From an uncultured archaeon (GTDB taxonomy: Archaea > Iainarchaeota > Iainarchaeia > Iainarchaeales > DATDZZ01): a DNA stretch of 32,000 nucleotides. Position numbers and translations under genes: made by a program. This document shows positions 1 to 32,000 of this stretch, piece after piece. Within the stretch, counting starts at the first letter, position 1; every line of letters begins with the position of its first letter. The notes beneath the pieces were generated by a model, which had not been told where the DNA came from, searched no databases, and saw nothing but the letters and a program-made list of their open reading frames with translations. The DNA is taken from positions 1 through 32,000 of the forward strand of contig CAYJVY010000008.1 in assembly GCA_964373795.1 (NCBI GenBank), read 5' to 3'.

Positions 1-57
1 TCAGCCTCGCCGGCTTTCAATTCAGCCTCGCCGGCTTTCAATTCAGCCTCGCCGGCT
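1..57. repeat. GC-rich 21-bp tandem repeat TCAGCCTCGCCGGCTTTCAAT: two full copies plus a 15-nt partial copy, truncated by the window edge
   Basis: Direct reading: 1-21 and 22-42 are identical, and 43-57 repeats the first 15 nt. The unit contains the GCCGGC palindrome and a GGCT..AGCC pairing. Its GC content is far above the surrounding DNA. Confidence 0.85.
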
Positions 58-81
58 GAACGGCGATTGCAGTTGTTAACC

Positions 82-97
82 TATTTAAATCTTTCTT
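82..97 (+). promoter_or_regulatory. Candidate archaeal promoter (TATA box plus downstream block) for the rpl21e operon, TATTTAAATCTTTCTT
   Basis: The 16-mer is identical to 30762-30777 upstream of rpl1, and its first 13 nt recur at 30401-30413, extended by one further T (30414) where the 16-mer has C. It lies about 65 nt upstream of the rpl21e ATG, with GAGGT at 135-139 as an SD. Confidence 0.5.
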
Positions 98-154
98 TGG
101 AATAATTAATTAATTCATTAAATGATTTGAATAGAGGTATTTAGGGGTTTTAAA

Positions 155-460
155 ATGGCTAGTAAAAAAGCAAGAGGTAAACGAGCTAAAACAAGGGATA
201 AGTTTTCAAGACGTGGATCAAAAGTTACAGTGAACAAGTTATTGCAAGACTTTGAGGAAAACTCTCGAGTAATAATTAAAACCAATTCTTCAATTCATGA
301 AGGAATTCCTTTTAGAAGATTTCATGGAAAAATTGGAACAGTAATAGGAAAACAAGGAAGGGCTTTTAAAGTTGAATTCAAGGACGGAAACCTTTCAAAG
401 CAATTAATTGTTGGAGCAGCTCATTTAATGCCTGTTCCACAACAAAAAATAGCGCAATAA
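155..460 (+). CDS. rpl21e: 50S ribosomal protein L21e
   Basis: Basic N-terminus KARGKRAKTRDKFSR and the block RFHGKIGTVIGKQGRAFKVEF are typical of L21e. It precedes rpoF as in most archaea. Confidence 0.9.
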   Translation: MASKKARGKRAKTRDKFSRRGSKVTVNKLLQDFEENSRVIIKTNSSIHEGIPFRRFHGKIGTVIGKQGRAFKVEFKDGNLSKQLIVGAAHLMPVPQQKIAQ

Positions 461-475
461 ATAATAGGTGGAAAA

Positions 476-811
476 ATGATTGGAAAAGAAATTTTGTCAA
501 AAAAACAAGTTTCACTTACTCAAGTAAAAGAAATTCTTAAAGAAAAAAGTGAAAAAAAAGAATTAAATTATGAACAAAAAGTTACATTTGAATACGCAAA
601 AAAATTTGCTAAAGTTACTCCAAGTAAAGAAGAAAGCTTGTTTAAAGAATTAACTGCATTGGATTTAGTGAATGAAGAATTTGCATTAAAAGTAATTGAT
701 TTAGCGCCAGATGAATTAAGTGTGTTAAAGACTTTAGTTCCAAAAGGAGTAACAATCAAAGAACAGGATTTAGAGACTATTCTAAGCTTAGTGAAAAAAT
801 ATGCAAAATAA
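476..811 (+). CDS. rpoF: DNA-directed RNA polymerase subunit Rpo4/F
   Basis: About 110 aa with helical K/E-rich composition, and the conserved archaeal position between rpl21e and DUF655/ksgA. Confidence 0.75.
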   Translation: MIGKEILSKKQVSLTQVKEILKEKSEKKELNYEQKVTFEYAKKFAKVTPSKEESLFKELTALDLVNEEFALKVIDLAPDELSVLKTLVPKGVTIKEQDLETILSLVKKYAK

Positions 812-856
812 ATTTGTATTATTTAATGAAGTGAAAAAATTATTGAAGTGGTTTAA

Positions 857-1447
857 ATGCCAACAGAAGAAAACGCAATTGTATTGGATTACCTTGCAAA
901 AGGAAAAAGTTCTAGTTATAAATCAGAGCCAATTGCACAAGTTATTGGAGTTAATCACTTCACTTTATTAGAAGTAGTTCCAAAACAGCCATTAAAAATC
1001 ATGGACACTGTTTATGTTGGAAAAGAAACAAGAGAAGAAATTGATTACATTAAAAAAAGAATTCAATTCAAAGAATTAACTTCAACTGCTCAAAACGAAT
1101 TAGAAAAAGTAATAAACAAAATTGTTTTAGACAACACTCAAAGATTTTTAGGATTCTATAACAATTCTACTTCAATTACAATTAAGCTTCATCAACTTGA
1201 ATTACTTCCAGGTTTAGGAAAAAAACATATGCAAGACATTTTAAAAGAACGAGAAAAAAAACCTTTTGAGTCATTTGAAGACATCGCCAAAAGAGTTTAT
1301 TTAATGCCTGACCCTGTTCAAGCAATAGTTAAGAGAGTTATTGAAGAAATTGAAGGAATTGACATTAAATATTACATTTTTGCTAGGCAACCAGTGCAAG
1401 ATCGAGGATTTTTTCATCATAGAAGACCTTTTCAAAGATATTCTTAA
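857..1447 (+). CDS. DUF655-family putative RNA-binding protein (OB plus helix-hairpin-helix)
   Basis: The N-terminal AIVLDYLAKG and the C-terminal LELLPGLGKKHMQDILKERE HhH-like segment fit this family. It is the canonical neighbour of rpoF and ksgA. Confidence 0.7.
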   Translation: MPTEENAIVLDYLAKGKSSSYKSEPIAQVIGVNHFTLLEVVPKQPLKIMDTVYVGKETREEIDYIKKRIQFKELTSTAQNELEKVINKIVLDNTQRFLGFYNNSTSITIKLHQLELLPGLGKKHMQDILKEREKKPFESFEDIAKRVYLMPDPVQAIVKRVIEEIEGIDIKYYIFARQPVQDRGFFHHRRPFQRYS

Positions 1448-1496
1448 GCATGCGAACTTCAATTAAGTTATAAATTTGTTTGCTTTTTCTTATATT

Positions 1497-2312
1497 ATGA
1501 ATTTATTTCAAGAACTAAATTTTGACATGGTTAAATACTCTTTTTCTCCTAAAAAAAAATTAGGTCAACATTTTTTAATTGATGAAAAAGTTCTTCAAAA
1601 AATTGTTTTAACTGCAAATTTAAGTTCTAAAGACATTGTTTTAGAGATTGGTTCTGGAAGTGGAATTCTTTCAAAAGAATTAATTAAGACTGTTGAAAAA
1701 GTAATTGGAGTAGAACTTGATTCAAGTTTAGTTAAACTACTTTCAGAAAAATTTAAAGAATTTAAAAATTTTAAATTAATTGAAGGAGATTTTCTTTCAA
1801 TTCCTTTGCCAAAATTTAATAAAATTGTTTCTTGTCCACCTTATGGAATTAGTTCGGATATAATGAATAAATTATTTTCAATTGAATTTGATTTGGCTGT
1901 ATTTGTTTTTCAAAAAGAGTTTGCAGAAAAACTTGTTTCAGAGCCTGGTTTTCCTGATTATACTGCTTTAAGCGTTTTAAGTCAATTTTATTTCTTTCCG
2001 ACTCTTATTCAAGAAGTTGATAGAAATGCTTTTTTTCCAAAACCAAAAGAACGCTCCACAATAATTAAACTTATTCCACAGAAAAGATTTGGTGAAACAA
2101 AAAATAATGATTTATTTAATAAATTTATTAAAACGATTTTTAGATTTAAAAACAAGAATCTTTCAAATGGATTAAAGCAAGCATTAAGAGAATTAAAGGA
2201 ATTTAAAAAAGAAAAAATTCAAAAATTCATTGAATCAAATGAATTGAGTGCTCAAAAAATCCAATTAATTGAGGTTTATGAATTTGTTGAAATTTTTAAT
2301 GAATTATTTTAA
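1497..2312 (+). CDS. ksgA: 16S rRNA (adenine1518/1519-N6)-dimethyltransferase KsgA/Dim1
   Basis: LGQHFL motif, SAM-binding VLEIGSGSGILS, and the CPPYGISS (NLPY-type) motif. The track start 1476 is TTG; ATGs at 1497 and 1527 are in frame, so the start is uncertain. Confidence 0.9.
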   Translation: MNLFQELNFDMVKYSFSPKKKLGQHFLIDEKVLQKIVLTANLSSKDIVLEIGSGSGILSKELIKTVEKVIGVELDSSLVKLLSEKFKEFKNFKLIEGDFLSIPLPKFNKIVSCPPYGISSDIMNKLFSIEFDLAVFVFQKEFAEKLVSEPGFPDYTALSVLSQFYFFPTLIQEVDRNAFFPKPKERSTIIKLIPQKRFGETKNNDLFNKFIKTIFRFKNKNLSNGLKQALRELKEFKKEKIQKFIESNELSAQKIQLIEVYEFVEIFNELF

Positions 2313-2313
2313 T

Positions 2314-2565
2314 TTATTTCCGCTTTTTTTTCTTTGCAACAGTTTTTGATGATTTCGAATTTGCTCTTGATTCTTCTTCTAATAAATTTAATCTTTCTTC
2401 TAATAAATCTAGTTTCTGATATAATGCTTTCATTAAAGTAAGATTTCTATCAAGTAGTTCTACTATTACTTTTTCATCTGCTTCATTTGCAAATCCTTTT
2501 ACAAGCATTTCCTGAATTTTTGCATGCAATGACTCAATTCTTTCTTTTACACTTAAAGGATCCAT
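2314..2565 (-). CDS. Hypothetical small coiled-coil protein with a KKKKRK tail
   Basis: ORF of 83 aa with heptad-like Leu/Glu periodicity. It is the last gene of the pyrF-AMPpase-membrane protein string. No recognisable family. Confidence 0.45.
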   Translation of the reverse strand: MDPLSVKERIESLHAKIQEMLVKGFANEADEKVIVELLDRNLTLMKALYQKLDLLEERLNLLEEESRANSKSSKTVAKKKKRK

Positions 2566-2592
2566 TAAATCACCTCTATAAAGTTAAGCATA

Positions 2593-3603
2593 TTATTGTT
2601 TTTTCTTGTTAATTAATTTATCGCTTTTTTCTTGAATTAATTGAATAATTTTTGAAGGAGTTAACTCAAAACTGTGAAATGAATAGATTCCTAAAATGAA
2701 AACTGTAATATAGTCAATTAAATGAATTAAAATTGCTAAAGTAATTCCTTGTATTGCATTTAATCCAATTAAAGTAAAATAAAATGCAAAAGCTGCTTCA
2801 AAGGTTCCAATAAATCCGGGAGCAGAAGGAATTAGAGTTACAAACATTACTAAAACCAGGAGTAAACCAATTTGAATGAAGGAAATATTTATCCCTAAAT
2901 TTACTGCAATAAAATAAAAATTAATCCAAACAAGAATCCAGCTAATTAATCCGCTTATAAAAATAATTAATTGATTTTTTAAACCAGTTCTAAATGCCTT
3001 TCCTCCTGAAAAAAAATCTTCCAAGAAATTTTCTCTATTTTTTAGAAAAGAAATTTTTTGCACTAAAGGTTTAAGTATATTGACAAATTTGTGAGAGGAA
3101 AAAAACAATAAAAAAATTATAACAAATAATGTAATTGGAAATAAAATTATTGCTTGAATTTGAAAAGAAATAGTTGGATATAAAATTAATAGAAAACCAA
3201 ATAAAATAATCAAAATAATCATTTCAACTAATCTATCAACTAACACGCTTGAAAAAGCAATTGTTTTACTTATTTTTTGTTTTTTACTTAAAACATATGT
3301 TCTAACAAATTCTCCTAAACGTGCAGGTAAAAAGTTGTTTGAAAAGAAACCAATACACATAATCTTAATTGAATCTTTTAACTTAATTTCTGTGAAAGGT
3401 TTTAGTAAAAATTTCCATCTTAGTCCGCGGAAAATAAAAGTGGAAAAAGAAATAGTTAAAGAAATTATGAATGCCTGAACTCCAAATTGAAGAATTTGTT
3501 TTAAAACTTCTTTTAAATCAATTAAATAAATAATTAATACAATAAAGATAATGCTAATTAAATAGGAAAAAATTACTTTTTTATCTAATTTCAATTTATT
3601 CAC
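2593..3603 (-). CDS. Polytopic membrane protein, lysylphosphatidylglycerol-synthase-TM / flippase-like (UPF0104-type)
   Basis: About 8 hydrophobic segments. Length and motifs (RGLRWKFLL, LPARLGEFVR, PSAPGFIGTFEA) are typical of the LPG_synthase_TM family. Confidence 0.55.
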   Translation of the reverse strand: MNKLKLDKKVIFSYLISIIFIVLIIYLIDLKEVLKQILQFGVQAFIISLTISFSTFIFRGLRWKFLLKPFTEIKLKDSIKIMCIGFFSNNFLPARLGEFVRTYVLSKKQKISKTIAFSSVLVDRLVEMIILIILFGFLLILYPTISFQIQAIILFPITLFVIIFLLFFSSHKFVNILKPLVQKISFLKNRENFLEDFFSGGKAFRTGLKNQLIIFISGLISWILVWINFYFIAVNLGINISFIQIGLLLVLVMFVTLIPSAPGFIGTFEAAFAFYFTLIGLNAIQGITLAILIHLIDYITVFILGIYSFHSFELTPSKIIQLIQEKSDKLINKKKQ

Positions 3604-3610
3604 TTCAAAA

Positions 3611-5146
3611 CTATGAATATTTTTCTAAAATGATTTGCTGGAACTCGAATGGTAAATTGTTTTTTGAATATGTTTCAGCTAAAAATAGTTTTCTTGAATT
3701 TTCTCCATAAATTTCGAATAATGGTTGGTCTTTTTTTACTTTTTGTCCTTCTTCTACTAATAATAGTACTCCTGCTTTTTGATCGTGGGGGGCTCCAGCA
3801 ATTCTAGCAATTGCTCCAAGTTCTTTTACTTTAATTCTACTAATTTCTCCTTCTTCAGTTGATTTAATTATTTTTTTAGATTTTGATAATTTTATTTCTT
3901 TGCTTGAAAAAATCTTTCCTCCTTGGGCTTTAATTATTTCCTTCATTTTTTTCAATGCTTGGCCATTTTTTAAAATTTTTTTTGCCAACTCTGTTCCTTT
4001 TCCTTTTTCTGTTTTTCCAACTAATTCAAATAATGCTCCCGCAAGCTCGCAACTTTTTTGAGCTAAATTATCAAATATTTTTCCTTCAAGTATTTCCATT
4101 ACATGTTTTGCTTCTAATACCGGGCCAAAAGCTTTTCCGCTTGGCTCTGTGCCATTAGTAATTAATGCTTCAACCTTTATTCCAAGTTTTTTTCCAACTT
4201 TAATAAATTTTTCAGCCATTTCTCTTGCTTTTTCTTTTGATTTAATTTTAACGTCAGGGCCTACTGGTAAATCAATTACAACGTATTTTGATCCAACTGA
4301 AGCTTTTTTTGCTAGCACTGATGCAACTACTTGTCCATCTGGATCAAGTGAAAGAGGATATTCTACTTTAATTATTTTGTCGTCAGCTGGAGCCAAATCA
4401 ACTGCTCCTCCCCAACAAATTACTGCTCCAACCTTTTTTGTTATTTTTTTTATTTGTTCAAAGCTTAAATTAACGTTTGTTAGTACTTCCATTGCATCAG
4501 CTGTTCCGGAACAAGAAGTAATGCTTCTAGAAGAAGTTTTAGGAATCATAAATCCTTGAGAGGAAATTATTGGAACTACAATCATTGTTGCTCTTCCATT
4601 TATTCCTCCAACGCTGTGCTTGTCTAAAACTTTTCCTTTTCCAAAATTAATTTTTTTGCCATTTTCAATTAATGCCTTAGTCATTGCAGTTGTTTCATCT
4701 AAATCAAATCCATAAATATAAACAGCAGTCATGAAAGAAGCTAATTCTATTTCACTAATCCTGTTTTCATTAACGTCTTTCACGATTTCTTGTAACTCTT
4801 GTTCTGAAAGTTTTTGATTATTTAATTTCTTTTTAATGTAATTAATGCTTTTAGGTTTTTCAACTGCTTGAACTTTAACTTGCTGTTTATTCAAGCAATT
4901 CAATAAATTGTTAACATCTTTAAGTAATCCAATTTCATTTTCTTTAACCATTGAATTAGTTACATCAGCTAAAGCCGTAATTCTTTTACCTGACTTGCTA
5001 TTTAAAACCTCTACTCTATCTAATGGCAGTATCCCTAATTGTTTTGCGTCAAGTTCATTCAAGATTACAATCAATTTTCCTGTTTCAATATCAAAACATT
5101 TAACACTCATTTCTTGAACATACTTTGCTTTTTCATTTACAATCAT
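3611..5146 (-). CDS. deoA: AMP phosphorylase (archaeal thymidine-phosphorylase-family enzyme with an N-terminal extension)
   Basis: 511 aa. The N-terminal DIETGKLIVILNELDAKQLG domain, DKHSVGG, and TSSRSITSCSGTAD match AMPpase-type nucleoside phosphorylases. GGTGA lies upstream of the ATG at 5146. Confidence 0.85.
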   Translation of the reverse strand: MIVNEKAKYVQEMSVKCFDIETGKLIVILNELDAKQLGILPLDRVEVLNSKSGKRITALADVTNSMVKENEIGLLKDVNNLLNCLNKQQVKVQAVEKPKSINYIKKKLNNQKLSEQELQEIVKDVNENRISEIELASFMTAVYIYGFDLDETTAMTKALIENGKKINFGKGKVLDKHSVGGINGRATMIVVPIISSQGFMIPKTSSRSITSCSGTADAMEVLTNVNLSFEQIKKITKKVGAVICWGGAVDLAPADDKIIKVEYPLSLDPDGQVVASVLAKKASVGSKYVVIDLPVGPDVKIKSKEKAREMAEKFIKVGKKLGIKVEALITNGTEPSGKAFGPVLEAKHVMEILEGKIFDNLAQKSCELAGALFELVGKTEKGKGTELAKKILKNGQALKKMKEIIKAQGGKIFSSKEIKLSKSKKIIKSTEEGEISRIKVKELGAIARIAGAPHDQKAGVLLLVEEGQKVKKDQPLFEIYGENSRKLFLAETYSKNNLPFEFQQIILEKYS

Positions 5147-5178
5147 TAATTCACCTTAACTACAAAAAATGGTTAAAA

Positions 5179-6168
5179 TCATTTAAATACATTTCTTTTG
5201 AAACCAATCTCTTCATTTAATTTTTTTAAAGCCTTAACGCTAGCCAAGGAAAAATTTTTTGGCGGAATAGTAAAATCTGTTTCAAAAGCATAATTTAATG
5301 CACTTGAAGAATTAATTCTAACAATTCTTAAATCATATCCAACTTTTTTCAACACATTTACTACTTCTTTAGCTGACCCTCCCTGCGAGCCAACGCCCGG
5401 AATTAACAAAGGCACTTCTTGCTTGGATTCAACAAAAAATTTAGCAATTTTTTCCAATTCATGTAAAGAAGTCGCTCCTACAACTGCTCCCACACTTCCT
5501 TGAGCATTTTTTCCCCATTCAACAATTTTCTCTGAAACAAGTAAAAACAATTCTTTTCCATTCACTTTCAAGTTCTGAAAATCTTTTGCTCCAGAATTAG
5601 AGGTGCGATTTAATACATAAACTCCAAACCTTTTATGTCGTTCGCAAAAATCAATAAAAGGTTTAACTGAATCCTCTCCCATAAAAGGATTAACAGTTAA
5701 AGCATCTGCTTTCCAAAAAGAAAAAGCTTCCATTACATATGCTTCAGATGTTTTTCCTATGTCTCCTCTTTTTCCATCAAAAATAATTGGAGCATTAATT
5801 TTTCTGCATTTTTCAATTACTTTTTCTAAAGCCTTTAATCCCTCAAATCCATGTTTAGCATAAAAAGCATAATTTGGTTTAAACGCAGAAGGTAAAACCT
5901 TTTCTGAAATGCATGCATCAATAATTGAAGAATAAAAATTAATTATTTTTCCTCCCATTTCACGATCAATTTCCTGTAATCTTCTCAATAAATCGGCAGG
6001 AGGCAAACTCAAATCAATTCCTTCACTTGGTTGAGGAAGATGTTTTTCGCGTACTTCAAGAAAATCTCCTTTTGCAGCTTCAATTCTATGCATTTCTGGA
6101 TCTAAACCCATGCAAGCAATTGAATTGGTTTCTTCAGAGCTTTTTTTTAAAAATTCGTTGAAATTCAT
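5179..6168 (-). CDS. pyrF: Orotidine-5'-phosphate decarboxylase, type 2
   Basis: CMGLDP, FDGKRGDIGKTSEAY and PGVGSQGG motifs are characteristic of long-form OMP decarboxylases. Confidence 0.85.
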   Translation of the reverse strand: MNFNEFLKKSSEETNSIACMGLDPEMHRIEAAKGDFLEVREKHLPQPSEGIDLSLPPADLLRRLQEIDREMGGKIINFYSSIIDACISEKVLPSAFKPNYAFYAKHGFEGLKALEKVIEKCRKINAPIIFDGKRGDIGKTSEAYVMEAFSFWKADALTVNPFMGEDSVKPFIDFCERHKRFGVYVLNRTSNSGAKDFQNLKVNGKELFLLVSEKIVEWGKNAQGSVGAVVGATSLHELEKIAKFFVESKQEVPLLIPGVGSQGGSAKEVVNVLKKVGYDLRIVRINSSSALNYAFETDFTIPPKNFSLASVKALKKLNEEIGFKRNVFK

Positions 6169-6260
6169 TTAATGTTCCTCGATTTTTGTACTAATTCAAT
6201 TGAATTACTTTTAATAATATATTTTTTAATTAATTAAATGAGTTCTGTTTTGTGATTTAA

Positions 6261-7358
6261 ATGAATTTAATTCTTTTTTTAATTATTTCACTTGTAATTG
6301 GGTTTGCGTTTACTTTTTGGTTAATGCCTTTGTACATGAAATTTGTTTTCAGAGTAGGAGTAACAGGAATTGATCAACAAAAAAAAGGCAAACCATTACT
6401 TCCAACTTCTGGAGGAGTACCTGTTTTTCTTGGATTGTTTGCAAGCATTTTGGTTTTTATTTTGCTTTCAACTTTTTCAAGTGAAAATCCTTTTAGTTTT
6501 GAAGTAATTAAAAGAAATATGCTTTTGCTTGGAGGATTGCTTTCAATTGCTATTTTTACTTCAGTTGGTTTCTTTGATGATGTTTATGTTCAAAGATATG
6601 AAAAATTAATGCGTTCTGATACAAAGGAAAGAAGAATTGGTTTAAGGCAATGGCAAAAGCCTTTGCTTACCTTGCTTGGAGGAGTTCCATTAATTGTTTT
6701 AATGGCTGGAACAAGCGTAATGGATTTCCCTGTTTTAGGCAGAATTGATATTGGATTAATTTATCCATTAATTTTAATTCCTTTAGCAGTTGTAACCGTT
6801 TCAAATGCAACAAACATGTTAGCTGGCTTGAATGGCTTGGAAGCAGGTTTAATGATTATTGCTTCCTTCACTTTAGGACTTTTTTCTTTATCAATTGGAA
6901 GAATTGAAGGCCCTGTAATTGCTTTTTCTTTAACTGCAACACTGCTTGCATTTTTTGTATTCAATAAATATCCTTCTAAAATCTTGCCAGGAGATTCTTT
7001 AACTTATTTTGCTGGAGGAGCATTTGTTACAGCAGTAATTCTTGGAAACGTTGAAAAACTTGGAATACTTATTTTTATTCCATGGATTTTAGAAGCTTTT
7101 TTAAAATTGAGGGCAAGATTTAAGGCTCGCTCGTTTGGAGACTTGCAAAAAGACGGAACACTTAAAGCTCCTTATGAAAAAATTTTTTCTTTAACTCATA
7201 TTGTAATGAAGTTACCTGAATGGCTTGGAAGAAAAAGATTTACTGAAAGACAAGCAGTAATAGTTTTATTGCTTTTTGAAATACTTGTATGCATTATTGC
7301 TTTGCTTATCTATAACAGGGTTTTAATTGACGCCGTATTTTTTAAGATACTTATTTAA
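6261..7358 (+). CDS. Glycosyltransferase family 4 (polyprenyl-phosphate HexNAc-1-phosphate transferase, AglH/WecA/MraY-like)
   Basis: Polytopic membrane protein with FFDDV, NATNMLAGLNGLEAG and PGDSLTYFAG motifs. Confidence 0.75.
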   Translation: MNLILFLIISLVIGFAFTFWLMPLYMKFVFRVGVTGIDQQKKGKPLLPTSGGVPVFLGLFASILVFILLSTFSSENPFSFEVIKRNMLLLGGLLSIAIFTSVGFFDDVYVQRYEKLMRSDTKERRIGLRQWQKPLLTLLGGVPLIVLMAGTSVMDFPVLGRIDIGLIYPLILIPLAVVTVSNATNMLAGLNGLEAGLMIIASFTLGLFSLSIGRIEGPVIAFSLTATLLAFFVFNKYPSKILPGDSLTYFAGGAFVTAVILGNVEKLGILIFIPWILEAFLKLRARFKARSFGDLQKDGTLKAPYEKIFSLTHIVMKLPEWLGRKRFTERQAVIVLLLFEILVCIIALLIYNRVLIDAVFFKILI

Positions 7359-8030
7359 TTCTTTTTTGTTTTCCTCTGAAACAAATATTTTTTCATTAAA
7401 TTTTTTGCCAACTAAAAAATTTATTGCCTCAGTTATTTTCAAAATAGAGTAAACAGGAACTCCAGTTTTTTTAGTGAAAAACTTTAAAGCATTTTCTCCT
7501 TCCAAGGTTTTTTGTTCTCTGTCAACTGCAACAATTAATGCAGTTAAATTAATTTCCAAATTGTTTTCTTTTGCAAAGGATTGAATTTTTTCAATTGCTT
7601 CAAACTTTGTTGCAGCAGAGGTTATTACATCATCAACCATTAATACATTGCATTTATTGAAAAACTTTGCTCCAACAAACCATTCACTTGACTTTGAAGC
7701 TTCGCCATGCGTTTTAGCTTCTTTCCTGTCATAATTAAATCCAACTTTTAATTTATGTTCTTTGAATAAAGCAATTGCAGTTGCTTGAGCTATAGCGCTT
7801 CCCTTGTATGAGGGCCCAAAAATAATATCTAAATTTTTATGCAAGCCATTTGAAACAATTGTTTCTGCATAGAATTTTCCTAACTCATAAGTTGTTTCTC
7901 CGTCATTAAACATTCCAATGTTTACAAAATAAGGAGTAGGCCTGCCGTCCTTTAAAGTTAATCCTTGTTTAAAAAATAAAGCATTTGTTTTAATTAAAAA
8001 ATTCGCAAACTCTTCTTTATATTTTTCCAT
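7323..8030 (-). CDS. pyrE: Orotate phosphoribosyltransferase
   Basis: PRPP-binding loop VLMVDDVITSAATK and the DGRPTPYFVN substrate loop. The 3' end overlaps the convergent GT4 gene by 36 nt. Confidence 0.8.
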   Translation of the reverse strand: MEKYKEEFANFLIKTNALFFKQGLTLKDGRPTPYFVNIGMFNDGETTYELGKFYAETIVSNGLHKNLDIIFGPSYKGSAIAQATAIALFKEHKLKVGFNYDRKEAKTHGEASKSSEWFVGAKFFNKCNVLMVDDVITSAATKFEAIEKIQSFAKENNLEINLTALIVAVDREQKTLEGENALKFFTKKTGVPVYSILKITEAINFLVGKKFNEKIFVSEENKKELNKYLKKYGVN

Positions 8031-8108
8031 TTCAAATCAAATAACTTTTAAACCGCAAAACTTAAATTAGAATATGGGTTTCTGGTTTAACAATTAAATT
8101 CAGACTAT

Positions 8109-8113
8109 AAAAA
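8109..8113 (-). terminator. Oligo-T tract immediately after the 5S rRNA 3' end
   Basis: The minus strand reads ...GCTAATC AC TTTTT ATAG. Archaeal RNAP terminates at T-runs. Confidence 0.4.
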
Positions 8114-8115
8114 GT

Positions 8116-8233
8116 GATTAGCAGCGTTTAGGATGCTCCAAGCAAAAACTCAGTGCAAACCTTTTCGCAGACAGGCTTAACTTCTGGGTTCGAGATGAGA
8201 CCAGGTGTTTCACTGTCGCTTTGACCGCTAATC
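8116..8233 (-). rRNA. rrf: 5S ribosomal RNA (about 118 nt), unlinked to 16S/23S
   Basis: The minus strand reads GATTAGCGGTCAAAGCGACAGTGAAACACCTGGTCTCATCTCGAACCCAGAAGTTAAGCCTGTCTGC...CGCTGCTAATC. The terminal helix GATTAGC/GCTAATC closes the molecule. The universal 5S block CGAACCCAGAAGTTAAGC is present. The region is a GC-rich island in an AT-rich spacer. Confidence 0.9.
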
Positions 8234-8256
8234 AATAATATTTATGAATGCTTGGC

Positions 8257-8265
8257 TTTAAAAAA
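8257..8265 (-). promoter_or_regulatory. Candidate TATA box (TTTTTTAAA on the minus strand) for the 5S rRNA, overlapping the pyrC stop codon
   Basis: It is centred about 27-28 nt upstream of the predicted 5S 5' end at 8233. Only 24 nt separate the pyrC stop from the 5S start. Confidence 0.4.
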
Positions 8266-9568
8266 CTTCTTTTCCTTTGAATTCAGTGAAAAACTTGCCT
8301 TCATCGAATACAAGGTTTCCGTTAACAATTGTTTTTTCTACTTTACCTTTTAATTTTCTTCCATTAAATGGACTCCACTTGCATTTAGTGAATAGTTCTT
8401 CATTTTTTACAATCCATTCTTTTTCTGGATTGAAAACAAATAAATCTGCGTCAAATCCTTTTTTTATTTCTCCTTTTTTTGCAATGTTAAATATTTTTGC
8501 AGGATTTTTTGAACTCATTTCAATTACTTTTTTCAGGCTTTCAGGTTTGTTTTCAAAAAAATTGTAAAGCAAGGAAAACATTGTTTCAAGTCCTGGGACT
8601 CCTGAAGGAGCTTCAAAGTATGGCTTGTTTTTTTCTTCAATTGTGTGAGGGGCGTGATCTGTTGCAATTACATCAACCAAGTTTTTTTCAATTCCTGAAA
8701 TCAAAGCTTTTTGGTCTGCAAGGCCTCGCAAAGGTGGATTCATTTTACCAAAATTGCCAAGTTTTTCTGCGTCAAAGGAATTTAAAAACAAGTGATGAGG
8801 GCAAACCTCGCAAGAAATATTTAGTTTTTCTTTTTTTGCTTTTTCAATTTCTTTTAATGCTTCTTCAGTTGAAACATGACAGAAATGAATTCTTGTCTTA
8901 ACTTGTTTAATTAATTCAATTACTTTTTTCACTGCTTTTAATTCACATTCATCTGCTCTAATCATTGAATGGTATTTTACATTATTAAATGTCGGGCCTG
9001 AAAAAGCCTTGCTTAAGCGTTGAATTAATTCTTCGTCTTCTGCGTGAATGCATGCAAGAAAGTTTTTTTTCTTTGCAGCCTCTAAAACCTTTTTAATTTC
9101 TTCTTGTTTTTCAACCAATAAATTTCCAGTGCTAGATCCTATAAAAATTTTTATTCCGCAAACATTTTTTGCCTTTAAAATTTCTTCAATATTTTCATTG
9201 CTTGCGCCTAAATAAAAACCATAATTAACTAAAGCATTTTTTTTCACTAAATTTCTTTTTTCATTTAATGCTTGCATTGAAGTTATTGAAGGGGAATTGT
9301 TTGGCATGTCTAAAACAGTTGTTACTCCTCCAGCTAAAGCAGCTTGTGATCCTGTAAGCCAGTCTTCCTTGAATTCTTGCCCTGGAGTTCTGAAGTGTAC
9401 ATGTACATCAATTAATCCAGGCAAAATTAATTTTCCAGAGCAATCAATGCTTTTTCCTTTAGGCTTTGAAGAAGTTAAATTCTTGATTTTTCCATTTGCA
9501 ATTACAATGTTTTTTTTCACGAATTTTCCATTCAAGAAAACCATTCCATTAATTAATGCTAAATTCAT
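8258..9568 (-). CDS. pyrC: Dihydroorotase (amidohydrolase superfamily)
   Basis: DVHVHFRTPG metal motif, later HAED and TDHAPH motifs, 436 aa, in a pyr operon context. Confidence 0.85.
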   Translation of the reverse strand: MNLALINGMVFLNGKFVKKNIVIANGKIKNLTSSKPKGKSIDCSGKLILPGLIDVHVHFRTPGQEFKEDWLTGSQAALAGGVTTVLDMPNNSPSITSMQALNEKRNLVKKNALVNYGFYLGASNENIEEILKAKNVCGIKIFIGSSTGNLLVEKQEEIKKVLEAAKKKNFLACIHAEDEELIQRLSKAFSGPTFNNVKYHSMIRADECELKAVKKVIELIKQVKTRIHFCHVSTEEALKEIEKAKKEKLNISCEVCPHHLFLNSFDAEKLGNFGKMNPPLRGLADQKALISGIEKNLVDVIATDHAPHTIEEKNKPYFEAPSGVPGLETMFSLLYNFFENKPESLKKVIEMSSKNPAKIFNIAKKGEIKKGFDADLFVFNPEKEWIVKNEELFTKCKWSPFNGRKLKGKVEKTIVNGNLVFDEGKFFTEFKGKEVF

Positions 9569-10078
9569 TTATCTCCCTCTTATTTCTCTATGCCTTTTAA
9601 TTGCTTCTGGATTTAATTCAATGGTTCCACGTTTATCTATTCTTTCATGCCAACTTGTTTTACCTTGAGAAAACCATTTTCTTGGATTTTGATTTATTTT
9701 TGCAATAAGGGCTTGAATTACTTTGGTTGCCGCAAAAGCAATAGCTCTTTCCATTCCAATTTTTTTCATTTCATGAATTAATGCAAAAAACAATTTAGTT
9801 GCAATTTTTCTTCTTCTATTTTTTGGGTCAACATATACTCTATTATATAAAATGTCATTTCTGTCCCTTCTTATACCAAATGAAAGAAACCCTAAAGGTT
9901 TTCCACTACTGTCTATTGCGACAATGAAATTATAGTCTCCCCCTTTCCCAGCTTCTGTAATGCTTCTTCTAAGTTCTTGTTTTGACATTCCGTAATTTAT
10001 ATTTGCTAGAACAAAGTCTGCGCATCTCAAGTAAACTGGATCTAATTCATTTAATTCACTTAACAATTCAAATCTCAT
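9569..10078 (-). CDS. GNAT-family N-acetyltransferase (divergent)
   Basis: VYVDPKNRRRKIATKLFFALIHEMKK resembles GNAT motif A (Q/R-x-x-G-x-G/A variant). The stop directly abuts the pyrC start. Confidence 0.5.
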   Translation of the reverse strand: MRFELLSELNELDPVYLRCADFVLANINYGMSKQELRRSITEAGKGGDYNFIVAIDSSGKPLGFLSFGIRRDRNDILYNRVYVDPKNRRRKIATKLFFALIHEMKKIGMERAIAFAATKVIQALIAKINQNPRKWFSQGKTSWHERIDKRGTIELNPEAIKRHREIRGR

Positions 10079-10083
10079 TTAAT

Positions 10084-10956
10084 TCACTTCAATAAATCTT
10101 CACCTAAATCTTTAAAGGAAACATATTCTTTTAATGAAACTTTTTTTCCTGCTTTAGTGCGAGAGGTTTCACCAAATTCATTCATTTTTTTAAGTTGTTT
10201 GCCTGAAAAAACCGGGCCATCAGTGCAAACCCTGAATTCATTGCAACAACAAGCTGCACAAATTCCTATTCCGCATTTCATGAATCTTTCAAGGCTTCCA
10301 AAATATTTTGCTTTAATTTCTTCAGCTAACTGCAAGGCTTTTTTCATCATTATTTCCGGGCCACAAGAATAAATTACATTAAATTTTTCTCCTGAAGAAA
10401 TTAATTCTTTTAATTTATCTGTAGTAAAGCCTTGAAAACCATGAGAGCCATCATCAGTGCAAGGAAAAACTTTTCCACATTCAGCAAATCTTTTCTCTGA
10501 TAAAACTCCTTGCTTTGTTCGCGCGCCAAGAATTGAAGTAACTTGAATTTTTTGTTTTGCAAGTGCTTCAGCTAATTCAGTTAAAGCAGGAATTCCTAAT
10601 CCTCCTCCAACAATGCATGCCTTTTTCCATTGCTTTTTAATTGGAAAATTTGTTCCGTATGGGCCGCGAATTCCAATTAAGTCTCCTGGTTTTACTTGAA
10701 TTAGTTTTTGAGTGTAAAAACCTTTTGCTTGCAAAGTAATTCCAACTTGTTTTCCTTTTCCACTGAAATCTAAAGTAAAAGGTTTTTCATCTATTCCAGG
10801 CAACCAAATCATTGCAAACTGTCCAGGCTTTGCATTCATTTCAGTTTCTAAAAAAATTGTTTTAGTATTCAATTCATGATCTAAAACTTTTGATACTTTA
10901 ACTATTTTTGGCTTGGAAAAAACTTTTGAAACTTGGTTTAAAACCATGGATTGCAT
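10084..10956 (-). CDS. pyrK: Dihydroorotate dehydrogenase electron-transfer subunit (FAD/2Fe-2S)
   Basis: The FNR-like domain carries GGGLGIPAL. The C-terminal cluster is CGIGICAACCC...C. Confidence 0.85.
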   Translation of the reverse strand: MQSMVLNQVSKVFSKPKIVKVSKVLDHELNTKTIFLETEMNAKPGQFAMIWLPGIDEKPFTLDFSGKGKQVGITLQAKGFYTQKLIQVKPGDLIGIRGPYGTNFPIKKQWKKACIVGGGLGIPALTELAEALAKQKIQVTSILGARTKQGVLSEKRFAECGKVFPCTDDGSHGFQGFTTDKLKELISSGEKFNVIYSCGPEIMMKKALQLAEEIKAKYFGSLERFMKCGIGICAACCCNEFRVCTDGPVFSGKQLKKMNEFGETSRTKAGKKVSLKEYVSFKDLGEDLLK

Positions 10957-10960
10957 TTTT

Positions 10961-11389
10961 TCACCTTGCTCTTGTTTTGCCCCAAGTTTTTCTTTTAAGC
11001 TCGTCTAATAATTCGTTTTTTCCTTGAACAGTTATTCCAGCTTTTTCAGCTGTTTTTCTTATAGGCCAATTAATTGCTCGCAAAACTTTGTGTGAAGCAT
11101 CAAATGAAGTTGAATGTAAAACTATTCTTGATTTCACGCCAATTCTTTTACACCATAATGCAAACCTAAATCCTCCAACTGCATCGTGAAGCCTTAAACT
11201 GTTTCCTCTGATATCATAATCGGCAACAATTAACTCAAAATTATGGCCTTGTTTTTGCATTGCTAAAACTTTTTCTTTAGCTTTTTTTACTGTTAAAGCT
11301 GTTTCAACTTTAAATCCTTTTTCTTCTAATTCTTTTTTGATTAATACTGTGTTATCTACTGAGTCATCTAAAACTAATGCTGTTTTCAT
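10961..11389 (-). CDS. Stand-alone CheY-like receiver (REC) domain protein, possibly a pseudo-receiver
   Basis: ALVLDDS (acidic pair), ELIVADYD (phospho-acceptor position) and VLHSTS (T/S position) are present. The conserved K-P appears replaced by N-W-P. A 4-nt overlap with pyrD. Confidence 0.55.
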   Translation of the reverse strand: MKTALVLDDSVDNTVLIKKELEEKGFKVETALTVKKAKEKVLAMQKQGHNFELIVADYDIRGNSLRLHDAVGGFRFALWCKRIGVKSRIVLHSTSFDASHKVLRAINWPIRKTAEKAGITVQGKNELLDELKRKTWGKTRAR

Positions 11390-12318
11390 TTAATCACAAT
11401 TTTTTCATGAGCTTTTCCTTTTAATTCTTTTAAACTTGAATAACCATTTTCTTTAAGCCAGTTTTCTGCTTCTTCGCAGACTTGTTTGAAAACATTTAAT
11501 CCTTTGAAATAAATTGCTGTTCCAATTCCCATTAAGCTTGCGCCTGCAAGAGAATATTCTATTAAGTCTTCTCCAGTCATTATTCCTCCAGTGCCAATAA
11601 TTGGAATTTCCACTGCTTCAAAAACTTGGTATACACATCTAACTGCAATTGGTTTTAATGCAGGGCCACTTAATCCTCCGACCTTGTTTTTCAGAATCGG
11701 CATTTTAGTTGTTAAATCAATGCTCATTCCTTGAGCAGTATTAATTGCAGTAATCGAATTTGCTCCTGCGTCCTCAACTGCCTTTGCAATTTGTGCAATG
11801 CTTGCAACATTTGGTGAAAGCTTTATTGAAACAGGAATTCTTCCAACAGAATTTTTAATTATTTCAGTTACTTTTCCAGCTGTTTCAGGAGAAGCAGCAT
11901 AAGGTAAGCCAGCTTCTTTGTCTACATTTGGACAAGAAATATCTGCTTCAATTAAAGGAGGATTTAATTCAGCAATAAGAGAAGCAATTTCTTCAAACTC
12001 TTCCATTGATTTTGCAAAAATGCTTAGAAAAACAGGTGAAGAAGAATTTTTTAAAGCAAACTGTAAGTCTTTTTTTGCTTCATCAAATCCTGGATTGCTT
12101 AAACCAATTGCATTCAATAATCCACCTTGCACTTCAACAATTGTTGGATTTCTATGGCCTTTTCTTTCATGTAATGAAACACTTTTAGATGTTACTGCTC
12201 CTGCGCCTTTTCTTCCAGCTTCACATAAAATTTCTCCTGTTACTCCACAAATTCCTGAAGCTAAAACAGTTGGATTTTGCAATTCCATTCCTAAAAAATT
12301 TGTATTCAATGAATTCAT
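11386..12318 (-). CDS. pyrD: Dihydroorotate dehydrogenase 1B catalytic subunit
   Basis: ASGICG, NAIGLSNPG, ISCPN and GTGGI motifs of class 1 DHODH. Confidence 0.9.
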   Translation of the reverse strand: MNSLNTNFLGMELQNPTVLASGICGVTGEILCEAGRKGAGAVTSKSVSLHERKGHRNPTIVEVQGGLLNAIGLSNPGFDEAKKDLQFALKNSSSPVFLSIFAKSMEEFEEIASLIAELNPPLIEADISCPNVDKEAGLPYAASPETAGKVTEIIKNSVGRIPVSIKLSPNVASIAQIAKAVEDAGANSITAINTAQGMSIDLTTKMPILKNKVGGLSGPALKPIAVRCVYQVFEAVEIPIIGTGGIMTGEDLIEYSLAGASLMGIGTAIYFKGLNVFKQVCEEAENWLKENGYSSLKELKGKAHEKIVIK

Positions 12319-12325
12319 TTAAATC

Positions 12326-13216
12326 CTAAATTAATAGTTTTCCAAATCTAATTGAAGCATAAAGTCTTACTAATTTTATTACAAAAACATATGTTGTTGC
12401 AATAAGAAAAATAAGTAAAGTGTGTAAAAAAGTTTTGTTTTCCAAAAAAGTAATTCCTCTAGGAGAAGAAACATTTAGTTTTCCTCCTGAATGCCAAGTT
12501 CCAGTAACTGTTTGAAAATCATTTAAAGGATTCACTATAAAGCCAAACTTGATGTGCAAAAATTCTTTCACTAAAGGATTTACTGGATGTTTTTTGAATA
12601 AAAGCACGTCATTTTGATGATAGTTAATTCTCTTCCAAGCATATTTTAAAATCTTTAAAATGCCTTGAGGCTTTACTTCTTCGTGATCGTGAAAATATTT
12701 TGCGTTCACGACTTTTAATTTATATCCTGCTTCCATTATTTTTAGAGTTAAATCAGAGTCTTCCCTGTAATAAAAATAGTCTTCATCATATCCTCCTCCA
12801 ACCTTTTTTAAAGCTTTTTTGAGAAAACCAGTTGAAGTACCTCCATAAGGAGGATAAGCAGTTACAACTCCGACTTGTGGGTCTTCAAATCCTTTCACCA
12901 TTTCTTTTAACCAATTTTTTTCAGGCAAGCAATCATGATCCATATTAATAATTATTTCATGTTTTGCAATTTTAATGCCTGCATTTCTTGCCTTGCATAC
13001 TCCTTGGTTTTTAGAAAAATTAATTATTGAAATTTTTTTGTTTGAAGAAAAATTTTCTTGCAACATTTTTTTAGTTAAATCAGTTGAACCATCGTTTACT
13101 ATAATTATTTCAAAACCAGCAGGATAATCTTGCTTCAGCATTTCCTTTACTACTTTTTTCAAAGTATTAACATTATTTAAAGTAGGAATTACAATGCTTG
13201 CATTAGGATAATTCAT
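12326..13216 (-). CDS. Glycosyltransferase family 2 with a C-terminal TM helix
   Basis: SIVIPTLNN, VNDGSTD, DHD and YREDSDL motifs. I place the start at MNYPNAS (ATG 13216), which forms an ATGA overlap with the pyrI stop. The track start 13270 would overlap pyrI by 58 nt. Confidence 0.8.
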   Translation of the reverse strand: MNYPNASIVIPTLNNVNTLKKVVKEMLKQDYPAGFEIIIVNDGSTDLTKKMLQENFSSNKKISIINFSKNQGVCKARNAGIKIAKHEIIINMDHDCLPEKNWLKEMVKGFEDPQVGVVTAYPPYGGTSTGFLKKALKKVGGGYDEDYFYYREDSDLTLKIMEAGYKLKVVNAKYFHDHEEVKPQGILKILKYAWKRINYHQNDVLLFKKHPVNPLVKEFLHIKFGFIVNPLNDFQTVTGTWHSGGKLNVSSPRGITFLENKTFLHTLLIFLIATTYVFVIKLVRLYASIRFGKLLI

Positions 13217-13664
13217 TTCAATCCTGTAACAATTTGTTGTTCGCTCATTGTTTTCTCGCAATAAAAGCAATGAGCTTGTAAAGGCAAAGCGTTAATGAAA
13301 AACTTGGTTGGAATTTTGTCGTGATTTGAAATACAATTAGGGTTAATGCATTTAATTAAATCGAAAACCTTTTTCGGCAAATTAATTGATTCTTTTTTAA
13401 TTACTTTTTTGTTTCGAATAATGTTTACAGTTGAACCTTTTCCAATTAAACCAATTTTATTAATTTCTTCTTCACTTAACTCATGATTGCCTATAAAAAT
13501 TAAGTCTTTTTTTCTCATTAAAGTGCTTGGTACATTCATTGCAACCCCAATACTTGCATCAGAGTTTATGCCTAAAATTTTAATTATTTGAAGAGCTTTT
13601 CCTGCAGGAATATGATCAATTGCGGTTCCATTATCTATTTCGTTTAAAATAATTTTGCTTTCCA

Positions 13665-13665
<1 letters not shown>
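13213..13665 (-). CDS. pyrI: Aspartate carbamoyltransferase regulatory chain
   Basis: IDNGTAIDHIPAG N-domain and the C-terminal Zn site CINPNCIS...CFYCE. A TAATG overlap with pyrB. Confidence 0.9.
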
Positions 13666-14702
<1,037 letters not shown>

Positions 14703-14713
14703 TTATTAAGGGT

Positions 14714-15511
14714 TTAAATCAATTCTTTTGCTTTAACTGTTTGAATTTGTTTTTCAAGTGCATCACTTATGTCTTTTTTTACTTGTTCAAACTCTGCGTA
14801 GTTACCCATTATAAGGGGCATTAAGTCTTTTTTCCAGTCTTTTCTTTTTTCTTCAATTTTTTTCAAAAATATGTTTTTTTCAAAAACTGTTTTATGTTTT
14901 CTGAACTTTTTTCCAAGTAAGCTGAAATCTATTTGAATGTTTTTGAATTTCAACAAAAACCATAAATCATAAACATCCCTTGCTTTTTTCCTGCTGTAAA
15001 TTGCCAAGATTTTTTCCAAGATGATTTCGTGTAAATCTATTGCAAAAACATGAAATGCTGGAATATCTGGGTAATTTGAGTATAGGAGCATTCTTTTTGG
15101 TTCGAGTAAAACTTTTTCCCGCAAACTTATATCTAGTCTAATAAAACACAAACTTTTTGGATTGCCATCAAAAAAAGGGCCTAAAAATTCTAGTCCAATA
15201 CTTAATTGGTTTTGGTATTTGTCAATGGATTTGATTTTGGCTTTGATGCCTGTTTGTCTGAACAAAAAAACCAGTTTTTCCAAACGCTTTTCAAAATTAA
15301 TGTTTTTTGAAAAAGAGAAATCCAAATCCTCACTAAAGCGGTTCAAACTATGCAGTTTATACAAACAAGTTCCGCCTTTAAAAACCAATTCTTTGCCGAC
15401 AACAGAGTAAATAAAGTAAAGAAGCAAATTTTGCAAGTAATCCTTTTCAATTTGTGTTTCGTTTAATCTTTTCAGTCCAGCTAAAGCTCTTAATTCTTCT
15501 TTACCAATCAA
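14714..15511 (-). CDS. abiEii: AbiEii/AbiGii-family nucleotidyltransferase toxin (DUF1814), type IV toxin-antitoxin / abortive infection
   Basis: FKGGTCLYKL and RFSEDLDFS nucleotidyltransferase motifs. Directly abuts the upstream AbiEi-like gene. Confidence 0.75.
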   Translation of the reverse strand: MIGKEELRALAGLKRLNETQIEKDYLQNLLLYFIYSVVGKELVFKGGTCLYKLHSLNRFSEDLDFSFSKNINFEKRLEKLVFLFRQTGIKAKIKSIDKYQNQLSIGLEFLGPFFDGNPKSLCFIRLDISLREKVLLEPKRMLLYSNYPDIPAFHVFAIDLHEIILEKILAIYSRKKARDVYDLWFLLKFKNIQIDFSLLGKKFRKHKTVFEKNIFLKKIEEKRKDWKKDLMPLIMGNYAEFEQVKKDISDALEKQIQTVKAKELI

Positions 15512-16108
15512 TTAATTCACCTTTTCCAAGAACTTTTTTGCTTTTTTCCGCCATGGTTTTCTAATTATTTTCATTAAGTATTTTGAAATAAGCTTTATCT
15601 CAAGTTCATCTCTATTTTTGGAAATTATTTCCAGTAACTCTGATTCTGAAACAAGGTTGAAAGCAAAAGAGTCAGCTATGGCTTTTTCTTTGCTTGCCAC
15701 AAAAATTTCCATTCCTTTGTAATGTACTTTGTTAAACCCAAATAGGTTTTCTGTTTTGCTTTTAATAAAACGAATTTTTGCGTTTGCGAATTCTATTTCT
15801 TTTTTCTTTTTGGATCTTGTTGTAAAAACATCAATTGTTGAGGGCAGTTGTTCAGTTAAATTGTGATATTGTAGAGCTGACCATCCTGAAATATAGCTAG
15901 GCCAAAGAATCCTGGAAGCAACAAGCAAAGCATCCTTATAAACAGTGTATTTGTCTCTCTCAATTCGGAAAATCAATTTGGCATTGCTTAGCCTGTACAA
16001 TAACAAGTTAACATAGTTTTTCTTTTTTTCCAAAATATCCAAAACTATTTTGGAGGTAAAAACTGCATACTTCTGCAGTTCATTCAATACGTATATTCGA
16101 TTAACCAT
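15512..16108 (-). CDS. abiEi: AbiEi-family antitoxin / transcriptional regulator (N-terminal wHTH)
   Basis: Size of about 200 aa and an N-terminal wHTH-like segment. The conserved pairing places it immediately upstream of the DUF1814 gene. Confidence 0.65.
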   Translation of the reverse strand: MVNRIYVLNELQKYAVFTSKIVLDILEKKKNYVNLLLYRLSNAKLIFRIERDKYTVYKDALLVASRILWPSYISGWSALQYHNLTEQLPSTIDVFTTRSKKKKEIEFANAKIRFIKSKTENLFGFNKVHYKGMEIFVASKEKAIADSFAFNLVSESELLEIISKNRDELEIKLISKYLMKIIRKPWRKKAKKFLEKVN

Positions 16109-16120
16109 AATTATTATTTA

Positions 16121-16186
16121 TGATAAGTAAGGTTTAATAAACTATTCATTCAACTTTAATTATCAATTTTGATAAGGAAGGTTAAT
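16121..16186 (-). promoter_or_regulatory. Candidate AbiEi operator: two copies of TGATAAG(T/G)AAGGTT(T)AAT plus the inverted repeat TTATCA-n4-TGATAA
   Basis: Copy 1 is at 16121-16138 and copy 2 at 16170-16186. Inverted half-sites lie at 16160-16165 and 16170-16175. All are within 80 nt upstream of the abiEi ATG (16108). Confidence 0.45.
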
Positions 16187-16362
16187 TTAATGTTTTTAGT
16201 AGTGGAAAGCTAATGGCAAAATTTTAGCCTATTTTTAATTTAAGCAAAGGCCCACCTAATAATATACAATGCAATAAGAGAGGGCAAAAAGCAATTAAAC
16301 TTGCAATAAAAGAATTGATTAATGAAAATTTTTTTGCTTTCGAAGCTATCTACTTAACTGTT

Positions 16363-17316
16363 TTATTTCAATAAGTAATTCAAATCCAGTTCACGTAAAG
16401 AGTAATTTTTTAGGTTCATTTCTTTAACCATTAATTGAGTGAATTTTTTTGGAGAATGAATTCCTTTTTCTGTTACAATGCTTTTCAAGTAGTGTGAAGG
16501 AGTTAAATCAAATGCTGGGTTTGAAATTGAAAGCTTTGAAGGTTTTTCAAGCCAAACCTCTTTCCAAGAACGTTCTTCGATTACTGTTTTTTTGCCGTAA
16601 AATGTTTGAGCATCGAATTTTTCTGAAGAGGTTGCAACAAAATGAGGTATGTTAAATTGTTTTGCTAGAAAAGAAATTTGTTGAGTGCCAATTTTGTTAA
16701 TTAATTCTCCTTTAACAGTTATTGCATCTGCTCCTGAAAAAAAATAATTTATTTTTGGAAGTATTTGGAAAACATTTGAGTCAACAATTTGAGTTACAGG
16801 AATTCCGTGGCTTGAAAGTTCTTTGGCTGTAATTCTTCCTTGAAATAGAGGCCTGGTTTCAGTGCAGTAAACTCTTTCAATTTTTCCTGAATCAAATGCT
16901 TTGCAGAAAATGTTTGAAACATTTTTCGAATGACAATGAGTTAAAAGAATTGAATTTTTTTTAATTATTTTTGCTCCGTTTAAAGCAATTTGTTTTGCTG
17001 CATTTTTTCTTTTCTCTAAGTATTCTGTGCAAAATTTTTGTAAATCTTTTTTTAATTCGTTTAAGGATTGAAATTCTTTTTTTGTCTGCCAATAAATTTG
17101 TCTTAAAGCTGATTGCATTCCAGGCTCGGTTGGGCGGGAAAAAAATAATGCTTTTAAGTGTTGTTTTAATTCTTGTTTAAATCCTGTAAAAGTTGTTTGA
17201 TTTGAGTTTTGAATGGATTGTTGAATTGCTTGAACTGCTTGGTTGCGGATATTGGAAGCGCCTTGAATTTTTAATTCTTTAATTTTTTGAACTGTTTCTT
17301 GAATTATTTTATTCAT
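16363..17316 (-). CDS. eIF-2B alpha/beta/delta-family protein, probable ribose-1,5-bisphosphate isomerase
   Basis: LTHCHS (Cys) and GADAITVKGELINKIGT (Asp) motifs, about 320 aa. An AMP phosphorylase lies in the same window. The track start 17325 is TTG; the ATG is at 17316. Confidence 0.75.
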   Translation of the reverse strand: MNKIIQETVQKIKELKIQGASNIRNQAVQAIQQSIQNSNQTTFTGFKQELKQHLKALFFSRPTEPGMQSALRQIYWQTKKEFQSLNELKKDLQKFCTEYLEKRKNAAKQIALNGAKIIKKNSILLTHCHSKNVSNIFCKAFDSGKIERVYCTETRPLFQGRITAKELSSHGIPVTQIVDSNVFQILPKINYFFSGADAITVKGELINKIGTQQISFLAKQFNIPHFVATSSEKFDAQTFYGKKTVIEERSWKEVWLEKPSKLSISNPAFDLTPSHYLKSIVTEKGIHSPKKFTQLMVKEMNLKNYSLRELDLNYLLK

Positions 17317-17425
17317 GGAAATCAATTCAATTTCAACAAATCGTTTAAAAATGTTTTCAATTCAATTATTATTAGATTAAAGTAATATATTATTGTTTTT
17401 ATTAACTTTTTTAGGTGATAGGGGT

Positions 17426-18544
17426 ATGCAAATTAAGTCAATTGTTTCAAGGGCAATGAAAGAAGCTAAAACTCCTTCATTAAAGCCAAGAAAAGAATCA
17501 AAAGATGATTCTGATTTAGTTGCTTTGCTTGAAGCAAGCCAAGCAACTATTAAAGTAATTGGAGTTGGAGGAGGTGGCTGTAATACTCTTCAAAGAATGG
17601 CTGAAGTAGGAATTGCTGGAGCAGAAACTTATGCAGTTAATACTGATGCACAAGACTTATTGAAAATTGAAGCTGATAGAAAAATTTTAATTGGAAGAGA
17701 ATTAACTAGAGGCCTTGGATCTGGATCTGATCCTTCAATTGGAGAAGCAGCTGCACATGAATCTGAAAAAGATTTAGCTACTGTTTTAAAGGGAACTGAT
17801 TTAGTGTTCATTACTTGTGGAATGGGTGGAGGAACTGGAACTGGAGCTGCTCCAATGGTAGCGCAAATTGCTAAGGATTTAAAGTGTTTAACTATTGCAG
17901 TTGTAACAATTCCTTTCACTGTTGAAGGAAAGAAAAGAATGGATAATGCTTTAAATGGTTTAGCAAAACTTCAAAAAACTGCTGACACAATTATTGTGAT
18001 TCCAAATGATAAAATTCTTGAAATAGCTCCTGACTTGCCTTTAAATGCTGCATTCAAAGTAGCAGATGAAGTGTTAACTAATGCAGTTAAAGGAATAACT
18101 GAATTAATTACAAAGCCAGGATTAATTAATTTAGATTTCGCGGATTTGAAAACAATTCTAGGAAAAGGTGGAGCTGCAATGATTGGTTTAGGGGAGAGTC
18201 AAACAGAAAAAGCTTCTGATGCAAGAGCTTTAGAAGCAGTTGAAAATGCTTTAACTTCTCCTTTACTGGATGTAGATATTAGTAATGCTAATAGAGCTTT
18301 AATTAATGTAATTGGTGGAACTGATATGACTTTAAGGGAAGCAGAATTAATTGTTGAAGCAGTTTCATCTAAAATTAATTCTTCTGCTCACATTATTTGG
18401 GGTGCAATGATTAACGATGAATTGCCTAGAAATCAAATTCAAGCAATGGTTGTAATTGCTGGCGGAACAATGCCTTACGGAGACTATGAAAGTCATAAAA
18501 CAAGTGAAGGAGCATTTGATTTAGGAATTGAATTCACTGGTTAA
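17426..18544 (+). CDS. ftsZ: Cell division protein FtsZ
   Basis: IGVGGGGCN and the tubulin signature GMGGGTGTGAAP. ATG at 17426 is preceded by GGTGA; the track start 17393 is TTG. Confidence 0.95.
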   Translation: MQIKSIVSRAMKEAKTPSLKPRKESKDDSDLVALLEASQATIKVIGVGGGGCNTLQRMAEVGIAGAETYAVNTDAQDLLKIEADRKILIGRELTRGLGSGSDPSIGEAAAHESEKDLATVLKGTDLVFITCGMGGGTGTGAAPMVAQIAKDLKCLTIAVVTIPFTVEGKKRMDNALNGLAKLQKTADTIIVIPNDKILEIAPDLPLNAAFKVADEVLTNAVKGITELITKPGLINLDFADLKTILGKGGAAMIGLGESQTEKASDARALEAVENALTSPLLDVDISNANRALINVIGGTDMTLREAELIVEAVSSKINSSAHIIWGAMINDELPRNQIQAMVVIAGGTMPYGDYESHKTSEGAFDLGIEFTG

Positions 18545-18585
18545 TTTTCTTTTCCTTTTTTTTTAATTTTTTTTAGTGATTTAAA

Positions 18586-18771
18586 ATGAATATAGCTGAA
18601 AAAGTTTCAGATTTTGTTGAAGGCTCGAAAAGAGTATTGCTTGTCTCTAAAAAGCCTTCAAGAAAAGAATTCATGGCAATGCTTACTGTTACTGGAATTG
18701 GAATTCTTGTAATTGCAGCAATTGCTTATGTAATTCATTTGTTTTTTCAATTAACTGGGATAGGGTTTTAA
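18586..18771 (+). CDS. secE: Preprotein translocase subunit SecE / Sec61-gamma
   Basis: 61 aa with a single C-terminal TM helix, in the conserved ftsZ-secE-spt5-rpl11 position. Confidence 0.8.
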   Translation: MNIAEKVSDFVEGSKRVLLVSKKPSRKEFMAMLTVTGIGILVIAAIAYVIHLFFQLTGIGF

Positions 18772-18867
18772 ATTTATCTCTGGAGAAATGTATTAAACTA
18801 GTTTTAAACTAATTGAACTGTTTATTAATTAATTCATGGTTTAAGTGAATGGTTTTAAGTGAATGAA

Positions 18868-19311
18868 ATGATTTTTACTGTTAGAACAACTGTTGGACAA
18901 GAATCCTTAGTTGTAGATATTCTTGGAAACAGAATTAAAAAAGAGGAATTAAATGTTTACTCAATTGCAGTTATTCCTGGATTGAAAGGATATATTTTAA
19001 TTGAAGCAGATAATGAAGTAACAGTTAGAAGAGCTATTACTGGAACTCCTCATATTAAAGGAAGAGGAGTTGTTGGAACAGGAGAAGTAAAAATAGAGGA
19101 ATTAACTTCTTTGCTTGAATCAAAGCCTTTAATGAAAACCTTGAAAGAAGGATTAAAGGTTGAAATAATTCAAGGCCCATTTAAAGGAGAGAAAGCAAAA
19201 ATTATTCGCGTGAACGACTCAAAAGAAGAAGTGCAAGTAGAATTATTGGAAGCAGCAGTAAAAATTCCTGTAACCTTAAAAGCTGAACACATTGTAGTAA
19301 AAAATGAGTGA
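18868..19311 (+). CDS. spt5: Transcription elongation factor Spt5 (NusG)
   Basis: [15 protein letters not shown] start and the KOW motif [15 protein letters not shown]. The track start 18859 is GTG; the ATG is at 18868. Confidence 0.9.
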
Positions 19312-19316
19312 AATTT

Positions 19317-19919
19317 ATGCCTGACATTGATTTATTAGTTGAAGGAGGAAAAGCAAATGCAGGCCCTCCTCTTGGACCAAGTCTTGCTCCTTTAGGAGTA
19401 AACATTGGACAAATAGTTAGCAAAATAAATGAAAAAACAAAAGAATTTAATGGAATGAAGGTTCCAGTTAAAGTAAAAGTTGACGTTAAAACAAAAGCCT
19501 TTGAAATAGAAGTTGGAAGCCCTCCGACAAGTGCTTTAATTAAAAAAGAATTAAAAATTGAAAAAGGATCTGGCACTCCAAAAACAGGAATAGTTGGAAA
19601 TCTTTCATTAGATCAAGTTAAAAAAATTGCTGAAGGAAAACTAGAAAACCTTTCCTCAACTGATTTACAAAAAGCAATGCATGAAGTAATTGGAACAGCT
19701 AATTCAATGGGAGTAACAATTGAAGGCAAACGAGGAAAAATTTGGATGGCTGAATCAAGAGGAGAAAAAATCGAAGAAGACTTTGAAGAAGTAGTTGAAA
19801 AGCCAAAACCAAAAGAAACAGCTGTGGAAAAAACAGAAGAAAAAGTAAAGGAAACAGGAAAAGAAAAACCTTCAAAAGAATCCTCAAAAGAAAAATCAGG
19901 AAAAGAAAAGAAAAAATAA
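19317..19919 (+). CDS. rpl11: 50S ribosomal protein L11 with a C-terminal Lys/Glu-rich extension of about 50 aa
   Basis: [20 protein letters not shown] and the [12 protein letters not shown]11 core. Residues from about nt 19758 onward are low-complexity EKPKPKE...[10 protein letters not shown]. Confidence 0.9.
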
Positions 19920-19921
19920 AA

Positions 19922-20176
19922 CTAATTTTTAATTTTTGTTACATCAAAGAGCTCTAAAATAATTTTTTTCAATTCTTTTTCATTTACTTTAAGTTTTTTA
20001 GAAAAATAGTTCAAATGCTTTAACAGTTCTTGTTTAATGAATTCAGGTGAAAATAGTTTAAGTTCATTATTAATTAAAAGCATTTTTCTTGTTGTGGAAT
20101 CTTTTAATAAAGCTGCAATAATAATGTTTGCATCTATTACTATAATTTGTTTTTTCAAAAGATCACAGCCATTCAA
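19922..20176 (-). CDS. vapC: PIN-domain (VapC-like) protein, apparently C-terminally truncated (84 aa)
   Basis: IIVIDANIIIAAL (first catalytic Asp) and SPEFIKQEL (second acidic residue) are present. The distal acidic residues of a full PIN domain of about 130 aa are absent. ATGA overlap with the upstream antitoxin. Confidence 0.6.
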   Translation of the reverse strand: MNGCDLLKKQIIVIDANIIIAALLKDSTTRKMLLINNELKLFSPEFIKQELLKHLNYFSKKLKVNEKELKKIILELFDVTKIKN

Positions 20177-20415
20177 ACATTTAATCCATGTTTTTTAGCT
20201 ATTTCTTTATTTATTCTTCTACCTAGTTCTATGGCGTCTTCTTCTGTTAATTCGCTATTTTTTGTTAATTCATCAAATTTTTTTAATACTCTTAATCTTT
20301 TTACACGCTCTTCTAAAAAACGTCGCGTTTCTTCCGACCAATTAACCTCTCTAAACTGCTTTAATTCATTTTTCAATTTTGTTGGAACAGATAAAGTTAA
20401 GGTAACTTTATTCAT
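20173..20415 (-). CDS. vapB: VapB-type antitoxin (archaeal PIN-associated family)
   Basis: 80 aa with the SELTEEDAIELGRRINKEI C-terminal block common to archaeal PIN partners. Overlaps the PIN gene by 4 nt. Confidence 0.6.
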   Translation of the reverse strand: MNKVTLTLSVPTKLKNELKQFREVNWSEETRRFLEERVKRLRVLKKFDELTKNSELTEEDAIELGRRINKEIAKKHGLNV

Positions 20416-20439
20416 ATAAAACCTCCTTAAACGCTATAT

Positions 20440-20463
20440 ACACTACTATTAGTGTAAACACTA
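20440..20463 (-). promoter_or_regulatory. Candidate vapBC operator: ACACTA-n4-TAGTGT-n2-ACACTA (three half-sites) next to a TATA-like ATATATAAA
   Basis: Half-sites lie at 20440-20445, 20450-20455 and 20458-20463, 25-48 nt upstream of the vapB ATG. TTTATATAT is at 20464-20472. Confidence 0.45.
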
Positions 20464-20498
20464 TTTATATATTTTTCTAAAAACATTGCACAAAATAT

Positions 20499-20567
20499 TC
20501 AGACTTTTTAGGCACCAGGAAATGCCTTTTTTTAGAGGTAAAATAGTCAGACTTTTTAGGCACCAGG
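20499..20567. repeat. Perfect 21-bp direct repeat TCAGACTTTTTAGGCACCAGG x2, separated by 27 bp
   Basis: Copies at 20499-20519 and 20547-20567. The first is followed by AGGCA-n8-TGCCT plus T7 (hairpin and T-tract). It sits between the glmU-like stop and the vapB promoter. Confidence 0.85.
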
Positions 20568-20577
20568 TATTTGAAAT

Positions 20578-21780
20578 TTACTTATCCTCTTTCACTATTT
20601 CTCCAGGCAAAGTAGTTGTTCTCGGAGAAAGTTTTACTCCTGGATAAAAAGAGGAATTAATTCCTATTTTGCAGTTGTCTCCAAAAATTGCTCCAAGTTT
20701 TTTTCTTCCAGAATCAATTTTCTCTCCTTTCAAAATTGATTTAACGTTCGCATGATCGTGCCTTAAGTTTGCAGTAATTGTTCCAGCGCCTAAATTACAG
20801 TTTTCTCCAATCACTGAGTCTCCTACATAGCTTAAATGAGGAATCTTTGTTCCATTTTCAATAACAGAATTTTTTACTTCAACTGCTTGTCCGATCTTGC
20901 AACCATTCATTATTGATGTGTTTCCTCTAATAAAACAATTTGGGCCAATTTCACAGTTCTCTCCAATGAAAACATTGCCTTCAATATAAGTTCCGCTTTT
21001 CAGTGTACTGCCTTTTCCTAAACTAATTTTTCCTTTAATATGCACTCCTTCCTCAATAATTCCTTCAATTTTGTTTTCCTTTAAACTTCCAACAAAAAAC
21101 TCGTTTGCCTTAAGTAAATCCCATGGATATGCAATTGGGAACCAGTAATCTAAAACTTTTTCCACGAAAACCTTTTCTTTTTCTGTAACTAAAAATTTTA
21201 AGTAATCAACTAATTCAAATTCTTTTCTTTCCGAAAGCTGTAATTTGTGTTTGAAAATTTTTTTGTTTAAAACATACAAGCCAGTGCCAACTAACTTGCT
21301 TTTCGGGTTTAAAGGTTTTTCCACGAAACCTTTCAACAAATTTTTCTCAGCTTCGATTACGCCGAATTTTTCTGCGTCCTGCCTTTCTGCAGCAAGAACA
21401 CAAAACTCTTTTTTCACGCAGTTTTTCAAATCTTTTGCTGAATAAAAGTCATCTCCATTCATTACAATAAATTTGTCCTTCAATTTTTTTTCGCAGAGAT
21501 GTAAAGCTTGTCCAGTGCCTTGAGGATTATTTTGTTCAATAAAAGAAATTTTTAATTTCAGCTTCTCTGCAACTTTTTTTGTATGTTCAATTAATTGTGC
21601 TTTCTCGAATCCAACTACAAGAATTATTTCTTCCAGTTCTTTTCCAGTTGCTTGCTTGATTTGCTCCAAATTGTGTTCAAGAATTGTTTTTCCTGCAACT
21701 TTCAGTAAAGGTTTTGGCTTGTTTACAGTTAAAGGCCAGGTTCTAGTGCTTTTTCCTGCGCATAATAAAACAAATTGCAT
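20578..21780 (-). CDS. glmU: Bifunctional sugar-1-phosphate nucleotidylyltransferase / acetyltransferase (archaeal GlmU-like; N-terminal NTP-transferase plus left-handed beta-helix)
   Basis: LLCAGKSTR (GxGxR-type) N-terminal motif and C-terminal hexapeptide repeats (IGENCEIGPN, IGENCNLGAG, FGDNCKIGIN). Confidence 0.8.
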   Translation of the reverse strand: MQFVLLCAGKSTRTWPLTVNKPKPLLKVAGKTILEHNLEQIKQATGKELEEIILVVGFEKAQLIEHTKKVAEKLKLKISFIEQNNPQGTGQALHLCEKKLKDKFIVMNGDDFYSAKDLKNCVKKEFCVLAAERQDAEKFGVIEAEKNLLKGFVEKPLNPKSKLVGTGLYVLNKKIFKHKLQLSERKEFELVDYLKFLVTEKEKVFVEKVLDYWFPIAYPWDLLKANEFFVGSLKENKIEGIIEEGVHIKGKISLGKGSTLKSGTYIEGNVFIGENCEIGPNCFIRGNTSIMNGCKIGQAVEVKNSVIENGTKIPHLSYVGDSVIGENCNLGAGTITANLRHDHANVKSILKGEKIDSGRKKLGAIFGDNCKIGINSSFYPGVKLSPRTTTLPGEIVKEDK

Positions 21781-21783
21781 TTT

Positions 21784-22548
21784 TCATTCCCCAATTTTTT
21801 TTAAATATTTAATTATTTGTTCGTGAATTAATCCATTGCTTGCAATTAAGTCTCTTGAAGTTGTTTGCCATTCTTTTCCTTGCCAGTTAGTTACTTTTCC
21901 TCCGGCTTCTCTTACAAGTATGGTTCCAGCAGCAATATCGTATAACTCGTAGTCTCCTCCGAATCTTGCATCCATTCTTCCAATAGCAACATTAGCTAAA
22001 TCTAATGCCGAACTTCTAGTTATTTTAATTCGCCTAGATATTTGAATTATTTCAATGTTTTTTTCTAGGTCTCTTCGCCTTGATGACAAACCTATAGTGG
22101 ATTCATCTAATATTTTGTATTTTGAAACATGGATTGGTTTTTCATTGAGATATGCTCCTTTTCCTTTTTCTGCATAGAAAAGTTCTTTTCTGCAAGGATC
22201 TAAAGTCACTCCCACAATGACTTCTGAATTTTTAATTAAAGCAATTGTAATGCAAAAATATGCAAACCCTCTTTCAAAGTTTCCAGTGCCATCTAGTGGG
22301 TCAATAGTCCATAAGTAATCTGAATTTTTTGTCTGTTTTCCAAATTCTTCTCCGTAAAAAGAGTGCTCTGGAAATTCAGCTGAAATTATTTCAATTATTT
22401 TTTTCTCTGCTTCTTTGTCTGCTTGTGTTACTGTAGAGCCATCTGCTTTTTTTTCTGAAACAAATTCTTTATCAAAATACCTCATTGCAATTTTTCCAGC
22501 CGCTTTTACAGCCTTTATTGCAATTTTCAATTCTTTTGATTTATTCAT
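21784..22548 (-). CDS. suhB: Inositol monophosphatase family protein (archaeal IMPase/FBPase-type)
   Basis: FYGEE, WTIDPLDGTGNF and the C-terminal YDIAAG motifs. Confidence 0.85.
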   Translation of the reverse strand: MNKSKELKIAIKAVKAAGKIAMRYFDKEFVSEKKADGSTVTQADKEAEKKIIEIISAEFPEHSFYGEEFGKQTKNSDYLWTIDPLDGTGNFERGFAYFCITIALIKNSEVIVGVTLDPCRKELFYAEKGKGAYLNEKPIHVSKYKILDESTIGLSSRRRDLEKNIEIIQISRRIKITRSSALDLANVAIGRMDARFGGDYELYDIAAGTILVREAGGKVTNWQGKEWQTTSRDLIASNGLIHEQIIKYLKKIGE

Positions 22549-23168
22549 TTTAAGCCTCTTCTTCTTTGATTTATCCTTGATTGAGATTTATTTCTTTTTC
22601 TAATTCTTCTTTCTTTTTTTTGTTTTAATGCAATTCCATATGATGTTCCTTTTGTCAGAGTAAGACCTTCATCAATATTTATTCTTCTTCTATCAATTTT
22701 TAGTTTAAACCGTAAATGGTTTTCCACATCGTATACACAGTCTTCTTTGTATTCCCCAAATAAATTAAATCTTGTTTCACTTGAAGCATTTAATCCTTTT
22801 CTTTTCAATTCTTCTACTATTGAATTTACTTGCCCAACCACTCCAATTTGATTCATTGGAATAACAACTATTCTTTCTTGTAATTCTTTTTCAGCAAATC
22901 CAACTAGTTTTAATAATTCTGGTAATTTACTTAATCCATCTATGGAAGTTGGAAGCAAGATAACTAGAACGCTTTTTTCTCTTCCTTTTACTTTTTGAAT
23001 TTGTTTGCCCCAATGCATTTTAAGTGCTTGAACGCCTTGAAAAAATCTTTTTCTATGTGCTTTGTTAGTGAACAAATCTTTTTCCAAGTTTGGACGCAGT
23101 GTGCTTTGCAGTCGAACGTAATACTCATACAATGGGTGAATTAATACATTTATTTCTTCTACATCCAT
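22545..23168 (-). CDS. Uncharacterised paralog P1 (globular alpha/beta-like domain plus polybasic tail)
   Basis: Shares MxxxxxNVLIHPLY, WGKQI, SVLVIL, FAEKEL, RIVVIP, TRFNLFGEYKEDCV, HLR and RRRINI blocks with the next ORFs. Tail is KQKKERRIRKRNKSQSRINQRRRGLK. ATGA overlap with suhB. Confidence 0.8.
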   Translation of the reverse strand: MDVEEINVLIHPLYEYYVRLQSTLRPNLEKDLFTNKAHRKRFFQGVQALKMHWGKQIQKVKGREKSVLVILLPTSIDGLSKLPELLKLVGFAEKELQERIVVIPMNQIGVVGQVNSIVEELKRKGLNASSETRFNLFGEYKEDCVYDVENHLRFKLKIDRRRINIDEGLTLTKGTSYGIALKQKKERRIRKRNKSQSRINQRRRGLK

Positions 23169-23174
23169 TTTTTT

Positions 23175-23771
23175 TCACACTCTTCTAGGAGTATTTCTTT
23201 TTCCAGGCCTTATTTTTGGAGAATCTCTTTTTTTTCTATTAGTGTGTGAAGGTCTTTTGTATCCAGTATATCCTTTTCCACGTCTTTTAGAACTTTCTGG
23301 AAAGCTTAGCTGTTTTTCTATTTCTATTTCTTCCTTTTCCAGTGTTCTTAATGCGCCGCAAACAAGTGGAACACAGTATTCTTTGTGTTCTCCGAATACC
23401 TTAAACCTTGTTTCGTTTGAGACTTCAAATTTTTTTGATAATTCATGAAATGCTTTAAACATTTGTTGTTCAGCTGTGAGTCCTGGAAAACCAAAAACTA
23501 TAACTAATTTGTCTCCTAATTCTTTTCTTGCAAAATCAATTAATTTTTTTAATTCTCTTTCTGCATTATTAGTTGGTTGGGAATCTGAAAGCAATGGATG
23601 TAAGATTATGAATGCAGAATTAGGAGTTCTTGTAACTTCGCGCATTCTTTGCATCCAACGTCCTGTAAGAATTTTTACTCCTTGAAGCTGTCTTCCAAAT
23701 TCTTGTGGGTCTTGCACTCCAAGTAATTCATCCAATGGATGAACTAATACATTTACTTCTCTGAGTTGCAT
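23175..23771 (-). CDS. Uncharacterised paralog P2
   Basis: MQLREVNVLVHPLDEL, NSAFIILHP, FARKEL, LVIVFG and TRFKVFGEHKEYCV. Tail is SKRRGKGYTGYKRPSHTNRKKRDSPKIRPGKRNTPRRV. I chose the start at ATG 23771 so that Met-x5-NVL matches the paralogs; an alternative ATG is at 23780. Confidence 0.8.
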   Translation of the reverse strand: MQLREVNVLVHPLDELLGVQDPQEFGRQLQGVKILTGRWMQRMREVTRTPNSAFIILHPLLSDSQPTNNAERELKKLIDFARKELGDKLVIVFGFPGLTAEQQMFKAFHELSKKFEVSNETRFKVFGEHKEYCVPLVCGALRTLEKEEIEIEKQLSFPESSKRRGKGYTGYKRPSHTNRKKRDSPKIRPGKRNTPRRV

Positions 23772-23789
23772 AAAAATCATTAATTAATT

Positions 23790-24404
23790 TCAAATTCTTG
23801 TTCTTGGTTTGTTTTTTCTTCCTGAACGAAGCTTTGTTTTGCCGACAATTTTTCTTCTTGTTCTTGGTTTGTAATATTCTTCATAGTTTGCTCTTTCAGA
23901 TGCATGACTTAGAGGACTCTTTATTTCGATTCTTTTACGATCTATATGTAGATTATATTTTGGTGCAAAGAGACGCAAATGTTCTGACACTGATGTAACA
24001 CATCTATGTTCATGTTCACCAAAAAGAACAAAACGTGTATTTGGTCCAATATTCACTCTATACTCTTGCATCATTGTGAGCATTAGTTGTGTCTGCTCCC
24101 ATATTGATTCCCTAGGCGGCACAACTATTAGTCTACTTACTAATTCCCTTTTTGCAAACGCGATTAGTTTTTCAACATCTTTTGGATCATCTTTTTTTAT
24201 GCGTGGGGTAAAAATTACAAGAACACTATTTGGATTGCCTTTTATTTGTAAAATTTTTTTTCCCCAATAGAATTTCAAAAACTTTGCTCCATGCAAACCT
24301 TTTGTTACGCGATCCACTTTCTTTCTTCTAGCTTTGGGTATACGGTGTAATTCTAAATAGTCATACAATGGATGAACTAAAACATTCAATTCTTCAACTT
24401 CCAT
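23790..24404 (-). CDS. Uncharacterised paralog P3
   Basis: MEVEELNVLVHPLYDY, WGKKILQIKG, NSVLVIF, FAKREL, LIVVPP, TRFVLFGEHEHRCV, HLR and RKRIEI. Tail is YKPRTRRKIVGKTKLRSGRKNKPRTRI. The track start 24410 is TTG; the ATG is at 24404. Confidence 0.8.
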   Translation of the reverse strand: MEVEELNVLVHPLYDYLELHRIPKARRKKVDRVTKGLHGAKFLKFYWGKKILQIKGNPNSVLVIFTPRIKKDDPKDVEKLIAFAKRELVSRLIVVPPRESIWEQTQLMLTMMQEYRVNIGPNTRFVLFGEHEHRCVTSVSEHLRLFAPKYNLHIDRKRIEIKSPLSHASERANYEEYYKPRTRRKIVGKTKLRSGRKNKPRTRI

Positions 24405-24753
24405 TTTCAAAACCTTCTCGGAGTGTTTCTTCTTCCTGATCTAGTTTTAGGTTTTCCAAACTCTTTTCTTCTTTCAACTGGTTTTTTTTGTATCTAGTGT
24501 AGCCTGTTTTCCTTTTTGTATCGTAAAGGGAAAGACCGAGTCTTTTGTCAATTTCGACTCTTTTCATTCCTAGTTCCATATCTGGGTTTGTTGCAACTTC
24601 TTTAATTCTCCGCCCCCAAAGACTTCTAAGAATTTTTGAGGTATTGAATTCTCTGTCAGAACTTTCATGAACCTCCTCAAATAATGCATAGAATGGATGT
24701 CTTAGTAAGTCATACAGCAGATGAACTAAAACATTGACTTGTGTTAACTCCAT
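24394..24753 (-). CDS. Uncharacterised paralog P4, an internally deleted version (head and tail retained, core missing)
   Basis: MELTQVNVLVHLLYDL, WGRRIKEV..NP and then directly MKRVEIDKRL and GYTRYKK (matching RKRIEIK of P3 and GYTGYKRP of P2). There is no FGE..CV block. Overlaps the P3 start by 11 nt. Confidence 0.6.
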   Translation of the reverse strand: MELTQVNVLVHLLYDLLRHPFYALFEEVHESSDREFNTSKILRSLWGRRIKEVATNPDMELGMKRVEIDKRLGLSLYDTKRKTGYTRYKKNQLKEEKSLENLKLDQEEETLREGFENGS

Positions 24754-24759
24754 AAATAA

Positions 24760-26115
24760 TCAAATACCAATTTCTTTCTTAATTTCTTCTGCGATTTTGT
24801 TTGCATATTCTTCTATTTGTTTTTGGTTTTCTCCTTCAATCATTATTCTTGCAAGATTTTCTGTTCCACTGTAACGAATAAGTGTTCTTCCATTGCCTGA
24901 AAGCTTTTCCTCGACTTCTTGAATTGCTTTTTTCACTGAAGGCATTTCATTGAATTCAATTTTTTCTTTCACGCACACGTTCACTAGAACTTGTGGAAAT
25001 GATTTCATTATTGTTGCAAGCTTTGATAGTTTTTCTTTTTTTTCTTTCATTATTTTCAATAACTGTAAAGCAGTAATTATTCCATCTCCTGTAGTTGAAT
25101 ACTTGGAAAAAATTATGTGCCCTGATTGTTCTCCTCCTAAAACTATTTTTCTTTTACGCATTTCATCTATTACGTATTTGTCTCCAACAGCTGTTTTGAA
25201 TATTTTTACTCCGAGTTTTTGCATTGCTTTATCAAATCCTAAATTAGTCATTACTGTTACTACAACTGAGTTTTCATCTAACCTGTTTTTTTCCATTAAA
25301 TTATTTACACAAATAGCCATTATGTGGTCTCCGTCCACAAAGTTTCCTTTTTCATCTGAAACAATTACTCTATCTGCATCTCCGTCTAAAGCAATTCCTA
25401 AATCTGCTTTTTCTTCTAAAACTTTTTTCTGCATTTCTTGTGGATGCGTTGCTCCGCAATTCAAGTTAATGTTTTGTCCATCTGGTTTGCTGTTCATTAC
25501 AATTACTTTTGCTCCTAGTTCTGAAAAAATTTTTGGAGCTACATCGTATGCTGCTCCGTTAGCGCAATCTAAGACTATTTTCATTCCTTCTAATGACTCT
25601 GATTTAATTGAGGATTTTGCAAACTCTATATACCTGCCTTTTGCATCGTCTATTCTATATGCTTTTCCAATTTTTGTTGCAGGAGCATAAACTGATTTCA
25701 TTTTTTCTTCTAAAACTAGTTTTTCTATTTGTTCTTCAACTTTTTCATCTAATTTAAATCCATCCTCATTGAAGATTTTTATTCCATTGTCTTGAGAAGG
25801 ATTATGTGAAGCAGAGATAACAATTCCTGCTTCTGCATTCAATGACTTAGTTAAATGAGCTATTGCAGGAGTAGGCATTGGTCCTACAAGTAAAACGTTT
25901 GCTCCCATTGAAACAATTCCACTCGTAAGCGCGGATTCAATCATATAACCACTTAAACGAGTGTCTTTTCCTATAACAATTTTTGGAGTTCCATTTCCTG
26001 AATGTTCTTTAAAATAATTTGCTGCTGCTTTTCCAATCAAAAGTGCAAGCTCTGGAACCATTGGATAAACATTTGCAGTAGCCCTAATTCCATCTGTTCC
26101 AAACAATTTGCCCAT
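24760..26115 (-). CDS. glmM: Phosphoglucosamine mutase
   Basis: LFGTDGIRA, the phosphoserine loop SASHNP, metal loop LDGDADR, and GEQSGH. ATG at 26115 is preceded by GGTGA; the track start 26127 is TTG. Confidence 0.9.
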   Translation of the reverse strand: MGKLFGTDGIRATANVYPMVPELALLIGKAAANYFKEHSGNGTPKIVIGKDTRLSGYMIESALTSGIVSMGANVLLVGPMPTPAIAHLTKSLNAEAGIVISASHNPSQDNGIKIFNEDGFKLDEKVEEQIEKLVLEEKMKSVYAPATKIGKAYRIDDAKGRYIEFAKSSIKSESLEGMKIVLDCANGAAYDVAPKIFSELGAKVIVMNSKPDGQNINLNCGATHPQEMQKKVLEEKADLGIALDGDADRVIVSDEKGNFVDGDHIMAICVNNLMEKNRLDENSVVVTVMTNLGFDKAMQKLGVKIFKTAVGDKYVIDEMRKRKIVLGGEQSGHIIFSKYSTTGDGIITALQLLKIMKEKKEKLSKLATIMKSFPQVLVNVCVKEKIEFNEMPSVKKAIQEVEEKLSGNGRTLIRYSGTENLARIMIEGENQKQIEEYANKIAEEIKKEIGI

Positions 26116-26120
26116 TTTTT

Positions 26121-26768
26121 TCACCAACTCAAAATTTGATCAATATTAATTTCTTTCAAAGAATTCACAATTAAGTTTGCTTCTTTCAAATCCTCTTCTG
26201 TAGTGTAATTACTCTTTAATGCAATGCATTTCATTCCAGCTCTTCTAGCAGCTTTGACTCCATTAAATGTGTCTTCGATTACTACACAGTTTTTTGGTTT
26301 TTCATTTAAATCCTTTGCTGTTTTCAGAAAAATGTCTGGAGCTGGTTTGGAATTTGCAACATTTTCTGCGGAGTTTGTTATTTCAAAATATTTTGCAATA
26401 TTTAATTTATTTAAAATTATTTTAATTTCTTTAACTGAAGAAGAAGTCGCTAAACCAATTTTTGTATTTCTTTTTTTGAAAGCTTTAACTAACTCAATTG
26501 CTCCATCAATTGGTTTCAATTCTTTTTTCAGCATTTCAAAATAGTTTTCCCTTCTCTCAGCTATTAATTTTTCAATGCTTGGAGGTAAATTATATTTTTC
26601 TTTTAAATGTGTCCAAACTTCTTTTGCTCCTCTTCCCATGCCATAAATATAATCTTCTTCATCTAATTTTGCATTGAACCTTTTTAACACAATATTATCT
26701 GCTTTGTCATGTACTTTTTCTGTATCAACTATTACTCCGTCCATGTCAAAAATAATTGCTTTAATCAT
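26121..26768 (-). CDS. HAD-IA hydrolase, beta-phosphoglucomutase / sugar-phosphatase-like
   Basis: IIFDMDGVIVDTE, ATSS, KPAPDIF and EDTFNGVKAARRAGM motifs. ATG at 26768 has GGTGA 7 nt upstream. Confidence 0.8.
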   Translation of the reverse strand: MIKAIIFDMDGVIVDTEKVHDKADNIVLKRFNAKLDEEDYIYGMGRGAKEVWTHLKEKYNLPPSIEKLIAERRENYFEMLKKELKPIDGAIELVKAFKKRNTKIGLATSSSVKEIKIILNKLNIAKYFEITNSAENVANSKPAPDIFLKTAKDLNEKPKNCVVIEDTFNGVKAARRAGMKCIALKSNYTTEEDLKEANLIVNSLKEINIDQILSW

Positions 26769-26784
26769 TTGTTTTTCACCAATG

Positions 26785-28548
26785 TCATTTAACTGTAACA
26801 CTTTTTGCAAGGTTGCGTGGGTAATCTGGATTGATGCCTTTTCTAATGCTTACAAAATATGCAAGTAATTGAATTGGAATTAAATTCATTAATGGAAAGA
26901 ATTTTTCTGTTGCAGGGACTTGAATGAATTCTCCAATTCCAGGATTTTCAGATCCAATGCAAATTACTTTTGCTCCGCGAGATTTCACTGTATTTGCATT
27001 GCTTAAAGTGTCATTTTTTGTTTCATCTTCTGAAAGCAATACAATGCAAGGAATTCCTTCCTCAATTAGCGCTAGAGGCCCATGCTTTATTTCTCCTCCA
27101 GGAAAACCAATTACTGGAAGATAGCAAACTTCTTGCAATTTAATTGCAGCTTCAAGCGCAATAGGGTAATTCATTCCTCTACCCAAAACAAACAATTTTT
27201 CCTTGGATTTAATTTTTTCCGCCAGGGTTTGAATTTGTTCAATGAAAGAATTGTTTGAAAGCAATTTACTTAAATCGTTTAAAGCTTTTTCTAATTCTTT
27301 GCTGTTTTTTTCAAAAGAGTTTGAAAGCAAAAACGCAAGCACGTAAGCAATAATTATTTGTCCAGTAGTTGATTTAGTTGAAGCAACTGCTTTTTCAATT
27401 CCTGCACAAACAGGAATTACTATATTCGATTTGCGATGCATTGAAGTGTTTTCAGCGTTAATTATTGAAACAATTTTTGCCCCGCGTGATTTTGCAATTT
27501 CTATTGCTTCAAGAGTATCAGCTGTTTCTCCTGATTGAGAAACAGCAATTACAATTGTTTTTTCATTAACGAATTTTGCAAAGTTTTCGAATTCAGATGA
27601 AACGCATGCAATGCATTCCTTTCCTCCAAATCTTGAAAAAATATATTGAGCAAGTAAAGCAACTTTGTGTGCAGTGCCTGCTCCAATAATGAAAACTTTT
27701 TCTGCTTTTTTAATTATTTCAGCTGCTTTAAGTGCTTCTTGTTTGCTTTCTTTAAAAGCTTGAAAAACAGAAAACTTTTGATCCATTATTTCTTTTAACA
27801 TTAAATGTTCAAACACGTTTTCTTCACTTTTATTGTTTCTGTTTATTTCTTCAATTCTTTTTTTTACTTTAACTTCTTTTTTTGAATTTAAGTCAATAAT
27901 TTTGATTTTGGAATTCATTGAAGTCATTTCATTGTCCTCTAAATAAATTGCTTTTCTCACTTTAAGTGGAAATGCTTGAATATCTGATGCTATAAAGAAT
28001 TGTTTTTTATTTATTCCTATAATCAATGGTGAACCATTTTTTACTCCAATGATTTCATTAAAATCTTCATGCATTGCAACGAAAGCATATCTTCCTTCAA
28101 GTTTTTTTACAGCTTCAAAAACTGCTTCTTCAAAGTTTTTTTTCTGGCAAAAAAATTCAATTAATTGAGGAATGACCTCTGAATCTGTTTCAGTTTCAAA
28201 AATTATTCCTTTTCCTTGCAAGAAACTCTTTATTTCTTGAAAGTTTTCAATTATTCCATTATGCACTACAGAAATTTTTTTATTTAAAGAAAAAATTGGA
28301 TGAGTGTTTTCCAAGCAAACCTTTCCATGTGTTGCCCACCTAGTATGCCCAATTGCTTCAAGGCTTGGAATTTTTTTTTCAAGCAAAGCTGAACTAATTT
28401 TTCCAACTTTTTTCACTGTTTCTAAGGAATTGTGTTTTTTGAAGGCAATTCCCCAAGAATCGTATCCTCTATATTCAAGTTTTTTTAATCCTTCAAAAAC
28501 TAGTTGAACTGCTTGAGTAGAGTTAATTGCTCCAATTATTCCACACAT
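26785..28548 (-). CDS. glmS: Glutamine--fructose-6-phosphate aminotransferase (isomerising)
   Basis: The obligatory Met-Cys start MCGIIGA (ATG at 28548), HTRWATHG, two SIS domains (SQSGETADT), and the C-terminal DYPRNLAKSVTVK. Confidence 0.95.
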   Translation of the reverse strand: MCGIIGAINSTQAVQLVFEGLKKLEYRGYDSWGIAFKKHNSLETVKKVGKISSALLEKKIPSLEAIGHTRWATHGKVCLENTHPIFSLNKKISVVHNGIIENFQEIKSFLQGKGIIFETETDSEVIPQLIEFFCQKKNFEEAVFEAVKKLEGRYAFVAMHEDFNEIIGVKNGSPLIIGINKKQFFIASDIQAFPLKVRKAIYLEDNEMTSMNSKIKIIDLNSKKEVKVKKRIEEINRNNKSEENVFEHLMLKEIMDQKFSVFQAFKESKQEALKAAEIIKKAEKVFIIGAGTAHKVALLAQYIFSRFGGKECIACVSSEFENFAKFVNEKTIVIAVSQSGETADTLEAIEIAKSRGAKIVSIINAENTSMHRKSNIVIPVCAGIEKAVASTKSTTGQIIIAYVLAFLLSNSFEKNSKELEKALNDLSKLLSNNSFIEQIQTLAEKIKSKEKLFVLGRGMNYPIALEAAIKLQEVCYLPVIGFPGGEIKHGPLALIEEGIPCIVLLSEDETKNDTLSNANTVKSRGAKVICIGSENPGIGEFIQVPATEKFFPLMNLIPIQLLAYFVSIRKGINPDYPRNLAKSVTVK

Positions 28549-28706
28549 GATAAAAAAGTACTGCAAGGCAGATATTTAAAGACTTATAAATAAAACTTCA
28601 ATCCGTTATAAATTTCTTTATAACTATTCAAACTTATATTTAAAAGAATTTCCTTTTAACAATATGTTTATATTATAAGATTTTTTTTACTAGTATAAAG
28701 TTTTGT

Positions 28707-29681
28707 TTGTATTCAGTGATTGTTTTGATTGGTGAATTAGTTTTTGACTCTAAGGGAAAGAGAATTGTTTTACAGTCTGATGTTCGTGAATCTGTAAAGG
28801 GTTTGAAGCCTTTGCTTAACGAGAATTGTTGGCAGATTTTGCGTCTTTTGGCTGTAAAGTCTTTGTATCCTGCTCAGATTGCTAAAGAACTTGACTTGCA
28901 TGAGCAAAGAGTTTATTATTTTGTCAAACTTTTACGTAAAGCTGGATTAATTGAGGTTGAAAAGAGTGTGGAATTGAATGGTGCTTTGGCTAAATATTTT
29001 AAACCAAGTTTTGAAGCAATTTCTTTTGTTCTAGGCTCTGGAAATGCAAGGACTGCTAGAGTTGTTTCTTTGCAGCAGAAAAAAATGTCTTCAGATGTAG
29101 CTGAATTTTTTTCTCCGTTTATTTTAAATGGTAAACTGAATGCAAAAATTGTTGTAGGCAATCCTGATCCTCATGGAGAATTTAAGGCCCGCGCTAGAGA
29201 TAATTACTTAGCTGCTGATTTAACTGCTTTTCTTTCTTCTCTTTGCTCTGAAGTTAATTTGCCTTTAGTTTTTTTGGATACAAGTATTTCTTCAATTGAG
29301 CAGGAGAATTCTAACTTGATTTTAATTGGAGGAATTGTTACTAACAAGCTTTCTCTTCAAATAAATCATTTGCTGCCAATAAAATTTGTTTCTCATGGAG
29401 GGCATTGGATTATTAGTTCAACTCTTTCTGGCAAGGATTTTGCTGAAGATTTTGTTGGCATAGTGCAAAAAATTCCTCATCCAAAGTTTAAGGATAAAAG
29501 CATTTTAGTTATTGCAGGTAATCGCGCACAAGGAACTAAGGCAGCTATTCTTTCTCTTGCAAAAAGCCTTCACTCTATTATCAAGCCTAATGCTTTTAAT
29601 AAAAACTTTTTTGCTCATGTAGTTGAAGGCCTTGACTTGGATGCAGATGGAGAAATAGATGAAGTGGAATTAAAAGAGTAG
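28707..29681 (+). CDS. wHTH (ArsR/TrmB-like) N-terminal domain fused to an uncharacterised C-terminal domain of about 210 aa
   Basis: CWQILRLLAVKSLYPAQIAKELDLHEQRVYYFVKLLRKAGLIE is a classic ArsR-type wHTH. I did not recognise the C-terminal domain (NLILIGGIVTN, ILVIAGNRAQGT). The start codon is uncertain (track start is TTG). Confidence 0.65.
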   Translation: MYSVIVLIGELVFDSKGKRIVLQSDVRESVKGLKPLLNENCWQILRLLAVKSLYPAQIAKELDLHEQRVYYFVKLLRKAGLIEVEKSVELNGALAKYFKPSFEAISFVLGSGNARTARVVSLQQKKMSSDVAEFFSPFILNGKLNAKIVVGNPDPHGEFKARARDNYLAADLTAFLSSLCSEVNLPLVFLDTSISSIEQENSNLILIGGIVTNKLSLQINHLLPIKFVSHGGHWIISSTLSGKDFAEDFVGIVQKIPHPKFKDKSILVIAGNRAQGTKAAILSLAKSLHSIIKPNAFNKNFFAHVVEGLDLDADGEIDEVELKE

Positions 29682-29746
29682 ACTTTTATACTCTTTTAAA
29701 CAAAATTTCATTAGAAGCTATAAGAATTTTTAATACTCTTGAAGCT

Positions 29747-29944
29747 TTGTTGAATAAAAAATTAGCTGATAATCTTGTTAGACAAAACATTGAAGACTTG
29801 TTTAAATTATTTCCTTCTGCAAAAAAACAGTATTTAGCGCGCGTAAGGAATTCTGGAAAACCTTCATTGAGAACAAGGGTTAAAGAGTTTCCTGGAAAAG
29901 CTTTTAATTTTTTAAAATCAAGGCTTTCCCTTAGAAGACCCTGA
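29747..29944 (+). CDS. Hypothetical small basic protein (65 aa), doubtful
   Basis: The ORF has only TTG starts and no ATG. It is Lys/Arg-rich and followed by a T-tract. No recognisable family. Confidence 0.25.
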   Translation: MLNKKLADNLVRQNIEDLFKLFPSAKKQYLARVRNSGKPSLRTRVKEFPGKAFNFLKSRLSLRRP

Positions 29945-29989
29945 TTTTTTTAAAACATTTAGGTTAAGCTAGGCGAAAATAAAAAAATA

Positions 29990-30008
29990 AAGGAAGTTTT
30001 TCTTCCTT
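29990..30008. terminator. Perfect 7-bp hairpin AAGGAAG-TTTTT-CTTCCTT between convergent genes
   Basis: Read directly. It is flanked by A/T runs and overlaps the stop codon of the minus-strand lipoprotein gene. Confidence 0.5.
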
Positions 30009-30360
30009 ATCCTAAAGCAATTTCTACATTTGTTGTTTGTCCTTCAGATATATTGAATTCATTTGAATTAACCTTGTTTGTTGTATTAGCATCGTATGCT
30101 ACTGCATAGTAAGTATCCGGATCTACTTCAAAAGTTGTTTCTCCAGAAGCATCTGTGAATTGATTAAATGTTTGTTGATTTGAAGTAACGCTAATAAGGT
30201 TGACTTCTACTCCTTCTAAAGGATTTCCTGAACTCGCATCTAGCACTTTTACAGTCGCTTCTCCTGTTCCAGGGCTGAGTACAGGAGGGCCAACACACCC
30301 TGCAACTAAAACTGCTATGATTAATATTCCTATTAATATTTTGAAATTCATTTTTTTCAC
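30007..30360 (-). CDS. Small secreted/lipid-anchored protein with a carboxypeptidase-regulatory-like (Ig-like beta-sandwich) domain
   Basis: Signal peptide MKKMNFKILIGILIIAVLVAGC with a lipobox-like VAGC. ATVKVLDASSGNPLEGVEVNL...TDASGETTFEV is typical of CarboxypepD_reg-like folds. Confidence 0.65.
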   Translation of the reverse strand: MKKMNFKILIGILIIAVLVAGCVGPPVLSPGTGEATVKVLDASSGNPLEGVEVNLISVTSNQQTFNQFTDASGETTFEVDPDTYYAVAYDANTTNKVNSNEFNISEGQTTNVEIALG

Positions 30361-30400
30361 CTTCTATATTTTAATTACCATAAAATACATGAATTAGTAT

Positions 30401-30414
30401 TATTTAAATCTTTT
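30401..30414 (+). promoter_or_regulatory. Third copy of the TATTTAAATCTTT promoter block, upstream of the acidic micro-ORF
   Basis: The first 13 nt of TATTTAAATCTTTT (30401-30413) match 82-94 and 30762-30774. It lies about 90-100 nt upstream of ATG 30501. Confidence 0.4.
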
Positions 30415-30500
30415 ATATTTGTTAGTTAAAACCTTCTGGTTTTTAAATTTATCTCATAATATTTAATTGATATTAATTTTACTTTTTGGAGGTAAGTTTA

Positions 30501-30626
30501 ATGCAATTAGAAATGTTAAGATATAAATTCCAAGACGATGACGATTCAGATGAAGGGGACTGGGATGACTCTGATGAAGATGATGATGATTCAGACGACT
30601 CAGATGAAGGAGAACAAGACGAGTAA
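30501..30626 (+). CDS. Unannotated 41-aa hyper-acidic peptide MQLEMLRYKFQDDDDSDEGDWDDSDEDDDDSDDSDEGEQDE
   Basis: My own translation; it is below the ORF-track size cutoff. GGAGGT lies at 30488-30493, 7 nt before the ATG. It has its own TATA-like block and a T7 tract downstream. It contains an internal duplication, GA(C/T)GA(T/C)TCAGATGAAGG(G/A)GA (DDSDEG twice). Confidence 0.5.
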   Translation: MQLEMLRYKFQDDDDSDEGDWDDSDEDDDDSDDSDEGEQDE

Positions 30627-30761
30627 CTTTAATGCCTTTCCTATTTTTTTCATTTAAATTGCTAGGTTAAATCTATTTCTATTTTTTTATTCTTTTAATG
30701 ATTTATTTTTACACTTCCTTTGTTTAATTTCTTGCAAACTTTCTTGCAGACGAGGAAAACT

Positions 30762-30777
30762 TATTTAAATCTTTCTT
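30762..30777 (+). promoter_or_regulatory. Candidate promoter of the rpl1-rpl10 operon, TATTTAAATCTTTCTT
   Basis: The 16-mer is identical to 82-97 upstream of rpl21e, and AATTAATTA follows 6-7 nt later in both. It implies a leader of about 135 nt before rpl1. Confidence 0.5.
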
Positions 30778-30833
30778 AGACTTAATTAATTATAATATTG
30801 GTAAAAAACTTTTTTTACCGTTATCACCACTTT

Positions 30834-30886
30834 AACGATTTTTCGTTGCAAATTTCGTGAGCGATTTTTTGTCAACGAGTTTTCGT
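30834..30886 (+). promoter_or_regulatory. CpG-rich palindrome cluster in the rpl1 leader: AACGA-TTTT-TCGTT, TCG-TGAG-CGA and AACGA-GTTT-TCGT
   Basis: Hairpins/palindromes at 30834-30847, 30855-30864 and 30874-30886. The first and third are near-identical and 40 nt apart. CpG density is unusual for this genome. Confidence 0.4.
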
Positions 30887-30925
30887 AAACCTTTTTTCTA
30901 AAAAGTTTTGTGGGAGGACTATAAA

Positions 30926-31597
30926 TTGAATAAGAATCAAGTATTGGATGCCCTTAAATTAATGCGTGAAAAATCTAAGGAACGGAAATTTAAGCAGTCA
31001 GTTGATTTGACTATTACTTTTCGTGGATTGGATTTTAAGAAACCTGATAGCGCTATTTCATTGGAACTGAATTTGCCTAACCCTGTTTCAGCTAGGAAAG
31101 GAGCTGCAAAAGCTTTGTTGTTTGTAAGGGATTCAGGTTTTGCTTTACAGGCAAAGGATTTGGTTGCAAGAATTATTAATGAAAACGAAATTCATGCCCT
31201 TAAAAAGAAAGATGCCGAGCAATTGGCTTCAGAGTTTGATGTTTTATTAGCTGAGGGGCCTGTAATGCTTACTGTTGCAAAGTATTTAGGACAAATTTTG
31301 GCTCCGAAAGGAAAAATGCCTCGCCCTGTTCAGACAAGCATTCCTCAATTAGAGTCAATGCTTAAAACCGGGCATTCTTTGACAAAGGTTTCAAACAAGA
31401 AGGGAAAAAATATTCCAATGATTCATGTAAAGGTTGGAACTCAAGAATCAAGTGATAATGAATTGGCTGAAAATGTTTTAACAGTGTATAATGCTGTTGA
31501 AGAAAAGCTTCCGGGGAAAAAGCAAAACGTTAGATCAATTTATTTAAAGTTTACAATGGGGCCACCGGTTAAGATTGGAGCAGGTGAAGCAAAATGA
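30926..31597 (+). CDS. rpl1: 50S ribosomal protein L1
   Basis: MNKNQVLDALKLMREKSKERKFKQSVDL... is a typical L1 N-terminus. A TTG start at 30926 lies 8 nt after GGAGG (30913-30917); the track start 30908 is also TTG. ATGA overlap with rpl10. Confidence 0.9.
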   Translation: MNKNQVLDALKLMREKSKERKFKQSVDLTITFRGLDFKKPDSAISLELNLPNPVSARKGAAKALLFVRDSGFALQAKDLVARIINENEIHALKKKDAEQLASEFDVLLAEGPVMLTVAKYLGQILAPKGKMPRPVQTSIPQLESMLKTGHSLTKVSNKKGKNIPMIHVKVGTQESSDNELAENVLTVYNAVEEKLPGKKQNVRSIYLKFTMGPPVKIGAGEAK

Positions 31598-32000
31598 CTA
31601 GACATGTTCGTGAATGGAAGGAAAAAGAATTTCAAACCATTAAGTCATTGGTTTCAGAATACCCTGTAATTGGAGTAGCTGATTTATCTTTGTTTCCTGC
31701 TTCGTTGTTTCAAAGTTTGAGAAAAAAATTGCATGGAAAAGCAGTTGTAAAGGTTTCAAAGACTAGAGTAATTAAAAAAGCTTTGCAGGAAACTGCTTTA
31801 AAGAATTCAAAGTTAGTTGACAATGTAAAGGGTTCTTGTGGATTGATTTTTACTAAAATGAATCCATTTGAATTATATTCTTTTATTAAAAAGAATAAAG
31901 GAGCTAGTGCTGCAAAGCCTGGAATGATTGCTCCTGAAGATATTCTTGTAACATCTCAGGATACTGGTATTCCGCCTGGCCCTGCTTTAACTGATTTAAA
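31594..32000 (+). CDS. rpl10: 50S ribosomal protein L10 / acidic phosphoprotein P0 (5' partial, runs off the window)
   Basis: My translation from ATG 31594 gives MTRHVREWKEKEFQTIKSLVSEYPVIGVADLSLFPASLFQSLRKKLHGKAVVKVSKTRV..., the typical archaeal P0 N-terminus. The frame is open to the window end, and the position after rpl1 is canonical. Confidence 0.85.
   Translation, partial: MTRHVREWKEKEFQTIKSLVSEYPVIGVADLSLFPASLFQSLRKKLHGKAVVKVSKTRVIKKALQETALKNSKLVDNVKGSCGLIFTKMNPFELYSFIKKNKGASAAKPGMIAPEDILVTSQDTGIPPGPALTDL

Follow-up and report, generated by a model that had tools for sequence, protein, structure and literature searches.

Why does a small receiver-like gene separate pyrD from pyrK, the genes for the two subunits of class 1B dihydroorotate dehydrogenase (DHODH), in the pyrimidine operon of an uncultured archaeon? 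A first-pass annotation took the product of this gene, here called ORF142, to be a stand-alone or pseudo-receiver that is co-expressed with the DHODH subunits as a regulatory or structural accessory of pyrimidine synthesis. Three questions follow from this proposal: whether the product has a receiver fold, whether that fold retains the residues for phosphorylation, and whether the position of the gene reflects a functional bond with DHODH.

ORF142 and its host operon

The window, by which we mean the whole 32-kb stretch of DNA analyzed, has a G+C content of 31% and carries archaeal genes (L21e, Rpb4, Spt5, aIF2B-like, and FtsZ). The nearest relatives of its PyrK, PyrD, and PyrB proteins are found in Woesearchaeota and other DPANN metagenome-assembled genomes (MAGs), at about 52%, 55%, and 59% identity, respectively. 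ORF142 is part of an eight-cistron unit with the order pyrB-pyrI-GT2-pyrD-REC-pyrK-GNAT-pyrC, in which REC denotes the receiver gene (Table 1). Around the operon, a scan for promoters and terminators gave no match beyond chance expectation, and we saw no regulatory signal inside the unit. The tRNA scan of the same region found none, and the Rfam scan had a 5S rRNA gene as its sole match. Carbamoyl phosphate is the substrate of PyrB, the first enzyme of the operon.

Table 1. Positions in the window of the pyr cistrons and of features within ORF142, listed in the order of the coding strand
Feature	Position	Strand	Basis
pyrB and pyrI, aspartate carbamoyltransferase catalytic and regulatory chains; operon start	13213..14675	-	Pfam OTCace_N/OTCace, PyrI/PyrI_C
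GT2 glycosyltransferase between pyrI and pyrD; overlaps the pyrI stop by ATGA	12326..13216	-	PF00535, 5.6e-33
pyrD, class 1B DHODH catalytic subunit	11386..12318	-	PF01180, 3.9e-71; TIGR01037, 3.3e-100
ORF142, stand-alone receiver (REC) domain protein, 142 aa, ATG start	10961..11389	-	ORF list; family profile and fold evidence
D8-D9 codons, acidic Mg2+-binding pair after strand 1	11363..11368	-	Aligned to CheY D12/D13
D57 codon, predicted phospho-acceptor at the end of strand 3 (53-57 in the model)	11219..11221	-	Aligned to CheY D57
T94 codon, Thr/Ser at the end of strand 4, signature L-H-S-T-A/S-F	11108..11110	-	hhalign, T94 = CheY T87
Residues 99-109 (SHKVLRAINWP), insertion specific to the family, which divides helix 4 and holds N-W-P	11063..11095	-	11-residue hhalign gap versus CheY
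K124 codon, end of strand 5, motif V-Q-G-K, next residue Asn and not Pro	11018..11020	-	hhalign (mact 0.05), CheY K109
AGGTGA, final sense codon and stop of ORF142; Shine-Dalgarno-like, 5 nt before the pyrK ATG	10961..10966	-	Sequence reading
pyrK, DHODH 1B electron-transfer (FAD/2Fe-2S) subunit	10084..10956	-	NF000796, 1.2e-84; PF10418 (DHODB_Fe-S_bind), 1e-10
GNAT acetyltransferase between pyrK and pyrC; spacings 5 nt and 0 nt	9569..10078	-	PF00583, 1.1e-8
pyrC, dihydroorotase; closing protein gene of the packed unit	8258..9568	-	Amidohydro_1, 3.7e-33; DHOase family match

Direct reading of the two junctions bears out the original description of a 142-aa ORF that splits pyrD and pyrK, with a 4-nt overlap on one side and a 4-nt gap on the other. 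At the pyrD/ORF142 junction (coding strand, GTGATTAAATGAAAACA), the start ATG of ORF142 and the stop TGA of pyrD have ATGA in common, and pyrD ends at 11386. At the ORF142/pyrK junction (coding strand, GCAAGGTGAAAAAATGCAA), the TGA of ORF142 is followed by AAAA and then by the pyrK ATG at 10956. The AGGTGA at the 3' end of ORF142 may have a role in translational coupling. ORF142 is probably co-transcribed with pyrD and pyrK and translationally coupled to both. Through the ATGA coupling to pyrD and the putative pyrK ribosome-binding site, expression of ORF142 is, as far as the DNA can be read, tied to that of DHODH.

This arrangement tells against a merely incidental placement of the gene and is one of the points in favor of a dedicated pyrimidine regulator. 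Such a receiver would autophosphorylate from carbamoyl phosphate and then bind either PyrD/PyrK or, by means of a basic tail, pyr mRNA or DNA, thereby tuning flux or expression. However, the GT2 and GNAT genes are equally "coupled" in the same operon and as tightly packed as ORF142 (spacing of 7 nt or less), so tight packing characterizes the whole unit rather than singling out the receiver. The tail itself was correctly described at first as basic (KRKTWGKTRAR, read directly) and might add nucleic-acid or membrane affinity, but it is weak evidence because Arg/Lys-rich tails are also found on unrelated small proteins of the window. The lack of a histidine kinase, which would also suit a receiver fed by a metabolite, holds for the window: HisKA and HATPase_c domains occur in none of its 35 ORFs of at least 100 aa. 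We likewise found no che genes (cheA, cheW, or MCP) in the window, such as would accompany a chemotaxis CheY. PADLOC and PHROGs scans of ORF142 gave no match and therefore no sign of a defense or phage origin.

Receiver fold and phosphorylation pocket

When 1.84 billion representatives were searched exhaustively with HMMER, 32 matched ORF142 at an E value of 1e-3 or less, 14 of them at 1e-10 or less; the weakest are ordinary response regulators and hybrid kinases. The resulting family comprises about 25 clusters (at 50% identity), with members that are 28 to 44% identical, mostly 120 to 190 aa long, and in many cases from metagenomes. A word-indexed homologue search with ORF142 alone as the query matched only ORF142 itself, and the same search with the family alignment recovered the known members P0018, P0019, and P0024 together with one weak new match. 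ORF142 is not a chance ORF, since homologues exist at this level of identity.

By itself, ORF142 stays below the threshold of the Pfam receiver profile (Response_reg, PF00072), with 16.6 bits against a cut-off of 30.2 and an E value of 0.0088 over residues 5 to 62 only. Its top single-sequence Pfam match is HGTP_anticodon, which is also sub-threshold (19.9 bits, cut-off of 21, E value of 8.6e-4). These two scores are what would speak for a misassigned fold, anticodon-binding-like or otherwise flavodoxin-like, or for a spurious ORF, readings to which we give practically no credence. PF00072 is matched by 21 of the 24 members of the family alignment (best E value of 1.9e-10), as opposed to a single member for HGTP_anticodon, and the latter identity was rejected on this ground. 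A spurious ORF is further contradicted by the occurrence of homologues in many metagenomes and by the place of the reading frame within the operon, where it overlaps its neighbor by ATGA.

Profile and structure comparisons converge on the same fold. Used as a profile against the PDB, the 24-member family alignment matched 121 chains at an E value below 0.01; among the 60 of these 121 matches listed, all are response regulators or receiver domains save a few de novo designed α/β proteins, and the best is TrrA (3A0U, 7e-10). Alignment of the family with 11 canonical receiver domains in hhalign gave a probability of 99.2% and an E value of 2.8e-19. The AlphaFold2 model of ORF142, built on the 24-member alignment (pLDDT of 90.3, pTM of 0.84), has the five-stranded receiver topology, with strands at residues 2 to 7, 26 to 31, 53 to 57, 88 to 93, and 120 to 123. 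Its helices span residues 11 to 23, 34 to 46, 67 to 82, 101 to 106, 108 to 116, and 124 to 140, and the loop after strand 53-57 is modeled at low confidence. The best 50 Foldseek matches of this model in the PDB are all receiver domains, each with a probability of 1.00 (E values of 1e-6 to 4e-5, TM-scores of 0.52 to 0.64 normalized to the query). We thus regard the predicted receiver fold as secure. The initial assignment as a receiver did not stand at the level of the single-sequence Pfam test, but it did with the family profile, hhalign, and Foldseek.

The sequence hallmarks first used to recognize the receiver are located at residues 5 to 10 (LVLDDS), 53 to 59 (LIVADYD), and 90 to 95 (VLHSTS). 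Within the family, position 8 is Asp in 20 of 24 members and Glu in the other 4, and Asp is invariant at both position 9 and position 57 (24/24 each). Position 94 is Thr in 19 and Ser in 2 of 23 members. Beyond the active site, profile alignments equate G73 with CheY G65 and S95, which is Ala in the family consensus, with CheY A88.

The remaining canonical residue, a Lys that is normally followed by Pro, was the point of doubt, as the first-pass annotation had Lys-Pro replaced by Asn-Trp-Pro. The N-W-P motif is N107-W108-P109, and position 108 is variable in the family (R, W, T, N, Y, G, and others). Global hhalign against a single CheY sequence did place N-W-P on K-P, but with zero confidence, and we rejected this placement in favor of the canonical-profile alignment and two AlphaFold2 models. 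In the profile-profile alignment (relaxed mact), AEKAGIT-VQGKN is paired with CheY AAQAGASGYVVKP, giving K124 = K109. DSSP assigns helices to residues 101 to 106 and 108 to 116 of the ORF142 model, and residues 97 to 116 form a kinked helix 4. The model of the closest homologue, P0002 (pLDDT of 91.1), has the same layout, with a strand 5 of I/T-V-Q-G followed directly by Lys. The Lys is therefore kept in both models and in the alignment, only the Pro is missing, and Lys is present at this position in 19 of 21 family members.

With K124 as the canonical Lys, all five phosphorylation residues (D8/D9, D57, T94, and K124) are kept and conserved, and they correspond one-to-one to those of Escherichia coli CheY. 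The corrected mapping thus yields an intact phospho-acceptor pocket. Known pseudo-receivers have usually lost at least one canonical residue, and the family-wide presence of all five here disfavors the pseudo-receiver option. The idea of a stand-alone CheY-like receiver is, by contrast, backed by profile, fold, and active-site evidence alike. An intact pocket is also what the pyrimidine regulator described above would need.

Outside the pocket, ORF142 departs from the canonical receiver in several ways. It differs from CheY in having V121 in place of Y106, the aromatic switch position (Val/Ile in the family), and N125 in place of the cis-proline P110, and it adds a basic tail and two insertions, the one in helix 4 and another of 8 residues in the strand 3-helix 3 loop. 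The family has invariant residues of its own beyond the canonical set (W79, H92, S93, and F96) and the signature L-H-S-T-A-F / W-C / V-Q-x-K. The segment after the Lys comprises only 5 to 25 residues and is often Arg/Lys-rich, so that most members have a short helix 5 or none; in the AlphaFold2 model of the closest homologue it amounts to one turn. With helix 5 reduced in this way, canonical output mechanics may not apply.

These departures could also be read as those of a phosphorylation-independent protein that retains the receiver fold as a constitutive adaptor or scaffold, with the acidic pocket binding a metal or a ligand. The missing Lys-Pro, the nonaromatic V121, the split helix 4, the variable or absent helix 5, and the invariant H92-S93, W79, and F96 would all fit such a protein, as would the absence of a kinase neighbor from every context examined and the fact that complete DPANN genomes are mostly devoid of two-component systems (PMC5847659, Table 1). 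Nonetheless, we consider this reading unlikely: D9, D57, T/S94, and K124 are invariant or nearly so at an overall identity of 28 to 44%, which is most simply due to selection on phosphoryl chemistry.

The receiver family and the pyrD-pyrK junction in other genomes

If ORF142 served pyrimidine synthesis, its homologues might be expected near pyr genes. Ten family proteins were looked up, and neither pyr genes nor a histidine kinase adjoin the family member in any of the eight informative contexts. One homologue is located downstream of a large S8 peptidase gene, another has yjbQ and argB on either side, and a third is adjoined by a ParE toxin gene. Other neighborhoods comprise GT1 on one side and sdhA-sdhB-fumC on the other, a PdxT-like gene on an archaeal contig, and cupredoxin and PolX genes nearby. 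Two bacterial MAGs, labeled Victivallales and Oligoflexia, also contain homologues, and the Oligoflexia copy forms the N-terminal domain of a 663-aa protein. The clade is rare, divergent, and apparently undescribed, and its sequences are found in both bacterial and archaeal contigs. As a separate observation, GT2 and GT4 genes lie near ORF142 and a GT1 gene adjoins the homologue P0007; the cases are too few to interpret, and glycosyltransferase genes are common.

We approached the same issue from the side of the operon by fetching 160 loci of PyrK relatives with PyrK as the query, from species-representative genomes and metagenomes with PyrK identities of 52% or less. The gene order in related operons is pyrB-pyrI-pyrD-pyrK-pyrC, and in 125 of the 160 loci pyrD immediately precedes pyrK in the same orientation. 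The spacing between the two is 100 nt or less in 99 of these 125, in line with the premise that pyrD and pyrK are normally adjacent, while 13 loci have 100 to 300 nt and another 13 have a gene-sized insert. A receiver of the ORF142 family was detected by tblastn and the family HMM at or near pyrD-pyrK in none of the 125 loci (PyrK identity of 52% or less); the few weak matches to the family HMM are ordinary regulators away from the junction. As judged from gene order, the linkage between the receiver and DHODH is unique to one genome among the loci compared, at PyrK identities of at most 52%.

What the relatives carry at this junction is unrelated cargo. Nine loci have a conserved protein of about 217 aa with an archaemetzincin-type HExxHxxG...CxM...CxxC motif, in one case fused to a methyltransferase, and two loci have a SAM-methyltransferase. 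The further inserts encode small membrane proteins and a VapBC-like pair. Neighboring junctions are open to insertion as well, with gene inserts in 26 of 65 loci at pyrK|pyrC, including toxin-antitoxin pairs and HTH proteins, and in 5 of 49 loci at pyrI|pyrD. Given such repeated colonization of pyr junctions by unrelated genes, close spacing in compact DPANN genomes says little about function.

These surveys bear directly on the dedicated pyrimidine regulator. In addition to the coupling of ORF142 to pyrD, the Shine-Dalgarno-like site that its 3' end provides for pyrK, the intact pocket, and the absence of a kinase from the window and from the vicinity of the homologues examined, two precedents favor it: carbamoyl phosphate is a proven in vivo donor for one response regulator, BumR (PMC12469816), and some single-domain regulators are reported to act on enzymes directly (PMC12802240). 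Against it, the linkage is confined to one genome and shared by none of the 125 related pyr operons and none of the eight informative family contexts, and relatives hold unrelated genes at the same junction. We therefore consider a dedicated regulator quite improbable. The first-pass annotation had itself named absence from close relatives with matching operons as grounds for abandoning its proposal, and absence is what the 125 loci show at PyrK identities of 52% or less. The proposed DHODH or pyrimidine accessory is left without comparative support in view of the 125 loci, the eight contexts, the equally tight GT2 and GNAT genes, and the unrelated cargo at the junction. We found no literature linking pyrK or pyrD with a receiver domain.

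An orphan receiver among archaeal stand-alone receivers

Taken together, the comparisons are best explained if ORF142 is not a dedicated or stoichiometric DHODH subunit. We consider it likely that ORF142 is an orphan, phosphorylatable single-domain receiver from a rare clade, a lineage-specific insertion that travels as a passenger at a permissive pyr junction. Insertion at such an inter-cistronic junction would have brought about its co-transcription with the pyr genes. The receiver would be phosphorylated on D57, either by a distal kinase or, more probably, by a small acyl-phosphate, such as acetyl phosphate or carbamoyl phosphate. Either kind of donor may apply because no kinase is found beside any member examined and complete DPANN genomes mostly lack two-component systems. 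Output would proceed via protein-protein contacts on the altered helix 4-strand 5 face, possibly aided by the basic C-terminal tail.

ORF142 joins a known class, that of stand-alone CheY-like receivers. According to Galperin et al. 2018 (PMC5847659), about 40% of the response regulators in archaea are of this kind; most of them have no conserved neighborhood, retain the Asp/Thr/Lys residues, and can be expected to undergo phosphorylation. Like ORF142, the archaeal stand-alone receivers consist of a single receiver with no output domain, retain Asp/Asp-Asp-Thr-Lys, and lack a conserved neighborhood (PMC5847659), and their presumed action, phosphorylation-dependent protein-protein interaction, is the one proposed here. 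ORF142 stands apart from them in falling below the PF00072 threshold, in its two insertions, and in having neither Lys-Pro nor an aromatic switch.

With the family profile, the best sequence match is TrrA (TM1360) from Thermotoga maritima (3A0U/3A0R; E value of 7e-10). By fold, ORF142 comes closest to a CheY-like receiver from Methanospirillum hungatei (3CRN; Foldseek E value of 1.4e-6). Both resemble ORF142 in the N-terminal half, which runs from strand 1 with DD through helix 1, strand 2, and helix 2 to strand 3 with D. Identity to these two proteins is 17 to 26%, and TM-scores are 0.58 to 0.61 normalized to the query. Unlike ORF142, TrrA is encoded next to the gene for its cognate kinase, ThkA, and its C-terminal half is canonical, with K-P.

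A parallel of another kind is BumR of Campylobacter jejuni (PMC12469816), for which both carbamoyl phosphate and acetyl phosphate are proven phosphodonors in vivo. The likeness is limited to the way of working, that of a kinase-less receiver that could read metabolic phosphodonors. BumR differs in that it binds DNA and is paired with a phosphatase sensor as its cognate partner, and the use of carbamoyl phosphate by ORF142 is a lead only. Pursued to its end, this lead would make the clade a kinase-independent one that often lacks helix 5 and reads metabolic acyl-phosphates, with ORF142 recruited into the pyr operon in this archaeon to sense carbamoyl phosphate and to tune the activity of DHODH or the expression of pyr genes; we hold this to be extremely improbable.

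Orphan stand-alone receivers were already known to dominate archaeal signaling without informative neighborhoods, and ORF142, as a likely passenger of its operon, is one more. Its clade, with an intact pocket and no neighboring kinase seen, is a sensible candidate for phosphorylation by small molecules without the aid of a kinase. Should ORF142 prove to be a carbamoyl-phosphate-sensing regulator of DHODH after all, it would introduce a novel kind of archaeal metabolic feedback, one that connects a receiver domain directly to de novo pyrimidine synthesis and dispenses with a two-component kinase.

Gene content around the pyr operon in the window

The receiver gene (ORF142, between pyrD and pyrK) is not the only interruption of the window's pyr genes. 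The same operon also accommodates genes for a GT2 glycosyltransferase and for a GNAT acetyltransferase, each packed no less tightly than the receiver, and a GT4 phosphoglycosyl-transferase-like gene interrupts the pyrE/pyrF region. An AbiEi/AbiEii toxin-antitoxin/abortive-infection pair immediately precedes pyrB in the same orientation; its AbiEii stop codon is separated from the start of pyrB by 38 nt. At the other end, 25 nt beyond the pyrC stop and on the strand of pyrC, lies a 5S rRNA gene (Rfam RF00001, 73.7 bits), upstream of a pyrE-like phosphoribosyltransferase; this 5S gene is the only rRNA or tRNA gene found in the 32-kb window. Elsewhere, four tandem paralogous ORFs without a Pfam match share an N-terminal NVLVHPLY motif, FAxKEL and TRFxLFGE..CV, carry long Arg/Lys-rich C-terminal tails, and constitute a lineage-specific expanded family.

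Coordinates of features in the window and in fetched loci (L-numbers; positions within each locus)
Feature	Position	Strand	Placement
GT4 phosphoglycosyl-transferase-like	window 6261-7358	+	pyrE/pyrF region
pyrE-like phosphoribosyltransferase	window 7323-8030
5S rRNA	window 8116-8232	-	after pyrC
GNAT acetyltransferase	window 9569-10078	-	pyrK-pyrC junction
GT2 glycosyltransferase	window 12326-13216	-	pyrI-pyrD junction
AbiEii	window 14714-15511	-	before pyrB
AbiEi	window 15512-16108	-	before pyrB
Tandem paralogues (207, 201, 206, 119 aa)	window 22545-24753	-
Archaemetzincin-like ORF	L012 6917-7570; L014 7328-7981; L022 1788-2447; L027 7313-7969; L038 3902-4534; L058 4024-5298; L100 1092-1805; L130 4331-4981; L135 3477-4235		pyrD-pyrK junction
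pyr-operon inserts	L019 2157-2783; L099 2772-3389; L135 4353-4956
Further inserts	L003, L010, L012, L020, L021, L092, L096, L099, L142 and others		pyrK-pyrC junction
Receiver P0006	L172 8001-8405
Receiver P0010	L173 8001-9992
Receiver P0007 context	L091 6809-10960

The receiver family outside the operon

The ORF142 family extends beyond archaea, with members on contigs whose bacterial MAGs carry the labels Victivallales (MCF7791631.1) and Oligoflexia (MDC0357349.1). Several short members bear N-terminal extensions of 40 to 60 residues, and in two others, P0010 and P0025, the receiver domain is embedded in long proteins of 663 and 579 aa that lack annotation outside this domain; no Pfam match is on record for P0010. 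For P0007, another homologue, the closely packed neighbours are a GT1 glycosyltransferase on one side and, on the other, sdhA-sdhB-fumC, which, like the dihydroorotate dehydrogenase genes beside ORF142, is a flavoprotein/Fe-S redox enzyme operon. Because this is a single case, the likeness is probably coincidental.

Inserts at pyr junctions in this DPANN clade

The pyr operons of this DPANN clade are mosaic, with unrelated genes at cistron junctions. Among related loci, gene-sized inserts occupy 26 of 65 pyrK-pyrC, 13 of 125 pyrD-pyrK and 5 of 49 pyrI-pyrD junctions; they include SAM-methyltransferases, VapB/VapC-like toxin-antitoxin pairs, and a conserved HTH protein with a 90-aa partner. A conserved ORF of approximately 217 aa fills the pyrD-pyrK junction in nine Woesearchaeota-type loci. 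Its motif (HExxHLLGLNxHH ... CxMxYN ... LCxKCxD) is archaemetzincin-like, its matches to Pfam Peptidase_M54 are weak, and the L058 copy is fused with a SAM-methyltransferase. The linkage of this ORF to the dihydroorotate dehydrogenase genes is recurrent and far better conserved than that of the receiver.

Follow-up and report, generated by a model that had tools for sequence, protein, structure and literature searches.

The stretch of DNA analyzed here (the window; 32,000 nucleotides from an uncultured archaeon, GCA_964373795.1 CAYJVY010000008.1:1-32000) carries four small consecutive ORFs, P1 to P4, packed between genes of a UDP-GlcNAc operon. This locus raises the question of what the encoded proteins are, and whether they serve the amino-sugar pathway in whose operon they reside.

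Organization of the array

ORF calling placed all four ORFs on the minus strand at the positions proposed in the initial annotation. The array, its mapped sub-features and its neighbors are as follows:

26785-28566, minus strand: GlmS-like gene, upstream of the array (Pfam GATase_6/7 and SIS, on the identical public contig)
26121-26810, minus strand: HAD phosphatase/mutase-like gene, upstream (Pfam HAD_2)
24760-26127, minus strand: GlmM/PGM-like gene, upstream (Pfam PGM_PMM_I-IV)
24394-24753, minus strand: P4, decayed copy of 119 aa, consisting of the family's N-terminal 58 aa plus remnants (family HMM only 1.2e-08)
23790-24404, minus strand: P3, intact family member of 204 aa and the modeled protein (public gene call P0001 is identical)
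23910-24404, minus strand: P3 core domain, aa 1-165, comprising b1, a helical insert and b2-a-b3-a-b4-a-b5 (AlphaFold2 secondary structure and pLDDT)
24369-24377, minus strand: P3 V-H-P codons (His11-Pro12, end of strand 1); equivalents at 23133-23141 in P1 and 23736-23744 in P2
23997-24023, minus strand: P3 FGEHEHRCV codons (Gly129, Glu130, Cys135, Val136); equivalents at 22734-22760 in P1 and 23370-23396 in P2
23793-23909, minus strand: P3 Arg/Lys-rich C-terminal tail, aa 166-204, predicted disordered (pLDDT 52-69)
23175-23771, minus strand: P2, intact family member of 198 aa, or 201 aa from the ATG at 23780 (family HMM 1.5e-36)
23178-23306, minus strand: P2 basic tail, aa 156-198 (last 35 aa: 14 K/R versus 1 D/E)
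22545-23168, minus strand: P1, intact family member of 207 aa, with a predicted Rossmann-like core and a basic tail (ORF, BLASTP, family HMM 1.5e-40)
22548-22673, minus strand: P1 basic tail, aa 166-207 (last 35 aa: 15 K/R versus 1 D/E)
21784-22548, minus strand: IMPase/SuhB-like gene, downstream (Pfam Inositol_P)
20578-21780, minus strand: GlmU-like NTP-transferase with LbH, downstream (Pfam NTP_transferase and Hexapep/LbH)

GT4 and GT2 glycosyltransferases are also found within 15 kb. The junction spacings were reproduced exactly: 6 nt separate the glmM stop from the P4 ATG, P4 and P3 overlap by 11 nt, gaps of 18 nt and 6 nt follow P3 and P2, respectively, and P1 meets the IMPase/SuhB-like gene in an ATGA overlap. 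With the upstream ATG at 23780, the start chosen by the public gene call, the P3-P2 gap is reduced to 9 nt. Such tight spacing is compatible with co-transcription with the glm operon; the earlier assertion that the array must be co-transcribed is too strong, since archaeal promoters can sit inside upstream genes.

BLASTP aligned P1 with P3 (35% identity, E = 1e-31) and with P2 (32% identity, E = 8e-17), and on these alignments the paralogy of P1-P3 is far beyond chance. Identities of 30-35% at the amino acid level imply that synonymous sites among the paralogs are probably saturated. The sequence blocks initially ascribed to all four ORFs are present in P1-P3 (NVL[IV]HPL, WG..I, NS..[VI]I, FA..EL, FGE[HY]....CV, and the basic tail), with small deviations in P2 (WMQRM, ALR, and KEEIEI). 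The family motifs take the forms IHP, ELQER, and FGEYKEDCV in P1, and VHP and FGEHKEYCV in P2, where Lys replaces a near-invariant Arg (ELGDK). The description of four diverged paralogs does not extend to P4, whose match to P3 is confined to residues 1-58 (E = 5e-08). P4 has VHL where the family has VHP, and it retains neither the NS..I strand nor FGE....CV nor a basic tail; what is left beyond the N terminus is 'ELGMK' and a weak 'KRKTGYTRYKK' from the start of the tail (E = 0.05), and the net charge of its last 35 aa is -2, versus +11 to +14 in P1-P3. Collectively, the array is shown by these comparisons to comprise three intact lineage-specific paralogs (P1-P3) and one internally deleted, decayed copy (P4). 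A family HMM scan and clade analysis also bore out the idea of duplication with divergence, which other lineages have undergone independently: P1-P3 group in a single clade, and L013 carries a tandem pair of separate origin.

A previously unnamed family found mainly in small-genome archaea

A profile search of 1.84 billion cluster representatives returned 87 matches at E <= 1e-3, nearly all of them 135-282 aa in length. Homologs with conserved motifs, whose existence the initial annotation had left to be checked, were thus found in 83 other clusters of the same architecture, mostly about 200 aa long. When P3 was the query, a k-mer-indexed homology search retrieved P3 alone, and the 85-sequence profile retrieved 20 proteins, none of which has a name or a Pfam domain. 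A metagenome scan yielded 2 loci; one genome-collection scan gave no match, and another returned only an already known family locus. The family is found mainly in small-genome archaea and was previously unnamed. Gene content marks the window itself as certainly archaeal, and low GC, AMP-salvage genes, and compact operons suggest that it comes from a member of the small-genome DPANN group. Because the gene sets of symbiotic archaea with small genomes are very limited, a family that is conserved and repeatedly duplicated in them is probably important.

Motifs common to the members are VHP after strand 1, LG.R, and FGE[YW]xxxCV. Gly129 and Cys135 (P3 numbering) are invariant in all 85 family sequences, Glu130 is present in 77/85, and Arg91, located before strand 3, is near-invariant (80/85). 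His11 and Pro12 occur in 80/80 ungapped sequences, and no other His column of the family alignment reaches 50% conservation. The two positions following HP are occupied by F/L/H and then Y/F/W, and aromatic residues line the conserved motifs across the family.

The initial annotation did not recognize this family, and our searches agree. For the four ORFs, neither Pfam (best E = 0.025) nor NCBIfam (best E = 0.029) gave anything significant, both values falling far short of the cutoff; no Pfam or NCBIfam family recurs over the 85 members, sequence and profile searches of the PDB gave no match, and no fold match was convincing (see below). Weak matches to DUF2102 (0.025), Peptidase_S51 (0.13), Cmr2_N (6e-4, one member), and mammalian sulfotransferases in the PDB (0.03-0.25) are non-significant or confined to a single member and were treated as chance, and no homolog with an established function emerged. 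The literature we found treats hypothetical protein families of small-genome DPANN-group archaea in general terms and does not describe the P1-P3 family. The family combines an invariant Cys and a near-invariant His with no name, Pfam model, or structural relative, and as a soluble protein of ~200 aa in which the residues to mutate are evident, it offers a testable target in archaeal "dark matter."

Predicted fold, basic tail, and gene neighborhoods

The AlphaFold2 model of P3 (mean pLDDT 86.1, pTM 0.80, with pLDDT >94 for most of the core) has the predicted secondary structure b1-helices-b2-a-b3-a-b4-a-b5, and its core falls within the Rossmann-like doubly wound alpha/beta class, a structural class and not a family. 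No N-terminal signal sequence is seen, strand 1 of the model beginning at residue 2. Across the family, the architecture is a domain of ~160 aa followed by a 40-60-aa Arg/Lys-rich tail that is predicted to be disordered. The best Foldseek matches were generic 3-2-1-4-5-type Rossmann-like domains (probability up to 0.98), among them the FNR-type NAD(P)-binding module 2qtl, HAD 6cgk, CARF 3qyf, HUP-class PanC, and ArgG. These domains share with the family alternating beta/alpha elements and five parallel strands; however, their TM scores are 0.30-0.48 and their identities 8-15%, and two Foldseek searches of the PDB produced no TM above 0.48 and no match at E < 1e-3. They also lack VHP and FGE..CV, the 40-residue helical insert after strand 1, and the basic tail.

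In the P3 model, the FGE..CV motif spans the end of strand 4 and the first turn of the next helix. The kinds of domain matched by Foldseek suggest a strand order of 3-2-1-4-5, in which His11, Glu130, and Cys135 would share a single crevice; a flavodoxin-like order (2-1-3-4-5) would instead leave a greater distance between His11 and Cys135. Such folds usually bind their ligand where the central strands end C-terminally, and the His, Glu, and Cys, which we infer to lie at these strand ends, may form a thiol catalytic center (Cys/His/Glu) or a metal site.

The second hallmark of the family is its tail. The last 35 aa of P3 contain 14 K/R versus 3 D/E, and among the 38 ORFs examined in the window, P1-P3 have the most basic C-termini (next highest, +9), so the tails do not reflect a genome-wide bias. 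A basic C-terminal tail is present in about 85% of the family, most members having 9-18 K/R in their last 35 aa. One tail-less subclade keeps all core motifs, and the tail is therefore not essential for core function. The earlier proposal that the polybasic tails point to a polyanionic partner is strengthened insofar as the tail is a conserved family trait, which suggests such a partner. An analogy is offered by ArfB/ICT1 and SmpB, in which a globular domain docks on rRNA through a basic disordered C-terminal tail. These proteins and many ribosomal-protein extensions likewise join a compact domain to a 40-60-aa Arg/Lys-rich unstructured tail; family genes, moreover, often adjoin those of ribosome-interacting factors (eIF1A, Rio1, eIF2alpha, NFACT, and Dph2). 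The family has no sequence or fold relationship to any of these tailed proteins and lacks the GGQ motif, so the likeness is one of working principle and not of membership.

Gene contexts recovered elsewhere (X, family gene) were as follows:

eIF2beta-DUF424-eIF1A-X-Rio1(overlap)-KH
PriS-GINS51-X-eIF2alpha-PAC2-X(-X)-DUF87
Dph2-X, with eIF2gamma, S6e, and aIF5B nearby
TopA-?-X-NFACT RNA-binding half, with a 4-nt overlap
Lrp-X-TopA, and X-?-FtsZ
NIF3, X, P-type ATPase

Three further loci lay on contigs of 1-2 kb, too short to be informative. The neighbors thus include initiation factors, Rio1 kinase, NFACT, the replisome, and topoisomerases. The translation-gene neighbors come from ~8 independent contexts in gene-dense genomes rich in such genes and do not imply statistical enrichment; replication/topology genes are equally frequent, which makes DNA as possible a partner as RNA. 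Whether the family always adjoins glmS/glmM/glmU and always occurs in tandem had been posed initially as a check, and neither is the case: glm genes occur in none of the eight other contexts, so that among those recovered the glm linkage is confined to this genome, and in several genomes the gene is single-copy and embedded in housekeeping operons. A single-genome operon neighborhood can therefore mislead functional inference.

We tentatively favor the view that P1-P3 represent a thiol or metal-site domain that a basic tail tethers to RNA or the ribosome. On this view the gene would encode a housekeeping factor of information processing rather than an enzyme of amino-sugar metabolism. The polyanion bound by the tail would most likely be rRNA, the ribosome, or some other nucleic acid, and the location between glmS-HAD-glmM and suhB-glmU would have arisen by chance, through a local insertion and subsequent tandem duplication. 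The array is probably co-transcribed with the glm operon yet functionally unrelated to it, although translational coupling to the glm genes could constitute a local functional link in this genome. With low confidence, the conserved, predicted-disordered tail and the eIF1A/Rio1, eIF2alpha, Dph2, and NFACT neighbors suggest a ribosome/RNA-associated factor with a basic docking tail. It is rather doubtful that these proteins constitute a new class of nucleic-acid- or ribosome-tethered Cys/His enzymes of small-genome archaea, broadly conserved and marked by a polybasic docking tail and recurrent tandem duplication; if they do, they might include an RNA-, tRNA-, or nascent-chain-acting hydrolase or modifier.

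It is also possible that the tail does the work on its own. The proteins would then be non-enzymatic nucleic-acid or ribosome binders (an assembly factor, a chaperone, or a chromatin-like or ribosomal accessory protein), with His, Glu, and Cys serving a structural metal or fold stability. This would fit a tail that most of the family has conserved and that, like ribosomal-protein extensions, is very basic and predicted to be disordered, as well as neighbors that include ribosome biogenesis and initiation genes and the fact that we found no resemblance to catalytic families. However, an invariant Cys and near-invariant His and Glu at strand ends suit an active or ligand site better than a scaffold, and the tail-less clade's retention of the core motifs indicates that the core has its own function.

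Conflict-protein and amino-sugar readings

The tandem expansions might instead reflect fast-diversifying interaction or conflict proteins, such as episymbiont host-interaction effectors or a defense or selfish module, whose Arg-rich tail would be a targeting or membrane-crossing peptide. Lineage-specific expansions in at least two lineages, the decay of one array member, and three nonsynonymous SNPs clustered at aa 106-117 of P2 in a second sample (synonymous, 0) favor this idea, which we nevertheless consider unlikely: the SNPs number only three, a signal peptide is missing, the core residues are strictly conserved, and the gene is found as a single copy within housekeeping operons. An anti-phage defense or mobile-element protein was likewise rejected, as PADLOC gave no match for P1-P3, P0005, or P0080, a scan of IMG/VR viral contigs found no relatives, and a BFVD Foldseek search returned nothing below E = 1e-3, its matches being generic Rossmann-like domains with TM no higher than 0.48.

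Two motif resemblances had led to the suggestion of an amino-sugar hydrolase or deacetylase, either isochorismatase-like or LmbE/PIG-L-like, acting on UDP-GlcNAc pathway intermediates of the surrounding operon. In its favor are the tight packing of the genes between glmM and suhB/glmU, the aromatic residues lining the motifs, the nearby GT4 and GT2 genes, and the resemblances themselves. Isochorismatases (PncA, PF00857) share with the family an alpha/beta fold, a polar catalytic-type residue ending strand 1, and a Cys-Val at a helix start six residues after a strand-ending Gly. However, hhalign of the family profile (A3) against a nicotinamidase alignment (four sequences from PDB matches plus E. 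coli PncA, whose best match among PDB nicotinamidases had E = 7e-42) gave a probability of 3.7%, with the cysteines unpaired and the catalytic Cys out of register. The Asp-Lys-Cys triad is also incomplete: Cys is invariant, but the strand-1 residue is His (80/80) in place of Asp, and the sole conserved basic residue, Arg91, occupies a place not equivalent to that of Lys. LmbE/PIG-L deacetylases (MshB, TT1542; PF02585) have a Rossmann-like fold and 'hhhhHP' directly after strand 1, of which the H-P alone is conserved in the family. The Asp-Asp of the AHPDD(E) zinc motif is missing, the post-HP positions being hydrophobic or aromatic, as is the second His motif, HxxH, and hhalign against MshB (sequence verified identical to 1q74_A) gave 0.07%. 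In addition, hmmscan found no match to PF00857 or PF02585 at E <= 10 in 85 members, and neither the isochorismatase/nicotinamidase fold nor an LmbE structure appeared in the top 50 Foldseek PDB matches of the P3 model (pLDDT 86). The argument that such chemistry would fit the operon fails against the glm-free contexts elsewhere. Collectively, the family is probably not an amino-sugar enzyme, and the two specific chemistries are quite improbable.

Least credible of all is the notion that the ORFs are non-functional relics or annotation artifacts, which remains plausible only for P4, truncated and without the conserved core; P1-P3 keep the conserved family residues (save the Lys in P2), at least 83 other clusters have the same architecture, and an independent sample contains P3 and P4 unchanged.

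Organization of the array and decay of P4

P1 to P4 lie on an archaeal contig of low GC content (~31% across the window), where one compact minus-strand gene string running from a GlmS-like to a GlmU-like gene encloses them. The domains of the flanking genes were taken from public gene calls on a contig that is 99.99% identical to the window.

Genes of the string, in window positions (flanking genes from the public gene calls)
26785-28566 (-), GlmS-like
26121-26810 (-), HAD
24760-26127 (-), GlmM/PGM-like
24394-24753 (-), P4
23790-24404 (-), P3
23175-23771 (-), P2
22545-23168 (-), P1
21784-22548 (-), IMPase/SuhB-like
20578-21780 (-), GlmU-like nucleotidyltransferase plus LbH

All junctions quoted in the initial annotation are correct, namely, a 6-nt gap between the glmM stop and P4, an 11-nt P4/P3 overlap, gaps of 18 and 6 nt, and an ATGA shared by P1 and the IMPase gene. 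The GC content of the array does not differ from that of its flanks. The plus strand of the window carries the FtsZ, SecE, Spt5, and L11 genes (L1, L10, and L12 are encoded on the same contig, the latter two past the window end), and archaeal Lon, an S-layer protein, pyrimidine-biosynthesis genes, and GT4 and GT2 glycosyltransferases are also found in the window.

The array had been described as four homologous paralogs, which holds for P1 to P3: they are intact, with P1 matching P3 from end to end (35% identity, E=1e-31) and P2 at 32% identity (E=8e-17). P4 is a remnant whose match is limited to its first 58 residues (E=5e-08). Because it also lacks the whole FGE....CV block, reads VHL where the family has VHP, and has an acidic C-terminal segment in place of the basic one, P4 is an internally deleted copy that is probably decaying. 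Elsewhere in P4, ELGMK is what is left of the conserved ELG.R block, and KRKTGYTRYKK (versus RRGKGYTGYKR, E=0.05) is a marginal trace of the start of the tail. P1, P2, and P3 do carry the long polybasic tails: over the last 35 residues, their net charge is +14, +13, and +11, respectively. Of the 38 window ORFs examined, the next most basic reaches only +9, and the tail is therefore a protein-specific trait and not a proteome-wide one.

An unnamed family and its predicted fold

A word-indexed search with P3 recovered only P3 itself. When 1.84 billion cluster representatives were searched exhaustively with a HMMER profile, 87 proteins scored at E<=1e-3, including the four from the window, and nearly all of them are 135-282 aa long. 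In the 85-sequence alignment (P3 numbering), Gly129 and Cys135 are invariant, Arg91 is found in 80 of the 85 members, and Glu130 and Val136 in 77 each; His11 and Pro12 occur in all 80 ungapped sequences. The family consensus reads [LV]L[VI]HP[FLH][YFW] ... W/Y-G..I ... NP...hhI.P ... FA...LG.Rh ... FGE[YW]xxxCV ... L ... LS[LVI], followed by the basic tail, with 9-18 Lys/Arg in the last 35 residues of ~85% of members. One clade is tail-less and ends directly past the core, and one member of 369 aa contains a large insert. In P0080, a 541-aa protein (locus L019, 1752-3377), an uncharacterized N-terminal region of ~380 aa is fused to a tail-less family domain; this region displays a weak HEAT-repeat signal and a Cys-rich segment.

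The family had been put forward as unrecognized, and this is borne out. No recurrent match to Pfam (2025 copy) or NCBIfam (20) was found among the 85 members even at E<=10, PADLOC gave no match, PDB sequence and profile searches gave no significant one, and public sources name the members only as "hypothetical protein." Unannotated lineage-specific families are abundant in the small genomes of DPANN archaea (PMC9258230, PMC8204110).

The AlphaFold2 model of P3, based on the 85-sequence alignment, has a mean pLDDT of 86.1 and a pTM of 0.80, with most of the core above 94. Tail residues 166-204 score 52-69, as expected of a disordered segment.

Predicted secondary structure of P3 (AlphaFold2)
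Residues 2-10, strand 1
Residues 14-55, helical insert
Residues 60-65, strand 2
Residues 76-91, helix
Residues 92-95, strand 3
Residues 101-114, helix
Residues 118-129, strand 4
Residues 132-150, helix
Residues 159-162, strand 5

A Foldseek search of the PDB with this model returned nothing below E=1e-3, and the best matches were generic Rossmann-like modules (TM 0.30-0.48, 8-15% identity), including an FNR-type NAD(P)-binding domain, HAD, CARF, SDR, vWA, PanC, and ArgG. BFVD gave the same picture, and the family thus appears, at the level of predicted structure, to have no close relative in either database. In the model, His-Pro ends strand 1, Gly-Glu ends strand 4, and Cys-Val starts the next helix. 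Were the sheet ordered 3-2-1-4-5, all of these residues would line the classical ligand crevice. Collectively, P1 to P3 belong to a real, conserved, and unnamed family with a Rossmann-like core and a basic disordered tail, here triplicated and accompanied by one decayed copy. The fold class is common, and the proteins would combine a putative enzyme domain of Rossmann-like type with a basic docking tail.

Two motif resemblances had been proposed, one of the HP motif to LmbE/PIG-L deacetylases and one of the Gly-to-Cys spacing to isochorismatase-type hydrolases. The nicotinamidase profile used for the latter comprised four sequences from PDB alignments and, as a fifth, an E. coli PncA bait, which matched PDB nicotinamidases at up to E=7e-42. 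Its hhalign comparison with the family gave a probability of 3.7% and left the two cysteines unpaired and out of register; in addition, the Asp-Lys of the isochorismatase triad is absent from the family. For LmbE, M. tuberculosis MshB (confirmed to be identical to PDB 1q74_A) gave a probability of 0.07%, and the Asp-Asp and HxxH zinc ligands are missing. Both identities were rejected, and both resemblances are therefore motif-level coincidences; as far as these sequence tests reach, the family is unrelated to LmbE or the isochorismatases.

Genomic contexts and duplication history

Eight other independent contexts of the family were recovered.

Contexts in other genomes (X, family member; "strand change" marks a switch of strand)
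eIF2beta - DUF424 - eIF1A - X - Rio1 - KH/Pno1-like - TopoVI, the Rio1 start overlapping the X stop
PriS - GINS51 - X - eIF2alpha - PAC2 - X - DUF87
NUDIX - Dph2 - X, with eIF2gamma, S6e, and aIF5B nearby
Lrp - TopA - 178-aa ORF - X - NFACT RNA-binding half (4-nt overlap), on a 581-kb contig (L020)
Lrp - X - TopA
X - 195-aa ORF - FtsZ
NIF3 - strand change - X - P-type ATPase
P0080 beside GyrI-like, methyltransferase, and NUDIX genes (L019)

The ribosome-interacting neighbors eIF1A, Rio1, eIF2alpha, Dph2, and NFACT recur, as do replication and topology genes. This pattern is suggestive and not significant, given only eight contexts and gene-dense genomes. The neighbors of P0080 (GyrI-like, methyltransferase, NUDIX, and SemiSWEET) are unlike those of the other archaeal contexts. 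On the archaeal contig L020 (region 1528-7409), the TopA gene contains an intein bearing a LAGLIDADG domain, and the family member is directly followed by the overlapping gene, whose 267-aa product corresponds to just the RNA-binding C-terminal half of an NFACT/Rqc2-like protein.

In a rough neighbor-joining tree, P1, P2, and P3 fall into one clade, with the L020 member as the closest outgroup; triplication, followed by P4 decay, therefore took place within this lineage. In two low-GC archaea (L013, 4690-8565; L006, 8001-11199), the eIF2alpha-PAC2 pair lies between family copies, two or three in all: a single copy follows GINS51, and a further one or two follow PAC2. The post-GINS51 copy is a syntenic ortholog between them, and a genome related to the PriS-GINS51 context has an X-X tandem after PAC2, which brings it to three copies. 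Since the L013 tandem pair is an independent duplication, recurrent duplication is a trait of the family. The array recurs in a second sample (ERR4904391), where 1,665 nt contain four SNPs, none synonymous and too few to interpret: three are in P2 (K106R, F108S, and V117I, clustered in residues 106-117; window 23423, 23449, and 23455), one is in glmM (V380I, window 24990), and none is in P3 or P4.

Possible roles and further genes of the window

We tentatively favor a role in housekeeping information processing, in which His, Glu, and Cys would make up a catalytic thiol center or a metal site and the basic tail would anchor the domain to RNA, DNA, or the ribosome. A binding or assembly factor without enzymatic activity is a somewhat unlikely alternative; it would fit the tail and the translation-related neighbors, and the conserved His, Glu, and Cys would then hold a structural metal or stabilize the fold. 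A diversifying interaction or conflict protein seems improbable: although duplication recurs, the family is without a PADLOC match and in several genomes sits in housekeeping operons. An amino-sugar enzyme, which the operon had seemed to fit, is very unlikely, as none of the eight other contexts contains a glm gene; the UDP-GlcNAc linkage is so far specific to this genome and is not conserved in the family. Non-functional ORFs are scarcely credible and plausible for P4 only.

Several other genes of the window were observed. An RHH_12 ribbon-helix-helix and PIN_2 toxin-antitoxin pair lies between the L11 and GlmU-like genes (19922-20415, -). Within the pyrimidine-biosynthesis gene string lie a gene for an AbiEii nucleotidyltransferase toxin (14714-15511, -) and, before it, one for a 198-aa protein (15512-16108, -) that lacks annotation and has a basic C-terminus; this protein is probably the AbiEi-type partner of the toxin. 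A 5S rRNA gene (8116-8232, -) stands alone, with neither 16S nor 23S nearby. The L11 gene (19308-19919, +) encodes a Lys/Glu-rich C-terminal extension of ~45 aa outside the usual L11 domains. Finally, AMP-phosphorylase-like (Glycos_transf_3; 3611-5146, -) and IF-2B/ribose-1,5-bisphosphate-isomerase-like (R15P-isomerase-like; 16363-17325, -) genes are present, a pair characteristic of AMP salvage in archaea.

Follow-up and report, generated by a model that had tools for sequence, protein, structure and literature searches.

The window analysed here, a 32,000-nucleotide stretch of archaeal DNA with a GC content of 31%, encodes a ribosomal protein L1 to which no other L1 among the 5.8 billion clusters of a protein database is more than 61% identical, and the best-named matches belong to Candidatus Diapherotrites or Iainarchaeum MAGs. 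Along the window, genes for FtsZ (17393-18544), Spt5/NusG (18859-19311), and rpl11 (19308-19919) are followed by a VapBC-like pair (19922-20415), an 8-kb sugar-nucleotide cluster that includes four paralogs without a family assignment, glmS, a gene with HTH and S_layer_C domains (28707-29681), a minus-strand gene for a lipoprotein-like protein with a CarboxypepD_reg domain (30007-30351), and rpl1 (30926-31597, with a TTG start), after which come rpl10 (encoding P0), rpl12 (encoding P1), and Lon. In most Iainarchaeota the order FtsZ-nusG-rpl11-rpl1-rpl10-rpl12-Lon is contiguous or nearly so, and in the lineage of the window an 11-kb block therefore parts rpl11 from rpl1, in agreement with the inserted block suspected in an earlier, sequence-only reading of this DNA. 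Between the CarboxypepD_reg-domain gene, from which it diverges, and rpl1 lies a plus-strand micro-ORF of 41 codons and a TAA stop (30501-30626, ATG at 30501), with the product MQLEMLRYKFQDDDDSDEGDWDDSDEDDDDSDDSDEGEQDE. A stretch 550 nt upstream (29714-29860) may be the remnant of a decayed gene.

The translation of the micro-ORF and the count of its acidic residues were reproduced, with Asp or Glu at 23 of the 41 positions (17 Asp and 6 Glu), two Lys/Arg, both close to the N-terminus, and a single Trp, giving a net charge of -21 and a calculated pI of 4.05. The peptide stands apart from anything else in the window: it holds up to 22 Asp/Glu in a 30-residue span, compared to 12 for the runner-up in any frame, and residues 2-41 of the real genes of the window contain between 0 and 9. 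The sole non-acidic segment is formed by codons 1-11 (MQLEMLRYKFQ; 30501-30533), in which hydrophobic and polar residues alternate. This segment had been described as amphipathic, which holds for strand periodicity (at 160 degrees the hydrophobic moment is 0.72, a value that 0.9% of shuffles attain, placing it in the top 1%) but not for a helix, the moment at 100 degrees falling short of the mean of the shuffles. The segment may serve for docking. Codons 12-41 (30534-30623) form a polyanionic tract of 22 Asp/Glu, four Ser, two Gly, one Gln, and the Trp, set within the motif GDWDD, and the C-terminus reads ...GEQDE. AlphaFold2 assigned no secondary structure to the peptide (pLDDT 63, pTM 0.13), which is consequently predicted to be disordered, with a polyanion of 30 residues.

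The acidic tract contains three related units, DDSDEG (GACGATTCAGATGAAGGG; 30540-30557), DDSDED (GATGACTCTGATGAAGAT; 30564-30581), and DDSDEG (GACGACTCAGATGAAGGA; 30594-30611), all on the plus strand. The first and third are identical at 16 of 18 nucleotides, their two differences both being synonymous and in third positions, so that the DDSDEG duplication is indeed visible at the nucleotide level, while the second differs from the first at five sites, four in third positions and one in a second position; the tally across all three units is likewise four and one. Entropy over the tract rises from 0.85 bits at the first codon position to 1.01 and 1.87 bits at the second and third. Such differences hint, as a pattern in the sequence, that the peptide has been preserved since the units were duplicated. 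The only repeat periods that Tandem Repeats Finder (TRF) detected in the tract were 15 and 3 nt, and since both repeats are degenerate the micro-ORF is not a clean microsatellite.

Most genes of the window share a start context of GGTG, GAGG, or GGAGG placed 5-9 nt before the start codon, and the context of the micro-ORF (TTGGAGGTAAGTTTAATG) ranks among the best in the window, with the reported Shine-Dalgarno (SD) sequence GGAGGT located at 30488-30493 on the plus strand, 7 nt ahead of the ATG at 30501. The ribosome-binding context of the micro-ORF is in this sense the normal one for a gene of this genome. Based on shuffles, 0.05 occurrences of GGAGG-N5-9-ATG are expected wholly within the intergenic DNA of the window; the one occurrence seen is that of the micro-ORF, and the chance of a 41-codon open frame is about 0.035-0.05.

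Further upstream, 100 nt 5' of the ATG, a TATA-box-like core of 14 nt (TTATTTAAATCTTT; 30400-30413, plus strand) has exact copies in the same orientation before rpl21e (81-94; the gene, identified by Pfam Ribosomal_L21e, is at 155-460) and before rpl1 (30761-30774); its 13-nt part TATTTAAATCTTT (30401-30413) recurs correspondingly at 82-94 and 30762-30774. The earlier claim of a block shared with ribosomal protein promoters applies to this core and not to the wider block of 35 nt, which is common to the rpl21e and rpl1 promoters (none of 500 shuffles scores as high) and of which the micro-ORF copy retains the 14-nt core only. Taken as a free local alignment, the 14-nt match is not significant. 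The reverse complement of the TATA block (AAAGATTTAAATAA) is also TATA-like and could serve the divergent minus-strand gene at 30007-30351, and the promoter role of the core at 30400-30413, like its orientation, is putative. Oligo-T runs terminate transcription in archaea, and the expected T7 run was found at 30644-30650, beginning 18 nt past the stop codon, along with a second at 30682-30688, both on the plus strand and 5' of the rpl1 promoter core; they are a candidate terminator and a candidate back-up terminator, respectively.

Composition also sets the micro-ORF apart from its surroundings as a coding region would be. It forms an island of 39% GC between flanks of 17% and 26%, its codon choice for Asp, Glu, Ser, and Gln follows that of the genes in the window, and its variation is concentrated in third positions. 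It had been called unannotated, but automatic gene calling reports it as a 41-aa gene on two public Logan contigs. The RNA fold of the region is not better than that of shuffles (z = -1.39) and all Rfam families stayed under their gathering scores, with a single weak match on the minus strand at 30781-30820 (E 0.29), and a structured RNA was rejected on these grounds; the opposite strand of the micro-ORF carries no ORF of at least 25 aa. Together with the SD context and the promoter-like and oligo-T flanks, these traits make the coding call plausible and support it as far as sequence alone can, though the evidence is intrinsic to the micro-ORF and comes from a single organism. The micro-ORF is, on these signals, probably translated.

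Searches for homologues returned nothing that resembled the micro-ORF. A phmmer search of 1.84 billion representative proteins found no homologue, and none of five acidic ORF sequences from this phylum (the micro-ORF and four described below) is present in that collection; a word-indexed search of 5.8 billion clusters likewise found none. These negatives are weak, because the acidic peptides studied are absent from the collection and correction for composition penalizes queries of this type. An hmmscan of the peptide against Pfam-A gave no match at E<=0.01 and none at E<=10, PDB sequences gave none at E<=10, and NCBIfam and PHROGs gave none. A profile built from three of the other acidic ORFs (L003, L023, and L026) likewise yielded no match, and those peptides are themselves absent from the protein collection. 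Judged from these searches, the micro-ORF belongs to no known family.

The site upstream of rpl1 was compared using 20 genome loci, 17 metagenome loci, and 10 contigs fetched via L1 homologues, the nearest sequenced relatives being Iainarchaeota with L1 proteins 58-61% identical to that of the window. A search of relatives for conserved acidic micro-ORFs upstream of rpl1 had been proposed as a check, and no acidic ORF was found there in any of these loci and contigs. Among relatives with the same arrangement of glmS, the HTH/S_layer_C gene, and rpl1, what precedes rpl1 is a UPF0175/DUF3368 toxin-antitoxin pair (L040/L041), a 118-nt spacer with no gene (L042), two very basic proteins (L045), or a HEAT-like protein that is basic and encoded on the opposite strand (L047); in one locus (L046) the gene immediately before rpl1 is glmS, on the opposite strand. 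By this comparison the site is a variable insertion hotspot. The spot is hypervariable, and non-functional ORFs are apt to arise at such sites.

All other copies of the micro-ORF, obtained from three sequencing runs, are 100% identical over the ORF, with one of the loci (L001) differing from the window by one base in 11.5 kb. Among the loci compared, the micro-ORF is restricted to this one organism. Because the nearest relatives are just 58-61% identical in L1, the missing orthologues are read as lineage restriction and not as tolerance of frameshifts. In relatives, some 80-90 nt separate the rpl1 TATA from the start codon, and the leader that follows the TATA is conserved and has no ORF. The micro-ORF hence does not belong to an ancestral rpl1 leader, one of the ways in which the coding call could have failed. 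A role as the 5' leader or a uORF of rpl1 was rejected as well, the rpl1 TATA core at 30761-30774 lying 3' of the ORF and of both T7 runs. Two sources for the sequence were considered and set aside: the case for a copied 3' end of the HTH/S_layer_C gene that lies upstream lacks significance (9 of 300 shuffles), and that for a duplicated start region of rpl12 is marginal (3 of 300 shuffles) and was not adopted.

Other hyper-acidic ORFs do occur in the phylum at a different position. A scan for small acidic ORFs over all fetched loci gave three hits besides the window's own copies (L001 and L002), and a fourth was taken from gene calls on a contig fetched after the scan; all four lie between rpl10 and rpl12, at 5947-6162 in L003 (71 aa, starting MEEEN), 3924-4112 in L023 (62 aa, starting MDEEN), 3305-3541 in L026 (78 aa, starting MDDEN), and 5682-5885 in L049 (67 aa, a called gene). 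Each consists of 52-57% Asp/Glu with 15-22 Ser/Thr, and all four have their own GGAGG SD. In the two closest copies, L003 and L026, the indels are of 15, 6, 3, and 39 nt, and as all of these are multiples of three, such peptides are kept as reading frames in the phylum. Three sister genomes (L048, L050, and L043) are without an acidic ORF. In the loci compared, hyper-acidic micro-ORFs are thus kept patchily in the phylum, beside the L1-P0-P1 operon.

The micro-ORF of the window resembles these four in its phylum, small size, Asp/Glu content above 50%, Ser beside acidic residues, DSDE-type motifs, own SD, lack of a Pfam match, and tie to the L1-P0-P1 operon, and it falls with them in a provisional group defined as small ORFs of >50% Asp/Glu with an SD of their own at or in that operon. 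It differs in lying upstream of rpl1 while they are inside the operon, in being Asp-rich where they are rich in Glu, Thr, and Ser, and in having a hydrophobic N-terminal segment and an aromatic residue, neither of which they possess; the ETSEETEN core common to L003, L023, and L026 is absent from it. No homology between the two sets was established, as the alignment is compositional only, reflecting low-complexity sequence, and the position in the operon differs.

The preferred reading, held tentatively, is that the micro-ORF is a genuine, independently expressed, and very young gene, restricted to a species or genus of the Iainarchaeota/Diapherotrites (DPANN), and that it encodes an electrostatic polyanion. 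Transcription would start about 25-30 nt 3' of the TATA core, identical to that of two ribosomal protein promoters, and would end at the T7 runs, ahead of the separate rpl1 promoter, with the strong SD driving translation of a 4.9-kDa peptide composed of an 11-residue N-terminus of alternating hydrophobic and polar residues and a disordered polyanion of 30 residues. Its function would most likely be electrostatic: the acidic tail may mimic a nucleic-acid backbone and so occupy or shield the basic surfaces of nucleic-acid-binding proteins, with the N-terminal segment and the single Trp adding some specificity. Among the roles suggested earlier, the most reasonable is still that of a generic polyanion which binds basic partners. 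The most likely clients would be ribosomal or ribosome-associated proteins of basic charge, because the L1-P0-P1 operon adjoins the micro-ORF and analogous acidic ORFs are found inside that operon in Iainarchaeota. We know of no acidic ribosomal protein escortin in archaea. The acidic chaperones or escortins described elsewhere, for instance Tsr2 for eS26 (PMC6131548, PMC6648895), are shields of basic ribosomal proteins and, with DSS1/CSNAP (PMC8442969), are known cases of such electrostatic binding. The micro-ORF likewise has a ribosomal protein operon as its neighborhood, but the escortins are folded eukaryotic proteins of at least 150 aa, whereas the micro-ORF peptide has 41 aa and is predicted to be disordered.

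A serious rival, though an unlikely one, is a neutral proto-gene, in which a purine-rich, GAY-rich tract of low complexity, in an intergenic hotspot of rapid turnover, grew by small duplications and happens to lie behind an SD and ATG, with no selected function; transcription and even translation of the tract may occur under this explanation too. It is favored by the occurrence of the micro-ORF in one organism only, at a site where every relative has different cargo, by the visible internal duplications, by the possible gene remnant nearby, and by the lack of significance of the 14-nt TATA match as a free local alignment. Arguing for a selected gene instead, the differences between the units (four in third positions and one in a second position) fit purifying selection after duplication, the SD, its spacing, and the ATG are optimal, and comparable acidic ORFs hold their frame in other Iainarchaeota.

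A broader proposal would make acidic micro-ORFs a recurrent and undescribed accessory of the Iainarchaeota stalk operon that acts on the ribosome, with the ORF of the window as an independent or relocated member, and is considered rather doubtful. Such an accessory could work in two ways, either through acidic runs in the first 40 residues that trigger intrinsic ribosome destabilization (IRD) and so tune expression of the stalk genes to Mg2+ or ribosome status, or through free polyanions that act as partners of the stalk base. The association between acidic ORFs and the stalk operon is suggestive and not established, as it reflects only about two independent events. The acidic hinge and tail of stalk proteins P1/P0 offer a parallel, being acidic low-complexity stretches that, like the micro-ORF, are next to or within the stalk operon, and its SD and first codons are similar to the start of this genome's own rpl12, with 3 of 300 shuffles scoring as high. 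The micro-ORF is nevertheless without the N-terminal dimerization domain and the GLxxLFG tail of P1, while the organism's own P1 ends in ...EGLGALFG; membership among the P1/P2 stalk proteins was rejected, there being no Ribosomal_60s match and the C-terminus of the peptide being the ...GEQDE noted above.

That the micro-ORF is an unexpressed chance ORF in an AT-rich spacer, with the TATA block there for the divergent gene at 30007-30351 only, is improbable. The reverse complement does hold TTTAAATA about 45-50 nt upstream of the SD and ATG of that gene, as this explanation would have it, but the joint chance of the features is low (about 0.05 for the SD and ATG and about 0.04 for a 41-codon open frame), and the GC island, the codon usage typical of the genome, and the periodicity of three bases speak against it as well.

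Equally improbable is a regulatory sensor ORF, for which the act of translation would matter and IRD would report Mg2+ or ribosome status and modulate the stalk operon, through its expression or through read-through into it, in the manner of MgtL. In bacteria and eukaryotes, ribosomes are destabilized while translating runs of Asp/Glu in the first 30-40 residues, and such runs are avoided in proteomes (PMC9718836); IRD has been documented for such sequences in these two groups and is counteracted by Mg2+ (PMC9718836; bioRxiv 10.1101/2021.02.02.429294). The Asp/Glu run of the micro-ORF begins at residue 12, placing it in the ribosome-destabilizing class of sequence, a point against the preferred reading. 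A sensor would draw on this early acidic run, on an exit tunnel that would hold the whole peptide, on the position immediately upstream of a ribosomal operon, and on the acidic starts of the L003, L023, and L026 ORFs, all four related ORFs lying between rpl10 and rpl12. IRD has, to our knowledge, not been shown in archaea. Bacterial leader peptides of the IRD type such as MgtL are, like the micro-ORF, short, located upstream of regulated genes, and provided with an acidic run in their first 40 residues. In the case of the micro-ORF, however, the distance from the stop codon to rpl1 is about 300 nt and takes in both of the terminator-like T7 runs and a full, separate rpl1 promoter with its conserved leader, and no alternative RNA structures were detected. 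Either the archaeal ribosomes of this lineage cope with acidic runs, or the micro-ORF is translated inefficiently, possibly as a sensor.

Two dedicated partnerships raised by the sequence-only reading, an archaeal adaptor like DSS1/Sem1 and a partner for the four basic-tailed paralogs of the sugar-nucleotide cluster (22545-24753), are both very improbable. DSS1/Sem1 binds PCI-domain subunits, BRCA2, or TREX-2, and the PCI-domain partners of DSS1/Sem1 and CSNAP, and the complexes they form, are eukaryotic. The micro-ORF peptide shares with DSS1/Sem1 and CSNAP its tiny size, disorder, strong acidity, and an aromatic residue among acidic ones, the GDWDD motif resembling the aromatic-in-acidic motifs of both (PMC8442969), and by analogy the mode of action would likely be the same, binding to basic grooves of partners. 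DSS1 has several conserved regions with an acid-flanked Trp and a transient C-terminal helix (PMC8442969), whereas the peptide has a single aromatic motif, no family match (including no match to the Pfam profile DSS1_SEM1 even at E<=10), and no helix at its C-terminus or elsewhere according to AF2/DSSP, and membership in DSS1_SEM1 was rejected; its net charge per residue is 0.51, compared to 0.31 for DSS1 and 0.25 for CSNAP (PMC8442969). A partnership with the paralogs would suit their disordered, K/R-rich tails, but these genes are on the other strand, 6-8 kb off, in a sugar-nucleotide cluster, and nothing, co-occurrence included, links them to the micro-ORF. The paralogs have a generic Rossmann-like alpha/beta core, for which the best PDB matches reach a TM of about 0.4 and none has E<=0.001, and no family was found for them.

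A DNA mimic of the anti-restriction or anti-defense kind, delivered by a mobile element, is scarcely credible: the extreme negative charge and an insertion-prone spot near toxin-antitoxin modules in the lineage would suit it, and by analogy with T7 Ocr, ArdA, and the Neisseria proteins DMP12 and DMP19 a dense negative charge could compete with nucleic acid for basic binding sites, mimics of this type inhibiting DNA-binding enzymes at their DNA site, but the characterized mimics, Ocr (116 aa) and DMP12 among them, are folded and present a rigid, DNA-like array of charge (PMC3439906, PMC3643605), whereas the peptide has 41 aa, is predicted to be disordered, and lies without phage or defense context, its neighbor being the CarboxypepD_reg-domain gene and no integrase, viral, or defense genes being nearby. 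A folded mimic was already disfavored and was rejected given the lack of secondary structure and the pTM in the AF2 model, the lack of a PDB match at E<=10, and the lack of a PHROGs match.

Read as a young gene for an electrostatic polyanion, the micro-ORF would, if real and functional, be among the smallest and most charged disordered proteins of any cellular genome, and it would belong to a reduced DPANN archaeon, in which every retained gene is informative. If real, it would also offer a natural archaeal test of how ribosomes tolerate or use N-terminal poly-Asp/Glu, and if it is instead a neutral proto-gene, it would cleanly exemplify the de novo origin of an ORF at a hotspot of insertion.

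Hyper-acidic ORFs occur between rpl10 and rpl12 in four other Iainarchaeota loci (L003 5947-6162, L023 3924-4112, L026 3305-3541, and L049 5682-5885), each preceded by its own GGAGG Shine-Dalgarno (SD) sequence. The predicted products are 62-78 aa long, Ser/Thr-rich, and 52-57% Asp/Glu. Between the L003 and L026 ORFs there are indels of 15, 6, 3, and 39 nt, all of which keep the frame. A Pfam search with these ORFs returned no match, the three sequences checked (L003, L023, and L026) are absent from the protein database, and the sister loci L048, L050, and L043 lack an acidic ORF in this interval.

Archaeal P0 typically possesses an acidic hinge and a P1-like GLxxLFG tail; the P0 of the window organism, encoded just past the window end (rpl10, 11094-11939 of L001, another copy of the locus), has neither, and is only 281 aa with the C-terminus ...ALQSLVKNE. 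The P0 proteins of relatives carry Lys/Glu-rich extensions and likewise lack the GLxxLFG tail. Long Lys/Glu/Pro-rich C-terminal extensions are also present on L1 in some relatives (P0005, P0010, and P0031). L11 of the window (19308-19919) has 203 aa, compared to about 156-161 aa in relatives, the surplus being a Glu/Lys-rich C-terminal extension.

Most Iainarchaeota have rpl11 and rpl1 side by side or almost so; in the window the two genes are ~11 kb apart (19920-30925). Besides the acidic micro-ORF, this stretch contains a VapBC-like pair, a sugar-nucleotide cluster, four paralogs, glmS, an HTH/S_layer_C gene, and a lipoprotein-like gene. The small genes just upstream of rpl1 differ from relative to relative and include toxin-antitoxin pairs, very basic proteins, a ferredoxin, and a membrane protein. 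The four paralogs lie in tandem on the minus strand (22545-24753; 207, 201, 206, and 119 aa, the last of which looks truncated) and had no match in Pfam, NCBIfam, or PHROGs. An AF2 model (pLDDT 71) has a Rossmann-like alpha/beta core and a disordered K/R-rich tail of ~40 residues, with only weak matches to PDB folds (TM about 0.4).

On the plus strand, the reading frame stays open directly after the HTH/S_layer_C stop codon (29682-29944); it contains no ATG, and a TTG at 29747 is the only candidate start. It resembles the C-terminal half of a 134-aa basic protein encoded at the equivalent site of L045 (38% identity over 56 aa, E = 0.002) and could be either what is left of a decaying gene or a gene for a small basic protein. 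The assembly of run ERR4904391 is interrupted 2 bases past the micro-ORF stop codon (30628/30629; L002 end, L053 start) and an Illumina adapter remnant (GTTCAGACGTGTGCTCTTCCGATCT) opens the downstream contig; the break is probably an artefact of the library or of the assembly.

The rpl1 5' leaders of relatives (L040 3940-4003, L042 1999-2062, L043 3940-4003, L045 1378-1441, L046 546-609, and L047 712-775) share a small hairpin abutting the SD. The stems are CCAC..GTGG, CTAC..GTAG, CTGT..ACAG, or CTGC..GCAG, with compensatory changes in three of the four pairs; further out, a CCG pairs with part of the GGAGG region as well. No Rfam family matched this leader element, whose probable role is L1 autoregulation or sequestration of the SD. 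The window leader (30826-30925) and L044 have GTTTTGTGGGAGG in place of the hairpin. A 35-nt block, AAC(C/T)TATTTAAATCTTTCTT.G...TAATTAATTA, is common to the promoters of rpl21e (77-112) and rpl1 (30757-30792), at a score reached by none of 500 shuffles; its sequence probably represents the TATA box and initiator region of highly expressed translation genes.
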